From Bdellovibrionales bacterium (lineage in GTDB: Bacteria > Bdellovibrionota > Bdellovibrionia > Bdellovibrionales > JAGQZY01): a stretch of DNA of 64,000 nt. Below are positions 1 through 64,000 of the stretch, piece after piece. The notes under the pieces were generated by a model, which saw only the letters and a program-made list of their open reading frames with translations, did not search any database and was not told the DNA's origin. The position numbers and the translations under genes were made by a program. The stretch is from positions 5,617 to 69,616 of the forward strand of contig JAYUQP010000067.1 of assembly GCA_043757265.1 (NCBI GenBank), written 5' to 3'. Numbering within the stretch: position 1 is the first letter of the stretch; the number at the start of each line of letters is the position of its first letter.

Positions 1-609
1 GCGCAACGGATATAAAGGCATTCCACGATCTATTTCTGAATATGAATCAGGTTCCGAAAAAGTGACCGCTCTGTAAAAAGTCGCCACTCCTAATTCCATA
101 GAAAATGCAGCTCGCAATTCCATGATGCTGACTTCGGGGTGAGAACTAACATAAGGTACTGCAAATCTTATAAATTCCTGTGCTCTGACTACGATGCTAA
201 TATCTAGGGCCAACGGAGCCAGACGCTCTGGAAGAGACGCCAACAGGGTTTCGACTTGAGTGGGATATTGTTTCCCATACCAACTTGTTAGCAATTCTCG
301 AAAAGATTCAGGATTGTTAAAAATCTCAGTCCAAAAATCGTGATCTCTAAAAATTCCATTTTTCCGCCAAAGACCAACGAGCATCGCAGGTCGAAAGGAA
401 ATAGAACTCCGACCATGGACAATGAGCCATTTCTGCACGTGTGCAACTGCAGCTTTAGCAGCCTCCTCCAGCTCTAGGGCCGTAGGAGCAATATTGATCT
501 GATCTGAAACACTTCTCTCACTAAAAATATTCAGACACTGATTAGAAAATGCCGTGCTCACATCGACAATGATGAAATAAATTAAAATTAAACGAGAAAA
601 ATGTTTCAT
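1..609 (-). CDS. Secreted hypothetical protein, runs off the left edge of the window (>203 aa)
   Basis: Not in the ORF track. Read manually: ATG at 609, open frame to position 1 (MKHFSRLILIYFIIVDVSTAFSNQCLNIFSERS...TFYRAVTF...). N-terminus looks like a signal peptide. Confidence 0.75.
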   Translation of the reverse strand, partial: MKHFSRLILIYFIIVDVSTAFSNQCLNIFSERSVSDQINIAPTALELEEAAKAAVAHVQKWLIVHGRSSISFRPAMLVGLWRKNGIFRDHDFWTEIFNNPESFRELLTSWYGKQYPTQVETLLASLPERLAPLALDISIVVRAQEFIRFAVPYVSSHPEVSIMELRAAFSMELGVATFYRAVTFSEPDSYSEIDRGMPLYPLR

Positions 610-797
610 GAATACATCCAATTTTTAAGATCTCGATGCGACACACCTGGCAAACCGTTCTAGCGAACCTAAACGATGGATGTGTGGAGGTAAAGTAAAG
701 GTCGCAGAGTACAAAAAAATTACAGCGTGCGAAAGTAACCACGTTAACATCAGTGAGTTAAAAATGGGTTGATAAATACGTGCATTTTTTTGTAAAT

Positions 798-1568
798 TTA
801 ATACTTCTTGTGTTGGGGCGTAAAAGGAAGTGTTATGATACGTTTCAGCGACAGTTCACTTCGCACTCGCTCAATTCCGAATCGCGTGGTCATATCCGAA
901 GTATTCTCTTTATATGTTCCGCCGAGTCGGTCCCAAAATGAAAAAACTGTGGCAAAGTTCGAGTTTTGTAACCGCTCTTCGACGTCATGATGTTTACGAT
1001 GCATAGACGGCGTTACAAATATCCACTGCACATAACGTTCGACCGTTGCTGGGAGTTTAATGTTTGCGTGTTGGAAGAGATTGCAGCCCTGGAAAAGAAT
1101 TTCAAACAGAAGTACTGCCGAAAATGGAAATCCTAAAAGAGAGATGAGAGAAAGTCTTAAGCCAGCGGATATCAGAGTTTCCAAAACGTGAAAGCGAAAG
1201 GCTGTAGATGCTTCCAGATGAATTTCGCTATGATGAGGTTCATGCAACCTCCACAGATGGGGGACTTTATGAAAAAATCTGTGCCCTACATAGCTTGTAA
1301 GATCCAAAAATAGAAAAGTATAAATGCAGTTAAAAAAACTCGCAGGAGTTTTCATATCTAAAATAAAAACGCGAGAAAACATATAAAGAAGTAAAAGCCC
1401 AAACGCTCCACTTAGTAGTCCTAGGAAAAGATTCTTTATTGTCGAAGTTCGCGGATGTGCGGCAAACGGAAAGGCGCGCTCAGCACCATAGAAAACCGAA
1501 AATAAAACAATCAAGCAAAGTGCTTTATAAGGCATTTGTTTTCTCAAGCGTTTGATTCTTTTCGGCAT
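798..1568 (-). CDS. Sterol desaturase / fatty acid hydroxylase family membrane protein
   Basis: His boxes HRFFH, HEPHHS, FQHAN, HRKHH; NFATVFSFWDRLGGT motif; several TM segments. Confidence 0.9.
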   Translation of the reverse strand: MPKRIKRLRKQMPYKALCLIVLFSVFYGAERAFPFAAHPRTSTIKNLFLGLLSGAFGLLLLYMFSRVFILDMKTPASFFNCIYTFLFLDLTSYVGHRFFHKVPHLWRLHEPHHSEIHLEASTAFRFHVLETLISAGLRLSLISLLGFPFSAVLLFEILFQGCNLFQHANIKLPATVERYVQWIFVTPSMHRKHHDVEERLQNSNFATVFSFWDRLGGTYKENTSDMTTRFGIERVRSELSLKRIITLPFTPQHKKY

Positions 1569-2301
1569 ATAACAAGATCTCGATTTTTTTGATCCTTGTC
1601 ACATACTTTGCTTTGGCATCGTCGCCATCAATACTGATCCAAATGCCTGCCACGCGTTTGGGGCTCTCAAACTTTTTAATCATCATGATCTTTGATGTGT
1701 TGGATTTCGCCATTTCGAAGCTGCCAGATTTTGCACTCGCACCTTCGAATTTCCCCACGACGACATTCTCCTCGTGGATTAGGTCGCTTTTGATATGCTG
1801 CCGCTTCTTTCCAAGAAGATCAGCGCGTTGGGTGACATTGTAAAAGTAGATTTTATCAAGGCCGGAGTTTTTTGGGGCCATCGAAAAGAACGTTTTTACC
1901 CATTGGGGCGCAAACAGCGCCGTCATACCTTCTAGTTTTCTATTGCCTTCGACAATCACTCCGAAACGGAACGCGCTGTCCTCTTCAAAAATTTTCCAAA
2001 CATCCCCTTTGGGCTCGATGATTTGCCCATCAACCTCAATTTCAGCACGAATTTCGGAGATCGTTTTTATTCCATTAAAACTGTAAATCAAGGGACTTGC
2101 CGAGTCGTGCACTTTGATTTCAATACCCGTCTGGCTGAAGGCAACTGCATTGGGCCTGATATTTCTAAACTTCAACTCCTTCCAGTCCTTGACGGAGTCT
2201 AGAGGGATAACCAGTGTAGCGAACAACAATATCGAGGACGTATTCTTTGTTATCAAGAGCGCCTCCACGCGTGGTAGCGTTTTAAAAATCTGAGGCCCCA
2301 T
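1525..2301 (-). CDS. Hypothetical exported protein, DUF3047-like; true start probably downstream of 2301
   Basis: 258-aa ORF overlapping both neighbours. WKELKF..SASPL..ED.AFRFGV..ISIDGDD pattern and context resemble DUF3047. Confidence 0.55.
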   Translation of the reverse strand: MGPQIFKTLPRVEALLITKNTSSILLFATLVIPLDSVKDWKELKFRNIRPNAVAFSQTGIEIKVHDSASPLIYSFNGIKTISEIRAEIEVDGQIIEPKGDVWKIFEEDSAFRFGVIVEGNRKLEGMTALFAPQWVKTFFSMAPKNSGLDKIYFYNVTQRADLLGKKRQHIKSDLIHEENVVVGKFEGASAKSGSFEMAKSNTSKIMMIKKFESPKRVAGIWISIDGDDAKAKYVTRIKKIEILLYAEKNQTLEKTNAL

Positions 2302-4379
2302 GGGGGAACGTTCGAAGTCTGCCAGCGACCGGCGGCAAACTTATTTGCTTCCGCCCAGGTGGGATAGGCATGGGTTGTGGCCAAAATCTTTTTCAGACCT
2401 AAGCGGTGCTTCATCGCCAGTACGATTTCACTGATGGACTCTCCTGCATGCGCCGCCACGAAAGTTGCACCTAAAATCTGATCCGAATTTTTGCCGGTGA
2501 TAAATTTAACAAAGCCGTTTTCCTCACCTTCGCAGATCGCGCGGTCGAGTTCCGAGATGGAGTACTTGGTCACCTCAGCGTCAGCCATCTGTGCTCGCGC
2601 TTCGGCTTCGGTGAGTCCCACCTGTGCGATCTCGGGCGACGTGAACACCACCTGTGGCATCACTCGGTAATCAGCTGCAAATTGTTTGAACGGGCGAAGA
2701 AGACCGTTTAGCGTGGCATACCATGCCTGATGAGCGGCTGCATGAGTGAGTTGAAATGGCCCCGCACAGTCGCCGCAAACAAAAATATTTGGAAAGCGTG
2801 TGGCTAAAAACTTATCATGCGCGATAAAACCTTTTTCGTCTAAAGTGATGCCGAGTTTTTCAAGTCCTAAACCAGCGGTTCGCGCCCGTCTGCCAATTGC
2901 AAACAGCACCTGATCAAAATGAATAGCTTCTGTTTGTTCTTTTTCATCGAGCACGATTGCAAAGTTGTTTTCCTCAATTCTGACAAGTTCAGTATTCAGT
3001 TTAAGGACGACGCCCTCCTGAGTTAAAATTTGCTCTAACATCAAGGACACTTCGGGCTCAGAACTATTTAATATCTTTGGTGATTTATCTATCAATGTCA
3101 CCAGGCTTCCTAATCGGCAAAATGCTTGAGCAAGCTCACAGCCGATGGCACCGGCACCAACGATCAGCAATGTTTTCGGTTGTTCTTTCAGTGTCCACAA
3201 ATTCTCACTGGTTAAATAGGTTTTCAGACCAGACACTGCTGGGACGATGGGCTCCGCACCGGAGGCAATAACTATGTTTTTGGTCGTTAATACTCGATCG
3301 CCGCATTTCACTTCAAACGGTGAAAGGATTTCTGCGTCGCCCGAAAAACATTCAACACCCCGCTGCGTGTACCGTTCGCGAGAATCGTTAGGTGCTATTT
3401 TTGCTATCACCGAATGCACGCGCTCCATAATTTTCGCAAAAGAAACAGAAACTGCTGTGTTAGATACTCCAAAATCCTGCGCCTTGCGAACTGCATGGGC
3501 CATTTTAGCAGAAGCGATAAAGGCTTTACTTGGCACACAGCCAGAGTTCAGGCAGTCGCCTCCCATTTTATCTTTTTCGATGAGCGCGACTTTGGCTTTT
3601 ACAGTCGCCGCAATGTAGGAGCTTACTAGCCCCGCCGAGCCTGCTCCGATAACTACGGTGTTGTAATCGAAGCGTTTCGGTTTTTTGTACGCTTTGTATA
3701 TATTTACCTGCCGAAAATATTCCATGGCGGCCTTACCAAACCACGGTAGTGCTGCCAAACCGAAAAGTGCGAGTGTGACCTCCACGGTCACCACGTCGGA
3801 CAATGAAGTGAGTTCGGAGATATTGCGACCGGCATAAACATAGGCCACCGTACCTGGCAGCATCCCTAACTGGCTAATCCAAAAAAAACGAAATGCAGAT
3901 ATCGAAGTAAGCCCCATCACCATGTTCACCATAAAAAACGGCACAACTGGTGCCAGTCGCAAACTTAGCAAATAATATGTGCCGTCGGCCTCCATGCCAT
4001 CGTTGATCTTTTTAAAAAACATGGAGTACTTTTTTTGCACGGTATCTTTGAATAATAACCGAGTCCCTAGAAACGCCAGTGTGGCACCAATAGTACTAAC
4101 AACAGACACGAGTATCGACCCCACAATCACCCCAAAGAGAGCTCCCGCTAGAAGCGTAAGAACCGAGGCACCAGGAAACGAAAGCGCGGTGGTGATAATG
4201 TAGATGAGTGAAAACATCAACACACTGATTGCAAAGTGTTCTTGCACAATAATTTTTAAAGACGCCAACTGCACTTGCGTACTACTTAGCGAAAGAAAGC
4301 TTGGGCCTGCCTTGTAATAAAAAGCAACCAGTACGATCCCAGCTACAAACAACATCCAGTTTCGTTTATTATTTAGCAT
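2253..4379 (-). CDS. DedA/TVP38 (VTT) membrane domain fused to a pyridine nucleotide-disulfide oxidoreductase (LpdA/MerA-like)
   Basis: N-terminal PGASVLTLLAGALFG and LRLAPVVPF (VTT). VIGAGSAG FAD site, GGDCLNSGCVPSK redox disulfide, VGAGAIGCE NAD site, HAYPTWAE. Confidence 0.92.
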   Translation of the reverse strand: MLNNKRNWMLFVAGIVLVAFYYKAGPSFLSLSSTQVQLASLKIIVQEHFAISVLMFSLIYIITTALSFPGASVLTLLAGALFGVIVGSILVSVVSTIGATLAFLGTRLLFKDTVQKKYSMFFKKINDGMEADGTYYLLSLRLAPVVPFFMVNMVMGLTSISAFRFFWISQLGMLPGTVAYVYAGRNISELTSLSDVVTVEVTLALFGLAALPWFGKAAMEYFRQVNIYKAYKKPKRFDYNTVVIGAGSAGLVSSYIAATVKAKVALIEKDKMGGDCLNSGCVPSKAFIASAKMAHAVRKAQDFGVSNTAVSVSFAKIMERVHSVIAKIAPNDSRERYTQRGVECFSGDAEILSPFEVKCGDRVLTTKNIVIASGAEPIVPAVSGLKTYLTSENLWTLKEQPKTLLIVGAGAIGCELAQAFCRLGSLVTLIDKSPKILNSSEPEVSLMLEQILTQEGVVLKLNTELVRIEENNFAIVLDEKEQTEAIHFDQVLFAIGRRARTAGLGLEKLGITLDEKGFIAHDKFLATRFPNIFVCGDCAGPFQLTHAAAHQAWYATLNGLLRPFKQFAADYRVMPQVVFTSPEIAQVGLTEAEARAQMADAEVTKYSISELDRAICEGEENGFVKFITGKNSDQILGATFVAAHAGESISEIVLAMKHRLGLKKILATTHAYPTWAEANKFAAGRWQTSNVPPWGLRFLKRYHAWRRS

Positions 4380-4461
4380 CTTTTCCGTTCTCTTGATTTG
4401 TGCGACAAAAATTCATGTTATCCAGTTGCATTTTGATGTCAACTCGCTAGAATCACAGCCA

Positions 4462-5502
4462 ATGGAAGAGATTTTAGTTATCTGTACGTGTCTTGCGTTA
4501 AACGCTGTCTTCGCAGCTTATGAAATGGCCTTTGTTTCGGTGCCGAAACCTGAGCTTCGCAGCGTAGCCCGAAAAGGCAATTTTTCGGCAAAAAAACTTT
4601 TAAAGTTACGAGAAAATCCAGAGCGTTCACTGTCTGTAATTCAAGTTGGAATCACTCTCGTCGGTGCCATTGCCGCTGCCGTTGGAGGAGCTGGTGCCTC
4701 TGATCGTTTAGAGCCTTATTTAATAAGCGAATTTGGAATGGTTCCTCTACACGCCGAAATCTTAGCGGTCATTGCTGTTGTTCTACCGCTCACCTATCTT
4801 AATGTGGTCATAGGTGAACTTGTTCCTAAAACTTTAGCGTTACGAAATCCAATGAAGATTGTTTTAACCGGTGCAAAAGTTTTATTTATCGCCGATAAAA
4901 TTCTCTCGCCAGTCGTTACCGGACTTGAATGGTCGACGAAAATTTTGCTCAAAATCTTTTTTCGTAAAAAATCAATCCCCGAACCCTCAACTCTCATTTC
5001 AATTGAAATTGATGCGCTCTCCCCCACACATCAAGCGCTTATGTTGAACATGGCACAGATTGAAAATAAAAAAATCACAGACGCCCTTGTTTCGTGGACT
5101 AAAACAAACTTCGTAAATAAACAAGACACGATAGCCGTAGTTTTTCAGGCCGTCCTGCAATCTGGGCACACTCGGTTGCCCGTTTTAGATGAAAACAAAG
5201 TAATTGGTATTCTACATACCAAAGAGTTCATCGCCTACCGCGAGTCTGGAGAAACAAACTGGGCTGTGATCATTCGACCGACCATGCACGTGTACGGCAC
5301 CGACTCTGTGTTGCGAACTATGCGGATGATGCAAGATAAAAAAAGCCACATGGCTATTGTGATCAATGAAGTCAGGCAAATTTTAGGCGTTGTGACACTG
5401 GAAGATCTCATCGAAGAGGTCATCGGCGATATTTACGATGAAGACGATGATGGGAAAATACGCAAAATTTATGCCGCAAAAGCAAAAGGCCGCTTTATTT
5501 AG
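4462..5502 (+). CDS. HlyC/CorC (CNNM + CBS pair) family transporter
   Basis: FAAYEMAFVS, QVGITL, GELVPKTLA, SGHTRLPV, GVVTLEDLIEEVIGDIYDE. Start taken at ATG 4462. Confidence 0.92.
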   Translation: MEEILVICTCLALNAVFAAYEMAFVSVPKPELRSVARKGNFSAKKLLKLRENPERSLSVIQVGITLVGAIAAAVGGAGASDRLEPYLISEFGMVPLHAEILAVIAVVLPLTYLNVVIGELVPKTLALRNPMKIVLTGAKVLFIADKILSPVVTGLEWSTKILLKIFFRKKSIPEPSTLISIEIDALSPTHQALMLNMAQIENKKITDALVSWTKTNFVNKQDTIAVVFQAVLQSGHTRLPVLDENKVIGILHTKEFIAYRESGETNWAVIIRPTMHVYGTDSVLRTMRMMQDKKSHMAIVINEVRQILGVVTLEDLIEEVIGDIYDEDDDGKIRKIYAAKAKGRFI

Positions 5503-5514
5503 GAAGCGGCCTTT
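5485..5514. terminator. Hairpin between convergent genes, likely intrinsic terminator
   Basis: AAAGGCCGCTT-N8-AAGCGGCCTTT inverted repeat spanning the CNNM stop codon. Confidence 0.55.
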
Positions 5515-5548
5515 GCGACTAATCTTTTGAAATTAACTTACTACTTAC

Positions 5549-5800
5549 TTAAGCTAGACGCTTTTTGCTGATGACCATACGGTAAACTGCAAGAATTAAA
5601 ATTGCACCCACAACAGAGGCAATAAACCCAGCAGCTTCCATGTCGTTGTACCAACCCATGTTTCGCCCTAAAAGATTGGCGACGAACGCCCCGGCGATAC
5701 CTAGTAGTATTGTTACAATCCAACCGCCTGGATCTCGTCCCGGCATAATTGCTTTTGCAACTAGTCCTACTATTAATCCGATAAATACTGTCCAAATCAT
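5549..5800 (-). CDS. GlsB/YeaQ/YmgE family stress-response membrane protein
   Basis: IGLIVGLVAKAIMPGRDPGG...LLGIAGA...SVVGAILIL; AAGGAG RBS upstream. Confidence 0.92.
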   Translation of the reverse strand: MIWTVFIGLIVGLVAKAIMPGRDPGGWIVTILLGIAGAFVANLLGRNMGWYNDMEAAGFIASVVGAILILAVYRMVISKKRLA

Positions 5801-5994
5801 ATTTGCTCCTTTGTGAATGTCTAAGGCACAAGCCCTGAATAGATAAAGTGCACTAATAATGCCAAGTTATTTTACTACCTACAAGCATCTTACAGCAGTT
5901 TAGCAAAACCTCAGTAAGCCCAATGTTCAAATTTGCCCCGAGCTTATGAGTTCTTGAACGTGCACGATTTTTACAATGCGAATCTGCCTTATTA

Positions 5995-6186
5995 TTAACC
6001 ATAAGCCTTATCGAACTGAAATCCGCGCATCTTTCCCTCTTCGGAAGTAAACCGAAGTTGAATGGGGTTGCAGCACACTTCACAATCCTCGATGTAAACC
6101 TGTTCACCATCAGTTGAAAGATCTAGCAGCATTGAGATTTTTTCGAGGCAATATGGACATTTAAAAAACTTTTCGATTTCTTCCAT
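5995..6186 (-). CDS. CPXCG-motif cysteine-rich small protein
   Basis: CPYC...YIEDCEVCCNPI. Confidence 0.88.
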   Translation of the reverse strand: MEEIEKFFKCPYCLEKISMLLDLSTDGEQVYIEDCEVCCNPIQLRFTSEEGKMRGFQFDKAYG

Positions 6187-6224
6187 AGATTATCCTTACA
6201 AAAACGCGTCTGAAATTTCCTACG

Positions 6225-9200
6225 TCAGTTCGCTTCGTCAGATGTCTCCGATTTTGGGTTGTTGAGTTTTCTCAAGAATATTTTTGCCAAACGATTTGCC
6301 GGAAAACGTTTTTCGATCCATTCACGAAAGCCATCAATAAATAAGAACGCGGCTGGGATTACCACAAGAGTTAACAGTGTGGATGTAACGGTGCCACCTA
6401 TCAAACCCACTCCCATGCTGGTGCGCTGACTGGAGGCCTCGTTAAGACCGATAGCAAGCGGCAAAGTTCCTGCAATCAACGCGACTGATGTCATAAGAAT
6501 TGGTCGCAATCGGGTTTTTCCGGCAGCGATGATTGCCGAAATTCGATCTTGCCCATTTTCCATTGCATTTTTAGCAAAATCCACTAACAGAATCGAATTT
6601 TTAGCGGCCACACCCAGGAGCATAAAGATTCCTAAAAACGCAAAAAGGTTCAGCGACTCGCCTGCCACAAGCAGTCCAACGAAGGCGCCGCCAAGTGCAA
6701 GTGGAAGTGCGAGCATAATTGTTAGTGGCGTTACAAAAGACTCATAAAGACTCGCCAACACCATATAAATAAAAATGATCGCAAACATCAACGCCACACC
6801 GAGTGATGACCCCATTTCTTGATTGCTCTCCGAGTCGCCCACGTAAAGGTAGCTCATCCCGGTTGGGAGTTTTAAATCTCCGTCGCTTAAACGTTTTGAT
6901 GTTCTAGCCATAACTGCATTTAAATCCCCTCCGGCTCGAATGTCTGCACTGACTAAGATTTTTCGCGACCGATCTTGACGATCAATATTGGCCGGCCCGA
7001 TCACGTCATTAAGCGTGGTCACATTTCGTAATTTGACTAACCGTTGATTGATGTTTGGAACGTAGGTTTCAAGATAGGAATCACGCAAATTTCTTTGATC
7101 CTCTTGCAAACGCACACGAATGTCATACTCTTCGCCCAATTCGCGAAACTTTGCAGCCTTCACGCCTTCGACCTGGGCGCGAAGCTCGGCACCGATGGAA
7201 CGCGAATTGATCCCCAAACTTTCTGAGGCTTCCATTCGCGGGCGAAACTGCAGTTCCGGCTTGCCCGCTCGGTTTGAACTATCCACTTCCTTAAGATCTG
7301 TTTCTTTTTTTAATTCATCGACTAACTTTTTAGCCACTTCCTCCAGCGCCTTTTGGTCGTTTCCCAAAAGTGCCAATGTAAAAGGCCGTGTCATAGCTCC
7401 GCCTGTTGGATCGTAATCTTTCACCTGGATTTTTACATCGGTATAACCTTTGAGCTGATCACGCACACGGTCTTTCATTGCGGAGGTGTTCACTGTGCGA
7501 TTTTTAAAATCAATCATACGTATGTAGCAACTTGCCGTCTGCGGCTCACCGTTAGAGCCACCTACAGTTAAACTCGTCAGTTCGATTTCTTTATTTTGGC
7601 GAACACCCCCATCAATCTCTTCGGCTACTCTCGACATCTCTTCGAGGTTCGTTCCGGGAGGTAGTTCCATATCGACAACAAATTCACCGTTGTCCTGTGG
7701 AGGAATAAAGGTTCCTGGAATAAAGAGCACGGTCGACATACAAAGCACAAAAACTACCAATGCAAGTATGAGCACCGTAATCGGCCGTTTGACAACTTTA
7801 TGCAAAAGCCTTTCGTAATAATGCTCCAGCCCACTTTGCATTTTTTCAAAACGACTTAGTACCGGCTGTGTGAGGCGATCCCATAATCCTCCAGATGGCT
7901 TTTGCGAATGTGGCGCGCCCGCAAAATAGGCCGACAGCATCGGCGCCACCGTGAGCGCATCAAACAGTGAAATCACCATTGCAAAACACACCGTCAAACC
8001 AAACTGCCTCAAGAATTGACCAACAATGCCCGCAGTGAACGCCACTGGCGCAAACACTGCAATCACCACGAGTGTGGTTGCGATGACCGCCAACTGCACC
8101 TCTTTTGTACCTTCCACAGACGCCGTGAATGGATCCTCGCCCAGCTCAAGCCGTCGGAAAATATTTTCACGCACAACAATGGCATCATCAACGAGAAGAC
8201 CCACCGCTAAAACCAGCGCAGTCAACGTCACTATATTGATCGAAAAGTCGTACATCGCCATTAAAATGAATGCGCCGATGATGGAGTTTGGAAGAGCAAG
8301 CGCTGTGATTATCGTCGAGCGCACACTGCCTAAAAAGAAATACACGATCAAAATCGTCAGTAAAATTCCGAGAAAAATAGTCTCTTTAACGTCGAAAATA
8401 TTAGCATCAATTTCGCGGCTGCCATCCTGAATGTATCTCAACTTTACATCGACACCCGCCGTCTTTAAACTCTCTTCAATTTTTGGCAGTTTAAGTTTTA
8501 CTCCGCGCACCACTTCAATAGTGTTTGTGCGCGATTGTTTGTAGATGTCGACAAAAAGCGATTTTTTTCCGTTGACGAAGGCTCGGCGCTTTTCGTCTTG
8601 CAGGGAATCTTTGACAACTCCCACGTCTGCCACCCGCACCGAAGAGTCATTGAAAAATAACGATAAAATAGTGTTTGATATGTCTTTCAGATTGACGAAC
8701 TCGCCAACACTCTTAAACACCGTCTCTTTAGCAGCCTCGTTGATTTTACCAGCGGGAATATTCTCGCCCGTCATTCCCAGCTGCATTGCCACTTGCCCCG
8801 CCGAAACCTGCCGTTCTTTTAATTTTTCGCGATCCAGCTGTACATGGATTTCTCGCTTGCGGCCCCCGGTAATCGACACGAGGCCAACGTCTTTAACCTG
8901 TTGCAATTGCGCTTTGATTTTTTTATCAACAAGATCGTACAGTTTGCCATCTTCAAGATCGGCCTCAACAGCAATACGCAGCACGGGCGTATCGGAAGGA
9001 TCGATTCTTCGAATCACCGGCTCTTCAGTTTCTGTCGGAATTTTAGTTTTGACGAGCGCCACTTTGTCGCGCACCTGTTGCTCGGCAAACTTAATATCGG
9101 TTTCTAGAGTGAATTCTGCAATCACTTGGCTAAAGCCTTCTTGACTCGTGGAGGTCAAACGCTTCAGTCCCGAGATAGTTGAGACTTCATCCTCGACCGG

Positions 9201-9395
9201 TTTTGTAATCAGAGTCTCTATCTCCGTTGGACCTGCTCCAGGATAAACCGTTGTCACGGTAATGATCGGGAAGTTCACGTCGGGAAACAAATCCACAGGG
9301 ATTTTATAAATAGCGGCTGTTCCCACAACCAGCATCATGGCTATAATACACGAAATAAAAATGGGCCGTTTGATGGACAGTTCTGCTAAACTCAC
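6225..9395 (-). CDS. RND efflux transporter permease (AcrB/AcrD/AcrF family)
   Basis: 1056 aa; SIKRP start, GLLVDDAIVVRENI, KNSILLVDF, RLRPILMTS. Confidence 0.96.
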   Translation of the reverse strand: MSLAELSIKRPIFISCIIAMMLVVGTAAIYKIPVDLFPDVNFPIITVTTVYPGAGPTEIETLITKPVEDEVSTISGLKRLTSTSQEGFSQVIAEFTLETDIKFAEQQVRDKVALVKTKIPTETEEPVIRRIDPSDTPVLRIAVEADLEDGKLYDLVDKKIKAQLQQVKDVGLVSITGGRKREIHVQLDREKLKERQVSAGQVAMQLGMTGENIPAGKINEAAKETVFKSVGEFVNLKDISNTILSLFFNDSSVRVADVGVVKDSLQDEKRRAFVNGKKSLFVDIYKQSRTNTIEVVRGVKLKLPKIEESLKTAGVDVKLRYIQDGSREIDANIFDVKETIFLGILLTILIVYFFLGSVRSTIITALALPNSIIGAFILMAMYDFSINIVTLTALVLAVGLLVDDAIVVRENIFRRLELGEDPFTASVEGTKEVQLAVIATTLVVIAVFAPVAFTAGIVGQFLRQFGLTVCFAMVISLFDALTVAPMLSAYFAGAPHSQKPSGGLWDRLTQPVLSRFEKMQSGLEHYYERLLHKVVKRPITVLILALVVFVLCMSTVLFIPGTFIPPQDNGEFVVDMELPPGTNLEEMSRVAEEIDGGVRQNKEIELTSLTVGGSNGEPQTASCYIRMIDFKNRTVNTSAMKDRVRDQLKGYTDVKIQVKDYDPTGGAMTRPFTLALLGNDQKALEEVAKKLVDELKKETDLKEVDSSNRAGKPELQFRPRMEASESLGINSRSIGAELRAQVEGVKAAKFRELGEEYDIRVRLQEDQRNLRDSYLETYVPNINQRLVKLRNVTTLNDVIGPANIDRQDRSRKILVSADIRAGGDLNAVMARTSKRLSDGDLKLPTGMSYLYVGDSESNQEMGSSLGVALMFAIIFIYMVLASLYESFVTPLTIMLALPLALGGAFVGLLVAGESLNLFAFLGIFMLLGVAAKNSILLVDFAKNAMENGQDRISAIIAAGKTRLRPILMTSVALIAGTLPLAIGLNEASSQRTSMGVGLIGGTVTSTLLTLVVIPAAFLFIDGFREWIEKRFPANRLAKIFLRKLNNPKSETSDEAN

Positions 9396-10885
9396 TGCAT
9401 TCCCCCAGTATAAAGTTGACCCTGCAAACGAAGACTGAGGCTTTCGTACAATGACTGAGCGCGAGCACGCTCCGCCCGCAAGTAATCTTGCTCGAAATTT
9501 AGCACATTAAATAGTGACGATCGACCCAGCCGAATTAGCCTTTTTTCTTCCTGCAATTTTTCGCGCTGAGCTTTCACAATCTGACCTAGAAGATCCAATC
9601 GATTTAATGCCTCTTGATGATTTGCAACGAGATCTGCCCATTGCAAGTCCTGATCTTTTTTCTTAAATTCGAGATCAGCATCTGCCGCCGCTTGCCGCAA
9701 ACGAGCACCCTCACGCGCGTCAGCTGATGCGCTGAGGTGAAGCGGTACCGTGAACTGCACACCGTAAGCATAGCTATTTCTGTTTGACGTGTTCGTGTTT
9801 GAAATCGCATCAGAAACACTAAGGTCATTTCTTCCATTCATCGCGTAGGATCCCACTAACGACACTGCGGGCTTGTTTCTTTCCTCAGCCATGATTGCCG
9901 CAGCCTTACTCAGCTTCGATTGCTCTTGAGCAATGGTCACATCCATGCGTTCGCCAGGGCGTTTTGCAGAAAGTGTTGTGCGATCAAAGCTATCTACGTC
10001 GATGGCTTTTAACGCCGGCACGGTCTCGTCAGGCGTCGAAAAGCGCCAGCGATTGAAATTTCTCTGAGCGCTGCGCTCTTCATCGAGTGCTAACTTGAGA
10101 TCGAGTTCATTAGCGATATACGCTGCTTTGGTTTGTAGAACATCCGATTTATCGCGCAGATCCAAGCGCGCCTTTTTTTGAATAAAATCAAAAAGCTCTT
10201 TCGAGCGAGCAAAGGCTTCCTTTTGCAGTCCCACCACCGACTGCGCCGTTGCCAGGCGCCAGTAAGCAAGCTGGGCGTTGATCAAAACTTCGGTTTGTTG
10301 AAGACTTGCAGCTTCGAGTTCCGCACGATTTTGCGCTAATACGACATCTCTTTGAGCTCGGGAAGAACGAGCGAACAGATTTTTCCAAAGAGGAATTTCC
10401 AAATCCACACTCGGAATCGCATTCCAATTTTCAAATGCCAGCGGGGTCGCACCAAAACCCGCATTAAAAAACTTCGTTTTATAAACGTTGTAGTTCAGCC
10501 GCATCTGTAAACCGAAGGCAAACTCTTGTGAGACGCCTAAATTGTAGGAGTTTGTGCGAATTTCGTCATAAAAAAAACCAGGTTGATTGGGAAAGCCAGC
10601 ATTGGAATCAACGGCTGCTTTTCCATGCAGCAGCGGTTTAAAATACAAATCCCCTTCACGCTGGGAGCCAGCGAAGCCAGCTTTTTTAAGTGTTGCGGCT
10701 TTGAACAATGGATTATTTTCTTTGACGCTTCCTAAGTAAACTTCAAGCGAAGTTGTTTTCGAGATGAGCTCCAAGGCTGTTTTCGAGGCTGGCTCGGCGG
10801 ACATAACGAATTGCGACGCGGAAAATATCAACAATGGTATTAGGAACATGAGACCTCTGCGTGATTTCATTTTTTGAATCTTCAA
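9392..10885 (-). CDS. TolC-family outer membrane efflux protein
   Basis: Signal peptide and two OEP-like helical repeats; 4-bp overlap with the RND gene. Confidence 0.85.
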   Translation of the reverse strand: MKIQKMKSRRGLMFLIPLLIFSASQFVMSAEPASKTALELISKTTSLEVYLGSVKENNPLFKAATLKKAGFAGSQREGDLYFKPLLHGKAAVDSNAGFPNQPGFFYDEIRTNSYNLGVSQEFAFGLQMRLNYNVYKTKFFNAGFGATPLAFENWNAIPSVDLEIPLWKNLFARSSRAQRDVVLAQNRAELEAASLQQTEVLINAQLAYWRLATAQSVVGLQKEAFARSKELFDFIQKKARLDLRDKSDVLQTKAAYIANELDLKLALDEERSAQRNFNRWRFSTPDETVPALKAIDVDSFDRTTLSAKRPGERMDVTIAQEQSKLSKAAAIMAEERNKPAVSLVGSYAMNGRNDLSVSDAISNTNTSNRNSYAYGVQFTVPLHLSASADAREGARLRQAAADADLEFKKKDQDLQWADLVANHQEALNRLDLLGQIVKAQREKLQEEKRLIRLGRSSLFNVLNFEQDYLRAERARAQSLYESLSLRLQGQLYTGGMQ

Positions 10886-11010
10886 TATAAAATGACTGGC
10901 GCGATCCAGGCAAGCAGCAAAAGGTTACATCCGGCTACCTAACAAGACTCTAAAAATGTTGGATGCCATGCCGCAAAAAGCATCACCAACGGCACCAAAA
11001 CCAGAAATCT

Positions 11011-11853
11011 TTAAAACCGCATTTTTTTTATGGTTTCTACAAAAACTTTCCCACGCTGAACGCTGCGAAATTCGTTTTTGTAAATCAGATAAATTTTATC
11101 AGAAAATGAGGGGGCCCCTTTTACGATGGCACACCGATGCCCTCCTGCCGATTGTAAAACTCTTTGAGGAAGTATTCCTCGCCCCGCGCCCCCAATCACT
11201 AACTTTGCGATAACATCCAAACTTGCAGATTCGATCAGCCGATACTTGTTTAATTTTTCTTTTTTCAATTTGTTTAGTATTGATTGCGATTGTAATAGGC
11301 TGGGCTCGATAAAAAGCACATCTAAATTTTTACACTCTGGCGCTTGCCACATTGTAACAATGTCGTCGCATAGGTGCCGCATGATGAGATCGGGATTCCG
11401 CGACGGGTTAACCACAATTCCTGCCTCAAGCTGACCCGCATTGACCAAATCTGTCATTTGTCTGGATAAGCCGTGCACCAATTGAAACTGTAAAAGAGGA
11501 TACTGCTCAAGCAATTGAGACAGAACGTCAGGAAGAATATACTGAGCCACAGCTGTATGACACCCCAAACGAATCAATCCTTGTGGTGCATTGATGCTTA
11601 AATGAACCGCGTCTTTGACCGACTTCCATTGCTCTAGAAGTGTTTGCGCCGAAAGAAGTAAGATTTCTCCAGCGGGAGTCAACTGCACACCCTTCTTGGA
11701 GCGAATCAGCAAGGTTACCTGCATGTCGGTTTCTATTTTTTTTATTGCATGCGACAGCGCCGGCTGGGTAATTCCTAAGCGCTCGGCGGCTCGGGTCACG
11801 TGACCCACTCGTGCAACTTCAGTAAAATATTTTAAGTCATCGGAGCTAATCAT
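11011..11853 (-). CDS. LysR-family transcriptional regulator
   Basis: LKYFTEVARVGHVTRAAERLGITQPALSHAIKKIE HTH; LTPAGE. Confidence 0.95.
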   Translation of the reverse strand: MISSDDLKYFTEVARVGHVTRAAERLGITQPALSHAIKKIETDMQVTLLIRSKKGVQLTPAGEILLLSAQTLLEQWKSVKDAVHLSINAPQGLIRLGCHTAVAQYILPDVLSQLLEQYPLLQFQLVHGLSRQMTDLVNAGQLEAGIVVNPSRNPDLIMRHLCDDIVTMWQAPECKNLDVLFIEPSLLQSQSILNKLKKEKLNKYRLIESASLDVIAKLVIGGAGRGILPQRVLQSAGGHRCAIVKGAPSFSDKIYLIYKNEFRSVQRGKVFVETIKKMRF

Positions 11854-11876
11854 TCATTCTGCTAATCATTCATTCT
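11845..11876. repeat. Perfect 16-bp tandem duplication over the LysR start codon
   Basis: GCTAATCATTCATTCT x2. Confidence 0.9.
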
Positions 11877-11973
11877 GCTTATCATAAAGCGTTTTTGAAT
11901 TCATTATATTTATACTCAAAAAAAAACTACTTTGTTTTTGCCGCATGGGGCGGTCAAATTAAGGGAGAACATA

Positions 11974-12495
11974 ATGAAGAGTTTGGTTTTTTTGAGTTTA
12001 ATTTTTTCTGTCGCTGCTGGTGCTGAATCTATTGATATTGACGAAATAGAGTTTCCGTTGGGCGATAAAGTGATAATTGTTGGAGATCAAACGTACACCG
12101 TCGACGTAGCCCTTAATCCACAAACTGTGCTGTGTTTAACTGGCGATTATGGAGCTAATTCCTTTAAAATCGCAGTTCCGCAAATTGACGATCTGACCTT
12201 TCTTGACCACACATCTCCCGGCGCACCCGGGCCGTGCATTAACGCCGGGCTTTGTAAAACCAAAGACAAACCGTGGGGGTCTACAACTGACGATCGGTTT
12301 TCGATCTTCCACGATCTGCATAAACCCGAAGAAACAGCTAAAATAAGAGTTGTTCGCAAAGAAGTCTTACACCTTTCGGGTGGCCGCTGTGTGCGCAATT
12401 ATATGGAACATGTGTCCTCAACAATTCGCGGCGTCGTGTTTCAACACGTAGCGAGCTTGCCCCTTGCCGAGACAAGTATTGAAAATTGTAAATAG
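11974..12495 (+). CDS. Secreted Cys-containing hypothetical protein
   Basis: GGGAG RBS, signal peptide MKSLVFLSLIFSVAAGA, five Cys. Divergent from LysR. Confidence 0.75.
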   Translation: MKSLVFLSLIFSVAAGAESIDIDEIEFPLGDKVIIVGDQTYTVDVALNPQTVLCLTGDYGANSFKIAVPQIDDLTFLDHTSPGAPGPCINAGLCKTKDKPWGSTTDDRFSIFHDLHKPEETAKIRVVRKEVLHLSGGRCVRNYMEHVSSTIRGVVFQHVASLPLAETSIENCK

Positions 12496-12507
12496 ATAAA
12501 ATTATCA

Positions 12508-12528
12508 AGCGGCTCGATGTGAGCCGCT
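12508..12528 (+). terminator. Hairpin after the secreted-protein gene
   Basis: AGCGGCTC-GATGT-GAGCCGCT. Confidence 0.55.
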
Positions 12529-12700
12529 CAGAATAAGCGACAACGCTTGACAGAAATAAGAAGGGAAGTTTTAAACTTTCCTTCTTATTTTTGTGCAGAT
12601 CTCAACCAAGCAGTATGGCCTGGTGGTAAGGACGCCTTCAGCGCTTCTTCACGAGCAGATCTCGTTCAGGTCACCGCATGTCTTCAATTACGTTTATGTG

Positions 12701-12780
12701 CGCCGTACCTTTTACGGCGTAGTTTTTACGGCGTAGCGCTTACGCCGTACCTTTTTAAACAGTACCTTTCGCGCGGCACC
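12701..12780. repeat. Cluster of short palindromic REP-like units (CGCCGTACCTTTT / TACGGCGTAG)
   Basis: Two hairpins (12701-12719, 12727-12749) and three GTACCTTT copies between convergent genes. Confidence 0.6.
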
Positions 12781-12786
12781 GTTTTC

Positions 12787-14319
12787 TTACTCTTGGATAA
12801 GCAGCGCTGGATCGCCCTGCAGTTGATACCACTCGAAGTTATCGACGATATCACTCTGACTGTCCCAGTTTGCTGCTAAATACATTTGCCCCGCGAACAA
12901 GGCCTCACCGAGATGTTTAAACTTTTTATCAGCGTGCTCAAAAGCTATTCCGCGTGCCATAACAGCTGGCGGATGCCATGAAATGTTCACGGTTCCACCG
13001 TAGTAAGCCACTGCACCATGCGCATCGTTGTTTGTTTGATCTGTGAATGCCGACCCCAAATATCCCGGAAGGAGTCGTCCATTGGCGCAGGCCACATCGA
13101 TGATTATGGGTTTAATTTGCGTCGCATTTTTTAAATTGGCGATGTCTTCTACATAGTACTCTTGGCGCAGACTTGGCCACGACGTTCCCGAACCGTGCCC
13201 CATGTAAAACAGCCACGCAGCGCCTGAGCTTAAGCTTTTGTTGAGCTCAGTCGGATTTGATTTCTGATCGCCCTGATAAAAGTGCGTGCTTACGTAGCCA
13301 AATGTTGAAGCAAGTTTTTCCTCAATGGAACGTACATATTCATCATCTGATGGGCCACTGCCTTCATCCGAGGCGATGCCGATCACGTGTGATACGCCTT
13401 TGGAGTTTTTTGTGCCCGATTTTTCAAACTCCACAGATTTTGCTAAGTTTTGGGCGACTTCGTCAGCCGTGGTCGCCACAATTCGTCCGTAAAAAACGTC
13501 GGGAACATAGTCACCGCTTCCGTCCAAAGTAAAATACTTAATGTCAGTCGTCGCCTGACCAGCCGAAGTAGGAACGTTATGCATTGGTAAAACCGTTTCA
13601 TCGCCCACCATCAACACAAAATCAATTCCGTTTTTTGCATAGTTGTCCGAGATGACTTTGGCTACGCCATCCAAAGTGATTTGCGGAGTTTCCAGAGCTT
13701 CGATGATGACATTGTAACCCTGTGCGGTTTTCCATTTTGAAAACTCAACCACGCCGCTCACCAGCCGTGCTGGAACGACAATCAGATAATCTTGATATTC
13801 TGCTCTAGCAACTGCGAATTCAACGGCGTTGTGCTCCACTTGCAAATCCTCAGCGACATAAATGGCGTTTTCGTTGGCATTGTATCTCGCAAGTGGAATA
13901 TCCACGCGTGAAATTGGTTGCCCACGCCACCAACCTAAAGATTGAACTGTGTGGCTTTGAGGTGAAGCATACGCGCGTGCGCTGTACTGAAACGATTTTT
14001 TAACGTCATCGGCACAACGACAGGGCTGTTGCTGCACAGGCATTGGCTTTAGTTTTTCTAGAACAAACGATCGCCGATAGTTGATCGACACTTGAATATC
14101 TTTCGGCGCCCCGTAGACAAGAAGACTTTTGACCGGCAATTCTGGCTCGCCCACTTTTTTCGAAAGTTCGAAACCTCGCACTTTGAGCTTCGAAAAGCCC
14201 CGAGCTGTCGAAGCATCGCTGCGTTCTACATTGATCGCGTCTTGCGATATCCCCAAATTCAATTTTGCGGCATTGGCTTCAAACGAAAACAACAACCCCA
14301 ACAAGATCCATCTACCCAT
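12787..14319 (-). CDS. Peptidase C25 (gingipain-like) cysteine protease with propeptide
   Basis: Signal peptide; GEPELPV propeptide motif; FVLMVGD, PDVFYGRI, YMGHGS (His), DVACANG (Cys), LQGDPAL. Confidence 0.9.
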   Translation of the reverse strand: MGRWILLGLLFSFEANAAKLNLGISQDAINVERSDASTARGFSKLKVRGFELSKKVGEPELPVKSLLVYGAPKDIQVSINYRRSFVLEKLKPMPVQQQPCRCADDVKKSFQYSARAYASPQSHTVQSLGWWRGQPISRVDIPLARYNANENAIYVAEDLQVEHNAVEFAVARAEYQDYLIVVPARLVSGVVEFSKWKTAQGYNVIIEALETPQITLDGVAKVISDNYAKNGIDFVLMVGDETVLPMHNVPTSAGQATTDIKYFTLDGSGDYVPDVFYGRIVATTADEVAQNLAKSVEFEKSGTKNSKGVSHVIGIASDEGSGPSDDEYVRSIEEKLASTFGYVSTHFYQGDQKSNPTELNKSLSSGAAWLFYMGHGSGTSWPSLRQEYYVEDIANLKNATQIKPIIIDVACANGRLLPGYLGSAFTDQTNNDAHGAVAYYGGTVNISWHPPAVMARGIAFEHADKKFKHLGEALFAGQMYLAANWDSQSDIVDNFEWYQLQGDPALLIQE

Positions 14320-14411
14320 TTTATCGCCCCCGGAATAGTTTACGGCACGGGCAGGATCGCTTCATCCATCAGTTGAATCAAGAAAATTTTACAATCCGAA
14401 AGTAAAGCTGC

Positions 14412-14795
14412 TTAACTGTATAGCAGTAGGGCGATTAGGAGCAAATGCGTTAGGTGATGGATCATTTGATCAAAACCTAGTATCCACCAGAAAATAGATC
14501 GATTGATGTCGGTATAACGCCCCAGATAGCGCGGTCCCGAGCGCAAGCGATCCGTAGTAAAATGAAATACAAAATCCACTAAACTCAACCACCACATGCT
14601 TGGTCTAAAATAAAGGCAAATCGCTAACGTCATCGCCCCATGTACAATACAGTGTAAACCAAGTGGTGCGATGAAGTTCCACCCTGGGCGAATTTTTTTG
14701 AGCATGTAATTGTGCTGGAATATATAGTCTGCCAAAAAGTGTTTTAGTTGATAGACAACGAGCAGAATAAATATCGTTTTAACTTCGGCGTTCAT
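14412..14795 (-). CDS. DUF3307 family membrane protein
   Basis: KHFLADYIFQ, HCIVHG, HFTTD, GFDQMIHH. ATG 14795 overlaps the upstream stop (ATGA). Confidence 0.88.
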   Translation of the reverse strand: MNAEVKTIFILLVVYQLKHFLADYIFQHNYMLKKIRPGWNFIAPLGLHCIVHGAMTLAICLYFRPSMWWLSLVDFVFHFTTDRLRSGPRYLGRYTDINRSIFWWILGFDQMIHHLTHLLLIALLLYS

Positions 14796-15199
14796 GGGTG
14801 AACCTTCATGTATTCGGGTTCGGCAAGATCGTATTCCTTTTTCTTGAGCGGAAGTATATATGTTTCGTAGTATCGAAGCACTTCCTGATGATCTTTGGCG
14901 AAAGTCCACCGTGTGGAATTTCTATTTTTTTCTAATCGTTCAAGCTTAGAGAGATGCTCGATTTCCTGGGCGTCCATAGTTTTGTAAACTCGCTTAAAAC
15001 CATCGCGGCGGCGATTGGCGTCCAACTCGCGGGCGCGCCGAAGTTCTTTTTGTTTGTCTTCATCACGTCGACGCAGTTTTTGCTGCTGGATTTGCTTTTG
15101 TTGCCAGTCTGAGAACGCTTTTTCGCGCTCCTGATAGCTTTGCATCGTGGACGCAAAGGAAAGACCTAATAGATGAATGATCAATAGATGCATAAACAT
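14792..15199 (-). CDS. Exported coiled-coil hypothetical protein
   Basis: Signal-like N-terminus, Q/R/E-rich helix, translationally coupled to the DUF3307 gene. Confidence 0.7.
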   Translation of the reverse strand: MFMHLLIIHLLGLSFASTMQSYQEREKAFSDWQQKQIQQQKLRRRDEDKQKELRRARELDANRRRDGFKRVYKTMDAQEIEHLSKLERLEKNRNSTRWTFAKDHQEVLRYYETYILPLKKKEYDLAEPEYMKVHP

Positions 15200-15256
15200 A
15201 TCAAATTACCATCGGCAGTTTACAAGGAGAGTATAAGAAAAATCAATAAATCTGTT

Positions 15257-15466
15257 AAACTCTCTTTGTGGAAAACTCGCTCGACCTTTTAGACTCGCTC
15301 GCTTTAGGTCTCACTCTACCAAAGTCGCTCTTTCCTAGATCTCCTTTTATCATGCTCGCTTTATTTAGTTAGAACTCGATCTTCCAGGCTTGCCCTGTTT
15401 AAATCTCGCTCTTTTTTGAGCTTGATCAACAATACTCAATCTTGGAATAGAGCTCGACAAAACTCC
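15257..15466. repeat. Degenerate 15-18 bp tandem array (consensus about ARRCTCGCTYT) upstream of sohB
   Basis: About a dozen recurring ACTCGCTC/GCTCGCT/GCTTG units at near-regular spacing. Confidence 0.6.
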
Positions 15467-15489
15467 AGTTTTTGCTTATAAAATCTGGT

Positions 15490-16491
15490 ATGGAATGGAT
15501 CAATCATCTTTTGCCCTGGGGCCTCGACGTTTTTGGATTCTTTATAAAAGCAGCCATTATTATTTTGGGACTGTTGCTTATTATTTCCTTTGCGATCAAA
15601 GAGAAATCGGACGACAAAATATCTGTAAAAGATTTGAACAAGCGCTTCAAGCGATACAAAAACGCGTTGCTTGAGAATTTTCTCGATAAAAAAGCGTTCA
15701 AAAAAGAACTTAAGACGCAGAGCAAAGATGAGAAGACCCCGCTGCTTCGTCCCCGAAGTTTTTATATCCATTTCGATGGCGATATTCGCGCTTCGGCGGT
15801 TGTTCAATTGCGTGAGGTGGTCACTGCCATTTTAACAGTCGCTACCAATAAAGACGAAGTTATTCTCGATCTTGAAAGTCCGGGAGGCATGGTGCACGGC
15901 TACGGACTTGCAGCCAGCCAGCTGCAACGGATTAAAGATGCAGGAGTGCCACTGACCATTTGTGTCGATAAAGTAGCAGCAAGCGGCGGCTACATGATGG
16001 CCTGCCTGGCTGACAAAATTATCGCGGCTCCGTTTGCGATCATTGGCTCCGTGGGTGTCGTTGCTAGCGTGCCAAATTTTAATAAAATTTTGAAAAAAAA
16101 CGATGTTGATTATTATCAAATAACCTCTGGAAAGTTCAAGCGGACCCTGACATTGATGGGCGAAGTGACCAACGAGGGTTTGGAAAAATTTAAAGAAGAT
16201 ATTGAAGAAACCCACGAGCTCTTTAAGGCACATATCAAAACTTTTCGCCCTAAGGTGGACATCGAACGCATCGCGACTGGCGAGCATTGGTACGGACAAA
16301 CAGCGTTACAATTAAATCTCGTTGATGCTCTGGGCACGTCCGACGACTATCTCTTTAAGCAAAGTGCTCATCGCGATATCAAAGAAATTTCGTTTACAGT
16401 GAAGAAGTCATTCAAGGATAAACTTACTGATGGACTTGTCTCCGTCATCGACAAAGTTTCTAACAGTGTACTGGATAAGCTTCGCGGTTGA
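15490..16491 (+). CDS. sohB: Protease SohB (peptidase S49)
   Basis: FDGDIRAS, LESPGGMVHGYGLAASQL, DKVAASGGYMMAC, APFAIIGSVGV, ATGEHWYG. Confidence 0.93.
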   Translation: MEWINHLLPWGLDVFGFFIKAAIIILGLLLIISFAIKEKSDDKISVKDLNKRFKRYKNALLENFLDKKAFKKELKTQSKDEKTPLLRPRSFYIHFDGDIRASAVVQLREVVTAILTVATNKDEVILDLESPGGMVHGYGLAASQLQRIKDAGVPLTICVDKVAASGGYMMACLADKIIAAPFAIIGSVGVVASVPNFNKILKKNDVDYYQITSGKFKRTLTLMGEVTNEGLEKFKEDIEETHELFKAHIKTFRPKVDIERIATGEHWYGQTALQLNLVDALGTSDDYLFKQSAHRDIKEISFTVKKSFKDKLTDGLVSVIDKVSNSVLDKLRG

Positions 16492-16745
16492 CTGCGATAG
16501 GACGCCAGAATAACAACCCTACAATGTCGCATAGTACCTTCCGTCCATCATCCTGCATGCTATACGTCATCCGAGCAATGCGTAGGCTCTCACCCAACCT
16601 CAACACTCTTCTCACCTAAAAAAAGCCGCCGTCATCCTTATCTTAAGCGAAAGCCGAGACCAGTCTATCAAATACAAAATCTCCGTATCGCCAGAACCAA
16701 AGATGACGGAGACAAACGGCTTATCTTGTAAAGATTAAGCAGCGA

Positions 16746-17201
16746 CTATGAAAAAACAGCAAGCTCTCGCTTGTTTATTTTCTCTGCGATTTCGAAAAAA
16801 CTGAATTTTGGATCTAATTTGTCTAGATCGCTCCCCGACATTAAAACGACTGGCGTTTTTTGCGTTGGTGAGCGCATCATCTGAGACGTCGTATCATAGT
16901 CGATGAAACGATCAGCTTCCCTGATGACAACATTGCCGTTGAGACCCGGCATATTTTGATCCATATAGATTTTATCAAAACTTTGGTCGGTTAACGAAAT
17001 CACGGCCTCATAGGGATCAGAAATTTTAATACATTTAATTTGTGGCTCCTGTTGAACTAACTTGTGCATTAAAAGATCGGCAAAATCTAAATCGTCATCC
17101 ACAATCAAAACCTTCTTCAATCGTTGACGATTTTTTTCGACATGCTTTTTAGTTTCCTTGCCAATTGATAACTGCGCTACGTTTTTTACAGGTTCCATCA
17201 T
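16746..17201 (-). CDS. Stand-alone response regulator receiver protein
   Basis: VLIVDDD, YMDQNMPGLNG, PVVLMSG; AAGGAG RBS before ATG 17201. Confidence 0.85.
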   Translation of the reverse strand: MMEPVKNVAQLSIGKETKKHVEKNRQRLKKVLIVDDDLDFADLLMHKLVQQEPQIKCIKISDPYEAVISLTDQSFDKIYMDQNMPGLNGNVVIREADRFIDYDTTSQMMRSPTQKTPVVLMSGSDLDKLDPKFSFFEIAEKINKRELAVFS

Positions 17202-17428
17202 GTTCTCCTTGCGGTAAATGGTCTGATTAAGGTAGGGGCAACCGGTGTACCGACACAAGCCTGGATTGGTTTGAATCTCAAATCAAAGGTAAAAAAATGC
17301 AGGGGAATTTTGGACGTCTAGGATAAAAAAAGAACACGTCTCAAAATGAAATAGATTTCAATAAAACAAATTATTAGAGTGGAGGCGCTATTTAATGAAA
17401 AAAGACATTCTTCCAGGAATGAAAATGC

Positions 17429-18283
17429 TTACATAAACTTAAGACATTTCCAGCCGGGCTCGGTCAAAATTTTCCGCATTTCAGTTTCATCACGACACGC
17501 GATGTAGTTTGGCGGTTCCCATAAAGGCAATTTCTCACCTTCGTCAACATTCAATACTTGCACACCACGAAATCCCTTATAGAGACGGAACACTTTAAAC
17601 TCTTTGCTCCGCAAAAACTTGATCACTGGCGATTTTGAATGCAGAAAGTCTTCGAACACGATGTGTTCTGTCACTGAAAGTACCTTTTCAGCTCCTCTAA
17701 ATACTTCAAGTTCATGCCCTTCAACGTCGATCTTTATCAGTTGGATCTTTTTATCTCGAACAACTCCGTCCAAGGTTCGCACGGGAACTTGCACAATCTT
17801 CGAATTCTCGATTTTCTCTAAACTCGCCGTGCCTTCATTTTTCGCAAAGTCCATTGGTATAAAAAGATCCATCTGCCCGTCTTGCGAGGAAAGTGCCACA
17901 GGATGCAGAACACACTGTTCACGCTTACGAAGATGCTGTTGCCATTTTTTCTGTAATCCAGGGTGAGGCTCAAAACAATGGACCATTCCGTAGGAGCCCA
18001 CTCGGTATCCTAAGAGCAGACTAAAGTAACCAATGTTAGCCCCGACATCAATCACCCTGTCTCCGGTTTTTGTTAGTCGCCAAATTGTTTCGGTGAGAGC
18101 CAGATCGTACAGCCCAAAGTCTACCAGTGCGCGACCGATGGTCTCTCCAGAGTCGACTGAAAACTTTTGTCCAAGAATTTCAACAGTTGAAATTTTACTG
18201 GGCTTAGGTCGAACACAGGACCAAATCTTTTTTGCAAGTTTCGCAGGTCGATAAAAATATTCAGGTTTATTAAGAATTCTCAT
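17429..18283 (-). CDS. FkbM-family methyltransferase
   Basis: IDVGANIGYF, FEPHP, IKIDVEGHELEVFRGA. Confidence 0.93.
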   Translation of the reverse strand: MRILNKPEYFYRPAKLAKKIWSCVRPKPSKISTVEILGQKFSVDSGETIGRALVDFGLYDLALTETIWRLTKTGDRVIDVGANIGYFSLLLGYRVGSYGMVHCFEPHPGLQKKWQQHLRKREQCVLHPVALSSQDGQMDLFIPMDFAKNEGTASLEKIENSKIVQVPVRTLDGVVRDKKIQLIKIDVEGHELEVFRGAEKVLSVTEHIVFEDFLHSKSPVIKFLRSKEFKVFRLYKGFRGVQVLNVDEGEKLPLWEPPNYIACRDETEMRKILTEPGWKCLKFM

Positions 18284-18451
18284 TTAAATACCGATGCTAA
18301 AATATATGTTTATGGTTACACAATTTATAACATCCTTCTCATTTTCCGTGCAAGCCTTTGTGGGCACATCGGCGATGTTCAGTACCGGCCTATGGGATTG
18401 GTTATTTAATCTTCTGATGAAAATCAAGGAATGAAGATATAGGATTAAGTT

Positions 18452-20833
18452 ATGGAAAACACACAAGATCAAAAAAGAAAATCCGCCAATCCCAGCCGTA
18501 TTCAGGAATTTTCTGAAAAACGTGCACTTTTTGTGGCTTCAATCGAAGTGCTGAAGGCAAAAAAAGGATTTATTTTACTCACTTTTTTTCTGGCAACCGG
18601 CGGAACACTGTTGGGTCATTTTTTTCAGACCACCACATACACTGCATCGTCTTCGCTTTTTGTTCAAAATTTAGAAGAGCCCACCGCCGCCGAGTATCTC
18701 TTGAACCACCAGGTTGGGCGATCGAATAAGGGGGAGCGAGTTGAAACGTACATGCGTTATTTGAGCTCCGACTCATTTTTCTTGTCGGTCGCGCAAAAGT
18801 TAAAATATCATGAAGATTTTAAAAAATTAAATCTAACTCCTCTCTCCAGCGCATCCCCTTTTAGTCTGCAGTATTGGACTGCCAAACTCGCGAAAACCGC
18901 TAAACCTAACGATGCGCCGATTGATAACAGCAAAATGAACTCGGAAGAAATCGTTTCGTTAATTCGTTCGATGATTAGCTACGATACAGACTACAGCCAT
19001 TTTGTTTTTGTTCGAGTTAAAACTTTGGATCCTGCAACCGCCCATATCGTTGCAAACATTGCAGCTGAAGAGTTTGTGGGTATCACTAACGAACGTGGGA
19101 TCCAAGAAATTGAGCAAATTCGCACTTTCGTCGAAAATAAAATTACCGAAACCCAAGATCGGTTACGCGCCACAGAAGTTGAACTTATTGAATTCAGGAA
19201 AAAAAACAGCCTTATTTCCACGGATAGCAGTTCAAGCTTCGTCGCTGAACGATACTCGCGGATTTCATCGGAGCTTGAGACTGCTCGTTTGCAATTTGAA
19301 GAAAACCAAAAAATGATTGTTTTCTTCGAAAATGGGCAAAAAAGCCGCTTAGACTCTGGCGCCAAAGAAAGCTTGCCATCGTATGGCGTAAAAGAAACCA
19401 CGATCGTACTTCAAAGAAAACTTGAGCTTTTGAAACGCGAAAAAGCGATGATCAATGCACAAGAGGATAAAAATCAAGCCGCTCGTTTGCAAGAAATCGA
19501 CAAAGAGATTGCCCGAACCTATCAAGCTTTCAAAGTGTACTCGAACAAAATCGGCCAAGACAATCTTTTCATCTACATGAATCCGCAAAAGCTCCAACAG
19601 AAGATTAACGAGTTAAAAGAAGAAAATGAGTTGCTCAAAACCAAGATCTCTACGGTCGGTAAGGCCTCTGAAGAAGTAAAAGGGCAGATCGAAAAAATCC
19701 CTCTTCTAGCACAAAAATTGCTCCTATTAGAAAACAGTATAAAATTGGATTCGGAGAACTACACGAATCTAAAAAATAAACTGACAGAGCTTGATATTCA
19801 ACGCATTTCACAAAAGAAAGAAGTTCGCATTGATCAGGTGGCACAAATTCCTGCCGCTAACTCAAAAGGCAATATCTATCTCAAATTAATCTTTTCGGCT
19901 TTGATTTCTCTTTTTCTAGGTATTTGCATTATTATCGGGATTGAAGCTCTTGATCCAACTATTAAACACCGATCAGATCTAAGTGATTGCAGTTTGGAAT
20001 TCATTGGCGAAATTCCACTGATTCAATCCTTCATCGAGAAGGTTGCAAAAAAAGATTTTGCGCATCCGAACAAACTTGTGTGCGTAAAAGTACCCGAGTC
20101 CATCGAATCCATGGCTTTTAAATACATTCGGGCACGGCTTGAGTCTTACCGATACAAGTACAAAAAAAATCACATGATTATCAGTATAACGAGCAGTTCG
20201 GTCAGCGAAGGCAAATCTTTTATTTCAGCCAATACCGCTGTTTGCCTTTCCCAGCTCAAGCGAAAAACTTTGTTGATTGACGCGGATCTTCGCAGACCTT
20301 CGCAGAATGGTTACTTTAATGTCAACCCACAGTATGGCCTTGTTGACTTACTAAATACTGCGAAAACACTGGATGATGTAATTGTACGGAATCTACATTC
20401 GAATCTTGATTATTTACCAGCCGGTTTCTGCACGGCCAACTCCACTGAACTGTTGAGCGCCGAAAAATTCAAAGCTCTTTTAAATTATCTGAAGACCGAA
20501 TATGATTATATCGTTATAGATTGCCCGCCGGTTTTTGCCGCGGTAGATGCTGCCATCATGAGCAGTTACAGTGATATTCCTATATTAATTGCGAACTTCC
20601 GCGAGACCAAGAAAATTCACTTGAACGATGCCTACAATCACTTGCTACAAGTTTCCTACAAACGAGTGTTTGGAATCATTAATAAGGCGATTGTCAGCAC
20701 GTCTCGGTTCCATTACTATGGGTATCACAACTACTCAAAGGCAGAAACTAACTTGGCGCCGATTGTTGAGACAAATTCTGACCCCAAGGATATCACTTCG
20801 TTCTTAGAGAAAATAAAACGAAAGACCAGCTAA
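18452..20833 (+). CDS. wzc: Polysaccharide co-polymerase / BY-kinase (Wzc/GumC)
   Basis: Two TMs around a coiled coil; Walker A SSSVSEGKS, LLIDADLRRP, VIDCPP, Tyr cluster HYYGYHNY. Confidence 0.92.
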   Translation: MENTQDQKRKSANPSRIQEFSEKRALFVASIEVLKAKKGFILLTFFLATGGTLLGHFFQTTTYTASSSLFVQNLEEPTAAEYLLNHQVGRSNKGERVETYMRYLSSDSFFLSVAQKLKYHEDFKKLNLTPLSSASPFSLQYWTAKLAKTAKPNDAPIDNSKMNSEEIVSLIRSMISYDTDYSHFVFVRVKTLDPATAHIVANIAAEEFVGITNERGIQEIEQIRTFVENKITETQDRLRATEVELIEFRKKNSLISTDSSSSFVAERYSRISSELETARLQFEENQKMIVFFENGQKSRLDSGAKESLPSYGVKETTIVLQRKLELLKREKAMINAQEDKNQAARLQEIDKEIARTYQAFKVYSNKIGQDNLFIYMNPQKLQQKINELKEENELLKTKISTVGKASEEVKGQIEKIPLLAQKLLLLENSIKLDSENYTNLKNKLTELDIQRISQKKEVRIDQVAQIPAANSKGNIYLKLIFSALISLFLGICIIIGIEALDPTIKHRSDLSDCSLEFIGEIPLIQSFIEKVAKKDFAHPNKLVCVKVPESIESMAFKYIRARLESYRYKYKKNHMIISITSSSVSEGKSFISANTAVCLSQLKRKTLLIDADLRRPSQNGYFNVNPQYGLVDLLNTAKTLDDVIVRNLHSNLDYLPAGFCTANSTELLSAEKFKALLNYLKTEYDYIVIDCPPVFAAVDAAIMSSYSDIPILIANFRETKKIHLNDAYNHLLQVSYKRVFGIINKAIVSTSRFHYYGYHNYSKAETNLAPIVETNSDPKDITSFLEKIKRKTS

Positions 20834-20834
20834 T

Positions 20835-21365
20835 ATGAAAAAATTTTTAAAGTTCTGCACCATTGTCATCTATCTTCTCAGTACGCAATCAGTGGCTTTT
20901 GCTCGAGAAAAAGATCTCGTTTCGAGTTTTGAGTTGTTGCAAAACGAAACTTACAGCCGCTTTACATCTGGCAGTGAGTTTATGTCGGGCCAAGAACCGG
21001 GAACGGTAATGATGAAGGTGAATCTTTGGGGCGCCGTTCGAAAGCCGGGCATCCATCACATTCCCGTAAAAACGGATCTTGTTGGATTGATGTCTTTTGC
21101 TGGGGGACCAAATGATAATGCGATCATCGATCAAATCACCATTAAACGCCAGCAGGGCAACAAACAAACTCGTATCAACGTGGATCTCAGCCAATTGATC
21201 CATGGCGAGTATAATAACAATCTTACGCTACAGCCTGACGACATCATTGTAGTTCCAGCCGACGAACCATGGATAAGCCAAAACGCCTTTACGGTTGCTA
21301 TCTTCGCATCTACCCTTGCAAGTATTATTCTGAGTGCTGTGCTCATCGAAGCGAACACCAACTGA
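20835..21365 (+). CDS. Short SLBB-domain polysaccharide export (Wza/OPX-like) protein
   Basis: VNLWGAVRKPG...LMSFAGG...LQPDDIIVVP plus a C-terminal hydrophobic helix; directly follows wzc. Confidence 0.8.
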   Translation: MKKFLKFCTIVIYLLSTQSVAFAREKDLVSSFELLQNETYSRFTSGSEFMSGQEPGTVMMKVNLWGAVRKPGIHHIPVKTDLVGLMSFAGGPNDNAIIDQITIKRQQGNKQTRINVDLSQLIHGEYNNNLTLQPDDIIVVPADEPWISQNAFTVAIFASTLASIILSAVLIEANTN

Positions 21366-21455
21366 TTTTTTACTTCTGGAGTTATTTCAAGAAACTCGTT
21401 TGTGGCGGCGCTGCTGTTAAGCGTGGTGCTTCGCATCCGCTAAGTTTGGAGCCAC

Positions 21456-22190
21456 TTACAATTGGCTTTGATTGGCTGGTTGCTTTTCAGCTGTCTGTTT
21501 TTGGGCTACGACAATCATATTGTCGCTAAATCTAAGACCCTTGAGCAAACCCAAGGATATCTTCTGCCACGTATACTTGGGTGCTGATGGAACCATCCCC
21601 GAATCGGTGAAGGTCACTTCCATTCTACTAAAGCCGCACTCCTTGAGAATACGATATATATCTACCTGATTTAGTGCTGTAATATGCGCAGGATAAGAAG
21701 AGTCTGTGAAGGCCACAAAGTGTCCGCGAAAAACGTAGGAAAGTATGGACCGCCAGCTCTCGTTGTTAGGAGTGGTTAGTACTAATAGACCATCAGGTTT
21801 TAAAGCTCGCGCTAGATCGCGCACAATTTGCCGTGGGTTTTCTAAATGCTCAATCACTTCGATGCACGAAATTACGTCGAACTGCGCATCTTTAAATTGT
21901 AATTTTTTATTCAAATCCTGAACATACCAGTTTACCCCGTCAACCTTGGAGTACATCAAATCCACGCCGTGATACATAAACTTGAAAGCACTCTTTACCA
22001 TGCCTTTTAAAAAATCCCCTTGGCCTGCTCCAAAATCCAAAAACTGTCCATGTGCAGGACCGTAGGTTTTGATAACTTCGTGCACCTTTTGATAAATGAC
22101 ATCATGGCTGATTCCCAAACTCTGTTGAACTGCAGGCGTCAGGTTTTCATTGGCATCGGGTGTTTTTAAAAGCGCGTTTGACATACTCAA
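21456..22190 (-). CDS. Class I SAM-dependent methyltransferase
   Basis: LDFGAGQG, FDVISCIEVIEHL, LKPDGLLVLTTPN. Confidence 0.92.
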   Translation of the reverse strand: MSMSNALLKTPDANENLTPAVQQSLGISHDVIYQKVHEVIKTYGPAHGQFLDFGAGQGDFLKGMVKSAFKFMYHGVDLMYSKVDGVNWYVQDLNKKLQFKDAQFDVISCIEVIEHLENPRQIVRDLARALKPDGLLVLTTPNNESWRSILSYVFRGHFVAFTDSSYPAHITALNQVDIYRILKECGFSRMEVTFTDSGMVPSAPKYTWQKISLGLLKGLRFSDNMIVVAQKQTAEKQPANQSQL

Positions 22191-22261
22191 ATTGTAAACA
22201 ATTGTTAAAATCTACAAAAGCAGCATTTGAATTTCTAGACGGCCAGTGATTGAATAATATT

Positions 22262-23383
22262 ATGAAAAAAAATATTCTCTACATTTGCCCATCCTCTGGT
22301 CTAGGTGGAGCTGAAACATTTTTAAAAACCACTTTCTCCTTTCAAAACTCCGAACGATTTTCGTCTACCTATTTGCTTTTTCAGGATGGCCCGCTCGCCG
22401 AATGGTTGAAAAAAAATAACGCCACCCATGAAGTTCTTCCCGAACGACCGCGGCTTTCAAAAATCAGCAGTATCTTTGCCACCCATAACTGGATCAAACG
22501 ACAAATTCTTGAGAGATCAATTCACGTTACACACTCCACTATGGCCTACGGTGCCCTGTTTGCGAGTGTTGCGGCTCAAACAACCGCATGCCCACATGTG
22601 TGGTTTCAACACGGCCCGGCCTCGGGGTGGATGGACCAAGTTGCAGCGCTGCTTCCCCATCAAGGTGTGTTAATAAACTCGGATTACACACTGAGGACGC
22701 AACAACGCCTGGAAAAAAATCTTGCTGTTTTACTTTCTAAAAACCGCTTTTTTGAAAAAATTGATCTCGGCACACCGGAGCCCGCCCATAGCCAGCAGGA
22801 ATCCAGCGAATTGCGCGCGGCCTTGCTGCAAAAGCATAATCTCCCCGCCACCGCTGTGATATTTTCCATGGCCTGCCGGCTGCAAAAATGGAAAGGTGTG
22901 GAATTGTTGATTGAGTCAGTACGTAAAGTGCGTATGCAAAATTTTTTCGTAATGATTTACGGCGACACCTTTGATTCCGAGGACTATGTGCACCACCTAA
23001 AGTCCTCTGCCCAAGGACTGCCGATACATTTCGTAGGCGCCGTAAAAAATGTACCATTGGCTTTTTCTGCGGGTGATGTGGTGATCAATGCGTCTTTGCA
23101 ACCCGAGCCATTTGGCTTGAGTATTATCGAGTCGCTGTCGGTGGCACGCCCGGTGATCGCCCCGAATGAAGGCGGTCCGCTGGAAATTATCGAGGATCAG
23201 AAATGCGGACTCCTCTTTTCTGCACGTTCGGCAGAAAGTCTGAGCGAAAAAATAACGTGGATGCTAACAAACACAGAACGTCGCCATGAAATGCAGGCAG
23301 TCGCTCTGAAACGCTATCAAACCCACTACACCGCACAAAGAATGATGACCCAGTTAGAATCCATCTACGACCGCCTCGGCTAA
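22262..23383 (+). CDS. Glycosyltransferase family 4
   Basis: GGAE, RLQKWKG, EPFGLSIIESL. Confidence 0.92.
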   Translation: MKKNILYICPSSGLGGAETFLKTTFSFQNSERFSSTYLLFQDGPLAEWLKKNNATHEVLPERPRLSKISSIFATHNWIKRQILERSIHVTHSTMAYGALFASVAAQTTACPHVWFQHGPASGWMDQVAALLPHQGVLINSDYTLRTQQRLEKNLAVLLSKNRFFEKIDLGTPEPAHSQQESSELRAALLQKHNLPATAVIFSMACRLQKWKGVELLIESVRKVRMQNFFVMIYGDTFDSEDYVHHLKSSAQGLPIHFVGAVKNVPLAFSAGDVVINASLQPEPFGLSIIESLSVARPVIAPNEGGPLEIIEDQKCGLLFSARSAESLSEKITWMLTNTERRHEMQAVALKRYQTHYTAQRMMTQLESIYDRLG

Positions 23384-23457
23384 TCCGGTGCCAGGTCCTG
23401 TTTCTGTCCGGCGCGCCTGATGCCGGACAGAAACAGGACCTGGCACCGGATTAGCCG
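23377..23457. repeat. Perfect 36-bp inverted repeat with a 9-nt loop between convergent genes
   Basis: CGGCTAATCCGGTGCCAGGTCCTGTTTCTGTCCGGC / gcgcctgat / exact reverse complement. Confidence 0.95.
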
Positions 23458-24372
23458 CTAGTGCTGGAGGCTGATGAAATGTTTTTTTATTTCTTTGGAG
23501 TTCCAGTCTTTGAGAATTTTATGTTGGCGTTTTTCGTTCACCACAAAAACGTTGGCCTGTTCGATGTGTGAAAAACTATCAATCCATCGGCTTCTCTCGG
23601 CAACGTCTCCCACTTGATAAAATTGATAGTTTCGCACTTTGAAAAATTCAAAAATCGCGTCGGGACTGTAGCCAAATCTCTCACAAGCCTTGCGATTGAT
23701 CTCGATCAGAAACTGCGGGCGCAAACGCTCGATGGTCTTTTGAGCGCCCTTTAAGGCTGAGAGCTCCGCGCCTTCGATGTCCATCTTGATAAAATCAAGT
23801 TTGATAAAATCTTTGCAAAAATCATCAAGCGGAAAAACCTCACACGCCTCACGCGTCAGCGCATGTTCCACTTTTCCAGCTGTGAAAGATCCCACATTGT
23901 CCTCCATGCTTTCATCCAATGAAAACTGCAGGAGGTCCTTTTCGTGCCACAAGCCGTTGTTTTGAATTTGGATTTTATGAATGTGGGGCGACAAAGAAAT
24001 ATTATGTTTCAGTGTTTGGAAGTTTTTAGGCACGGGTTCGAATCCAAAAACTTTTCCTGATTTTACAGTTTGTGCCATTAGAAGTGTGTAAAACCCAATA
24101 TTCGCTCCCGCATCGACAATGATATCCTCTTCCTCGAGCAGATAGTGAAGGAGAAAAGATTCGATCGGCTCGTAAGCTCCAAAAAAATATATTTGCCGCT
24201 GAATATGATCTCGCAGATCACATTCCATCTTGGTGTCGCCGAGAATTTTTGTTAAGCGCTTTTTATTTTTGAACAAGTAAGAATACTGATCAACACACTG
24301 ATAGAGCCATCCGAGAGCTAAGCCGGTCCTTGCCCATGTGCGAAAAATAAAAATCAAAAAACTTTTCATCAT
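23458..24372 (-). CDS. FkbM-family methyltransferase
   Basis: VDAGANIGFY, FEPVP, IKMDIEGAEL. Confidence 0.93.
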   Translation of the reverse strand: MMKSFLIFIFRTWARTGLALGWLYQCVDQYSYLFKNKKRLTKILGDTKMECDLRDHIQRQIYFFGAYEPIESFLLHYLLEEEDIIVDAGANIGFYTLLMAQTVKSGKVFGFEPVPKNFQTLKHNISLSPHIHKIQIQNNGLWHEKDLLQFSLDESMEDNVGSFTAGKVEHALTREACEVFPLDDFCKDFIKLDFIKMDIEGAELSALKGAQKTIERLRPQFLIEINRKACERFGYSPDAIFEFFKVRNYQFYQVGDVAERSRWIDSFSHIEQANVFVVNEKRQHKILKDWNSKEIKKHFISLQH

Positions 24373-25457
24373 GCTAAAACCTTTTTGTAAACATTTAGAG
24401 TTTGTTCGACACATCGCTGCCACGTAAAAAATTGCGCACGCTCAAAACTTTCTTGGGCGAGCTTTTTAAGATTGGCATCGGTGAAAATCCAATTTATTTT
24501 TTGTAGCATGCTCGTATGACTGTAAGGATCAAAGGTACACTCGTTTTGCGCAACAACCTCGCGAAGACTGGTGTTTGCCGATACAAGAATTGGTTTTCCC
24601 ATTTGCATCGCCTCGACGGCTTGCAAACCAAAGCCCTCATAGAAACTCGGGTAAATAAACACCGAACAGTAAAAATACAGACTTGGTAAATCCTCATCAT
24701 CTACATATCCTAAACTCACTACATTTTCGCCTCGAACGGCGCGACTGCCTTCGCCGGCCAGTAAAAGCACTTTGCTTCTTTTCGACGCTGCATAGGCTTT
24801 CAGGAGACCTTCAATGTTTTTTCGATCTTCAAAACCACCGATGTAAAATAATGAGTCGTTTACGAACGACGGATATCTGCGCTTTATCTCCTCAAGAGGC
24901 TTTACGTTCTTCGGAGAAAAATTTATATCTGCGGCTTCGTAAATGACGTTTATTTTAGTTTCAGGAATTTTATAATATTTGATTAAGTCTTTTTTAGCAT
25001 GTTCGCTCACTGTAATAATCGCGTCTGCCGCATTCTGCGACATCCAATGATACATCCGCACTTTTTTTTCAGTCCACGTCCATTTTTTAAAAAAACTTTT
25101 TTGCGGTTCGTAAAAAGCTTTATCAATTGCGTCGTGCAATGTGAGAACCTTTTTAGTTTGTCCCATCAGTGGAAGTCCGTAGTGAATTGGACAGTGCAAG
25201 ATGTCTAGTTCGTTCTCTGCGGCGAGCCTGGGTAGGACTCTTTGCTCCCAATCGAAGTAATTGATGCCCTTTTGACAAACAAGGCTCACAGTTTGAAAAT
25301 CGTATAATTTTTTATTGATTGGCTTGTCAGATAAAAGCACAACTTGCACATTGTTCTTTGCAAGCCCGCGAATCAGTTCGATCGTATAACGACTCCAACC
25401 CCGCACTTGCTCTGTATCAAGAATTCGGGCGTTGATGCCCACTTTTAATTTACGCAC
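24369..25457 (-). CDS. Glycosyltransferase family 4 (mannosyltransferase-like); start approximate
   Basis: VGINAR..GWSRY, TLHD, RKN, YPSFYEGFGLQAVEAM. Confidence 0.92.
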   Translation of the reverse strand: MRKLKVGINARILDTEQVRGWSRYTIELIRGLAKNNVQVVLLSDKPINKKLYDFQTVSLVCQKGINYFDWEQRVLPRLAAENELDILHCPIHYGLPLMGQTKKVLTLHDAIDKAFYEPQKSFFKKWTWTEKKVRMYHWMSQNAADAIITVSEHAKKDLIKYYKIPETKINVIYEAADINFSPKNVKPLEEIKRRYPSFVNDSLFYIGGFEDRKNIEGLLKAYAASKRSKVLLLAGEGSRAVRGENVVSLGYVDDEDLPSLYFYCSVFIYPSFYEGFGLQAVEAMQMGKPILVSANTSLREVVAQNECTFDPYSHTSMLQKINWIFTDANLKKLAQESFERAQFFTWQRCVEQTLNVYKKVLA

Positions 25458-25630
25458 TTTCCACCACACTATCATTCTCCACCGCAGCGGCATAGCATCT
25501 GAGCAGTATTGGTCGAGGGAACTCCGCAGAAAGCGGACAAGCGCTAGACTGCCGAAGGCGAAAAGCGCGCAAGCGCTGGACAAAGGTCTTCTTTGTTGAC
25601 GTGCATTACAGCATCTACAAAGATAAATCG

Positions 25631-26821
25631 ATGCCTTTAAAAAAACTAAAAATTCTTATGATTCTCGTCGAACCGCCTCTTCCATTTGGAAATGCTGGCA
25701 GCCGATGGTTTCACGTTTTACTTAAGGGGCTTGATCAGCGCGGTCATGAGGTGGACGTGTTTGTGGTGAGCGGGGTGACGTCGGACATCGAAAAGGCAAA
25801 AAAAATATTTGCCGCGCGGAAAAACTTTTTTATCTTCCCGTTTGCCATAAATCAGTGTTTTTTTGATAAAATCAAAACGCTAGTTGCTCCACATCGTTAT
25901 ATCTTCAATCAAGAGTCGCGTAAAAAGTTTGCTGAACTTCAGCCCGAAAACTACGACATCATTCATGTCGAGCAAACGTGGGCTGGTTGGATAGGTTTTA
26001 AATATAGACTAAAAACCCTCATCAATGTGCATTTCTTGCAATCCATCGACTTAGGCTCGTCTCGTCCAAAAAGCTTGAAATTCCTCTTACTTTACAAAAG
26101 TTGGTTTTTGGCAGAGAAATTTATTTTGTCGAAGTATCCGTTTATACGCACCTGCTCCCCTCGCCTCACGGAGGCCATCCGACAATGGGATTCCAAACGC
26201 CCCCTAGTGACCACTGTCCCGTTTTCCTTAGATCTCTCCTTGTATCCATGGATTCCGAAGGAAAAACGCCACAACCGACGCCCCGTCATTACCTTGATTG
26301 GCGGTATGACCTGGTATCCCTCAGTGTCGGCAGCCGAGCGTATTTTGCGTGAGCTGTGGCCCGAAATTAAAAAACAGGTCCCTGATGCTGTATTAAAAAT
26401 CGTAGGCTGGTCGGCAAGAGCAGCTCTCAAGGACTATCTCGAATTAGAGGATGTTAAAATCCTAGAAAATGTTTCGGATATTCAACCTTATTTTGAAGAA
26501 GCTTCAGTCATGCTCTACGCCCCCGTTCGCGGTAGCGGAATGAAAATTAAAGTTCTTGAATCGCTCGCTTTTGGCGTGCCCGTCGTGACAACCAGCGAAG
26601 GAGCTGAAGGCATACCAGCCGAAGATATGGTGCACATGGGGCTCTGCGAGGACAACGCGGGCCTCATCGCGCGCACGGTAAAAATTCTTATGGATCCCGA
26701 GCTGCAGGAGAGATTGCGTTTAGATGGTCGCAAGCTTTTGGCCACTCATTGCGGAGAAGAAAAAACCGTCAATGATATTGAACAGATTTATTTTAAAATC
26801 CTCGAGCACAACAAAAAATAG
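25631..26821 (+). CDS. Glycosyltransferase family 4
   Basis: APVRGSGMKIKVLESLAFGVPVVTT. Confidence 0.9.
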   Translation: MPLKKLKILMILVEPPLPFGNAGSRWFHVLLKGLDQRGHEVDVFVVSGVTSDIEKAKKIFAARKNFFIFPFAINQCFFDKIKTLVAPHRYIFNQESRKKFAELQPENYDIIHVEQTWAGWIGFKYRLKTLINVHFLQSIDLGSSRPKSLKFLLLYKSWFLAEKFILSKYPFIRTCSPRLTEAIRQWDSKRPLVTTVPFSLDLSLYPWIPKEKRHNRRPVITLIGGMTWYPSVSAAERILRELWPEIKKQVPDAVLKIVGWSARAALKDYLELEDVKILENVSDIQPYFEEASVMLYAPVRGSGMKIKVLESLAFGVPVVTTSEGAEGIPAEDMVHMGLCEDNAGLIARTVKILMDPELQERLRLDGRKLLATHCGEEKTVNDIEQIYFKILEHNKK

Positions 26822-26827
26822 TTACTA

Positions 26828-27865
26828 CTATTGAGCTGTATTCAGCTGTCCGCAGGCGGCAAGGACTCGCTCACCCTTAGTTGTTCGCACAGTGACGGGA
26901 ATTTTATAGCCCTCTAATATGTGCTGCAGGCGTATAAGCGTTTGCTCAGAAGGACGGCCGTACAGTGACCCTGGATAGGGATTGAACGGAATTAAATTCA
27001 CAAAGGCGCGTCGATTTTTTAAAAGCTCGCCAACCTTGTGAACCTCTTCGTCACTGTCGTTGTAACCGTCTAATACGAGGTACTCGTAAGTGACAAAGCG
27101 CTTTTTTTCCTGGGGAATTTGATCAAGAAGCGGTAGTAGCTGCTCAAGCGGAAAACTTTTATTCAGTGGTATCAATTGATTGCGTTTTTCGGCAATTACC
27201 GAATGTAGGGAAAGCGCAATGTTAACGTTGGGCATTTCGCTTTTCCACCGCAATAAGCCTGGCAAATAACCCGCCGTGGAGACTGTGATTTTATGGAAGC
27301 CAATACTCAAGCCATGTTGCGATAAAAAAATATCGCACGCACTTCTCACTGCATCGAAATTATGCAGAGGTTCGCCCTGCCCCATAAATACAATATTTAA
27401 AATTCGATCATCACAAGGGCGATGGTGGCTTAGCCAATTTTGAATTTGAACAAACTGCCCCACAATCTCGTCGGCTTTTAAATGTCGGGTAAAACCTTGA
27501 GCTCCCGTGTAGCAAAATGAGCATTTCATCGAGCAGCCAACTTGCGACGATAGACATACGGTGTACTTGTTTTGAAATGGAATTAAAACCGCCTCAACTT
27601 GGCGGTTATCGACAAAGCGGAATAAAAATTTTACAGTTTTGTCGTCGCTTTGTTGCGTTTCAACAACTGCCGGGAGTTCGAAACTTAATTGATCGTTGGC
27701 GAAAGTTAAATTTTTTCGAGAAAAATTATGTAACAAACACGGATTACTTTTGCCTTTTTTGTAGAACCAATTAAACATCTGCCGCGCCCCCTCAAGAGGG
27801 AGGTTTTCGCCCGAAAGCCGATTGCAGAGCTCGCTGTAGGTTAAAGAGTAAAAGGGTATTTTCAC
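26828..27865 (-). CDS. rlmN: RlmN-family radical SAM RNA methyltransferase
   Basis: CLSSQVGCSMKCSFC, MGQGEP, SLH, NLIPFN, AACGQL. Confidence 0.9.
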   Translation of the reverse strand: MKIPFYSLTYSELCNRLSGENLPLEGARQMFNWFYKKGKSNPCLLHNFSRKNLTFANDQLSFELPAVVETQQSDDKTVKFLFRFVDNRQVEAVLIPFQNKYTVCLSSQVGCSMKCSFCYTGAQGFTRHLKADEIVGQFVQIQNWLSHHRPCDDRILNIVFMGQGEPLHNFDAVRSACDIFLSQHGLSIGFHKITVSTAGYLPGLLRWKSEMPNVNIALSLHSVIAEKRNQLIPLNKSFPLEQLLPLLDQIPQEKKRFVTYEYLVLDGYNDSDEEVHKVGELLKNRRAFVNLIPFNPYPGSLYGRPSEQTLIRLQHILEGYKIPVTVRTTKGERVLAACGQLNTAQ

Positions 27866-27958
27866 AAGCTTTTCCGTTTAATCTAAGTTTAGACAAATGT
27901 CTAGGCCACACTCCACTGCTACTCTCTGTCGCAATAGCACCCTACAATCAAGGTACCC

Positions 27959-29467
27959 ATGCGATCTAACCGAGCGGTTCTTAACTTTATTACCAGCTTT
28001 TCACGCACCATCGTGGCCACGGTACTGAGCCTGGCAACAACTCCGTTGATTCTCAACTCTCTTGGTGATGAGCGTTTCGGAGCTTATCGGTTGCTTCTCG
28101 ATTGGTTGTCCCATCTTGGCATTTTGGAGTTTGGGCTTTACTCGGCAAGTCTGACGCTTTTGTCTAAAGCTTCTGCCGAAGGCGCGGAAAGCGTTCGCGG
28201 CACGCTCAAGCTCATTCTCAAAAATTATGGCTATGTTTTCGTGGCGCAGGTCGGTTTTTTTATCCTTTTTTTCTTCTTTGTCGACCGTTTAATTCCCGTA
28301 AGCTTTCAACTGCAAAATGAACTGCGACTATCTGCTCTGATCATGTCAATTTCGCTGTTATTCTTAGTCAGTCAGATATTTAAGGCGTATCTCGAAGCTG
28401 TTCAAAAAGGTTATCTGGTCAGCGTGACGCTTGTGTTTTTCAATATCATTTTTCTAGTGCAGTGTACGCTTTTTGCTTATTGGCAGTGGGGCCTTTGGGG
28501 GCAGGTGATCGCGTACGTCAGCAGTCTGTTTGTTTCGTTTGCGGCTCTTATCGCTTTTGCTCCGGAAGTTATTAAGCATTTTTTATCCAAACAAACATCG
28601 CACGCACCCAAACAACTTTTAAAAAATCAACGCTTCAGTCATTTTATCAACGAACTTTGCGGTCGCATTTCGTTGATGTCGGACAATATCATCATTGCTT
28701 TTTTTATGGGAGCAGGACCCGTAACCGCATTTTTTATCACCCAAAAAGTTGGCAACATGATGCAGCAGCAACTGCAACATCTGAGTAATTCTTCGTGGGC
28801 CGCTCTTAGCGAACTGCACTACCAGGGCAAGCATCAGCAATTCAACGAGCGGGTGATCAACCTCACTGAACTTATCGCCTTTTGCGCTGGTATTGCGCTA
28901 TCGGTTGTTTGTTTGCTGAACGCTTCGTTTGTCACTTTGTGGACAGGGCCAAAAACTTTCTCAGGCTCTACAGTTACATATTTAACGGCCATCAATGCAG
29001 CCCTATTTTCTATTCTAAGCTTATGGTCTTGGTGTTTTGCCGCAAGTAATCTTTCGCAAAAAATGATCACCATGTCCATTGTGCAAGGCGTGGTCAACAT
29101 TACTGCCTCAATCGTACTTACAAAACATATTGGTATTACAGGCCCTCTCTACGGCACTCTTATCGGCTACGTGGGTATAAGCCTTTTTTGGAAGTCCACT
29201 GTTCTATGCCGAACTTTTAATATGAGCTTTTTAAAACTCACGCTGTCGTGGCTGAGCCCTCTTGTCCCACCATTGGGTTTGACTCTCCTCTATCTTATTA
29301 CTTTCGGATCTCCACGCCTAACCTCGTGGTTCGAACTTTTTATCGCAGGCTCGATAAGTACTAGTCTGCTTTTTGCGGTTAGCTATTTCCTGTTGCTGAG
29401 CACAGAAAATAAAATCCTATTAAAAAATGTTATTTTTTCCTTTCAACAAAGGGTGTTTAAAAAATGA
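27959..29467 (+). CDS. Wzx-type oligosaccharide flippase
   Basis: About 12-14 TMs; TTPLILNSLGDERFG; DNIIIAFFMGAGPV. Confidence 0.85.
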   Translation: MRSNRAVLNFITSFSRTIVATVLSLATTPLILNSLGDERFGAYRLLLDWLSHLGILEFGLYSASLTLLSKASAEGAESVRGTLKLILKNYGYVFVAQVGFFILFFFFVDRLIPVSFQLQNELRLSALIMSISLLFLVSQIFKAYLEAVQKGYLVSVTLVFFNIIFLVQCTLFAYWQWGLWGQVIAYVSSLFVSFAALIAFAPEVIKHFLSKQTSHAPKQLLKNQRFSHFINELCGRISLMSDNIIIAFFMGAGPVTAFFITQKVGNMMQQQLQHLSNSSWAALSELHYQGKHQQFNERVINLTELIAFCAGIALSVVCLLNASFVTLWTGPKTFSGSTVTYLTAINAALFSILSLWSWCFAASNLSQKMITMSIVQGVVNITASIVLTKHIGITGPLYGTLIGYVGISLFWKSTVLCRTFNMSFLKLTLSWLSPLVPPLGLTLLYLITFGSPRLTSWFELFIAGSISTSLLFAVSYFLLLSTENKILLKNVIFSFQQRVFKK

Positions 29468-30231
29468 TGGGCTTTTTAAAAAAATTGATAAATCCTCGAT
29501 TGACTTGGGCTTACCGATATTACCGTTACCCCGAGTTTTTTGATGTTGTTGGTGCTCCGTTAACATTCAAAAAAGATGGCCTCTATACAAAACACAACTC
29601 AGATACGCTTCAAAATCCGCTTTTCGTAGAAGCTTACCGCTTGGCAAAATCCACGGGTTCCTTCGAGGGAGCCTGGGGCCTCGTGGACCCTGAGTACCGC
29701 GCGTACGTATATTGTTGGAGCGCCTTCCACTGCAAGGACATCCCGGGAGACTTTGTGGAGTGCGGAGTTAATAAGGGCGGAATGGCCCGCGCAGCCGTCC
29801 ACTACACTGGGTTTACAAATGCGACAGCAAAGAAATTTTATCTCTTAGACACCTATCAGGGAACTCCAAAACACTGTTTGGCAGAAGATGAGACTCGCCG
29901 CAATCAATACGAAGAGTGTTACGACCGCGTAGTCCAAAATTTTCATGAATTTAAAAATGTGGTCATAGTAAAGGGTGAAGTGCCAGCCACTCTGGCGCGA
30001 GTTCCAAGCCAGCAAATCTGTTTTTTATCGCTCGATATGAATGCGTTAGCTCCCGAGATAGCAGCCATCGAGTATTTTTGGCCAAAGCTTAGCACCGGAG
30101 GAATTGTGGTGCTTGATGATTATAATAATGTCGGCCACGAACGCCAAAAACGCGGCTTTGACGAGTTTTGCCACCAGCACGGAAAACAAGTCATGTCGCT
30201 CCCCACTGGCCAGGGCCTGATCTTCAAATAA
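29464..30231 (+). CDS. TylF/MycF-family O-methyltransferase
   Basis: GDFVECGVNKG, LDTYQG, LSLDMN, GGIVVLDDY. Confidence 0.92.
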   Translation: MMGFLKKLINPRLTWAYRYYRYPEFFDVVGAPLTFKKDGLYTKHNSDTLQNPLFVEAYRLAKSTGSFEGAWGLVDPEYRAYVYCWSAFHCKDIPGDFVECGVNKGGMARAAVHYTGFTNATAKKFYLLDTYQGTPKHCLAEDETRRNQYEECYDRVVQNFHEFKNVVIVKGEVPATLARVPSQQICFLSLDMNALAPEIAAIEYFWPKLSTGGIVVLDDYNNVGHERQKRGFDEFCHQHGKQVMSLPTGQGLIFK

Positions 30232-30249
30232 ATTTTTGCGTTCTCAAAC

Positions 30250-31023
30250 CTACAAGTGGAATTGTTTGATCGCTTGATCAAGATCTTCAATGGTCCCGAT
30301 ATCTATGTATCGCCCTTCATTTACGGGTTGTGCGCAAACGCGAAGACCGTGCTGAATGGCCTGGTTGATGACATCACCAAAGACCACCTCTTTGCCCTCG
30401 GCCACTGTGCACGTTTTTAAAAACTCATGCATAAAGTGTGCAAATTTAAAATTCCAAAAACAGCAACCCCACATGTGAGTGAGCTTAGTGTCCTTAGGCT
30501 TATCGATCGTGCCCGTTACGAGATTAGATTGCCCGTTAAAATCGACCATCCCAAATTTTTTGGGATTTTGAGTGGGAAACAATCCTAGCATCAAGTCCGG
30601 CTTTAGCTTCTCAAAAGCTGTTTTAAGATCTACAAAGGAATTTTCGGGCTCAATGATCGTGTCAGACATGCCAAATACAATCACATCATTAGGTGTGATC
30701 CACGGAAATGATAAATCTAAGGCATAAGGCATTCCGCGTGCTACACTCTGAAAATTGTAAACAATAGGAATCCCGGTTGTTCTTCCCGATCCGTAATAAT
30801 CCATAATGTCAGACTTGCCTGGTCCCAACGTGATAATTATTTTTTCCACTCCCATTCGCGTCATGTGATTGACCAGATACTGGCTTACAACTTTTGGTCG
30901 CAGTTTGCTTTCGCCGTCAATTTGCACTTCGTGGTAACCAATCGGGTACAACTCTTTTGAAAAAGGCAATGGATGGAGGCGCGTCCCTTTACCGGCGGCT
31001 GGAATCAGACCTATTAAGCTCAT
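30250..31023 (-). CDS. Sugar-1-phosphate nucleotidyltransferase (RmlA-like)
   Basis: GLIPAAGKGTRLHPLPFSKEL, DKP, YIDIGT. Confidence 0.88.
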   Translation of the reverse strand: MSLIGLIPAAGKGTRLHPLPFSKELYPIGYHEVQIDGESKLRPKVVSQYLVNHMTRMGVEKIIITLGPGKSDIMDYYGSGRTTGIPIVYNFQSVARGMPYALDLSFPWITPNDVIVFGMSDTIIEPENSFVDLKTAFEKLKPDLMLGLFPTQNPKKFGMVDFNGQSNLVTGTIDKPKDTKLTHMWGCCFWNFKFAHFMHEFLKTCTVAEGKEVVFGDVINQAIQHGLRVCAQPVNEGRYIDIGTIEDLDQAIKQFHL

Positions 31024-32078
31024 GGTTTTTCTCCTTGTGGAACAAATCCTTTTTCAAAAACACTTTTACCGCGGATGCCTTTGCCGAAACAAACACGTAA
31101 ACGCTCCAGCCACCGCACTCCTAAATACGAAACTATCTGCATTTTGTAGTAGCTAAAAAGACTCGTTGCTTCAGGAAAGACAGCTTGCAGGTCTGCTAGT
31201 AGATTTTTGAGATCTCTTGCCGCGATCTCCCCGTGCACCATTTTTAAATCGAGCATATTCAAAACACCCTGTGCATGGGCCGCATAACATGATTTGTAAA
31301 ATGCTAAGTTTCCGACATCTGATCGTGTCGCCCAACTCTCGATATCTTCGATGATTAAACGAAAGCTTTGATACTGTTTTTTTTGTTTTTCGGGCTTGAA
31401 CGAAGACCATGTTTGCGAGCCCAGTCGATAGCAAAACAACGTCTCCTCCACAAAAAAAGTGTTGCGACTTTGTGTGCACATTTTGGCAAAGGCCGCACCG
31501 TCCAAACATGTGCCGTATTTGGCCTCCCAGCCTCCGGCTTTTAAGAAAATATTCCGTCGATATATGGAACTCATCACCATGTGGTTGGCGATCAACTGAT
31601 TCTTCAATCGATCAATGCCGCCTACAAGTCCGGGCACCGATGATATCTGGCTCTGACAAAGCGGTTGCATCGCTTCGTCGCAGTATTCGATTCCGCTGTA
31701 GATAATATCCACGTCGGGATGGCGATCGATAATGTTTTTGTAGACTTTCAAAAAATCAGACTTAATATGATCGTCATCGCTTAACAAATAAACAAACTCA
31801 CCCTTGGCTTGTTCGAGCAGAAATTTCCAGTTGCCTGGGCCACCCAAATTTTTATCGTGATGAAAAATCGAAATGGGGAATGCATTTGTGCTTTTTTTTA
31901 AAGTGTTTAAGTAGTCCCTGGTGCCATCGCTTGAAGCGTCGTTTGAAATGATCAACTCGATGTACTCCAAACCCTCGCTTTGTTGAAACACACTCGCGAG
32001 AGTTTCTTTCAACATGTCACAGCGATTGTGTGTGGGTACCAAAATGGAAACAAGCGGACGCAAATTTGAAAGGCTCAT
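31020..32078 (-). CDS. Glycosyltransferase family 2
   Basis: VSILVPTHNR, NDASSDGT, LSDDD. Confidence 0.92.
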   Translation of the reverse strand: MSLSNLRPLVSILVPTHNRCDMLKETLASVFQQSEGLEYIELIISNDASSDGTRDYLNTLKKSTNAFPISIFHHDKNLGGPGNWKFLLEQAKGEFVYLLSDDDHIKSDFLKVYKNIIDRHPDVDIIYSGIEYCDEAMQPLCQSQISSVPGLVGGIDRLKNQLIANHMVMSSIYRRNIFLKAGGWEAKYGTCLDGAAFAKMCTQSRNTFFVEETLFCYRLGSQTWSSFKPEKQKKQYQSFRLIIEDIESWATRSDVGNLAFYKSCYAAHAQGVLNMLDLKMVHGEIAARDLKNLLADLQAVFPEATSLFSYYKMQIVSYLGVRWLERLRVCFGKGIRGKSVFEKGFVPQGEKP

Positions 32079-32171
32079 AACAGAAGTTTACTCTGGAGTT
32101 AGCGGCGGATCATCCTTGAATCCATCTTTGGTCCAGGTGTATTCCTAAAAATTTAAGGCTAAGATCTGATT

Positions 32172-33140
32172 ATGATTTTCTCTGTAATTACTCCCACACA
32201 CTTCCGCCCCGAAAAACTGCGCGCCCTTCTTTTATCTTTGGAACACCAGACGCTTTCGGCCGAACAGTTCGAAGTGATTCTTGTTCCATCGCCAAACGAT
32301 TCTGGGCCGGAAAATCTGCCGTCGACGAGACTCAACTTGCGAATTCTTTCGGCTGATGGTGACCCCTACGGTGGAAAAAGCGCCTCTTTCAAAAGAAATA
32401 GCGGCGCTCAAACGGCGCGGGCCCCATGGTTGGCTTTTATCGACGATGACTGCATCGCCGACCGCAATTGGTTACAACAAGCAAGCCTGCGTTTAAAAAA
32501 TACCGAATGTCAGGCCATCGAGGGACTGACGAAAATTCCTTTACCGGAAAAAATGACCTACACCTACAAGGGGTTGCAAAGGCTTTCGCAGGCCGGAGGT
32601 TACCAAACCTGTAATATGTTTTACAAAAGAGATGTCTTTTTAGACTGTGGCGGTTTCGATTTGAACTTCCCCTTTTATCTTGAAGACACGGATCTTGCGT
32701 GGACCCTGCTCGACCGCGGACAAAAAATTGTTTTCGATAACTTAAGCATCGTTGAACATCCTGTACCGGATCCCGACGTGGATCGACTTTTATTTAATGC
32801 CTATCGCGCTCGTCTAATTCCTTATTTGTACAGAAAACACTCGCAGATGTTTAAAAGCCAAGGTTGGAGGGCCCTTCAGCGTTTTCAATGGTTTTTTTTA
32901 TTTGTTCATACCGGCCTGGTCGCTTGGTTTATATCCACCCCGTCGGTACAGCGACTCATTTTTATCGCCAGCGCAGTGGTGTTGTTGAGCGTGGCGTACA
33001 CAGCCAAGCAGTTGCGCGGATGTTCTTTTACTGTCGATGAAGCTATTAAGATGAGTTTTTATTATATCATCACGCCATGGATTACTTTAATTCAGTTATG
33101 GCGGGGGAATTTTCAACAACGAACTTTTATCTGGCGCTAG
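32172..33140 (+). CDS. Glycosyltransferase family 2 with C-terminal TM helices
   Basis: FSVITPT, RNSG, AFIDDDC, GGFD..EDTDL. Confidence 0.92.
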   Translation: MIFSVITPTHFRPEKLRALLLSLEHQTLSAEQFEVILVPSPNDSGPENLPSTRLNLRILSADGDPYGGKSASFKRNSGAQTARAPWLAFIDDDCIADRNWLQQASLRLKNTECQAIEGLTKIPLPEKMTYTYKGLQRLSQAGGYQTCNMFYKRDVFLDCGGFDLNFPFYLEDTDLAWTLLDRGQKIVFDNLSIVEHPVPDPDVDRLLFNAYRARLIPYLYRKHSQMFKSQGWRALQRFQWFFLFVHTGLVAWFISTPSVQRLIFIASAVVLLSVAYTAKQLRGCSFTVDEAIKMSFYYIITPWITLIQLWRGNFQQRTFIWR

Positions 33141-33155
33141 GCCACCGATTGCAAT

Positions 33156-33434
33156 TTAAAAGGGCGACGTTGGCTTGAGCGTCTCAACAATTCCTTCAGC
33201 CACAAGCCCTTCACAAAACTCTTGTATATCTGTAGCTACAATAGAAAGTTCGCAATCAAAATCCTCAACTAATAGATTCGAAATCACTTCCGAGTCGTTC
33301 TCACCGTCTAATTTTTCCCAAATAAACGATCCCACTTCATTTAATTCATGAACTTTTTGATTGCGAGGATCTAGAATGACGGCCTTCTCTTCGATAATCT
33401 GCCACGGCAACCCTTGCACACGTTTGTAGTTCAT
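33156..33434 (-). CDS. PqqD-family (RiPP recognition element-like) protein
   Basis: 92 aa; ELNEVGSFIWEKLDG...LVEDFD...DIQEFCEGLVAEGIV is the PqqD pattern. GGGG RBS. Confidence 0.88.
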   Translation of the reverse strand: MNYKRVQGLPWQIIEEKAVILDPRNQKVHELNEVGSFIWEKLDGENDSEVISNLLVEDFDCELSIVATDIQEFCEGLVAEGIVETLKPTSPF

Positions 33435-33527
33435 AAATCCCCCTGATTCATAAAGCTTATTCTTTTTCGCAAGATTCTACCACCCGATGCTCGATGAAGG
33501 TCGAGGCACAAAACGCAAAAAAAAGAT

Positions 33528-33658
33528 ACGCGAGATCCTTCGCTACGCTCAGGCTGACAGTGGAAATTCCAGGCTGACGGTAAGCAATCCCTGGCTGACG
33601 GTGAGCAAATTACGATGAACCACTTTCGTCATCCTGAGCGCAGCGAAGGATCTCGTGT
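33528..33658. repeat. REP-like inverted pair (GTCATCCTGAGCG-N-AGCGAAGGATCTC type) enclosing about 20-bp direct repeats
   Basis: GAGATCCTTCGCTACGCTCAGGCTGAC ... GTCATCCTGAGCGCAGCGAAGGATCTC; GGCTGAC x3 inside. Confidence 0.8.
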
Positions 33659-33685
33659 TCAGTTAAGTTCTTCGTCGACGATTTT

Positions 33686-33808
33686 ACCCAGATCCAGAGG
33701 ATCTGATTTCATCAAATCCGAAGAATCTGTTGGTATGTTTGGATCTGTAAGATCCAAACAAATCAGATCTGGAAGATCTGATGATATCAAACCTGGAGGA
33801 TCTGATAA
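33686..33808 (-). repeat. Five degenerate tandem units (four of 24 nt, one of 27 nt), frame-preserving
   Basis: Minus strand: ttatcagatcctccaggtttgata / tcatcagatcttccagatctgatt / tgtttggatcttacagatccaaac / ataccaacagattcttcggatttgatg / aaatcagatcctctggatctgggt. Confidence 0.75.
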
Positions 33809-33810
33809 TG

Positions 33811-34206
33811 TTAATTGCGCAGAATTCCCCATGCTATAAGAATTAGCAAAAAACTCCAACTGTGCTTGTGGTTTACCCAATTTTGCGGAGCCCCGCAAAA
33901 ATCTTTTCTAAAAGATAGGACAAAAAGATAGCAAATCAGAAAGCCAACAATGGGTCCCAGTGGATGAAAATAAAAAGACAGGCTGATGTCGCAAGAGAAA
34001 AAAGCGATCACCGCGCGCGTGAGGCCGCAGCCCGGACACTCCCATTCTGTAAAATAACGAAACAAGCAGGCTACAGGCGATTGGGCACTTAAGCTCTCAA
34101 CCGATGCGATGGATGGACGCCAACCGGCCATCCACGCGAACGCACTGGCAAAGCACCCCAAAAGAAAACCGATTTGAAAAACTCTTTTAAAGACCTTGGC
34201 TACCAT
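33811..34206 (-). CDS. DUF2752 family membrane protein
   Basis: CLFRYFTEWECPGCGLTRA...HPLG...WGILRN. Confidence 0.88.
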   Translation of the reverse strand: MVAKVFKRVFQIGFLLGCFASAFAWMAGWRPSIASVESLSAQSPVACLFRYFTEWECPGCGLTRAVIAFFSCDISLSFYFHPLGPIVGFLICYLFVLSFRKDFCGAPQNWVNHKHSWSFLLILIAWGILRN

Positions 34207-34549
34207 AAAAGCCGTTAATTTCTGACTGTTGGATAGCATCGTTCACCATGCTCAATCCAAAGAAGGTTAAAATGACGGCTATAAGGCCTGCGGAGCCTGG
34301 ATCTTTTTTTAATAGCACAGCGATATCTGAGCTTTTTCGGTATTCGTGATAAATATGATAGAGGCCGCAGGTGAGGATGGTAAAAATCAGCCACTGAGCA
34401 AAGCTGTATTTGTACTCTTTCAACATGTCATTCACCGCCTGGCACTGCTTGTACTGTACGTAGATGTTGTACAAAAAACAGGTGATAAGAGTGAGGATGA
34501 TATCTAAAACAATATTTCGAACGTGTTGGTTTTTTAATGTTTGTGTCAT
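34187..34549 (-). CDS. DUF4234 family membrane protein
   Basis: Duplicated LTLITCFLY / FTILTCGLY motif; IQQSEIN near the C-terminus. Confidence 0.82.
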   Translation of the reverse strand: MTQTLKNQHVRNIVLDIILTLITCFLYNIYVQYKQCQAVNDMLKEYKYSFAQWLIFTILTCGLYHIYHEYRKSSDIAVLLKKDPGSAGLIAVILTFFGLSMVNDAIQQSEINGFYGSQGL

Positions 34550-34558
34550 ACGGCGGTT

Positions 34559-35719
34559 CTACTTGGTCTTCAACAAACGAGCAACAATGATTTTTTCGAT
34601 CTGTTCCGCCACAGTTTTGATCGAAAAAGTCTTTGCGCGGTTGAATCCGCGTGCACGCAGCTGTTCCAACAGGTTTTCATTGTGCAAAGTTTCAACAAGA
34701 CAACGGGCCCATGCCTCTTTATCCGACTCCGAAATTATAAGCCCTGCATCATCAACCACGAACGGAATTTCCCCTGAATCACTTGCAATGACGGGCACTC
34801 CACAAGCAAAGGCCTCGATGATCATTCGGCCAAACTGCTCTCGCCAAAACGTAGTTGTCTGACTGGGGCACAAAAGCACATCCATCACTGGTAAAATCTG
34901 TGGAACTTCTTCGTGCTTTACTAGCTTCAAGAAAACACGTGCTTGTAGATTGTTTTGTACAACCCAATTTTCAAGCTCCCCGCGCATCGGTCCATCACCC
35001 AAAATGAGAACTTGCCACTCTTGCTCGCGCGGAAGTTTTTCGATGGCGTAACAAAAATGCGCCAGCCCCTTTTCTTTGTTTAATCTTCCCATAAAACCTA
35101 TGGTCTTAACGTCCTGTAGGCCCCACTCTATGCGCTTTTGGGTTTTCTGTTGCTGCGTCAATGGCACAAAACGATCGGTGTTCACAAAATAGGGAACAAC
35201 CTCTGAGTGGCCTGAAAAATTTTTCGCATGAAACGTTTCTAGCACTTGGGGCCCGCAACCCCAAAGAGAATCACACTCTTGTAGAGTTTGTTTTTCGAGA
35301 AGTGAAAAAGGCCATGGATAGTTTTTGAAAATATTTTGATTCGTAAATAACGAGTAAGGAATTTTTTCTTTGCGCAATGCTCGCCCGAGTTGAAATCCCG
35401 AAAAGATATAGGGTTCTTCCCAAACGTAGGCGTAGTCCCATTTTTTCAGCTTTACAAGCTTGCGCAATTCGCGCTGTTTGTACCAAAAGAGATGAATATA
35501 CGATGTGGCAACACACGGCAGATCCACCACTTGGAGATTGCTTCCCGCATGTTCAGGCTCGCACTCGATGGGCCGCAGATCTCCAGCAAAAAATCGCGGG
35601 GCTCCGACCGTCACCTCGATGTGGTCGCTTTTGTTGAGCTCTCGCATCAGTGAGCGGTTTAAAGCCACAACGTAGGAATGCCCAACACTGAGTAGTTGAA
35701 TTTTATCTTTCATTTTCAA
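34559..35719 (-). CDS. Glycosyltransferase family 4
   Basis: GRLNKEKG, WREQFGRMIIEAFACGVPVIASDSGEIP. Confidence 0.93.
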   Translation of the reverse strand: MKMKDKIQLLSVGHSYVVALNRSLMRELNKSDHIEVTVGAPRFFAGDLRPIECEPEHAGSNLQVVDLPCVATSYIHLFWYKQRELRKLVKLKKWDYAYVWEEPYIFSGFQLGRALRKEKIPYSLFTNQNIFKNYPWPFSLLEKQTLQECDSLWGCGPQVLETFHAKNFSGHSEVVPYFVNTDRFVPLTQQQKTQKRIEWGLQDVKTIGFMGRLNKEKGLAHFCYAIEKLPREQEWQVLILGDGPMRGELENWVVQNNLQARVFLKLVKHEEVPQILPVMDVLLCPSQTTTFWREQFGRMIIEAFACGVPVIASDSGEIPFVVDDAGLIISESDKEAWARCLVETLHNENLLEQLRARGFNRAKTFSIKTVAEQIEKIIVARLLKTK

Positions 35720-35818
35720 ATTATGACCGCGTTCCTGCGCAAGGAAAAGGTGAAAACGAAAACAAATATTATGTTACAAGCTCATTGAAAAACCGCAAAG
35801 ACTCTCTACACTGAGAGC

Positions 35819-37030
35819 ATGCAAGCCGTTCGAAAATTGCTTATCGCCATTCATGATCTCCACCCTTGGGGCGGGCAAGACAAATCCAATTTGGAAATTC
35901 TTTATGGCTTAAATGCGAATACACCGCTTGAAATCCACGCCTATCAATTCACCGATCATCGCCCGTGGCCGTCGGTAAAATTCGTAAAGTACACGGGCTT
36001 TCGCCGCCCGGTGATTTTAAAGATGCTTTCGTACGGATTTCGTTCTGTATTTCGTTTCGCGCAAATTCGTAAAAATGAAAAAGTTTGGGTGCAGAGCACA
36101 GGGACTGCCACTTGGGATCCGGATGTTTTTCAAATTCAATTTTTACATAAAACCTGGCAAAACCTCCAGGCTGATTTTAACCTCGATGAAGATTCGTCTT
36201 TTTTAAAAAGTGTTTATCATCAAATATTGCAATTTTTTAATATCTGGCTCGAAGAGCGAGTTTATAAAAAAAACAAAAAGTATATTGCGATTTCACATGC
36301 AATCAAAAAAGAGCTGATTCAAAACTTTCAAATCCCCGAAAAAAATATTCAAACAATATATCACGGCGTGGACACGCAGTTTTTTTCGCCTGCTACGACA
36401 ACTGAGGCTTTAGAGGCTCGCGAGAGGATCCGCAGCGAACTGCGCATTCCAAAAAACGCATTCGTGCTTTTGCATACCGGTGCACTCAATCAACGTAAAG
36501 GCGTGCCGCTGGCTTTAGAAACAATTGGAATTCTAAAAAGCTCAGGGCTTAGCAACATTCACTACATTGCCGTCGGCGCTGGCGATATCAAACCGCTTAA
36601 AAGAATCGCGGCAGAAGAAAAAATCAGCGATCACGTTCATTTTATTCAACATTGTAAAAATGTTCGCGACTACTACTGGGCAAGCGACCTTTTCTTTTTC
36701 CCAACGGTTTACGAACCTTTCGGTCTGGTGATTCTTGAAGCCATGGCGTCGGGCCTCCCCTGTGTTGTTTCAGCCAGCGCCGGCGGATCGGAATTGATCG
36801 AACACGAACAAAACGGCCTTTTGATCGAAAACATTTTGGACCCAGCTTCTATGGCTCAGCAGCTAGAAAGTCTGATTAAACAGCCTGAGCTGCAAAAACG
36901 ATATGGCGTGAACGCGGTGGAAACCGCCAAACGCCGACCATGGACCGTGGTTTCGGATGAGTATCTGCAGTTTTATCAATCACTCAATCCGCCAAATAAT
37001 CTGCCGACTCATGTCGAAACCTCCATCTAG
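35819..37030 (+). CDS. Glycosyltransferase family 4
   Basis: GGQD, YHGVD, RKG, YEPFGLVILEAMASGLP. Confidence 0.93.
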   Translation: MQAVRKLLIAIHDLHPWGGQDKSNLEILYGLNANTPLEIHAYQFTDHRPWPSVKFVKYTGFRRPVILKMLSYGFRSVFRFAQIRKNEKVWVQSTGTATWDPDVFQIQFLHKTWQNLQADFNLDEDSSFLKSVYHQILQFFNIWLEERVYKKNKKYIAISHAIKKELIQNFQIPEKNIQTIYHGVDTQFFSPATTTEALEARERIRSELRIPKNAFVLLHTGALNQRKGVPLALETIGILKSSGLSNIHYIAVGAGDIKPLKRIAAEEKISDHVHFIQHCKNVRDYYWASDLFFFPTVYEPFGLVILEAMASGLPCVVSASAGGSELIEHEQNGLLIENILDPASMAQQLESLIKQPELQKRYGVNAVETAKRRPWTVVSDEYLQFYQSLNPPNNLPTHVETSI

Positions 37031-37031
37031 G

Positions 37032-38204
37032 ATGATGTCACAGCCCTCGAAACGAAAAAAAATTCTGGTTCCTAGTTTCGACTTTAAACCCCAGCTGGGT
37101 GGCGTTGCGCACTACGTGCATGAGCTTATGACCGTGCTACATAATGAATACCACTTAGACATTCACATCCTTGCACGCCAAGCACCAGGCGCTGCGGCCT
37201 ACGATGCTGTCTCGCCGTTTAAGATAACGCGCATCAAAACTCCCGAGATGGCCGCTCTTGCTCTTCCACGATGGACAAAAGCCGTTTGGAAAATGCAAAA
37301 AAATCTCAAACCAGATTTTATTTTTTGTCCGCTGTGGTTTCCCGACGCAACCTCCGTGTACCTTGCGCAAAGGCTCGGAGCGCCAAAAAGTCCTTATTAT
37401 ATCGCCGCTCACGCCATGGAAATTGTGGAAAGTGAAAAGACCCCGAAGCTCTACCTGCGAAAAAAGTTTCTCTCCGGGCTTAAGCTCAAAACGTTTTTGC
37501 ATGCCGAAAAAATTTTTCCGGTGAGTCGGTTTACTAAAGATCTTATTTCGCAAATTACAAATTTGACGGAAAGCAAACTTTGCGTTGCGACAAACGGAAT
37601 CAATACAAACGTATTTCAACCATCACCCACAACTGCAAAGGATCGATTTCACAGATCCACAAAAAATCTTCTCACTGTGACGCGACTTCATCCTTATAAG
37701 GGCGTCGACATGGTTTTACGATCGCTCCCAGCGCTTATCAAACAAGGAATTGATCTCAAGTATCGAATCGTTGGCACGGGCTCGGACCTTGAGCGACTAA
37801 AAAAGCTAGTTTCCGAGCTTTCCCTGCAGAGTCACGTTTTATTTTTAGGAGCGCTTTCACAGAGGGAAATCATCGAGCATTACAACGCTGCAGATCTTTT
37901 TATTCTTTTATCAAGACAGGAACTGCCTGATGTTGAAGGTTTTGGGCTGGTATTTCTCGAAGCCGCTGCTTGTGGGCTTCCAAGTCTCGGCGGTGCGAGC
38001 GGTGGTATTCCTGACGCCATCGACAACGGACAATCTGGGTGGTTAGTGGATCCTACAGATTTGCAAAAGATCGAACGCCAGCTTTTTAAATTGTTATCCA
38101 CCCCGCAGATGCTTGCCACAGCTTCAACCTATTGTTTGCAAATGGTGACGCAAAGAAGCTGGTTCAAAACCGCGCAGATAATTACAGGAGCGATGCGTGT
38201 CTAA
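37032..38204 (+). CDS. Glycosyltransferase family 4 (PimB-like)
   Basis: DFKPQLGGV, RLHPYKGVD, EGFGLVFLEAAACGLP. Confidence 0.93.
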   Translation: MMSQPSKRKKILVPSFDFKPQLGGVAHYVHELMTVLHNEYHLDIHILARQAPGAAAYDAVSPFKITRIKTPEMAALALPRWTKAVWKMQKNLKPDFIFCPLWFPDATSVYLAQRLGAPKSPYYIAAHAMEIVESEKTPKLYLRKKFLSGLKLKTFLHAEKIFPVSRFTKDLISQITNLTESKLCVATNGINTNVFQPSPTTAKDRFHRSTKNLLTVTRLHPYKGVDMVLRSLPALIKQGIDLKYRIVGTGSDLERLKKLVSELSLQSHVLFLGALSQREIIEHYNAADLFILLSRQELPDVEGFGLVFLEAAACGLPSLGGASGGIPDAIDNGQSGWLVDPTDLQKIERQLFKLLSTPQMLATASTYCLQMVTQRSWFKTAQIITGAMRV

Positions 38205-39363
38205 AAAGTTAATTTTTTATGGCGTCTCCTCGCATCTCGGCGGTGCGGAAAGGTCTCTTCTCGACTTTTTGCTCTTTTACAAACGCAGCAACAATCCGCA
38301 AGATTTTTTTGTGCTTCTTCCGAAGGAGCCGGGCCCACTTGTAGAAAAATTAAAAATAAACTCGATCCAATACAAAATTTTACCTTTTCCCCCAGCGTGG
38401 ACTCAGCTGTCTCGCCAATCGGTCAAATCGCAAATGTATTTTTTCCTCCTAGGCCTCCCTGGATACTTTCTTTATCTTTACCGTCTGCAAGCGTTTTTAA
38501 AAAAAGAAGCGCCATCGTCCATTCACTCTACCGGAATTAAATGTCATATCAGTTTGTGTTTACTAAATTGGCTATTACCCGCGCATATCGTAATTCATTT
38601 TCGCGATCTTATGGGGGCGCGATCCCTACAAAAGTTTTTCCTATGGTTCAAAGGTAAACCCAATATAACTTGGGTTGCGGCTTCGCAAGCTATTGCAAAT
38701 ACTTTTCCAAAAATGCCCATCGATATCGTTTATTGTGGTTTTAGCGAAACTCAGTACTTTCCCAGAAAAAATAATTATTTACATGATCTGCTTAAGATAT
38801 CCCGGCAACACAGACTGGTAGGACTGGTCGGGGTTTTTGCTAAGTGGAAAGGGCAAAAAGAGTTTGTCTTAGCCGCCCACCATGCACTTTCGCAACTGGA
38901 TGACTGCCACTTTTTACTCATCGGTGGCCAAATTTACGACACTTCCGGTGAAAAGGGATTTACCGAAGGCTTGCACAAACTGGTGGAGACTTTAAACCGC
39001 TCCGACAAGATTCATTTCGTACCTTTTCAAAGCCATCCCGAAGTGGTTTACAATTCCCTGGATTTACTTATTCATTGCTCCATAGAACCAGAACCTTTCG
39101 GACGAGTGATTGTTGAAGGTCTGCTCTGCGAAATACCAATCGTGGCCTCTGCGGCTGGGGGTGCACTAGAAATTATTCGCGATGAGTCCTACGGACTTGT
39201 TCATAAACCGGGTGATTATCACGACTTGGCAGAAAAGATTGTGCGTAGCCTCAAAGACCCCGAGCGAGTACAGAAAGCCAAGATCGCAGCTCAAAAGACC
39301 CGCAAAGATTATAACTTCGAAGATCGTTTCTCAATTCTCAAAGGAATTATGGAAAGTTATTAG
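38197..39363 (+). CDS. Glycosyltransferase family 4
   Basis: GGAERSL, KWKGQ, EPFGRVIVEG. Confidence 0.92.
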   Translation: MSKKLIFYGVSSHLGGAERSLLDFLLFYKRSNNPQDFFVLLPKEPGPLVEKLKINSIQYKILPFPPAWTQLSRQSVKSQMYFFLLGLPGYFLYLYRLQAFLKKEAPSSIHSTGIKCHISLCLLNWLLPAHIVIHFRDLMGARSLQKFFLWFKGKPNITWVAASQAIANTFPKMPIDIVYCGFSETQYFPRKNNYLHDLLKISRQHRLVGLVGVFAKWKGQKEFVLAAHHALSQLDDCHFLLIGGQIYDTSGEKGFTEGLHKLVETLNRSDKIHFVPFQSHPEVVYNSLDLLIHCSIEPEPFGRVIVEGLLCEIPIVASAAGGALEIIRDESYGLVHKPGDYHDLAEKIVRSLKDPERVQKAKIAAQKTRKDYNFEDRFSILKGIMESY

Positions 39364-39423
39364 GATTTAGTTCATAATAAGCAAAACACCAACGGACGGT
39401 GTGAGAGATGGATATGGAGGTCT

Positions 39424-40176
39424 ATGGTAGGATCAACTGTATTTACAGTTTTTTATCTGTTTATTTCTTTTACCTGCGCCCACCCGCCCCCCGACTACTA
39501 CAAAGTCTCACCTGAAAACGAACTCCGCGAAGATTTATTTCGCAGTATCGAAAACCAGCATCTCTCTGTTGGTTACAAAAAAGCCCGTCAACACCTCTTC
39601 GGCCAGCTTTACCTAAAGGGCCTGTCTTACGAAACCTACTCTCTCACCACCACCTACTGCCAAATCGAAATCACCAACAGTGATCTTGGCTCTCAGTCGC
39701 CCCTTGGACCCTTGCAGATTCCCGACTATCAGGCAGTAAATACCGAACATGCATGGCCGCAAAGTTTTTTTAGCCAGCATTTTTCAAAAGGCTTACAAAA
39801 AGCTGATTTGCATATTCTCTTTCCTGAATTCATGCGCGTAAACTCCCTGCGGAAAAATCACCCCTATGGCATTGTGCAAAGTAATCCCAATAGTCCTTGC
39901 CCTGGTGCTGCCTTAGGTAAAAATCATTTGGGACGAACGGTTTTTGAACCTCATGACAACGTCAAAGGCAATGTGGCGCGCGCGCTTTTTTATTTTGCTG
40001 TGAGGTACAAGCAAGCTATCGATACGGAACAGGAGGCCACCCTTCGCGAGTGGCATAGCAACGATCCAGTCGACATAGATGAAGCAACACACAACCATGA
40101 TATCTATATTATCCAGAATAATCGGAACCCCTTTGTCGACATCCCTACGTGGGTGGAACAAATTAAGGACTTTTAA
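39424..40176 (+). CDS. Secreted endonuclease I family nuclease
   Basis: NTEHAWPQS, ADLHIL, NSLRKN, KGNVARALFYF, WHSNDPVD, QNNRNPFVD. Confidence 0.92.
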   Translation: MVGSTVFTVFYLFISFTCAHPPPDYYKVSPENELREDLFRSIENQHLSVGYKKARQHLFGQLYLKGLSYETYSLTTTYCQIEITNSDLGSQSPLGPLQIPDYQAVNTEHAWPQSFFSQHFSKGLQKADLHILFPEFMRVNSLRKNHPYGIVQSNPNSPCPGAALGKNHLGRTVFEPHDNVKGNVARALFYFAVRYKQAIDTEQEATLREWHSNDPVDIDEATHNHDIYIIQNNRNPFVDIPTWVEQIKDF

Positions 40177-40282
40177 ATCCCTAAGCAGTGACATTTTAGG
40201 GCTAAAAACATCTTCAAATCCTATATATTGATTTTAACATTGCACTCCTCTTTGCATATGGATTTGGAACCTTGGAGGACGT

Positions 40283-40633
40283 ATGAAAGTATTAATCTTT
40301 ATCGGACTGGTTGCTTTAACAAGCACTGTCCATGCGAAGACTAGCGAAGTAATGGGCATGATTGCCCGCTGCAGTTGTACAGAGAGCAACGTTGACGGTG
40401 AGCGTGATTTAGGTCGATTCTCGAGCGAAAAATCGTATCGATCAGACCAAGCGGCTCGAAATTCTATCTATGCCCAGTGCTCAAAGCAGGCGAATGGATT
40501 TGTAAGCGTTACGGAATGCCAATATATTAAAGTCATTGATCAAAAAAATGGCAAAAAAATCAAACGTCATGTTGTTAATATCAAAGACGAAGAAGAAAAC
40601 AGTCTTCACAATGATCTCATCAGTACTTTGTAA
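40283..40633 (+). CDS. Small secreted four-Cys hypothetical protein
   Basis: GGAGG RBS, signal peptide ending VHA. Confidence 0.75.
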   Translation: MKVLIFIGLVALTSTVHAKTSEVMGMIARCSCTESNVDGERDLGRFSSEKSYRSDQAARNSIYAQCSKQANGFVSVTECQYIKVIDQKNGKKIKRHVVNIKDEEENSLHNDLISTL

Positions 40634-40721
40634 TTCCACGGGAATTAACACATTGTAATTCATTTTTAGGTTTGCCAGCTTCTTTTTGACAGGGCTGGCA
40701 AGATATCCTAATCTCTCACCC

Positions 40722-40967
40722 ATGGTCGAACGTATCCAAAATCTAGATGATCTCAAAGTCGCAATCCAGTCCATCATCGTAAAAGACTATGGCGATTTCA
40801 AACGCAAACTCGTTCTCTACATCACTCGATTTCAAGAGACCAGATCCTTTACTGCCGATCAAAAAACGAAATTTAATCTTATGATCCATCGGATTCAGTT
40901 TCACCCGATCATGGACATCGAGTCCACTCGCAGCTGGACTCTCGATCAACTCAATCAGCTTCACTAA
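40722..40967 (+). CDS. Small hypothetical protein
   Basis: ORF fills the gap and ends flush with the convergent DsbA-like gene. Confidence 0.55.
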   Translation: MVERIQNLDDLKVAIQSIIVKDYGDFKRKLVLYITRFQETRSFTADQKTKFNLMIHRIQFHPIMDIESTRSWTLDQLNQLH

Positions 40968-41693
40968 CTATTTTTTCAAAACACGCTCGATCACAGCGGA
41001 TAGCTGTTGAAAGCTTGGAGCGCCTTCCATGGCAACACCATTGACCATGTACATGGGTGTGCCTTGGAATCCTAAACGTTGGTGCTCGTCCATGTCTTCA
41101 GCGAGGCGTTTTGCCACAACACCTTTAGCAAGTTCCTTTTGCACGACGGCTTTTTTAATTCCAAGGCCTTGTGCCATTTTCCAAACCTTGTCGTCACTGC
41201 CCCACTGCCCGAGCGTATCATACGCCTTGTTGTAGAACTGCTTTGCTAAACTCTTATCAACGATCAGCATGGATTCGTAAATTTCTGCAGTTAGTGGTGC
41301 TTGTGGGTGCATCGGAAGAGGAATGTTTTTATGAATCACTTTGATTTTTCCTGCGTATTTTTTCTTGATCTCTTCTAACGTCAGGTATCCCATGCGGCAG
41401 GCAGGACACTGAAAATCCGCATATTTTACTATTGTGACTGGAGCTGCCGCCTCGCCAAAAATCAAGCGTGCGTTATCTACAATCACGGGGCGTGGATTTT
41501 TTAAATCTTTTTCCAACTGGGCATCCCGCTCGCCTGCCATAGATTGCATCTCTGACTTTTGCGCAGCCTCTGCCGTATCGCGAAGCGCTTGCATAAATTT
41601 TTGCGGGTTTGCTTTCATCGCACTATATAAACTCTCTTCGTTAAAACTCGAACAGCCAGTAAGAACCAACATCAAACTTAAAATCTTTTTCAC
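40968..41693 (-). CDS. DsbA-family thioredoxin-fold lipoprotein
   Basis: Lipobox LTGC; YADFQCPAC; PLPMHPQA; GFQGTP. Confidence 0.9.
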   Translation of the reverse strand: MKKILSLMLVLTGCSSFNEESLYSAMKANPQKFMQALRDTAEAAQKSEMQSMAGERDAQLEKDLKNPRPVIVDNARLIFGEAAAPVTIVKYADFQCPACRMGYLTLEEIKKKYAGKIKVIHKNIPLPMHPQAPLTAEIYESMLIVDKSLAKQFYNKAYDTLGQWGSDDKVWKMAQGLGIKKAVVQKELAKGVVAKRLAEDMDEHQRLGFQGTPMYMVNGVAMEGAPSFQQLSAVIERVLKK

Positions 41694-41736
41694 ATTTTCT
41701 CCTTTTAAATGTCACAACAGATTGTCGGGTTATTTC

Positions 41737-42759
41737 TTAAATAAAAATACCTAGGCCCCTGGCCATACTCACCCAGCGGTGATCTTTGCCGACCAAGCGC
41801 GGAGGTCCCATGACCACCTGAAGAGGCGCACTGGTCACCCGTCCATCGCGATACACCACTGCCGAGCCCCAACCTTTTTTGAGCGCAAGCTCTGCAGCCT
41901 TCAGCCCCATGGCCGTGGTCAAAAAGCGATCGGTGGTGGTTGGCGTTCGGCTGCGCTGAAGATGACCAAGCACTACACTTCGCGATTCCCACTTTACAGT
42001 TTTTTCAATCCAGCGACTGAGTTTGTGTCCTATTCCGTAGTCACCGACGACGTCAGAGACGCCACTTTTATCTTTTTTTCGCTTCACCGAATCGGTGATG
42101 AGTACGCCTTCCGACGCCACGATCACCATTCCGCGCACTTCGTTTTTTCGCTGATTTAAAAACGCGGTAAATTTTTTGCTGTTAAACGCAATCTCAGGAA
42201 TAAAAATCGCATCGGCATAGGAGGCGATACCTCCGCCAATGGCGAGCCACCCCGCCGTCCTTCCCATAACCTCAACTACAATCACGCGCCGGTGAGCGAG
42301 AGCTGTGGCCCGCAGCGAATCGGCGGCATCACAAATCACTGAGCATGCAGTGTCGTAACCAAAGGTGGCGTCGGTGCCTGAGAGATCATTGTCGATAGTT
42401 TTCGGCACACCAATAATTTTGACCTGATCTTTAACTGGCTCCAAACAACGAAACGTTCCATCGCCACCTGCCACAATCAATCCATCAAGCTTAAGCTCTT
42501 TGTATTTTTTTAAAAATTCTTTTTCGCGACCTTGAATGCCCGAGCGGTTTGATGTTCCGATAAAGGTTCCGGCTTGCGAATGAATTCCCAAAATATTTTG
42601 CGAGTTGATCTTAATGGTATTTTTGCCAAACACGCCTTCGAAGCCGTCGCAAATACCAAAAACTTCGCAATTGTTATGTAACAAAGCACGGCTCGTGGCT
42701 TCGATGATTCCGTTCAATCCAGGGGCATCTCCCCCGCCAGTTAATAATCCAATTCGCAT
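41737..42759 (-). CDS. pfkA: 6-phosphofructokinase
   Basis: LTGGGDAPGLN, GGDGT, PKTIDND, EVMGR, LGHLQR. Confidence 0.95.
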   Translation of the reverse strand: MRIGLLTGGGDAPGLNGIIEATSRALLHNNCEVFGICDGFEGVFGKNTIKINSQNILGIHSQAGTFIGTSNRSGIQGREKEFLKKYKELKLDGLIVAGGDGTFRCLEPVKDQVKIIGVPKTIDNDLSGTDATFGYDTACSVICDAADSLRATALAHRRVIVVEVMGRTAGWLAIGGGIASYADAIFIPEIAFNSKKFTAFLNQRKNEVRGMVIVASEGVLITDSVKRKKDKSGVSDVVGDYGIGHKLSRWIEKTVKWESRSVVLGHLQRSRTPTTTDRFLTTAMGLKAAELALKKGWGSAVVYRDGRVTSAPLQVVMGPPRLVGKDHRWVSMARGLGIFI

Positions 42760-42789
42760 CGTATTCCCCTCTTCGCCGCCGTCGGCATT

Positions 42790-42857
42790 TGATCAAACTG
42801 AACATCTGATCAAATTGAACATTTAATCGCATTGAACATCTAGTTGCATTGAATGAG
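42790..42857. repeat. Four 17-bp tandem units diverging progressively from a gene 3' end
   Basis: tgatcaaactgaacatc / tgatcaaattgaacatt / taatcgcattgaacatc / tagttgcattgaatgag. Confidence 0.85.
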
Positions 42858-43088
42858 CAGTGAAAATTCCCGATACCGCCCCTCAGGTCCGCCGGTTTTC
42901 ATGGTTTGGTTGTCGTTTATCAGTTTATACCCGCGACCCTCGCAGCGCTTCTGCGCCCGAGCGTAGCACTGCTGCCAAACGTACTTGCAAATAATAGTGT
43001 ATCGCGCTCCCTCGCGCGGATGCTTATCACTCGAAGACGACAAGCACGCACTTACCAACAGAAACAACAGCAGTCCGTATATTCTCAC
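42840..43088 (-). CDS. Small Cys-rich lipoprotein
   Basis: Lipobox VSAC; C..WQQCY.RA..RC...GY...IQC. Confidence 0.75.
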   Translation of the reverse strand: MRIYGLLLFLLVSACLSSSSDKHPREGARYTIICKYVWQQCYARAQKRCEGRGYKLINDNQTMKTGGPEGRYREFSLLIQCN

Positions 43089-43215
43089 TGTCTTATCTTA
43101 CGAGCTGCGTGCCACACAAACATTCTGAACCGCGTTAGGACGTTCGTCCGCTCCCAGTGGGTGTAACTGCAACCGGTGCAGCTAGCTTGACCATGAGTAG
43201 CTGCAGCCGTTGCAG

Positions 43216-44007
43216 CTACCAGCGGGTGTAGCTGGCTCGGGACAGTGTGCGATGGGCGATGGTGTAAAATAAAATCAATGATCCGACCGACACCCACATT
43301 GCGGTTGTCACATCCACATCACTGATGCCGAGCATTCCGTAGCGGACGCCGTTGATAAAATAGCATAGTGGATTTAGGCGTGAGATCACTTTCCAAAAAG
43401 GATGTAGCCCTTCAATGGAGAAAAACACCCCGCCCAAATAAATAAGTGGTAATAAAATAAACGAGTTTACTGCGCTCAGTTGGTCAAAAGTTCGCGCCCA
43501 AAATGCCACAGTGACGCCGAAGAGCGAAAAGCTTGCCCCGCCAATGAATAAAAAAAGCAGCAGCGAAAAAGGCGCAGCAATAGGTAGCCATTCGCCATTC
43601 ATAAAAAAATAAAATGCTTCACCGGTTAAAAAAGTGACGATTCCCACAACCAACCCGCGCGTCAGCCCGCCTAAGGCCAAAGCTGCCAAGATGTCTGATT
43701 CTCGAAGCGGAGAAATTTTCCAGTCTTCTAAATCTCCGCTAAATTTTCCAGAAACAATAGAGCTCGACGAGTTTTGAAACGCATTGTTCAGCACAGACAT
43801 CATCACCAAGCCAGGAATTAAAAAGGCCAGATAGGAAACGTTATGCCCAAGCTCGATGTTTTCCCCAAGCGAAACTCCAAATATTAAAAGGTATAAACCC
43901 GAACTGACAAGAGGCGAAAACACCGTTTGCACCGATACCTTCATAAAACGCTTTAACTCGCGCACATAAAGTGTCGTAAAAGGTGTCCAGCGGCTGCTGC
44001 TGTTCAT
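43216..44007 (-). CDS. ABC-2 type permease (YadH-like)
   Basis: RELKRF, YLAFLIPGLVMMS, YLGGVFFS, NPL.Y.INGVRYG. Confidence 0.92.
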   Translation of the reverse strand: MNSSSRWTPFTTLYVRELKRFMKVSVQTVFSPLVSSGLYLLIFGVSLGENIELGHNVSYLAFLIPGLVMMSVLNNAFQNSSSSIVSGKFSGDLEDWKISPLRESDILAALALGGLTRGLVVGIVTFLTGEAFYFFMNGEWLPIAAPFSLLLFLFIGGASFSLFGVTVAFWARTFDQLSAVNSFILLPLIYLGGVFFSIEGLHPFWKVISRLNPLCYFINGVRYGMLGISDVDVTTAMWVSVGSLILFYTIAHRTLSRASYTRW

Positions 44008-44900
44008 ACTGTCCCCAGTACATGTCGAAAGGCGTCTTCTAAAGATCCTTCTTCGATTTTCACATCCAGAACAGCTGACGTATTTAAGCCCAGTTCATCT
44101 AAAAGCTCACCAATTCCTTTTTCGGGGGAAACTAAAAACTCCCAGGTATTATCGCTCACTCCCACCATTTGCGGATGTTGGAGCGTTCCACTCGTTCGAA
44201 GTTTTAAAAAGACTTTCCGTTTGGTCATTTTTTGCACAAGTTGCTTGGTGGGGCCTTCGGTGAGTAGCTTTCCTTTTTGCAAAATACCCACGCGATCGCA
44301 AAGCTCTTCGGCCTCTTCAAGGTAGTGCGTGGTGAGCAAAATCGAGATTCCTTGTTTTTTAAGCTCCAAAACAAAATTCCACAGCGAGAGGCGAAGTTCG
44401 ATATCCACCCCGGCAGTGGGCTCGTCGAGCAGAAGAATTTTTGGGTCGTGCACAAGTGCTTTTGCAATCAACAGGCGTCGTTTCATCCCGCCGCTCAACG
44501 CTTTTACTTTTTTGTTTTTGTGTTCCCAAAGACCTAATCGGTTTAATAAGAACTCAATTTTTTCTTTGTTTTTACTTTTTCCAAAATAGCCTGATTGGAA
44601 TTCCAAAATTTCGTAAACATTAAAGTAACCATGATTGATCACCTCCTGCGGCACAAACCCAATATGGCGTTTCGCTTCGAGCGGATCTCGGTGCGGACTT
44701 TTTCCAAAAAGTAAAATTTCGCCCGACGTTGGCTCCTGCAAGGTGACAATGCACGAGATGATGGATGTTTTTCCAGCTCCATTGGGACCAAGGAGGCCGT
44801 AGATTTCGCCAGCTTTCATTTCGAAGGAAACATCATCGACGGCCGTAAATTTGCCGTAATTTTTTTTGAGATTTTGGATTGAAAGTGGAGACGAAGACAT
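44004..44900 (-). CDS. ABC transporter ATP-binding protein (YadG-like)
   Basis: GPNGAGKT, LSGGMKRR, LLLDEPTAGVD. Confidence 0.95.
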   Translation of the reverse strand: MSSSPLSIQNLKKNYGKFTAVDDVSFEMKAGEIYGLLGPNGAGKTSIISCIVTLQEPTSGEILLFGKSPHRDPLEAKRHIGFVPQEVINHGYFNVYEILEFQSGYFGKSKNKEKIEFLLNRLGLWEHKNKKVKALSGGMKRRLLIAKALVHDPKILLLDEPTAGVDIELRLSLWNFVLELKKQGISILLTTHYLEEAEELCDRVGILQKGKLLTEGPTKQLVQKMTKRKVFLKLRTSGTLQHPQMVGVSDNTWEFLVSPEKGIGELLDELGLNTSAVLDVKIEEGSLEDAFRHVLGTV

Positions 44901-44938
44901 ATCTCCACAATCTATACATTTAATTGATAGACGCCAAC

Positions 44939-46426
44939 CTACAATGGGTGGCCGGCATCGATTTTCTGGATGGCGTCGTAAATGTTTTGCGTTTCGCTGG
45001 CGTTAAATTTGGCAGCATAGCCATGCAGTTTTCGTAATACAGGGAGCAAGTGCGACCAAGCATCAAAATTGGGGTTTGTGGTTGCACGGTCAATCAGTTG
45101 CGCCAGTGATTGCTTTTGCATCGAACTTAAACCACCCTGGCTCCAAGCCAAAGCAAGACCTGTTGCAAAGGGTTCCATGCTTCCGTCGTTTTGCAGCGAT
45201 GCCAACAACGTTTGCGCCTCCTGCACTCGATCCAACATCACTAGGCTTTGTGCCAACATGTAACGATATGTGGCGGGCGGAGTGTTCATTTGCGAAATCA
45301 AGTCTACAACTTTACTATGCATCTTCTCGCCCTGATAAAACTGAAGAAGGCTTTGGCAATTTGCAATTCGGCACATTTCTGTAAAAATTGTTTCAGCATC
45401 TTGCAGACGACGGTCGCGCATGAGGCTAAATCCAAAAAGTTCTAAATTGTGCGCGTAGTGCCACATTTCAGACTGATCTGGGGTGTAGCTCGAAAGCGGA
45501 GCACCCTCAACTTTTACATTCGCACAGAGTGGATCTTGCACACGAAACACCGCTTGGTGAATGCAATGAGCCTTTAAAAAGTGTGTGCTTGCCTCACTCC
45601 ACCCGCCCACCATAGGAAGCACGTGGCCCAGCATGTGCACATTGTGTGGCGCATTTGGCGTGAGAACCACCAGTCTGCGCGCAAAGTCCACAGCGACTTG
45701 ATACTGCCCCGCATTTTCGTTGTTGTGTACAAGGTAGTGAATGATGCCAGAGTGCTCAGGAAAACGCTGAACGCCTTCATCGAGCAATGCAGAATCGCCC
45801 AAGTCCCATCCCGCCATGGCGAAAGCCTCGGGATCGTTGTACTGACTGATCAAAATACTAAGAGCTTCCCATAGCTGATTCCCTGCATTGGGGCCTTTAA
45901 AACTTTTTGACGTCATTGAAATCAATGGCTGAGCCTGAATGCCATATTGTGCCTGGTACAGCAGTTGAAAAACATCAACCCACAAGCGATCCTGTTCGTT
46001 ATCGCGAACATCTACAGCTACTGACTGAGCTTTGTTCAGCAAATTAGCTAAAACCGTTGGCAATTTTGATTGATCGCGATTCAGCATGGTGAATGCTTGC
46101 GCCAAACCTACATAGGCGCGGGCCATTTTTGGATCGCGGTCGATGGCTTCGTAAAATGAACGGACCGCATCTTCCCACTGAAACGCATGATTGAGAGCAA
46201 TTCCCTGTTTTGTGTATTGTAAAGCCAGTTCCTGATCCTGACCTGCCGGGAGTGAAGACACCATAGCTATGTCTTTGTACAAGCCGACGCCAGGTAGAAT
46301 CTCGATGGCCGAAGTCAGATATTCTTCAGAAACACTGCCCACTGAACCAAGCTGATGCTTGCCGTCGGCATGCGCCTGCGCGTTGATGCAAAAAATGAAA
46401 AAGACCGATAGTATAAACTTTAGCAT
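44939..46426 (-). CDS. Secreted TPR-like protein with His-rich motifs
   Basis: Signal peptide; QG....HAF.W.DA.RSF..A...DP; HYLVH; PHNVHMLGH; HYAHN. Confidence 0.75.
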   Translation of the reverse strand: MLKFILSVFFIFCINAQAHADGKHQLGSVGSVSEEYLTSAIEILPGVGLYKDIAMVSSLPAGQDQELALQYTKQGIALNHAFQWEDAVRSFYEAIDRDPKMARAYVGLAQAFTMLNRDQSKLPTVLANLLNKAQSVAVDVRDNEQDRLWVDVFQLLYQAQYGIQAQPLISMTSKSFKGPNAGNQLWEALSILISQYNDPEAFAMAGWDLGDSALLDEGVQRFPEHSGIIHYLVHNNENAGQYQVAVDFARRLVVLTPNAPHNVHMLGHVLPMVGGWSEASTHFLKAHCIHQAVFRVQDPLCANVKVEGAPLSSYTPDQSEMWHYAHNLELFGFSLMRDRRLQDAETIFTEMCRIANCQSLLQFYQGEKMHSKVVDLISQMNTPPATYRYMLAQSLVMLDRVQEAQTLLASLQNDGSMEPFATGLALAWSQGGLSSMQKQSLAQLIDRATTNPNFDAWSHLLPVLRKLHGYAAKFNASETQNIYDAIQKIDAGHPL

Positions 46427-46496
46427 GGAAACCCCCGTATTAATTTTTTACGAATGAGCTGATGATCTAACTGGTTTTATGCTGATTGGCAACGAT

Positions 46497-47717
46497 ATGT
46501 CGAATCCCCTGCGCTCTCTCTATGTCGATTTAAACTCTTTTTTTGCCTCTTGCGAACAGCAGGACAACCCTGACCTGCGTGGCAAGCCCGTGGCCGTGGT
46601 TCCGATGCTCGCCGACTCCACGGCAGTAATTGCAGCCAGTTACGAAGCAAAAGCCTTCGGGATAAAAACCAACACTCGCGTGAGCGACGCAAAAAGAATG
46701 TGCCCCAGGCTTATTTTGATTGAAGCAAGCCACGGCAGATACGTAAAGTTTCACCATGCCGTGATCCAGGCCATCGATAAAATCTTACCCGTCGCTGCAG
46801 TTTGTTCCATCGACGAGATCGCCTGCGAGCTCACCGGCAGTCAACAGCAAATAGAAAAGGCCAGCTTTTTAGCAAATGAGATAAAAAAAGTTCTCGCGCA
46901 GGATGTGGGCGAATTTATCAAGGCCTCCATCGGCGTCGCACCTAATTTTTTAGTCGCCAAAATTGCCTGCGATATGCAAAAGCCCGATGGACTGACCGTC
47001 ATCGAAGACTATGAGCTGCCTCATCGCTTGTTTCAGCTTCAGCTGCAAGACATTCCCGGCATCGGAAAGCGGATGGACGAGCGTTTAAAAAATCAAGGGG
47101 TCCACACCATGATTGACCTTCTTTCGAGCGGCGAGCAAAAAATGCGCGGTCTTTGGGGAAGTGTGCACGGTGCGCGCTTGCATCATCTGTTAAACGGCGG
47201 CTGGATTGACCTGCAAAAAGAATCGCCCCCGAAATCCATTGGACACTCCCATGTGCTCCCTCCCGTGGAGCGCCACACGGCAGGGGCACTCACCGTCGCC
47301 CATAAACTTTTGTGGAAGGCAGCTGTTCGCTTGCGCGCAAAAAAAATGATGGCGCGAAAACTCAGTTTATCTTTGCGCTACCTCGACGGGGATCGGTTTT
47401 TTCAAGACATCGGCTTTGAAGGGACGCAAGATTCAAGTTTTCTTCTAAAGCAAATCAATGCGCTTTACGAAAACTCGTTTCACAAAAAAAAGCCGGTAAA
47501 AGTATCCATTGTCCTATTCGATTTTATTTCTGAGTACGAACATCAGCTATCGCTGTTTACCAATAACAGCCGGGCACAAAAAACCTTTAAAGCCGTGGAC
47601 GAAATCAACGCCCGCTATGGAAAAAACACAATTTACGTAGGCTCTTTGCATGAAAAGATGGAAGCCGCTCCCACCCGCATCGCTTTTCAACGCATTCCAG
47701 GCTTAGACGAAGTTTAA
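46497..47717 (+). CDS. dinB: Y-family DNA polymerase (DinB/Pol IV-like)
   Basis: YVDLNSFFASCEQ, AASYEAK, SIDE, AKIACDMQKPDG, IPGIG. Confidence 0.9.
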   Translation: MSNPLRSLYVDLNSFFASCEQQDNPDLRGKPVAVVPMLADSTAVIAASYEAKAFGIKTNTRVSDAKRMCPRLILIEASHGRYVKFHHAVIQAIDKILPVAAVCSIDEIACELTGSQQQIEKASFLANEIKKVLAQDVGEFIKASIGVAPNFLVAKIACDMQKPDGLTVIEDYELPHRLFQLQLQDIPGIGKRMDERLKNQGVHTMIDLLSSGEQKMRGLWGSVHGARLHHLLNGGWIDLQKESPPKSIGHSHVLPPVERHTAGALTVAHKLLWKAAVRLRAKKMMARKLSLSLRYLDGDRFFQDIGFEGTQDSSFLLKQINALYENSFHKKKPVKVSIVLFDFISEYEHQLSLFTNNSRAQKTFKAVDEINARYGKNTIYVGSLHEKMEAAPTRIAFQRIPGLDEV

Positions 47718-47746
47718 ATGCACGCGACAGATATCTGATATCTCAG

Positions 47747-47893
47747 AAAGGTACCAAGTACCTTTTCCGGTGATATATGCGATCTCACCTCATCCACGTG
47801 CGCGGAAAAGGTACTTGGTACCTTTTTACGCGCGCGGAACAGGAACGCTGCCGCCCGACCGTCCGAGATGCTCGCTGCGGCTTGGTACCTTTT
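47747..47893. repeat. REP-like palindromes AAAGGTACCAAGTACCTTTT in inverted arrangement
   Basis: Perfect 23-bp inverted pair at 47747-47769 and 47803-47825; partial third copy at 47881-47893. Confidence 0.88.
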
Positions 47894-48995
47894 AATTCGC
47901 AAAGAGCACACGGCACTGGCGGCCAAAGCCCCGACCAGAGGATTGCACATCGGTGACAATTTTCAAAACTTCAGACTGATTGGAAAGGTCTGTAATACTT
48001 TGCAGGATATGTTCGACATCGAGGACGATGGCACCAACCGATTTTCCCGCTCGATCTCGAACAACTTTCGTGACGATACCGACAAGCTCTCCGATCTCGT
48101 TAAAAACGCCGCCGCCCGCCATTGTTTTTTCAAACTCGCCCAGCAAAAAATATTGGATGTTTGTATCCAGATTCAGCACATATTTTCGTGAAATATTTTC
48201 TGACACCTTGTCGGACTGAACTTGCGAAAACACAAACGCCATCTTTGGAACACTTTCCGCAAGCGGCTTCGACACCCCCATTACAAGAACTCGCGTTCCT
48301 ACCGGGGTTGATTTGGTAAGTGGAAGTTTTTGCAGGCGCGCGGTTTTCAACGGCCCAAGCGCTGGTCGGCTGGCAATCGGCGTATCAATGGCCTCACGCA
48401 CAGTGTACTTCGCATCCAAGTTGGTTTCACCGACTGCGATGTCTACAGTGTTTCCGGTCATCAGGTAAAGCCCAAAATTCATAACCTGATCTCGCATGAT
48501 CAAAGATTCGTTCACCGTGTAAGGAGGATGAAACATTGATAGGCCATACCAGCCTTTTGAGGTCACGCTATTTTCGCCTCGCCAAGCAGGCAAAACGACG
48601 TGTGACTTCTCATCGACGATGGATCCAATGGGATTGCCGTGCGGCTGATCAAGTGAAATACGAGTCACATTTAACAACTCAAAATTATTGTACATAAGCA
48701 CGTGGCCCGCCGTTAAAATGATCGGCTGATTTTTTTTATTGAATCCTAAAATTACACCGCTTGCGGTTTGCTCTGTGGCCAACAGCTCCACCATATACGG
48801 GCGAACTCGATCAATGAGTTGCTGGTAGCCTTCGGCGACATAAAGCTTTGCCTCTTCAACTGGAATAATGTCGTTGAGGAAAAAGTAGCCAAGCTGCGGC
48901 CGAGAGTCAGCGCGTTCACCATCAGCGCCAGACCCAACTTCAGCAGCTTGAACTTGTGCGCACCCTAACAAGAGAACAATAAAATAGTTCCACAT
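47892..48995 (-). CDS. Secreted trypsin-like (S1) protease homolog, catalytic Ser apparently replaced
   Basis: Signal peptide; ILTAGHV, VDIAV, KTMAGGGVFNEIGELVGIV. Confidence 0.75.
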   Translation of the reverse strand: MWNYFIVLLLGCAQVQAAEVGSGADGERADSRPQLGYFFLNDIIPVEEAKLYVAEGYQQLIDRVRPYMVELLATEQTASGVILGFNKKNQPIILTAGHVLMYNNFELLNVTRISLDQPHGNPIGSIVDEKSHVVLPAWRGENSVTSKGWYGLSMFHPPYTVNESLIMRDQVMNFGLYLMTGNTVDIAVGETNLDAKYTVREAIDTPIASRPALGPLKTARLQKLPLTKSTPVGTRVLVMGVSKPLAESVPKMAFVFSQVQSDKVSENISRKYVLNLDTNIQYFLLGEFEKTMAGGGVFNEIGELVGIVTKVVRDRAGKSVGAIVLDVEHILQSITDLSNQSEVLKIVTDVQSSGRGFGRQCRVLFAN

Positions 48996-49160
48996 AAAAA
49001 GCCCTCCGAAATGTAACATTACGTCTCGGTAACACTGGTCTTAAAAAACTTCCAATTTTCTTTGTGGGGTGTATAAAATCTATCTTTCAGAATGGCGGCT
49101 CGCTGAGACGTGGTTTGCTGGGATTAACTGGCTAAAATTTGCTGCTTGTAGAACCAACAC

Positions 49161-50780
49161 CTAGATTTTGAGACCTGAACTGAAAGGAGATCCAAAGACC
49201 ACGCCTTCGTTCTCTTTTTCAAGCCACTTCATATCCCACTCGTTGTCGACGAGGATCACTGGCTGATCGTTCATGTCTCGATAAACTATGTTCACGCCTT
49301 TTATATCCGTGCAGGGCTTATCGTCCTTGCGTGGCCAGCGGGCCACGGTTTGGGTCATGCGCTGCATTTTGGTTTCAAGATTGTACTCGTCCTCAAGACG
49401 ATATTTAAGCACTTCAAACTGAAGCTCGCCGACCACGCCGATGAGCGGATCCTGCATGCCGACGATGGGATCAAAAAATAGCTGAATCGCCCCTTCTTCC
49501 GAAAGCTCTTTTAAGCCTTTTTGCAGCTTCTGCCGTTTTAAAGCATCAGTCACTGTCATTTTTGCAAACATCTCGGGTGAAAATTTAGGGATGTCTTCGA
49601 AAAACAACGATTTGGTGGTGCTTACTGAATCACCGATTTGAAAATTTCCGCTGTCGCTCACCCCAATGATGTCGCCCGCGTAGGCGGCGTCGATGGTCTC
49701 GCGATCCTGTGCGGTAAACTGATTGGAATGGGAAAGACGAAGTTCCCGATTCAACCTGTGATGCTGCACCTTCATTCCACGTTGGAACTCACCTGAGCAA
49801 ATTCGCATAAAGGCGATGCGATCGCGATGCTTGCGGTCCATGTTGGCCTGAATTTTAAAAATAAATCCCGAAAAGTAATCCTCGTATGGGTTTACCGTAC
49901 GCCCGTCTTTGGTTTGATGGGCTCCGGGAGGGGGCGCCCAGCGGGTAAAATAATCTAAAAATAAATCCACGCCGAAATTCATCTTGGCACTGCCAAAAAA
50001 TGCAGGCGAAATTTTACCTGCGTTAAACTCTTTGATATCAAATTCATCATTATCGGCATCGATCAACTGAATTTCTTCGAGCACGCTTTCGTAGATGTCT
50101 CGGTGGAGCCATTCTTTCCAGCGCGGGTCTTTAAAATTAGACATCGGCACCACCTCGTACTCGACGGTTTGTTTACCGCCGTCATCTTTGTTGGTGCTTT
50201 TTTTGTACAAGTAAACCTTTTTTGCAAGACGATCGTAGACGCCTTTAAAAAGTTCACCCACACCAAGGGGCCAGTTAACGGGATAGCACCTCATTTTAAG
50301 GGTGGTTTCGATCTCGTCGATGAGTTCCAGGGGAGCTTTCCCTTCGCGATCGCACTTATTAATAAATGTAAAAATTGGAATTTTTCGATAGTTACAAACT
50401 TCGTAAAGTTTTTTTGTTCGATCTTCCACGCCTTTTGCAACATCGATCAACATCAGTGCGGTGTCAGCCGCCACGAGTGTTCTGTAGGTGTCTTCGGAGA
50501 AGTCTTTGTGGCCGGGAGTATCTAGTAAGTTAATTCGCAGGTTATTGTAATCAAAATTGATAACACTCGAGGTGATCGAAATGCCCCGCTCCTGCTCCAT
50601 GGTCATCCAGTCCGAAGTGGCGGCTTTTGTGCCTTTTTTACCTTTAACTTCACCAGTTTCGCGTATCACGCCGCCGTGATAGATCAGCTTTTCGGTGATC
50701 GTGGTTTTCCCGGCATCGGGATGTGAGATGATCGCGAATGTGCGTCGTTTTTTGATTTGTTCCTGTATTAACTGAGACAT
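49161..50780 (-). CDS. prfC: Peptide chain release factor 3
   Basis: RRTFAIISHPDAGKTT, DTPGHKDFSEDTYR, FKIQANMD..HRDRIAF. Confidence 0.97.
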   Translation of the reverse strand: MSQLIQEQIKKRRTFAIISHPDAGKTTITEKLIYHGGVIRETGEVKGKKGTKAATSDWMTMEQERGISITSSVINFDYNNLRINLLDTPGHKDFSEDTYRTLVAADTALMLIDVAKGVEDRTKKLYEVCNYRKIPIFTFINKCDREGKAPLELIDEIETTLKMRCYPVNWPLGVGELFKGVYDRLAKKVYLYKKSTNKDDGGKQTVEYEVVPMSNFKDPRWKEWLHRDIYESVLEEIQLIDADNDEFDIKEFNAGKISPAFFGSAKMNFGVDLFLDYFTRWAPPPGAHQTKDGRTVNPYEDYFSGFIFKIQANMDRKHRDRIAFMRICSGEFQRGMKVQHHRLNRELRLSHSNQFTAQDRETIDAAYAGDIIGVSDSGNFQIGDSVSTTKSLFFEDIPKFSPEMFAKMTVTDALKRQKLQKGLKELSEEGAIQLFFDPIVGMQDPLIGVVGELQFEVLKYRLEDEYNLETKMQRMTQTVARWPRKDDKPCTDIKGVNIVYRDMNDQPVILVDNEWDMKWLEKENEGVVFGSPFSSGLKI

Positions 50781-50849
50781 AAGTGCACGAAGCTAGCAGC
50801 TCACGCCCCTCTAGACAATCTTTCAAAAAAGTATTAAAAGTTTGAGTCA

Positions 50850-51779
50850 ATGCAGCAATTCACTATCAAAACTTTTTACGCATTCAGCCCGCTTTCCGAA
50901 TCATCGCTTGCTAACATGAGCCAGATGCTTGCGCAAAAAGCCGCCGAAACCAATATCATTGGTCTGATGATACTGGGCAAAGAAGGTTTCAACACCACTC
51001 TAGCGAGTACGAACGAATCCGCTCTTGATGAATTTATTCTCGAAATCAAAACGGTGATCGGCATTGTGGAAACGTCCCTGATCAAAAAAAGTTCAAGCGA
51101 CAAGCGCCCGTTTCGCAGATTTGACGTCAAAGTTCGCGATGAGATCGTGACCTTTGAACGCGCGGAGTTTGTTCCAAAGGGCGAACACCGTCATTTATCG
51201 CCCGCAGATTGGAACACGTACCTTGACCGCGACGATGTGGTGGTGATCGATACGCGAAATTATTACGAGACTGAGATTGGAAAATTTAAAAACGCTTTAG
51301 ACTTTGAAATTGAAGAATTCGTTGAGTTTTCTGATAAAATAAAAACGCTCGACACTGATCGCGAAAAGCCACATTTGATTTACTGCACCGGCGGCATCCG
51401 CTGCGAAAAAGCGATTTACGAAATGGAAGCCCAGGGGTTTAAAAATGTGTTTCAGCTTGAGGGTGGAATTCTTAATTATCTTGAGCAGTATCCGGATAAA
51501 AACTTCGATGGCGAGTGTTTTGTATTTGATTCGCGCGTGGCCGTGGATCAAAAACTTCAGCCGTCACAACAGTATTCGCTGTGCCCGCACTGCGGGGATA
51601 TTTCGAGCGAAGCTCAAGATTGCCTGAAATGCGACCATCATTTCTTACTTTGCAAAAAGTGTTTGGAAAAATCAGCGGAAGACACAACCCTTAAAACCTG
51701 CTCCAAAAACTGCCGTCATCATTATAAATTGCGCCCCGACCGCAAAGGTCCACATCAGAAACAATTTTACACCGATTAG
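50850..51779 (+). CDS. trhO: Rhodanese-domain tRNA U34 hydroxylase TrhO (UPF0176)
   Basis: DTRNYYE..IGKF, YCTGGIRCEKA, QLEGGILNYLE, CFVFDSR. Confidence 0.9.
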   Translation: MQQFTIKTFYAFSPLSESSLANMSQMLAQKAAETNIIGLMILGKEGFNTTLASTNESALDEFILEIKTVIGIVETSLIKKSSSDKRPFRRFDVKVRDEIVTFERAEFVPKGEHRHLSPADWNTYLDRDDVVVIDTRNYYETEIGKFKNALDFEIEEFVEFSDKIKTLDTDREKPHLIYCTGGIRCEKAIYEMEAQGFKNVFQLEGGILNYLEQYPDKNFDGECFVFDSRVAVDQKLQPSQQYSLCPHCGDISSEAQDCLKCDHHFLLCKKCLEKSAEDTTLKTCSKNCRHHYKLRPDRKGPHQKQFYTD

Positions 51780-51804
51780 TTGCAATTCTAACGAAAATTG
51801 CGAA

Positions 51805-52221
51805 TCAAACGAAGGCTAATAGAACTATCAGTGACCACATCAAAAGAAGACACAACCAGCCCGCAACGTAGGCCAACATACGAAGGCGCACATTGTTTGA
51901 TCCCAAGTGCACATAGCTATGCACCATTCTCGTCAAGATAAAGCCCCAAGCCAAAAGGCTGAGGTACGACGAGCTGTAAAGCGGCATGGTTTGCGCGGCT
52001 ACAAGGGTGATCAGAAACAGTACCGGCAGTTGAAACTGATTATCAAAGTGGCGGCCGAAAATGATTACTTTTTCTGGAACCGGATGTTTTGATGCATCGT
52101 AAGTGCGAAAGTGGCCAACGCTAAGTTCCTTATTTTTAATCGCGCGAAAACGCACAATAAAATTACAGATACCCATCGCAAAAATATAAAAAATCATTAC
52201 GGCAATTTGATTGAGAAACAT
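51805..52221 (-). CDS. MAPEG family membrane protein
   Basis: NQFQLPVLF, R.VHSYVH..N.V..R. Confidence 0.88.
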   Translation of the reverse strand: MFLNQIAVMIFYIFAMGICNFIVRFRAIKNKELSVGHFRTYDASKHPVPEKVIIFGRHFDNQFQLPVLFLITLVAAQTMPLYSSSYLSLLAWGFILTRMVHSYVHLGSNNVRLRMLAYVAGWLCLLLMWSLIVLLAFV

Positions 52222-52323
52222 TTATAATCTCCTTGAGGTAAAAAATCCTTCCAAGTAAAGTCTATTTTAAAAAGTCATGCAATCTTCTTTTGCTCTGGGC
52301 GACCAGCTCAGTTATGGTGCACC

Positions 52324-53787
52324 ATGATTTCCACTTCTCCGATAAAAGATACCACCGCCGTTTTAGTTTCCATTCAACTTCCTAATGTTTCAGACCATGA
52401 GGTTGAGGGCTCGCTTGCCGAGCTTGGCCGTTTGGTAAGCACCATGGGAGCGCGAGTGATCGGCCAGATGGTGCAGCGCCGATCCACCGAGCGCGGGCTC
52501 ACTGTTCTTGGCGATGGTAAGCTGAAAGAGCTTGCCCGCTGGACAGGTGGTTCGGGTACCGTGGGACCAGGCTTCGTGAAGAAAAAGCATAAAGCTGCAC
52601 TGAAGTTTGAAGGCGAAGATTCCAATGACAACGACGACAACAGTATTGACGAAGAGCTTGGCGAAACGGACGATTCTGCTACGGAATCAGCGGACAGCGA
52701 TGCCGTTGAGGGCGCCTCAGCTACAAAAGCTCCAACAGAACTTGCCAAGGTTGTCATTTTTGATTGCGATCTTTCCCCCTCACAACTTCGTAATGTCGAA
52801 AGCGCTGTAGGCGTAAAAGTCTACGACCGCACGGGTGTGATTATCGAAATTTTTAGTCGCCACGCCCGCACCAAGGCGGCGAAGCTGCAGGTAGAGATCG
52901 CCCGTTTGGCTTATCTCGCTCCCCGCATTCGCGAAACTGGCGCCAAAGACGATCGCCAGGAAGGCGGCGGCGGAAAAGGTTCTGGAGAAACTAGCATCGA
53001 ACTCGACAAGCGAAACATTCGCGATCGCATCAAAGAACTTAAAGAAGAACTTGCAGCAATCGCTGATGAGCAAAACGTTCGCCGCGCCCGCCGTGGCCAA
53101 GAAATCTCTGTGGCGCTCGTCGGCTATACAAACGCCGGTAAGTCTTCTCTCATGCGCGCCCTTACCGGGAGCGATGTGATTGTGGCCGACAAACTTTTTG
53201 CCACACTTGACACCACAGTGCGCTCACTCCATCCCGAAACGGTGCCCAAAATTTTAATTTCCGACACCGTAGGGTTCATAAAAAAACTTCCGCACGATCT
53301 TGTAGCCTCGTTCAAGTCCACGCTCGACGAAGCGCTGAGTGCCTCGTTGTTGCTGTACGTTGTAGATTCTTCAGATCCTACATTTCGCTCGCAATTAGAA
53401 GTTACGAAAACTGTTTTAGGCGAAGTGGGCGCCAGCGAAATTCCCAGTTTATTAGTGCTCAACAAAGTGGATCGCCTACTTCCAGATACATTGGAAAAAT
53501 TGAAGCAGGAATACCCCGATGCGTATTTTTTATCGGCAACCAACCCAAAGGACGTGGCCCAACTGCGCATCCGTTTGATAGAAACCTTCGAAACCGAAAT
53601 GGTAGAGGAGTCGCTATTTGTCCCGTATCAAGCCCAAGGAGCCATCGGCGAAATCCGCGGACGAATGAGGGTTCTTGCAGAGTCGTTTGACGAAAATGGC
53701 ACCACGCTCAAAGTGCGCGCTTATGCCGAGGTGCTCGAGCGCTACAAAACCCGCTTCCAAAAACGCTCCCAAAACGAGGACTCTTAG
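52324..53787 (+). CDS. hflX: GTPase HflX
   Basis: DRTGVIIEIFSRHART, VGYTNAGKSS, LFATLDTT, DTVGFI, NKVD. Confidence 0.96.
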   Translation: MISTSPIKDTTAVLVSIQLPNVSDHEVEGSLAELGRLVSTMGARVIGQMVQRRSTERGLTVLGDGKLKELARWTGGSGTVGPGFVKKKHKAALKFEGEDSNDNDDNSIDEELGETDDSATESADSDAVEGASATKAPTELAKVVIFDCDLSPSQLRNVESAVGVKVYDRTGVIIEIFSRHARTKAAKLQVEIARLAYLAPRIRETGAKDDRQEGGGGKGSGETSIELDKRNIRDRIKELKEELAAIADEQNVRRARRGQEISVALVGYTNAGKSSLMRALTGSDVIVADKLFATLDTTVRSLHPETVPKILISDTVGFIKKLPHDLVASFKSTLDEALSASLLLYVVDSSDPTFRSQLEVTKTVLGEVGASEIPSLLVLNKVDRLLPDTLEKLKQEYPDAYFLSATNPKDVAQLRIRLIETFETEMVEESLFVPYQAQGAIGEIRGRMRVLAESFDENGTTLKVRAYAEVLERYKTRFQKRSQNEDS

Positions 53788-53891
53788 CAATTAGTTAAGG
53801 TAAACGCGCGCTTCACCAAATCACCTTAAGTAGAAGCAATAACTGCCACTTTAGAACGCAAAATATTTCCAATAAAACAGTAAGACGTCGG

Positions 53892-53920
53892 TTGACCTGT
53901 AGACACTAAGGCCCTATAAC
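53892..53920 (+). promoter_or_regulatory. Sigma70-type promoter of tRNA-fMet
   Basis: TTGACC-17 bp-TATAAC, 24 bp upstream of the tRNA. Confidence 0.7.
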
Positions 53921-53944
53921 CAGGGGACATTAATCACTCGTTGT

Positions 53945-54021
<77 letters not shown>

Positions 54022-54064
54022 ATTTATACGAGTCCTTTAGTAAATCCAATACTTTAGCAGAAAA

Positions 54065-54099
54065 CGTCGTAGGTTATACGTCGTAGGCGTCGTAGGTTC
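54065..54099 (+). repeat. Three CGTCGTAGG direct repeats, candidate integrase arm-type sites
   Basis: Copies at 54065, 54079 and 54088, between the tRNA 3' end and the integrase. Confidence 0.75.
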
Positions 54100-54150
54100 G
54101 GCCAGGGTTTGTCCTTCATTTGGTTTAATTTTTAACCGATAGGACAAGCA

Positions 54151-55287
54151 ATGAGATTATTAAAGCGAGAATTAAAATACTCCGGTTCAAATTCAGGAAG
54201 TTATTACGTTCGGGCACGCAAATCTGGGTGGTCTCTCTACCATCAAACTTTCAAGAATAATAAGAAGACAGACACTTTAGTTAATCCACTGGCTTTCATC
54301 GAATTAGGGTTCATTTTTACGTGGAATCTAGAGGAAGCTAGGAAACGTTCTTCGATACTTAATAAAGAGAAAACACTTCACCAAGCAAAGGCGCGAAACG
54401 CAGCTTCAGTTTTGGACAGGATTGTAACCGTCGACAGTTTATTATTCCCCGAGGAAACCATTAGGCTGTTTCTCGAACGTACCGAACGGGAAAATGAAGG
54501 AACCGAATACCATCTTAAAAAGGTGTTTAGTCACTTCCTAAAAGTTCAGCGTCTCTGTAAAGATCTAGAAATGCTTCCCCATCAATACAAAGAAAACGAA
54601 AAACTTATATATAAGTGGTTCGCTTCTCAAAAAGTTTCATTAGATTACACGCAGAAGCTTATAGCTCTACTGAACAAATGGGGTACCTTTGTATCTCGTA
54701 AAGATGGAAGGTTCTTCGAACCGATTGCGCCTGTTCGTGGTTTGTCTAGACAACGAATCAGGGAATCTCATGAGGATAAGAAAGGTGTGCGCACCGAATC
54801 TGAAGTAATCTCCCCTGATATGTTAGAATTAAAAAAGACAAAATTGTCCCAAGAAAATTACAACTTTTTGTATATCACCGTGTGGTTTGGCTTAAGACCG
54901 TTCGAATTAAAGAGTATTAAAAACATAGATGTAAGAAGAAATACAGAGGGGCTAGAGTTCCTGGTAGTTTATCAGTCCAAACTGGTGACTTTGGAGAAGT
55001 CCAAGCGTTACAAGGCAATTCCAATACTACTCAAAGAGCAAAAGAAGGGGCTAGAAATAATCACTTCTGGTAAATTGAAAGCGCCTATATATAAAAAGAT
55101 GAGAGAAGTTTTTGGTGAAGGATACGGACTTTACGCAGGACGTAAGGGATTCGCCGATTTAATGCTGAATAAAGGTTATGCAATCGAAGATATAAGCCTG
55201 TGGCTTGGGCACTCAAGTATCGAAACAACGTGGTCGCACTACAAGAATAAGAATGTATTGAGCCTACCTTCTCCTAAGAAAAAATAA
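54151..55287 (+). CDS. Tyrosine recombinase / integrase
   Basis: WFGLRPFEL (Arg I), YAGRKG (Arg II), WLGHSSIETTWSHY (His, Tyr). Confidence 0.9.
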   Translation: MRLLKRELKYSGSNSGSYYVRARKSGWSLYHQTFKNNKKTDTLVNPLAFIELGFIFTWNLEEARKRSSILNKEKTLHQAKARNAASVLDRIVTVDSLLFPEETIRLFLERTERENEGTEYHLKKVFSHFLKVQRLCKDLEMLPHQYKENEKLIYKWFASQKVSLDYTQKLIALLNKWGTFVSRKDGRFFEPIAPVRGLSRQRIRESHEDKKGVRTESEVISPDMLELKKTKLSQENYNFLYITVWFGLRPFELKSIKNIDVRRNTEGLEFLVVYQSKLVTLEKSKRYKAIPILLKEQKKGLEIITSGKLKAPIYKKMREVFGEGYGLYAGRKGFADLMLNKGYAIEDISLWLGHSSIETTWSHYKNKNVLSLPSPKKK

Positions 55288-55373
55288 CTTCAATATCCAA
55301 AAATTCAAACTACAGGGAGCCGCCCACTCCCCTATTCCATCATTTATAAACTAAATGTTATTAAGGCAAAGTA

Positions 55374-57554
55374 ATGTCAGAATCAATTAAAGTCAGTATA
55401 CAGGTAGATGGCGAAGCCGCTCGAGTTCTAAGCGATTTTACTAAAAAGTCGGAGCTAGCTGACAGGTCCCTCAAAAAGATGGGGGACACAGGTAAGTCTA
55501 CGTTCAATGATATCTCTGTAGGTATTGGCAAATCCGTTGGTGTGTTTGATATATTTGCTGGTAATTTATCGGCGAATCTTGTTGTAGGTGCCTTCAATCT
55601 TATGAAGGACGCCGCTGGTGCTTTATTCCAAACACTCCTAGTTGACGGTGTAAAAGCTGCCGCTGAAGAAGAAGCTGCATTAAACTCACTCAACGTTGCC
55701 TTAGCATTATCCGGTCAATACAGCGAAGAATCGAGTAGAAAACTGCAGGCGTTTGCTGAAGGCATACAGGCAACCACCACCGTTTCAGACGACGCAGTTC
55801 TAGCAAACCTTTCATTACTATCAAGCTTAACCCGTTTAGATACCGACGGCTTACAGAGAGCTCAAACCGCAGCAATAAACTTATCCGCAGCGTTGGGTAA
55901 AGATTTAGGAACGGCAACGGAGATAGTTGCTAAAGCTTCCAATGGAACGTTTACCGCATTAAACAAACTTGGAATCAGTATAGAAAAAGGCAGAAATGAA
56001 GCGGAGACGTTCGAAAACGTAATGTCCTCTCTTGAAACGCGTTTTGGTGGAACAGCACAAGCCCAAGTTGGTACCTATACCGGTTCTCTAGGACAGTTAC
56101 AAAATACGTTTAGTGATCTTCAAGAAACAATCGGCAACACCATCGTACAAAACCCCGTGGTCATAGCTGTGTTTCAAGAACTGGCACGCATATTCACTAT
56201 AACAAAAGGTGAAATCAACGGCAATCTGCTAGCCTTAAAAGAATTAGTCGGTAAGGGAATCATCATCGCAATTGACGCGGCTATTATCGCAACTGCTACA
56301 TTTGACACCCTTGCACGCTCGGTACAGTTTTTACATGGCATAACCGTTGGAATTAGAACGCCGTTAATTGGGATAGCTGCAGCTTATACTCTTTTTACTG
56401 AAGGCGCTAAAGCCGCCGGAGAACAACTTAAGAAAACTTATGGGGACGCACTTGAAAATGTTCAAGCTTTCGGTGCTAAAGGCGATGGTGCTCTAAGGGC
56501 GATCACAGATAACTTAGCTAATTTAAAGGGCGCAGCTGAAGCTAGTTTTGGTAAAATCGGAGAGAATGCCGTAAGTTCCGCATCTAAACTCAAAGGAACT
56601 GTTTTTGCTACAAACGAGTTAACTGAAGCAGAGAAAAAAAGAGCGGAAGAACTTGGTAAATTCGCATTGAAGCTAGCTGAAACAGCATCGGACGAAACTG
56701 CACAGAACGACGCAAAACTTTCGAACTTACGCGCTTATCTCGATCAAAGTTATATTCTCGAATCAGAAGCGGATTCCCTCAAATTTGAGGAGAAGTTAGC
56801 TCTAGAACAAAACTACTACATACAAAAGAATGAAGCCATCGACGCACATTTGTTAGCGGAACAAACTAAAGTAGACGAAGCACTAGCACTAAAACAAATA
56901 TCTCAAGAGCAACACGATCTTGCAATTCTACAATTAAAGAAGAACGCAGATGCACGACTTACCGCTTCAGCCACCGAGTTTGCAACTAAAGAAAAAGCAA
57001 TTATTGAAAAGAAAAAGAAATACGAAGAATTGACGCAAAAAGAGAAGGTTGCGAATCTTCAGAGTACGTTTAATCAGATTGCAACTCTTTCCAATTCTAG
57101 TAATAAAACTTTAGCTGCTATTGGAAAAACAGCGGCTATCGCCAACGCGACGATTGATGGCTATGCAGCTGTACAAAAAGCACTAGCCTCAGCCCCTCCC
57201 CCATTTAACTTTGCACTGGCTGGTTTAGTTGGCGTTGCCACTGCTGCTAATGTTTCTAAAATTGCTGGCGTTAACTTCGAACAAGGCGGTATCGTTCCTG
57301 GTTCTTCTTTTACCGGCGATAGGGTTTCTGCAAATGTTAACTCTGGCGAAATGATTCTAAACAGACAGCAGCAATCCACGCTATTCAATGTGGCAAACGG
57401 CGCTGGGTCTGGTGGTTCTGGTATTATTAACAGCCTGGTAGAAGAAGTCCGCGCCCTTAAAGGGTTAATGAACCAACCGCTAATTGTAAACATTGAAGGA
57501 CGAGAAATATTCAACGTAACTCGTAACCAACTGGCTTCCGGTCGGAGTTTTTAA
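55374..57554 (+). CDS. Phage tail tape measure protein
   Basis: 726 aa, Ala-rich and helical; LSAALGKDL..A, ALNKLGI, KTAAIANATIDGYAAVQKALASAPPP, FEQGGIVPG..GDRV.ANVNSGEMILN. Confidence 0.88.
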   Translation: MSESIKVSIQVDGEAARVLSDFTKKSELADRSLKKMGDTGKSTFNDISVGIGKSVGVFDIFAGNLSANLVVGAFNLMKDAAGALFQTLLVDGVKAAAEEEAALNSLNVALALSGQYSEESSRKLQAFAEGIQATTTVSDDAVLANLSLLSSLTRLDTDGLQRAQTAAINLSAALGKDLGTATEIVAKASNGTFTALNKLGISIEKGRNEAETFENVMSSLETRFGGTAQAQVGTYTGSLGQLQNTFSDLQETIGNTIVQNPVVIAVFQELARIFTITKGEINGNLLALKELVGKGIIIAIDAAIIATATFDTLARSVQFLHGITVGIRTPLIGIAAAYTLFTEGAKAAGEQLKKTYGDALENVQAFGAKGDGALRAITDNLANLKGAAEASFGKIGENAVSSASKLKGTVFATNELTEAEKKRAEELGKFALKLAETASDETAQNDAKLSNLRAYLDQSYILESEADSLKFEEKLALEQNYYIQKNEAIDAHLLAEQTKVDEALALKQISQEQHDLAILQLKKNADARLTASATEFATKEKAIIEKKKKYEELTQKEKVANLQSTFNQIATLSNSSNKTLAAIGKTAAIANATIDGYAAVQKALASAPPPFNFALAGLVGVATAANVSKIAGVNFEQGGIVPGSSFTGDRVSANVNSGEMILNRQQQSTLFNVANGAGSGGSGIINSLVEEVRALKGLMNQPLIVNIEGREIFNVTRNQLASGRSF

Positions 57555-57671
57555 TACTTTTATTTTAATTGTGCAGACCATTATGTAAGATATCTTTGCG
57601 CTGTACATTATTTAAACTTCTTTGAGAAACTTACCTTTCGTTCTACATTCTCCTCTGAAAAAGGGGTGTGT

Positions 57672-57899
57672 ATGTCGGTTGTCTCAATAGGGTTACTTCG
57701 AACGATACTTGGTTGGCTGTACAATGTTCTTTCAATGCCGGGAAGGGTTGCTGAACTTTCGAAGGTAACTAGGAATCAGGAAAACCGTGTGAAATTTTGT
57801 CCAAACTGCGATACGCGAATGAAGGTTACTACAGCATTTCCTCAGCAGTGGAACTACAAATGCAATCCGTGCGATAAAAGATTTATATATAACTACTAG
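57672..57899 (+). CDS. Small zinc-ribbon protein; start uncertain
   Basis: CPNC...CNPC; converges exactly on the next gene. Confidence 0.55.
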   Translation: MSVVSIGLLRTILGWLYNVLSMPGRVAELSKVTRNQENRVKFCPNCDTRMKVTTAFPQQWNYKCNPCDKRFIYNY

Positions 57900-57900
57900 A

Positions 57901-58104
57901 TTACTTCTGTTTTGCTAACCAATCCTCTAGGGCTTCTGCAACTGCGGACTTAATCTTCATTTCTCGGCGTGCAACTACCTTTAAGAATTGTGCCAATGTG
58001 TCGTCTTCGACTTCGAAGGTGTGTTTAGTGGTTTTGACTGCCCGTTTTACAATGTAGCCCATCTTCTCAAGTTCTTTAATTTGCTTCTGTGTCTTTTGGT
58101 TCAT
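57901..58104 (-). CDS. Small ribbon-helix-helix-like DNA-binding protein, candidate repressor
   Basis: KHTFEV strand followed by two helices (DTLAQFLKVVARRE, IKSAVAEALEDWL). Only minus-strand gene of the element, divergent from the next operon. Confidence 0.65.
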   Translation of the reverse strand: MNQKTQKQIKELEKMGYIVKRAVKTTKHTFEVEDDTLAQFLKVVARREMKIKSAVAEALEDWLAKQK

Positions 58105-58271
58105 GGTTGGATAATACAGTATTAAGTACACTAATAAACCCCACTAGTGTGATTTTTGGACCAATCTAAGACGTTTTGCTCTTTTTTTTGATTATTTTAC
58201 TGTTTTGGCTTTAGTCCCACACTTTTGACCCGATAAGAGTTATGTAACATTAACTAACAAGGAGATAAAAT

Positions 58272-58409
58272 ATGAAAGCGCCAACCAAACAACAATTAGA
58301 AAAAAGAGACCACCTACGCGAATTGATTTTACCTAAAGTTTTTGCTCGAGTTTTCGCAGAAGGCGAACGTCGTAAGGTTTTAAAGGTTAAGAAGGATAAA
58401 ACTAAATAA
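58272..58409 (+). CDS. 45-aa basic protein, not in the ORF track
   Basis: AAGGAG RBS; MKAPTKQQLEKRDHLRELILPKVFARVFAEGERRKVLKVKKDKTK; TAATG overlap with the next gene. Confidence 0.7.
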   Translation: MKAPTKQQLEKRDHLRELILPKVFARVFAEGERRKVLKVKKDKTK

Positions 58410-58681
58410 TGAAATACCTCATACTACCCTTCCTCATTTTAACGGCCTGTGGCCAGAGCGAAGACGCCGCAGGTCTGTCTGAATTCAATTACAACTGCCA
58501 GAAGGATGAAGACCTAAGCGGTGGGGGTTTTAACGTATATGCGTGCGCGGAGAGAACGACGCAAGTAACATGCGAAGTTATCCAAAGTACTAACGAATAC
58601 TTTAACGATACGGATTGTTTAGATTTTAGTTTTGTTTCTTTTGAGAACTACTTACGAGATGTCCAAGCTAATAATGAATAG
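58409..58681 (+). CDS. Small Cys-rich lipoprotein
   Basis: MKYLILPFLILTAC lipobox plus four further Cys. Confidence 0.75.
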   Translation: MKYLILPFLILTACGQSEDAAGLSEFNYNCQKDEDLSGGGFNVYACAERTTQVTCEVIQSTNEYFNDTDCLDFSFVSFENYLRDVQANNE

Positions 58682-58964
58682 AATATTATGGTTATTCCTT
58701 ATAACAAATGCCTGTGGCGACGAATCTGTATCACAGAACGCAGCTGCCCACGCTAACGCTACAAGCTATACCTGTAGGTACGAAACCACAGGGCTTGTTC
58801 AAGTATGTATGAACTCAAGTAATTGTAACTCGTACACCGCAGATACATACATCTGCACCAGCGATATCGGAGCCACATGTAGAGCTAGCTATGATTTATA
58901 CGCAAACAATCTTTTAATCACCAGCTGTAATCCGCAAGTTATACCTGCTGAATCTAACTTTTAG
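58674..58964 (+). CDS. Small Cys-rich putative lipoprotein
   Basis: MNRILWLFLITNAC followed by six further Cys; overlaps the previous gene. Confidence 0.7.
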   Translation: MNRILWLFLITNACGDESVSQNAAAHANATSYTCRYETTGLVQVCMNSSNCNSYTADTYICTSDIGATCRASYDLYANNLLITSCNPQVIPAESNF

Positions 58965-59102
58965 TTTAGTTCAAGTCACTTGAAAAATCTAAAGCCCATA
59001 CCTTCAGTTCTTTGAGGCGGTGCCAACCCCAAATACAACAAACGTATGAAACTAAAAGAGTTAAATTGTTCAAATTACCTAACCTAACCAAAGGAATATC
59101 TA

Positions 59103-59285
59103 ATGAAAGAAGTTAAAGACAAAAACTGCTTCTTCTTAAAAATAAAACCCGGAGAAGCCTATTCACTAAGAGAAGGAATCGAAATTTATAACGATTCTAA
59201 AATAAACGTAAGATTGCGTATCTTAACCCCACTAACTGAAACCACTAAAACGGAAGAACCGAAAAATGAAAAACCAACAAAATAA
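59103..59285 (+). CDS. Small hypothetical protein
   Basis: AAGGA RBS, 60 aa, overlaps the next ORF. Confidence 0.6.
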   Translation: MKEVKDKNCFFLKIKPGEAYSLREGIEIYNDSKINVRLRILTPLTETTKTEEPKNEKPTK

Positions 59286-60093
59286 AAATCCCACCGCCTT
59301 TGGAAGAACTACAGCAACATTAAACAATGAAGCGGTTATCGACCTTCAAAAATTCACTGCAATAGCTGATATGCCAGGAGACTGCGAACCGTGGGCCTCT
59401 CTAAAAGAACTTTACAGCAGCGATTCTTTCATAGACCGGGCTACGGCTTGTATTCTTAACGGAGTTGAAAGTTCCAGGAAGAATCCGTTTGCGCTAAGTA
59501 GTCGCCTTCTAGATAGATACTTCCAAGCGGACCCCAACATCAATTACAAGGTCAGTGGTTCAAGGTATAAGATGCTAATCAACCAACTATTAGCCGTTTC
59601 CACTAAAGCCGGTACTCTTCGCTGCATTCAACCACCTAAAAAAGGTACTTCCGGGCAGTCAAACATTGCCGGTAGATACGAAGTTAGTTCTCCGGCAGTG
59701 CTTGCTACTATGCCTTGGATATCTAGTTCACAAGGGTGTTCACAAGGTACTTCACAACCTATGTTACAGAGTAGAGTAGAGCTGAGCGGAGCTCAGCAGA
59801 GTACAGTAGAGTTGAATACAAAGACTTCTTTAACCACTGAGGTAGTAAGTGTAAACGCGGACCTTATTGGGTCCGCTTCATGCGACTTTAGAAAACCACT
59901 TGAAATTCACTACTGCCACACCGTAGCCGAAGCACTGGCTGAGTATTACGAGGCTTTACTGGAGAATGATAAGGTGGGTTTGAGATTGGAACGTGCGCAC
60001 AATGCTAAACGAATCTTCTTCCCCGATTACACGTTTGAAATAGCTTGGAACGATGTAGTGGTTAAAGAGCCCAAGAATCCTGCCGACTTTTAA
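59266..60093 (+). CDS. Putative replication initiator with internal iteron-like repeats
   Basis: Folded N-terminal region, then a low-complexity linker encoded by 12-bp repeats (59726-59773) and AGAGT runs. This layout is typical of lambda O-like initiators; no family motif recognised. Confidence 0.5.
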   Translation: MKNQQNKNPTAFGRTTATLNNEAVIDLQKFTAIADMPGDCEPWASLKELYSSDSFIDRATACILNGVESSRKNPFALSSRLLDRYFQADPNINYKVSGSRYKMLINQLLAVSTKAGTLRCIQPPKKGTSGQSNIAGRYEVSSPAVLATMPWISSSQGCSQGTSQPMLQSRVELSGAQQSTVELNTKTSLTTEVVSVNADLIGSASCDFRKPLEIHYCHTVAEALAEYYEALLENDKVGLRLERAHNAKRIFFPDYTFEIAWNDVVVKEPKNPADF

Positions 60094-60361
60094 TCTGACC
60101 ATGCCCAGTCCCCCAAAAACTGGGGTTTTCGACCTCTAAAAAGCACCTCAAAATATTTTTTTGGTCCCTATTCTTGGACTGTAACTTGGGGTATTTGCGA
60201 AACCCTTAGTAGTTTCAGGGGGCTGTCCCACGTTGCTTATATATAGAGGGTTTGCAAACGCCAAAGTGGCAGATCTTAGACGCCCAGCCTGTCCCGCTGG
60301 CGTTAGTTATAGAGAGACTAAAAATCAAAAGTTGTACCCAACCCATATACCCGGAGTTTGA

Positions 60362-60652
60362 ATGCATACGAATTTAAGCGCCCTTGCATCCTTAGTGATT
60401 AAAGAGCGTGCGTTGCTTGTCGTGGAAAGAATTTGCACATGCTACTACCTAGAGGTGGGTTCATCCGACCTAACAATCAAGGGGCTTTCACGAGTGTTAA
60501 ACATATCAGCGCGCACGCTCAACAGGGTTATTCCACGCCTCCTCTCCCAAGGTATCTTGGTGAAAGAAGAGACTGAGGACTCTAGCACCACAACGCTTAA
60601 GGTTCAGGAACCACAACACTGGAGACTTAGCCGAAGCACACGTATCCGGTAA
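60362..60652 (+). CDS. Winged helix-turn-helix protein
   Basis: LTIKGLSRVLNISARTLNRVIPRLLSQGILVK. Confidence 0.75.
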   Translation: MHTNLSALASLVIKERALLVVERICTCYYLEVGSSDLTIKGLSRVLNISARTLNRVIPRLLSQGILVKEETEDSSTTTLKVQEPQHWRLSRSTRIR

Positions 60653-61206
60653 CGGTGGTGGGCATCACATCTGCAGTCGCGGGTTCTACTTGGATTATTT
60701 TTCGCCGGAATAATTTTAGAAATAATAAATCAAACTCGAATCCATTCGTTCCCCTCGTAGGGGGCAGTTACTAGGTTCTTCCTAGCCGCTTTTAAATACA
60801 ACGGGTAGGCGACGTGCGTCCTGACACTAGTTATTAGTAAAAATACTTAGGTTACTGGTGGTCGAGAATAATTTATAATTATAAAAAGTTCCTTCATTAG
60901 CGCGAATTTCCTTGGGAATTAGAGTTTACCTTCACCAACTGTTACCATATCGAGCGTTAACTCCGTGCACCCGGGAAGTTTATGGTTAGTGCTATCACAA
61001 GATAAATCAAAGATTGGTGATTCGTCACCAGTAGCTGTGTACGTCCACTACGTTCTACACAGAACCGGCAGGAGTTCCGACCCGTGGCCGGTTTTATATA
61101 TCAAAAAATGCTGTTCGAAGTTTCGACATATTGTATTCGGATAGAGAGGACAAGGGGCTTGTTACCCCGGTGGTCCTCACCTTTTTAAATAACGATAGGA
61201 ATATAA

Positions 61207-63030
61207 ATGCAAAAGACAAAACGCACGGCAGAGACAAATGTTCTCCGCGCTGAGATAGACAATTTAACCATTAGAGCAGAATCGCGCTCAGTGAACTTAA
61301 CCTGGACAACGGGATACAAAGGTTTGCGCTCGAGCTACGACGGCCCTTTTTACGAGGAGCTCAGTTTAGACCCCTCTGCCGTTGACCTCACTCACCTCGC
61401 TGCCGGAGCCCCTTTACTCAAATCACACGATGCCACAAACCTAGATTCGGTTGTAGGAGTTGTAGAGAGGGTCTGGTTAAAGGACAATCAAGGTAAAGCC
61501 ACCGTAAGGTTTTCAGACGATCTAGAGTCCGAAAAATTATTCCAAAAAGTAAAGTCAGGAATAATTCGCTCAGTATCCGTCGGTTATTCAGTTGAGCAGT
61601 ACACTGACGTGAGTAAAGAAGGGGACGAAATTCCCACTCTTCGTGCCACACGTTGGACTCCTAGGGAGCTGAGTGCTGTGAGCATTCCGTTCGACCCCGG
61701 AGCCCAATTCTACCGTAATCAAGAAAACAATAAATCAAAACCCGACTTCAATTTTGAGGTCCCAATTATTCAGGAGAAAATAGAAATGAATATTAAAGAT
61801 AACGCCGAACGTACTCGTCAGTCAGAAATTCGCCTAGCCGTCCGCGCAGCTAAACTAGAAGAAATATTCGCAGACCAGCTTTGCGATTCCGATGTAACAG
61901 CTGACGATGCACGTAAGCAAATTATTGCTAAACTTGCTGACGTTAAAGCTGCTACTTCAGTAGAAAACACCGTGAGAGTTGAAGTTGGAGACTCAAGCCA
62001 AGACAAAAAGCGCGCGGGTCTTGTAGACGCAATTGCACATCGTTTGGACAACACGTACAAACCGAATGCAGATGCGCGATTATTTTTAAATAGAACTTTT
62101 CCGTCTATGGTTGAACAATATTTGGGGCGCAAATTGTCGGAGGCCTCCGGCCCGATGATTACCCGCGCGATGTCTACTTCCGACGTTCCGCTAATTTTGG
62201 CTGCATCCGCTGAAAAAAGCATCGCTAATATCTACAATGCTCAGCCTCGTAGTTTTGAATCGTGGGTAAAAAAAGATGTTCTTCGTAATTACAAAACTCA
62301 CTCACGTGTAGCTAGCTCTCAATTTTCCGATCTCGCAGAAAAAGCAGAAAATGGAGAATTCACTTACTCTTTTATCTCTGAAGAAGGCGAAAGTGTATCT
62401 ATCAAACGATACGGACGTATCCTAGGTTTAACTAAAGAAGCTATGGTAAACGACGACCTTGGTGCCCTTGGGCAAGTGATCGCAGAGGCCGGAGCTGCAG
62501 CAGCAAGATTAGAAAACCGATTGGTTTATTCTAAGCTGGCCGCAAACGGCGTGATGTCTGATTCTGTGGCGTTATTCCACGGGACACATTCTAACTTAGG
62601 TACAGCCGGGGCAATTTCAGAAACTACATTAGAAGAGCTCTCTAAATCTATGATGAAACAAAAAAGCGTAGGCGGCGTTGAAAATTTAAATCTAATTCCC
62701 CGCTTTCTTATCTGTGGTCCAGACAATTTAGTTAGTGCGAAAAAGATGTTAGCTCAGATCAGCCCGACTCAATCGAGTTCAAGTAATCCATTTTCTGGTG
62801 CTTACGAAATAGTATGCGATGCTGAAATCTCAAACAAAAATTGGTATCTTGCAGCGGACCCCGCTTCTGTAGACACTGTGACGCTTTATCGCTTACAGGG
62901 AGAAGAGACCCCACGCGTTTATATGAAGGCAAACGACTTCAACACGGGAGACTTCGCACTTAAGATCGAACACTCATGCGGAGCCGGTATCACAAATTAT
63001 CGTGGCCTTGCAAAAAACCCGTTCGTCTAA
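61207..63030 (+). CDS. Prohead protease-major capsid protein fusion (HK97 fold, Mu gpT-like capsid domain)
   Basis: N-terminal PLLKSH..VVGVV, SVSVGY, RELSAVSIPFD protease. C-terminal RAMSTSD.P.IL, ENGEF, RYGR...T.EAMVNDDLG, LFHGTHSNL, NLIPRFLI, WYLAADP, YRGL.KN. Confidence 0.92.
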   Translation: MQKTKRTAETNVLRAEIDNLTIRAESRSVNLTWTTGYKGLRSSYDGPFYEELSLDPSAVDLTHLAAGAPLLKSHDATNLDSVVGVVERVWLKDNQGKATVRFSDDLESEKLFQKVKSGIIRSVSVGYSVEQYTDVSKEGDEIPTLRATRWTPRELSAVSIPFDPGAQFYRNQENNKSKPDFNFEVPIIQEKIEMNIKDNAERTRQSEIRLAVRAAKLEEIFADQLCDSDVTADDARKQIIAKLADVKAATSVENTVRVEVGDSSQDKKRAGLVDAIAHRLDNTYKPNADARLFLNRTFPSMVEQYLGRKLSEASGPMITRAMSTSDVPLILAASAEKSIANIYNAQPRSFESWVKKDVLRNYKTHSRVASSQFSDLAEKAENGEFTYSFISEEGESVSIKRYGRILGLTKEAMVNDDLGALGQVIAEAGAAAARLENRLVYSKLAANGVMSDSVALFHGTHSNLGTAGAISETTLEELSKSMMKQKSVGGVENLNLIPRFLICGPDNLVSAKKMLAQISPTQSSSSNPFSGAYEIVCDAEISNKNWYLAADPASVDTVTLYRLQGEETPRVYMKANDFNTGDFALKIEHSCGAGITNYRGLAKNPFV

Positions 63031-63047
63031 AGTACACGAATTAATCA

Positions 63048-63070
63048 AGGGCCGCATTCAGCGGCTCTTT
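63048..63070 (+). terminator. Hairpin plus T-tract after the capsid gene
   Basis: AGGGCCGC-ATTCA-GCGGCTCT-TT. Confidence 0.55.
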
Positions 63071-63096
63071 AATCTAAACTTAACGGAGAAATAAAT

Positions 63097-63420
63097 ATGA
63101 AAAATTTCATTCAAGATGGAACACGCATGAGACACACAGCTACGGCTGTTGCTGCTTCAGGTAGTGTAATACTAGTTGGCAATCGTGTCGGCGTTGCCAC
63201 TGCCGATATCGCAATTGGTGCGACAGGTGATTTAGCGATGCTAGGTGTGTTCAGTCTTCCTAAAGCTTCTGCTGATAACTTTGTTATTGGTGCCCAAGTA
63301 TACTGGGACAACACATCGAAAGTTATGACTTCAGTCACAACTGGTAACACACTTGCCGGATACGTTGCTGAGCCTGCTTCTGCGGCTACCACTAGTGCTA
63401 AAATTTGCATTAATGCCTAA
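63097..63420 (+). CDS. DUF2190 family capsid decoration/cement protein
   Basis: MKNFIQDG...SG..I.VG..VGVA..DIA.G..G....GVF.LPK...G..VYWD; GGAG RBS; directly after the capsid gene. Confidence 0.88.
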   Translation: MKNFIQDGTRMRHTATAVAASGSVILVGNRVGVATADIAIGATGDLAMLGVFSLPKASADNFVIGAQVYWDNTSKVMTSVTTGNTLAGYVAEPASAATTSAKICINA

Positions 63421-63479
63421 ACATTTGGACTTCTCTTAGAGGAGTTCAATTCTCTTATCCAAAAACACAGGAAAATTAA

Positions 63480-63902
63480 GTGGAAGAAATACAAATTCAA
63501 ATTAACAATTATATTTTCAATATCGTACTTACAAACACTCATAGAGAAGAAGTAGTAAACGTCTCCTCAAAGATAAAAGAGCTCCCCGGGCTAGACGAAA
63601 CTACACAGAATCTTACACAGCACTTAATACTCATTAAATACATGGTGAAGTCGATGAAAGATGAAAACAATAACCACTTTCGGTTGGAGTTCGATAAAGA
63701 TTCTAGCCTCTCGTTAGAATCCGTTAGAGACCTACTCAGCCTAGCGGAAGATCCTGCACAACAAGACACCCTTGCTAAACTATATCTGATTTTAATCCAG
63801 GTACTCGCTGGGTCAAACGGTCGTTCGTTCATTGACCAACACGGCAATGCTTTGGCTGGCGTGAAGATTATTGAATCCAATCGTAACCCCACCTTCCACT
63901 AA
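63480..63902 (+). CDS. Hypothetical phage protein, possible tail assembly chaperone
   Basis: 140 aa, acidic, with KYMVKSMKDE...LEFD...VRDLL. Size and composition are TAC-like; no firm motif. Confidence 0.4.
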   Translation: MEEIQIQINNYIFNIVLTNTHREEVVNVSSKIKELPGLDETTQNLTQHLILIKYMVKSMKDENNNHFRLEFDKDSSLSLESVRDLLSLAEDPAQQDTLAKLYLILIQVLAGSNGRSFIDQHGNALAGVKIIESNRNPTFH

Positions 63903-63970
63903 AACTAATTTCATAAATTATACTGATACAACCCTAAACATTAAATCTACACCAACAAACAGGAGCAATT

Positions 63971-64000
63971 ATGGACGCATCTGCATTTTTTCAAGGTACC
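63971..64000 (+). CDS. Start of the next element gene (MDASAFFQGT...), truncated by the window
   Basis: AGGAG RBS and ATG at 63971. Confidence 0.6.
   Translation, partial: MDASAFFQGT

Follow-up and report, generated by a model that had tools for sequence, protein, structure and literature searches.

The right-hand end of the window (the whole 64,000-nucleotide stretch of DNA that was analysed) carries an integrated element that encodes its own capsid, decoration protein, tail assembly chaperone (TAC) and tape measure protein (TMP). With a probability of roughly 0.6, it is a helper-dependent satellite of a lambda-like siphovirus family, which would build its own shell and place its own TAC and TMP in chimeric tails. 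Since capsid, decoration protein and TMP are present with no motor, portal or tail tube, the element most likely spreads by borrowing helper parts; we infer this dependence on a helper from the gene content.

The integration target is an initiator-type tRNA-Met(CAT) gene (53945..54021, plus strand; ARAGORN, and Rfam tRNA at 64 bits), whose upstream neighbour is the host gene for the GTPase HflX. The tRNA gene is intact at the left junction; C1xA72 is mismatched and the anticodon stem is GGG/CCC, which we take to be the marks of an initiator tRNA. The longest exact repeat defines a 35-bp attL core (53991..54025, plus strand), identical to attR at contig positions 70167-70201, equivalent to window positions 64551-64585; this 35-mer occurs twice in the whole 2.98-Mb assembly. 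Extending the contig rightwards, as the preliminary description had proposed, did reveal an exact repeat of the tRNA-Met 3' end, 551 bp past the end of the window in a contig that continues 670 bp past it. The element is thus complete at 10,595 bp from attL to attR, leaving no room for more genes, and a complete prophage of more than 30 kb downstream is absent. All 15 frames are open, and every item of the gene order first read from the sequence, from tRNA-fMet to a TAC-like ORF, was recovered in the same order. Three copies of CGTCGTAGG (54065..54096, plus strand) match the left edge of the att core and are candidate binding sites for the integrase or an excision factor; the 11.3-kb locus contains four exact copies, the fourth at the attR edge, versus 0.07 expected. 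Judged from its sequence, this is a 10.6-kb element put by a tyrosine integrase into the 3' end of tRNA-Met with regeneration of the tRNA, and it combines the att sites and integrase of a satellite (35-bp exact attL/attR; catalytic motifs). The tRNA was the sole match in an Rfam scan of the element, and promoter and terminator scans gave no excess over shuffled sequence.

The virion genes lie mainly at the right-hand end. The first is a 607-aa fusion of prohead protease (S78), scaffold and major capsid protein (61207..63030, plus strand; phrog_4523, E=4e-159; PF25209, E=3e-38; PF04586), which has 45% identity to the major capsid protein of the related phage L164. Its Pfam matches are Phage_capsid_4, Mu gpT and S78 only, and the protease residues H74 and S124 are kept in 14 of 14 small elements compared and in L164. 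It is followed by a head decoration or cement protein of 107 aa (63097..63420, plus strand; Phage_cement_2/DUF2190, PF09956, E=4e-27; phrog_122, E=2e-28) and by p140 (63480..63902, plus strand), a TAC homolog. The earlier label 'TAC-like' for p140 holds, as it matches (E=4.8e-12) the first-chaperone profile of the phage family, built from 29 phage ORFs between tube and TMP. The last gene before attR, p164 (164 aa, from 63971 to window-equivalent 64465, with 63971..64000 inside the window, plus strand), is an orphan, with no homolog among 5.8 billion proteins or 1.84 billion representative proteins, no Pfam or PHROG match, and atlas matches below 0.82; its AF2 single-sequence model (mean pLDDT 35.8) was unusable. 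A G/GT-type frameshift between p140 and p164 was ruled out because the frame is closed.

The TMP gene (726 aa, 55374..57554, plus strand; PHROG TMP families, E=1e-25) stands apart from the others, next to the integrase gene. Its product aligns over the full length with the TMP of L164 (41% identity, with a conserved C-terminal motif), which sits in the canonical place after tube-TAC-TAC. The adjacency of int and TMP results from the permutation of a circle: once excised, the element would read capsid-deco-TAC-p164-attP-int-TMP, an order close to that of the phage and of sister element L084 (capsid-deco-121aa-94aa-TMP). Since the TMP is about as long as that of the phage family (740 aa in L164), tail length is probably unchanged, and the initial view of these products as size-determining virion parts is apt only in part, the TMP being the exception. 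In GenBank phages, no relative of the capsid exceeds ~32% identity, and those of the TMP are limited to C-terminal fragments.

The related phages are a lambda-like siphovirus family with contigs of ~32-47 kb. The gene order terS-terL-W-portal-MCP-deco-Hc1-terminator-tube-TAC-TAC-TMP was found in L164, L252, L083 and L107, so the arrangement that the preliminary description took as normal for tailed phages (terS-terL-portal before the capsid, TMP after the chaperones) holds in this family; a portal lies within 5 kb in 130 of the 151 capsid loci having at least 4 kb upstream. This intact lambda-like order, with terS-terL-W-portal upstream and connectors-tube-TAC-TMP downstream, is absent in the element. 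When 18 L164 proteins were compared with the whole genome by tblastn, only capsid, decoration protein and TMP matched. Profiles of the other 15 of these 18 L164-type proteins were run against 575 ORFs of three Bdellovibrionota-type elements and gave only two real matches, TAC1 to p140 and the 72-aa gpW-position protein to an ORF of sister element L085; none of the terS, terL, portal, Hc1, terminator, tube, TAC2 or distal-tail profiles had a match at E<0.1. The tblastn and profile scans thus agree with the original reading that the element has no terminase, portal or tail tube. A blastn-short comparison of four non-coding pieces with phage terS-upstream regions and sister elements, made for a cos or pac site, gave 11-15-nt chance matches. 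Compared with the phage, the integrase and repressor genes are inverted relative to the structural genes, which argues that the element is not a simple deletion derivative.

The gene set recurs elsewhere, so that conserved synteny, and not a one-off remnant, is seen, as had been predicted: 14 other small elements that carry the capsid fusion but neither portal nor terL were found in Bdellovibrionota, Rhizobiales, Methylococcales, Gallionella and metagenomes. Twelve of the 14 are att-bounded, 8.6-12.0 kb long and located at different tRNAs; L142 is a circular 9.9-kb contig with Rep-O, protease-MCP, TMP and int, and L084 is cut off by its contig end. Carriers include the culturable Rhizobiales Agrobacterium, Rhizobium, Shinella and Ochrobactrum, and also a Methylobacter genome. 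The predatory host suggested in the preliminary description is a tentative assignment. The two nearest sister elements are located in Pseudobdellovibrionaceae MAGs, and the ORFs flanking L084 and L085 have 52-60% identity to the host genome of the element versus 27-54% for proteobacterial controls, a difference too small to decide host affiliation. Of the 15 elements, 9 carry a TMP; in L085 its place is taken by a RES/Xre toxin-antitoxin pair, which indicates that the TMP is not universal and occupies a cargo-like slot between int and the repressor gene.

On the capsid tree, three clades (3, 6 and 12 leaves, support 100 each) consist of portal-less loci alone. In the refined tree, the capsids of the element with L084, and of L085, take separate positions among those of phages, and at least two origins are forced; the end branches of these three capsids are 0.69-0.83 versus a median of 0.27, which could also reflect relaxed constraint. 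The capsid occurred in none of 25 family-level genomes and in 4 of 400 other genomes of a phylum sample, comprising three ordinary prophages and one odd locus. In the scan of genome contigs a single-protein query found no capsid, and an alignment-based scan recovered the relatives.

The remaining genes concern integration, regulation and replication. The tyrosine integrase (378 aa, 54151..55287, plus strand; phrog_1, E=3e-9, and weakly PF00589) has 33% identity to that of L085, with the common motifs GLRP..E, LGH and HY, and a related int fragment is carried by phage L252. Beyond the TMP gene lies p77 (57666..57899, plus strand), recognised from its sequence as a Zn-ribbon protein with two CxxC pairs (CPNC...CNPC), for which Pfam and PHROG scans gave no match above noise. 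The candidate for a small RHH-like repressor, p76m (57901..58131, minus strand), is kept in the sister elements (55% identity to an L084 ORF, 44% to an L085 ORF) and in phage L252, where a 34% identical ORF is convergent with int. It gave no Pfam match and no PDB match below E=0.19, and presumably adopts an RHH fold. The small basic ORF p45 (58272..58409, plus strand) diverges from p76m, a position that makes it a possible Cro-like partner, and the region between the two contains a 34-nt imperfect inverted repeat. Then follow the small lipoprotein p90 (58409..58681, plus strand; lipobox LTAC) and its paralog p110 (58632..58964, plus strand), also a lipoprotein, with a paralogous signal peptide whose DNA is repeated and a start that is probably the internal ATG near 58674; a role of both in superinfection exclusion is speculation.

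The open frame of p60 (59103..59285, plus strand) has weak similarity to a 68-aa ORF of L084 (blastp E=0.002) and no Pfam or PHROG family match. The family-specific p275 (59266..60093, plus strand) occupies the position of a replication initiator and has AGTGGTTAAAGA repeats within and after it; its N-terminal ~130 aa are common to a 318-aa ORF of L084 and a 344-aa ORF of L085. Five of the 12 matches to AGTGGTTAAAGA in the window (at most 2 mismatches) fall in 59108-60405, two of the five being exact, and the repeats do cluster around p275; their designation as iterons is only modestly supported, with 12 matches versus 6.0 expected by chance in the whole window. A weak atlas lead connects p275 to the N-terminus of lambda O and to HTH_36. 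Rep homology could not be demonstrated: p275 gave no PDB match singly or as a 3-sequence profile, and it does not resemble the O-like Rep of L142. Downstream is the wHTH protein p96 (60362..60652, plus strand; sub-threshold HTH_24/MarR_2 and phrog_1835, E=8e-4). The 555 bp that precede the capsid gene (60653..61206) are non-coding, contain no ORF with a family match, gave no Rfam match and resemble neither phage nor sister elements in DNA sequence; this stretch is a speculative candidate for a late promoter and/or packaging site.

These genes suggest the following cycle for the proposed satellite. The small RHH-like repressor would silence the integrated element until a phage of the related family multiplies in the same cell as its helper, whereupon the element would excise and replicate, probably via p275 and its repeats. 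The single protease-scaffold-capsid polypeptide and the decoration protein would build the element's own shell on the helper portal, probably small enough for ~10 kb, and the helper terminase would fill it. The element's TAC and TMP would replace those of the helper, giving chimeric tails with helper tube, connectors and tip, and lysis would also be borrowed from the helper. Points that weigh against this reading are the assembly with no helper-type phage, the failure to recognise a terS, cos or pac site, the missing Rep homology of p275, the orphan p164, the toxin-antitoxin pair that replaces the TMP in L085, and the separate positions and long end branches of the three capsids.

The strongest competing explanation, which we nevertheless consider unlikely, is a defective prophage remnant, that is, a lambda-like prophage that lost terS-portal, connectors-tube and distal tail-lysis and whose survivors are no longer mobilised. 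Its int, repressor, capsid, decoration protein, TAC and TMP are all homologous to one phage family, and the long-branched capsids of the element, L084 and L085 lie intermixed with those of phages. A helper is also missing from the 96%-complete assembly, in which phrog_15 and PF03354 searches for a helper-type phage gave no match, and contigs of four runs from one sediment-metagenome study, two of which may be the source, contained no excision or circular junction, in either attB or attP form. Rare excision would not be visible in contigs, so the missing junctions are not evidence against mobility. Contigs break within the att repeats, as expected for 31-mers, and the depth of the element equals that of its flank (27.8 versus 26 and 26.1 versus 24.6). 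Agrobacterium sp. GD03872 carries both an element (L103) and a prophage (L130), but the two capsids are only ~31% identical, so there is no clear helper pairing. Against decay, however, stand 15 of 15 open frames, exact att repeats and preserved catalytic residues of the protease, together with a gene order that is rearranged relative to the phage, integrase and repressor inversion included. Decay would also have to account for 15 elements of the same logic in several phyla within a narrow range of 8.6-12.0 kb, three capsid clades made of such elements only, and a circular member (L142).

Slightly less probable still is that the island's phage-derived copies of capsid, chaperone and TMP serve mainly in anti-phage interference, poisoning or misdirecting the head and tail assembly of related phages that enter the cell, and not in transfer of the island itself. 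Structural proteins that have diverged from those of the helper (~45%) could act in a dominant-negative way, the two lipoproteins and the L085 toxin-antitoxin pair resemble defence or exclusion cargo, and the available parts of two reports describe assembly interference by satellites and PICIs, including that of tail assembly (PMC11364771; PLE11 Rta, PMC12987554). Interference alone would not account for sizes confined to 8.6-12 kb, for the replication modules, for an integrase and att sites found at many different tRNAs or for the circular L142, and in known satellites it is not mutually exclusive with own transfer. An autonomous minimal HK97-fold 'twilight-zone' mini virus, delivered without portal, terminase or conventional tail, is very improbable: integrase-bearing ~8.75-kb genomes with an HK97 capsid and no portal or tail exist, and the text available for them raises this option beside the satellite one (PMC13669383), but the element retains a TAC together with a TMP of full length, a protein known to act only within a tail tube, for which the element has no gene. 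Its capsid, moreover, is of the protease-fusion type usual in phages and has 45% identity to the one of a complete siphovirus. A way of packaging DNA is not known for portal-less dsDNA HK97 shells.

Satellites shape phage-host dynamics and gene flow, and to our knowledge those characterised come nearly all from a few model hosts. The present element is a delimited example in a sediment bacterium, with 14 relatives, and its combination of capsid and TMP with no portal or terminase lies outside all four SatelliteFinder families. If the satellite reading is true, the chimeric-tail strategy shown for PLE would be widespread, the fused protease-scaffold-capsid gene would represent a single-gene takeover of head morphogenesis by a satellite, and at least some portal-less small HK97 genomes from metagenomes would be satellites of ordinary siphoviruses and not viruses of a novel type. 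With hosts that can be cultured, each of these three consequences is open to direct testing.

Among known systems, P4 is likewise an integrated element of ~11 kb with a capsid decoration function, Psu; it uses the terminase, portal and tail of its helper P2 and forms a small capsid. P4 has no capsid or TMP gene and resizes the helper capsid protein with the external scaffold Sid. Of the P4-like markers sid, psu, delta and alpha primase-helicase, no homolog was found in Pfam and PHROG scans of all ORFs of the element. Integration and an own capsid are shared with cf-PICIs, in some of which the capsid is merged with a protease, and the element has the capsid and prohead protease of that group (phrog_4523, PF25209, PF04586). 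In the available text, a cf-PICI must have at least 9 of 11 core components, such as terL, terS, portal, head-tail adaptor and connector, and tail genes are forbidden (PMC10085698); a figure legend reports putative tmp genes in some of them (Extended Data Fig. 10, PMC12987554). The element differs in having no terL, terS, portal or connectors, and thus falls short of the core components, and its TMP and TAC conflict with the absence of tail genes in the SatelliteFinder models for cf-PICIs and PICIs.

EPIPs of Mycolicibacterium are small satellites reported to possess genes for a major capsid protein and a TMP and to form heads of reduced size (bioRxiv Dec 2025, PMC12822802); as far as the accessible text goes, these two genes are the only features in common with the element, and EPIPs differ in their serine integrase, terS, head-to-tail adaptor, stopper, separate scaffold and Actinomycetota hosts (PMC12822802). 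In the element, the integrase is of the tyrosine type and the site is a tRNA, protease, scaffold and capsid are fused, and genes for a decoration protein and a TAC are present; a profile scan detected no terS, adaptor or stopper in it. The twilight-zone mini HK97 genomes are described, in the portion of the paper available, as smaller than about 12 kb and as having an integrase, a gene for replication and an HK97 capsid but no portal, terminase or tube; a tail gene is given for 23 of 536 genomes, and the authors hypothesise that they live as satellites (Nat Commun Oct 2026, PMC13669383). At 10.6 kb the element falls within their limits (under about 11.6 kb, HK97 capsid, integrase, no portal or terminase). 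According to the same source, the group described is gut-derived, ~8.75 kb long, and has encapsulin-like capsids and a separate scaffold, with no tail genes in the dominant group (PMC13669383), whereas Pfam detects no encapsulin-like capsid domain in the element, whose protease-fusion capsid is closely tied to a lambda-like siphovirus family and which also has a decoration protein, TAC and TMP. No description of tRNA-integrated elements with protease-capsid fusion and TMP but no portal was found in the accessible literature, most subscription journals and supplements aside; Supplementary Table S2 of PMC13669383 and Extended Data Fig. 10 of PMC12987554 may contain members.

PLE of Vibrio cholerae is similar in having its own TMP, TAC and integrase and a helper for most virion genes, as the accessible text describes (PMC12987554), a likeness in gene content. 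There, TMP and TAC are reported to be incorporated into chimeric tails, and deletion of tmp to lower transduction by 96-99.9% (Nature 2026, PMC12987554). PLE has no major capsid protein, whereas the element has the protease-capsid fusion and decoration protein; it also has a myovirus helper and a baseplate hub and is not tRNA-integrated, in contrast to the proposed siphovirus-type helper family and the tRNA integration here. PLEs remodel ICP1 capsids with a scaffold. The claim that the proposed satellite is new must be qualified, as TMP-bearing satellites (PLE, EPIP) and portal-less small HK97 genomes are already published; no SatelliteFinder family accommodates the gene set. A further reading, which we hold tentatively and at somewhat less than even odds, is that these elements form a phylum-spanning satellite family outside the published families compared, with a one-gene head unit and decoration protein, an own TMP in most members and a TAC in ours. 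Both head and tail would be chimeric, the satellite supplying the shell and the tail core that enters the recipient envelope and the helper supplying portal, motor, connectors, tube and tip. An own TMP of the usual length would then help to escape exclusion or defence systems that target TMPs, and would not resize the tail.

The assembly that holds the window (2.98 Mb in 133 contigs, 96% complete) carries a tRNA-Met(CAT) gene at positions 53945-54021, downstream of the host GTPase gene hflX. Its sequence has a C1xA72 mismatch and a GGG/CCC anticodon stem, which we take to be the marks of a bacterial initiator tRNA. The 3' part of this gene lies within a 35 bp attL core (53991-54025) that is exactly repeated as attR at positions 70167-70201 of contig C67, equivalent to window positions 64551-64585. 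Contig C67 ends 670 bp beyond the window, and since attR was found within this stretch, the element is complete, with a length of 10,595 bp including both att cores; the rightward extension proposed in the preliminary description thus returned a finished element. The assembly contains no copy of the 35-mer other than attL and attR. The GC content of the element is 42%, versus about 45% in the remaining window. The other 54 kb (1-53900), for which the composition profile and the hflX neighbour were considered, presumably consist of host genes. Three copies of CGTCGTAGG are located 40-70 bp inside attL, and attR has a fourth at its edge, making 4 where 0.07 would be expected; the motif agrees with the left border of the att core, and its copies are plausible candidates for recombinase-binding sites. 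At the level of sequence, these boundaries establish site-specific integration into the predicted initiator tRNA gene, with the tRNA regenerated. At the very terminus of C67 (positions 11269-11287 of L001, the fetched locus of the element) there is a 19 nt perfect inverted copy of the tRNA T-arm, which is also part of attR; the corresponding stretch of contig C21 is 238-257. The copy at the end of C67 probably belongs to a further, minus-strand tRNA gene, which would account for the assembly break.

The genes and their order were confirmed as first described. The element encodes a tyrosine integrase, a 726 aa tape measure protein (TMP), a Zn-ribbon protein with two CxxC pairs (p77; ORFs are named by length in amino acids), a 76 aa RHH-like protein on the minus strand (p76m) divergent from a 45 aa basic ORF, two paralogous small lipoproteins, a 60 aa ORF, and p275, with copies of AGTGGTTAAAGA within and downstream of the ORF (5 of the 12 matches in the window are confined to 1.3 kb). 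After a wHTH protein gene come 555 bp in which no gene was recognised, and then genes for a 607 aa protease-scaffold-capsid fusion (phrog_4523, E=4e-159), a decoration protein (Phage_cement_2), p140, matching the profile of the first tail assembly chaperone (TAC; E=4.8e-12), and the orphan ORF p164. No function could be assigned to p275 and p164 from the similarity, profile and model searches made. The virion genes, all intact, are only those for the capsid with its fused protease, decoration protein, TAC and TMP.

The closest relatives of the capsid fusion and of the 726 aa protein, both about 45% identical, are mostly found on 35-47 kb metagenomic contigs, and the sizes of several contigs recur in both lists of matches. 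Four such phages (L164, L252, L083 and L107) share a lambda-like order: terS, terL (GpA-type, phrog_15), a 72 aa ORF in the gpW position, portal, protease-capsid fusion, decoration, head closure (Hc1), tail terminator, 395 aa tube, two chaperone-sized ORFs, TMP and distal-tail proteins. Among the full-length or near-full-length TMP relatives in IMG/VR (L252-L260), the tube and the first chaperone ORF are upstream in all nine; for the second chaperone ORF this holds in eight, as it went undetected in L256. Because its relatives follow the tube and the first chaperone ORF, the 726 aa protein is a genuine siphovirus TMP. In phage L252 a p76m-like ORF is convergent with an integrase fragment related to the integrase of the element, so that the lysogeny module is part of the same phage world.

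The other genes of these phages were searched for at two levels. When 18 proteins of L164 were compared with the whole assembly by tblastn, matches were confined to the element's genes for capsid, decoration protein and TMP, and the terL models phrog_15 and PF03354 had zero matches in the genome; by these searches no helper-type phage is present in the assembly, where a co-resident helper had been envisaged. Profiles of the 15 phage proteins remaining after exclusion of capsid, decoration and TMP were built from the fetched phage loci and run against 575 stop-to-stop ORFs (>=30 aa) of the element and its two nearest relatives, L084 and L085. None of the terS, terL, portal, Hc1, terminator, tube, second chaperone and distal-tail profiles gave a match below E=0.1. 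The two real matches were that of the first chaperone to p140 and that of the gpW-position protein to an 87 aa ORF that precedes the L085 capsid gene (E=4.6e-7). Judged by sequence, the portal, terminase, connector, tube, tip and lysis genes are absent from the element, in which no cos site, pac site or terS was recognisable either. Neither an attB nor an attP form was found in the contigs of four sequencing runs, all belonging to a single sediment study, and the depth of the element there equals that of its flanks.

Both nearest relatives come from Pseudobdellovibrionaceae metagenome-assembled genomes (MAGs). L085 follows a tRNA-Leu, is bounded by an 18 bp att repeat, is 10.7 kb long, and begins with an integrase 33% identical to that of the element; it further carries a p76m homolog, a p275-like ORF, the capsid fusion and small ORFs. 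Between its integrase and repressor (4316-5677) is a Xre-antitoxin/RES-toxin pair, in the slot that in the element holds the TMP and p77 genes. The gap between integrase and repressor behaves as a cargo slot. As L085 illustrates, some members can do without the TMP. L084, an 11,016 bp contig with its left end cut off, has the order p76m (minus strand), p275-like ORF, capsid, decoration, 121 aa ORF, 94 aa ORF, TMP and a host LysR fragment. When the element is circularised, its order capsid-decoration-TAC-p164-attP-integrase-TMP is that of L084 with the att/integrase cassette moved, and the odd adjacency of integrase and TMP is explained by this shift.

The preliminary description had asked for conserved synteny as opposed to a one-off remnant, and this was found in L084, L085 and a wider set of small elements. 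Among 151 fetched capsid loci that had 4 kb or more of sequence on their upstream side, a portal gene was present within 5 kb in 130 and terL within 8 kb in 129. Of the 19 loci without these, one (L029, an IMG/VR contig) has its portal 6 kb upstream, about 6 kb (3686-9947) being inserted between portal and capsid fusion in a phage of otherwise standard terL-W-portal...capsid-decoration order. Twelve loci, including L085, are bounded by exact 16-49 bp repeats of a tRNA 3' end, giving lengths of 8.6-12.0 kb; the named records are Ochrobactrum, Brucella sp., two Rhizobium, Shinella, Agrobacterium and Methylobacter, and the others are metagenomes. To the remaining six (L097, L128, L153, L184, L185 and L186) no element bounds were assigned. 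In L153 (Paracoccus cavernae, 9899-13114) the capsid match spans residues 237-604 only and is followed by Hc1 and tail-terminator homologs; portal and terL were not found in the 10 kb upstream, and a tRNA-Arg is located at 5105-5181. L142, a 10,013 bp contig from a Gallionella MAG, has a 141 bp terminal overlap, which makes it a circle of about 9.9 kb, and encodes an excisionase-like regulator, an O-like replication initiator, the protease-capsid fusion, a TMP and an integrase, with no portal- or terminase-like gene.

Capsid and TMP occur together in 9 of the 15 small elements, that is, the present one and 14 others with the capsid fusion and without portal or terL. Six Rhizobiales elements share a 784-980 aa protein, whose copy in L116 matches PF10145 (E=1e-14) and the TMP family phrog_28 (E=2e-33). 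L116 also encodes an excisionase and a replication initiator, and adjoining its TMP gene is a weak terS-like ORF (5790-6431; phrog_57, E=1.6e-6) of a cluster, c3, present in five Rhizobiales elements. The ORF suggests that these relatives could divert helper packaging as PICIs do; nothing corresponding to it was recognised in the present element. The elements of about 9 kb have replication proteins of the D5_N/DUF5906, Prim-Pol or DUF3987 types and no TMP-sized ORF. One culturable isolate, Agrobacterium sp. GD03872, carries both an 11.7 kb capsid-and-TMP element at tRNA-Cys (L103) and a prophage of the same broad family with standard terS-terL-portal-capsid order (L130); the identity between their capsids is just 31% or so. 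Family members are also present in the culturable, non-listed hosts Shinella pollutisoli KCTC 52677 (L088), Rhizobium puerariae TBRC 4938 (L089) and Rhizobium panacihumi KCTC 62017 (L104). A genome from the same order as the window (L251; G326:C32, 9673-12280, minus strand) has a terS-like ORF, a major capsid protein (MCP) of the capsid domain only, without the protease part, and Hc1 consecutively, with terL and portal absent from the row; it may be a reduced element of a different type or else a remnant.

On a FastTree capsid tree of 193 rows, retained from 233 after near-duplicates (5-mer sharing) and fragments below 480 aa were dropped, portal-less loci formed three pure clades of 3, 6 and 12 leaves (support 100 each), and the present element, L084 and L085 were each placed alone amid phage capsids; at least six state changes are required. 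A 'quick' IQ-TREE tree of 51 rows grouped the element with L084 (SH-aLRT 88) and placed L085 elsewhere, its starred branches forcing at least two origins in this subgroup. We read this as a sign that lambda-like phages were reduced more than once, and successfully, to one minimal design, with some lineages surviving for long enough to diversify. The end branches of the element, L084 and L085 are 0.69-0.83, versus a median of 0.27, which could reflect relaxed constraint. The protease residues H74 and S124 (element numbering) and two acidic positions are conserved in L164 and in the 14 small elements compared, which exclude only L142.

A helper of the L164-like family would supply the missing portal, terminase, connectors, tube, tip and lysis functions, and the single-gene head module, with protease, scaffold and capsid in one chain, would build its own shell on the helper portal. 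The 15 elements, at 8.6-12.0 kb, are about one quarter the length of the 41.6-47.8 kb contigs carrying the closest capsid relatives. Their narrow size range suggests a small shell; if P4 and SaPI are taken as models, it would have T=3 or T=4, which would suit genomes of this length. The alternative is that about four copies of the element are packaged into a helper-sized head. Under the satellite reading, the element's TMP is expected to preserve tail length, since it is as long as that of the phage (726 versus 740 aa). The best-supported analogy for its TAC and TMP is PLE, whose encoded TMP is incorporated into chimeric tails from which the TMP of ICP1 is excluded, and whose tmp deletion lowers transduction by 96-99.9% (PMC12987554). 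More speculatively, the TMP of the element is likely to provide compatibility with exclusion or defence directed at TMPs, or a means of evading it.

Counted against the satellite reading are the lack of a helper in the assembly, of an attB or attP form and of terS, cos or pac, the two ORFs without assignable function, and the long capsid branches. Each proposed genomic test that was run supported the interpretation. Set against the published definitions, the element is outside all four SatelliteFinder families; the cfPICI model requires terL, portal and adaptors and forbids tail genes (PMC10085698). VEIMEs are described as being without capsid genes (PMC9618062), MulchRoom and MiniFlayer as having terS, terL, portal and capsid (PMC10690885), and EPIPs reportedly have, besides MCP and TMP, a serine integrase as well as terS, adaptor and stopper (PMC12822802). 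For portal-less mini HK97 genomes, 23 of 536 of which have a tail gene, one explanation proposed is that they are satellites (PMC13669383). The design of the present element had no description in the literature searched, supplements apart. It is best regarded as a putative phage satellite, a variation on a known kind, whose distinguishing feature is a hijack module of capsid plus tape measure, and it belongs to a scattered but widespread set of such elements.
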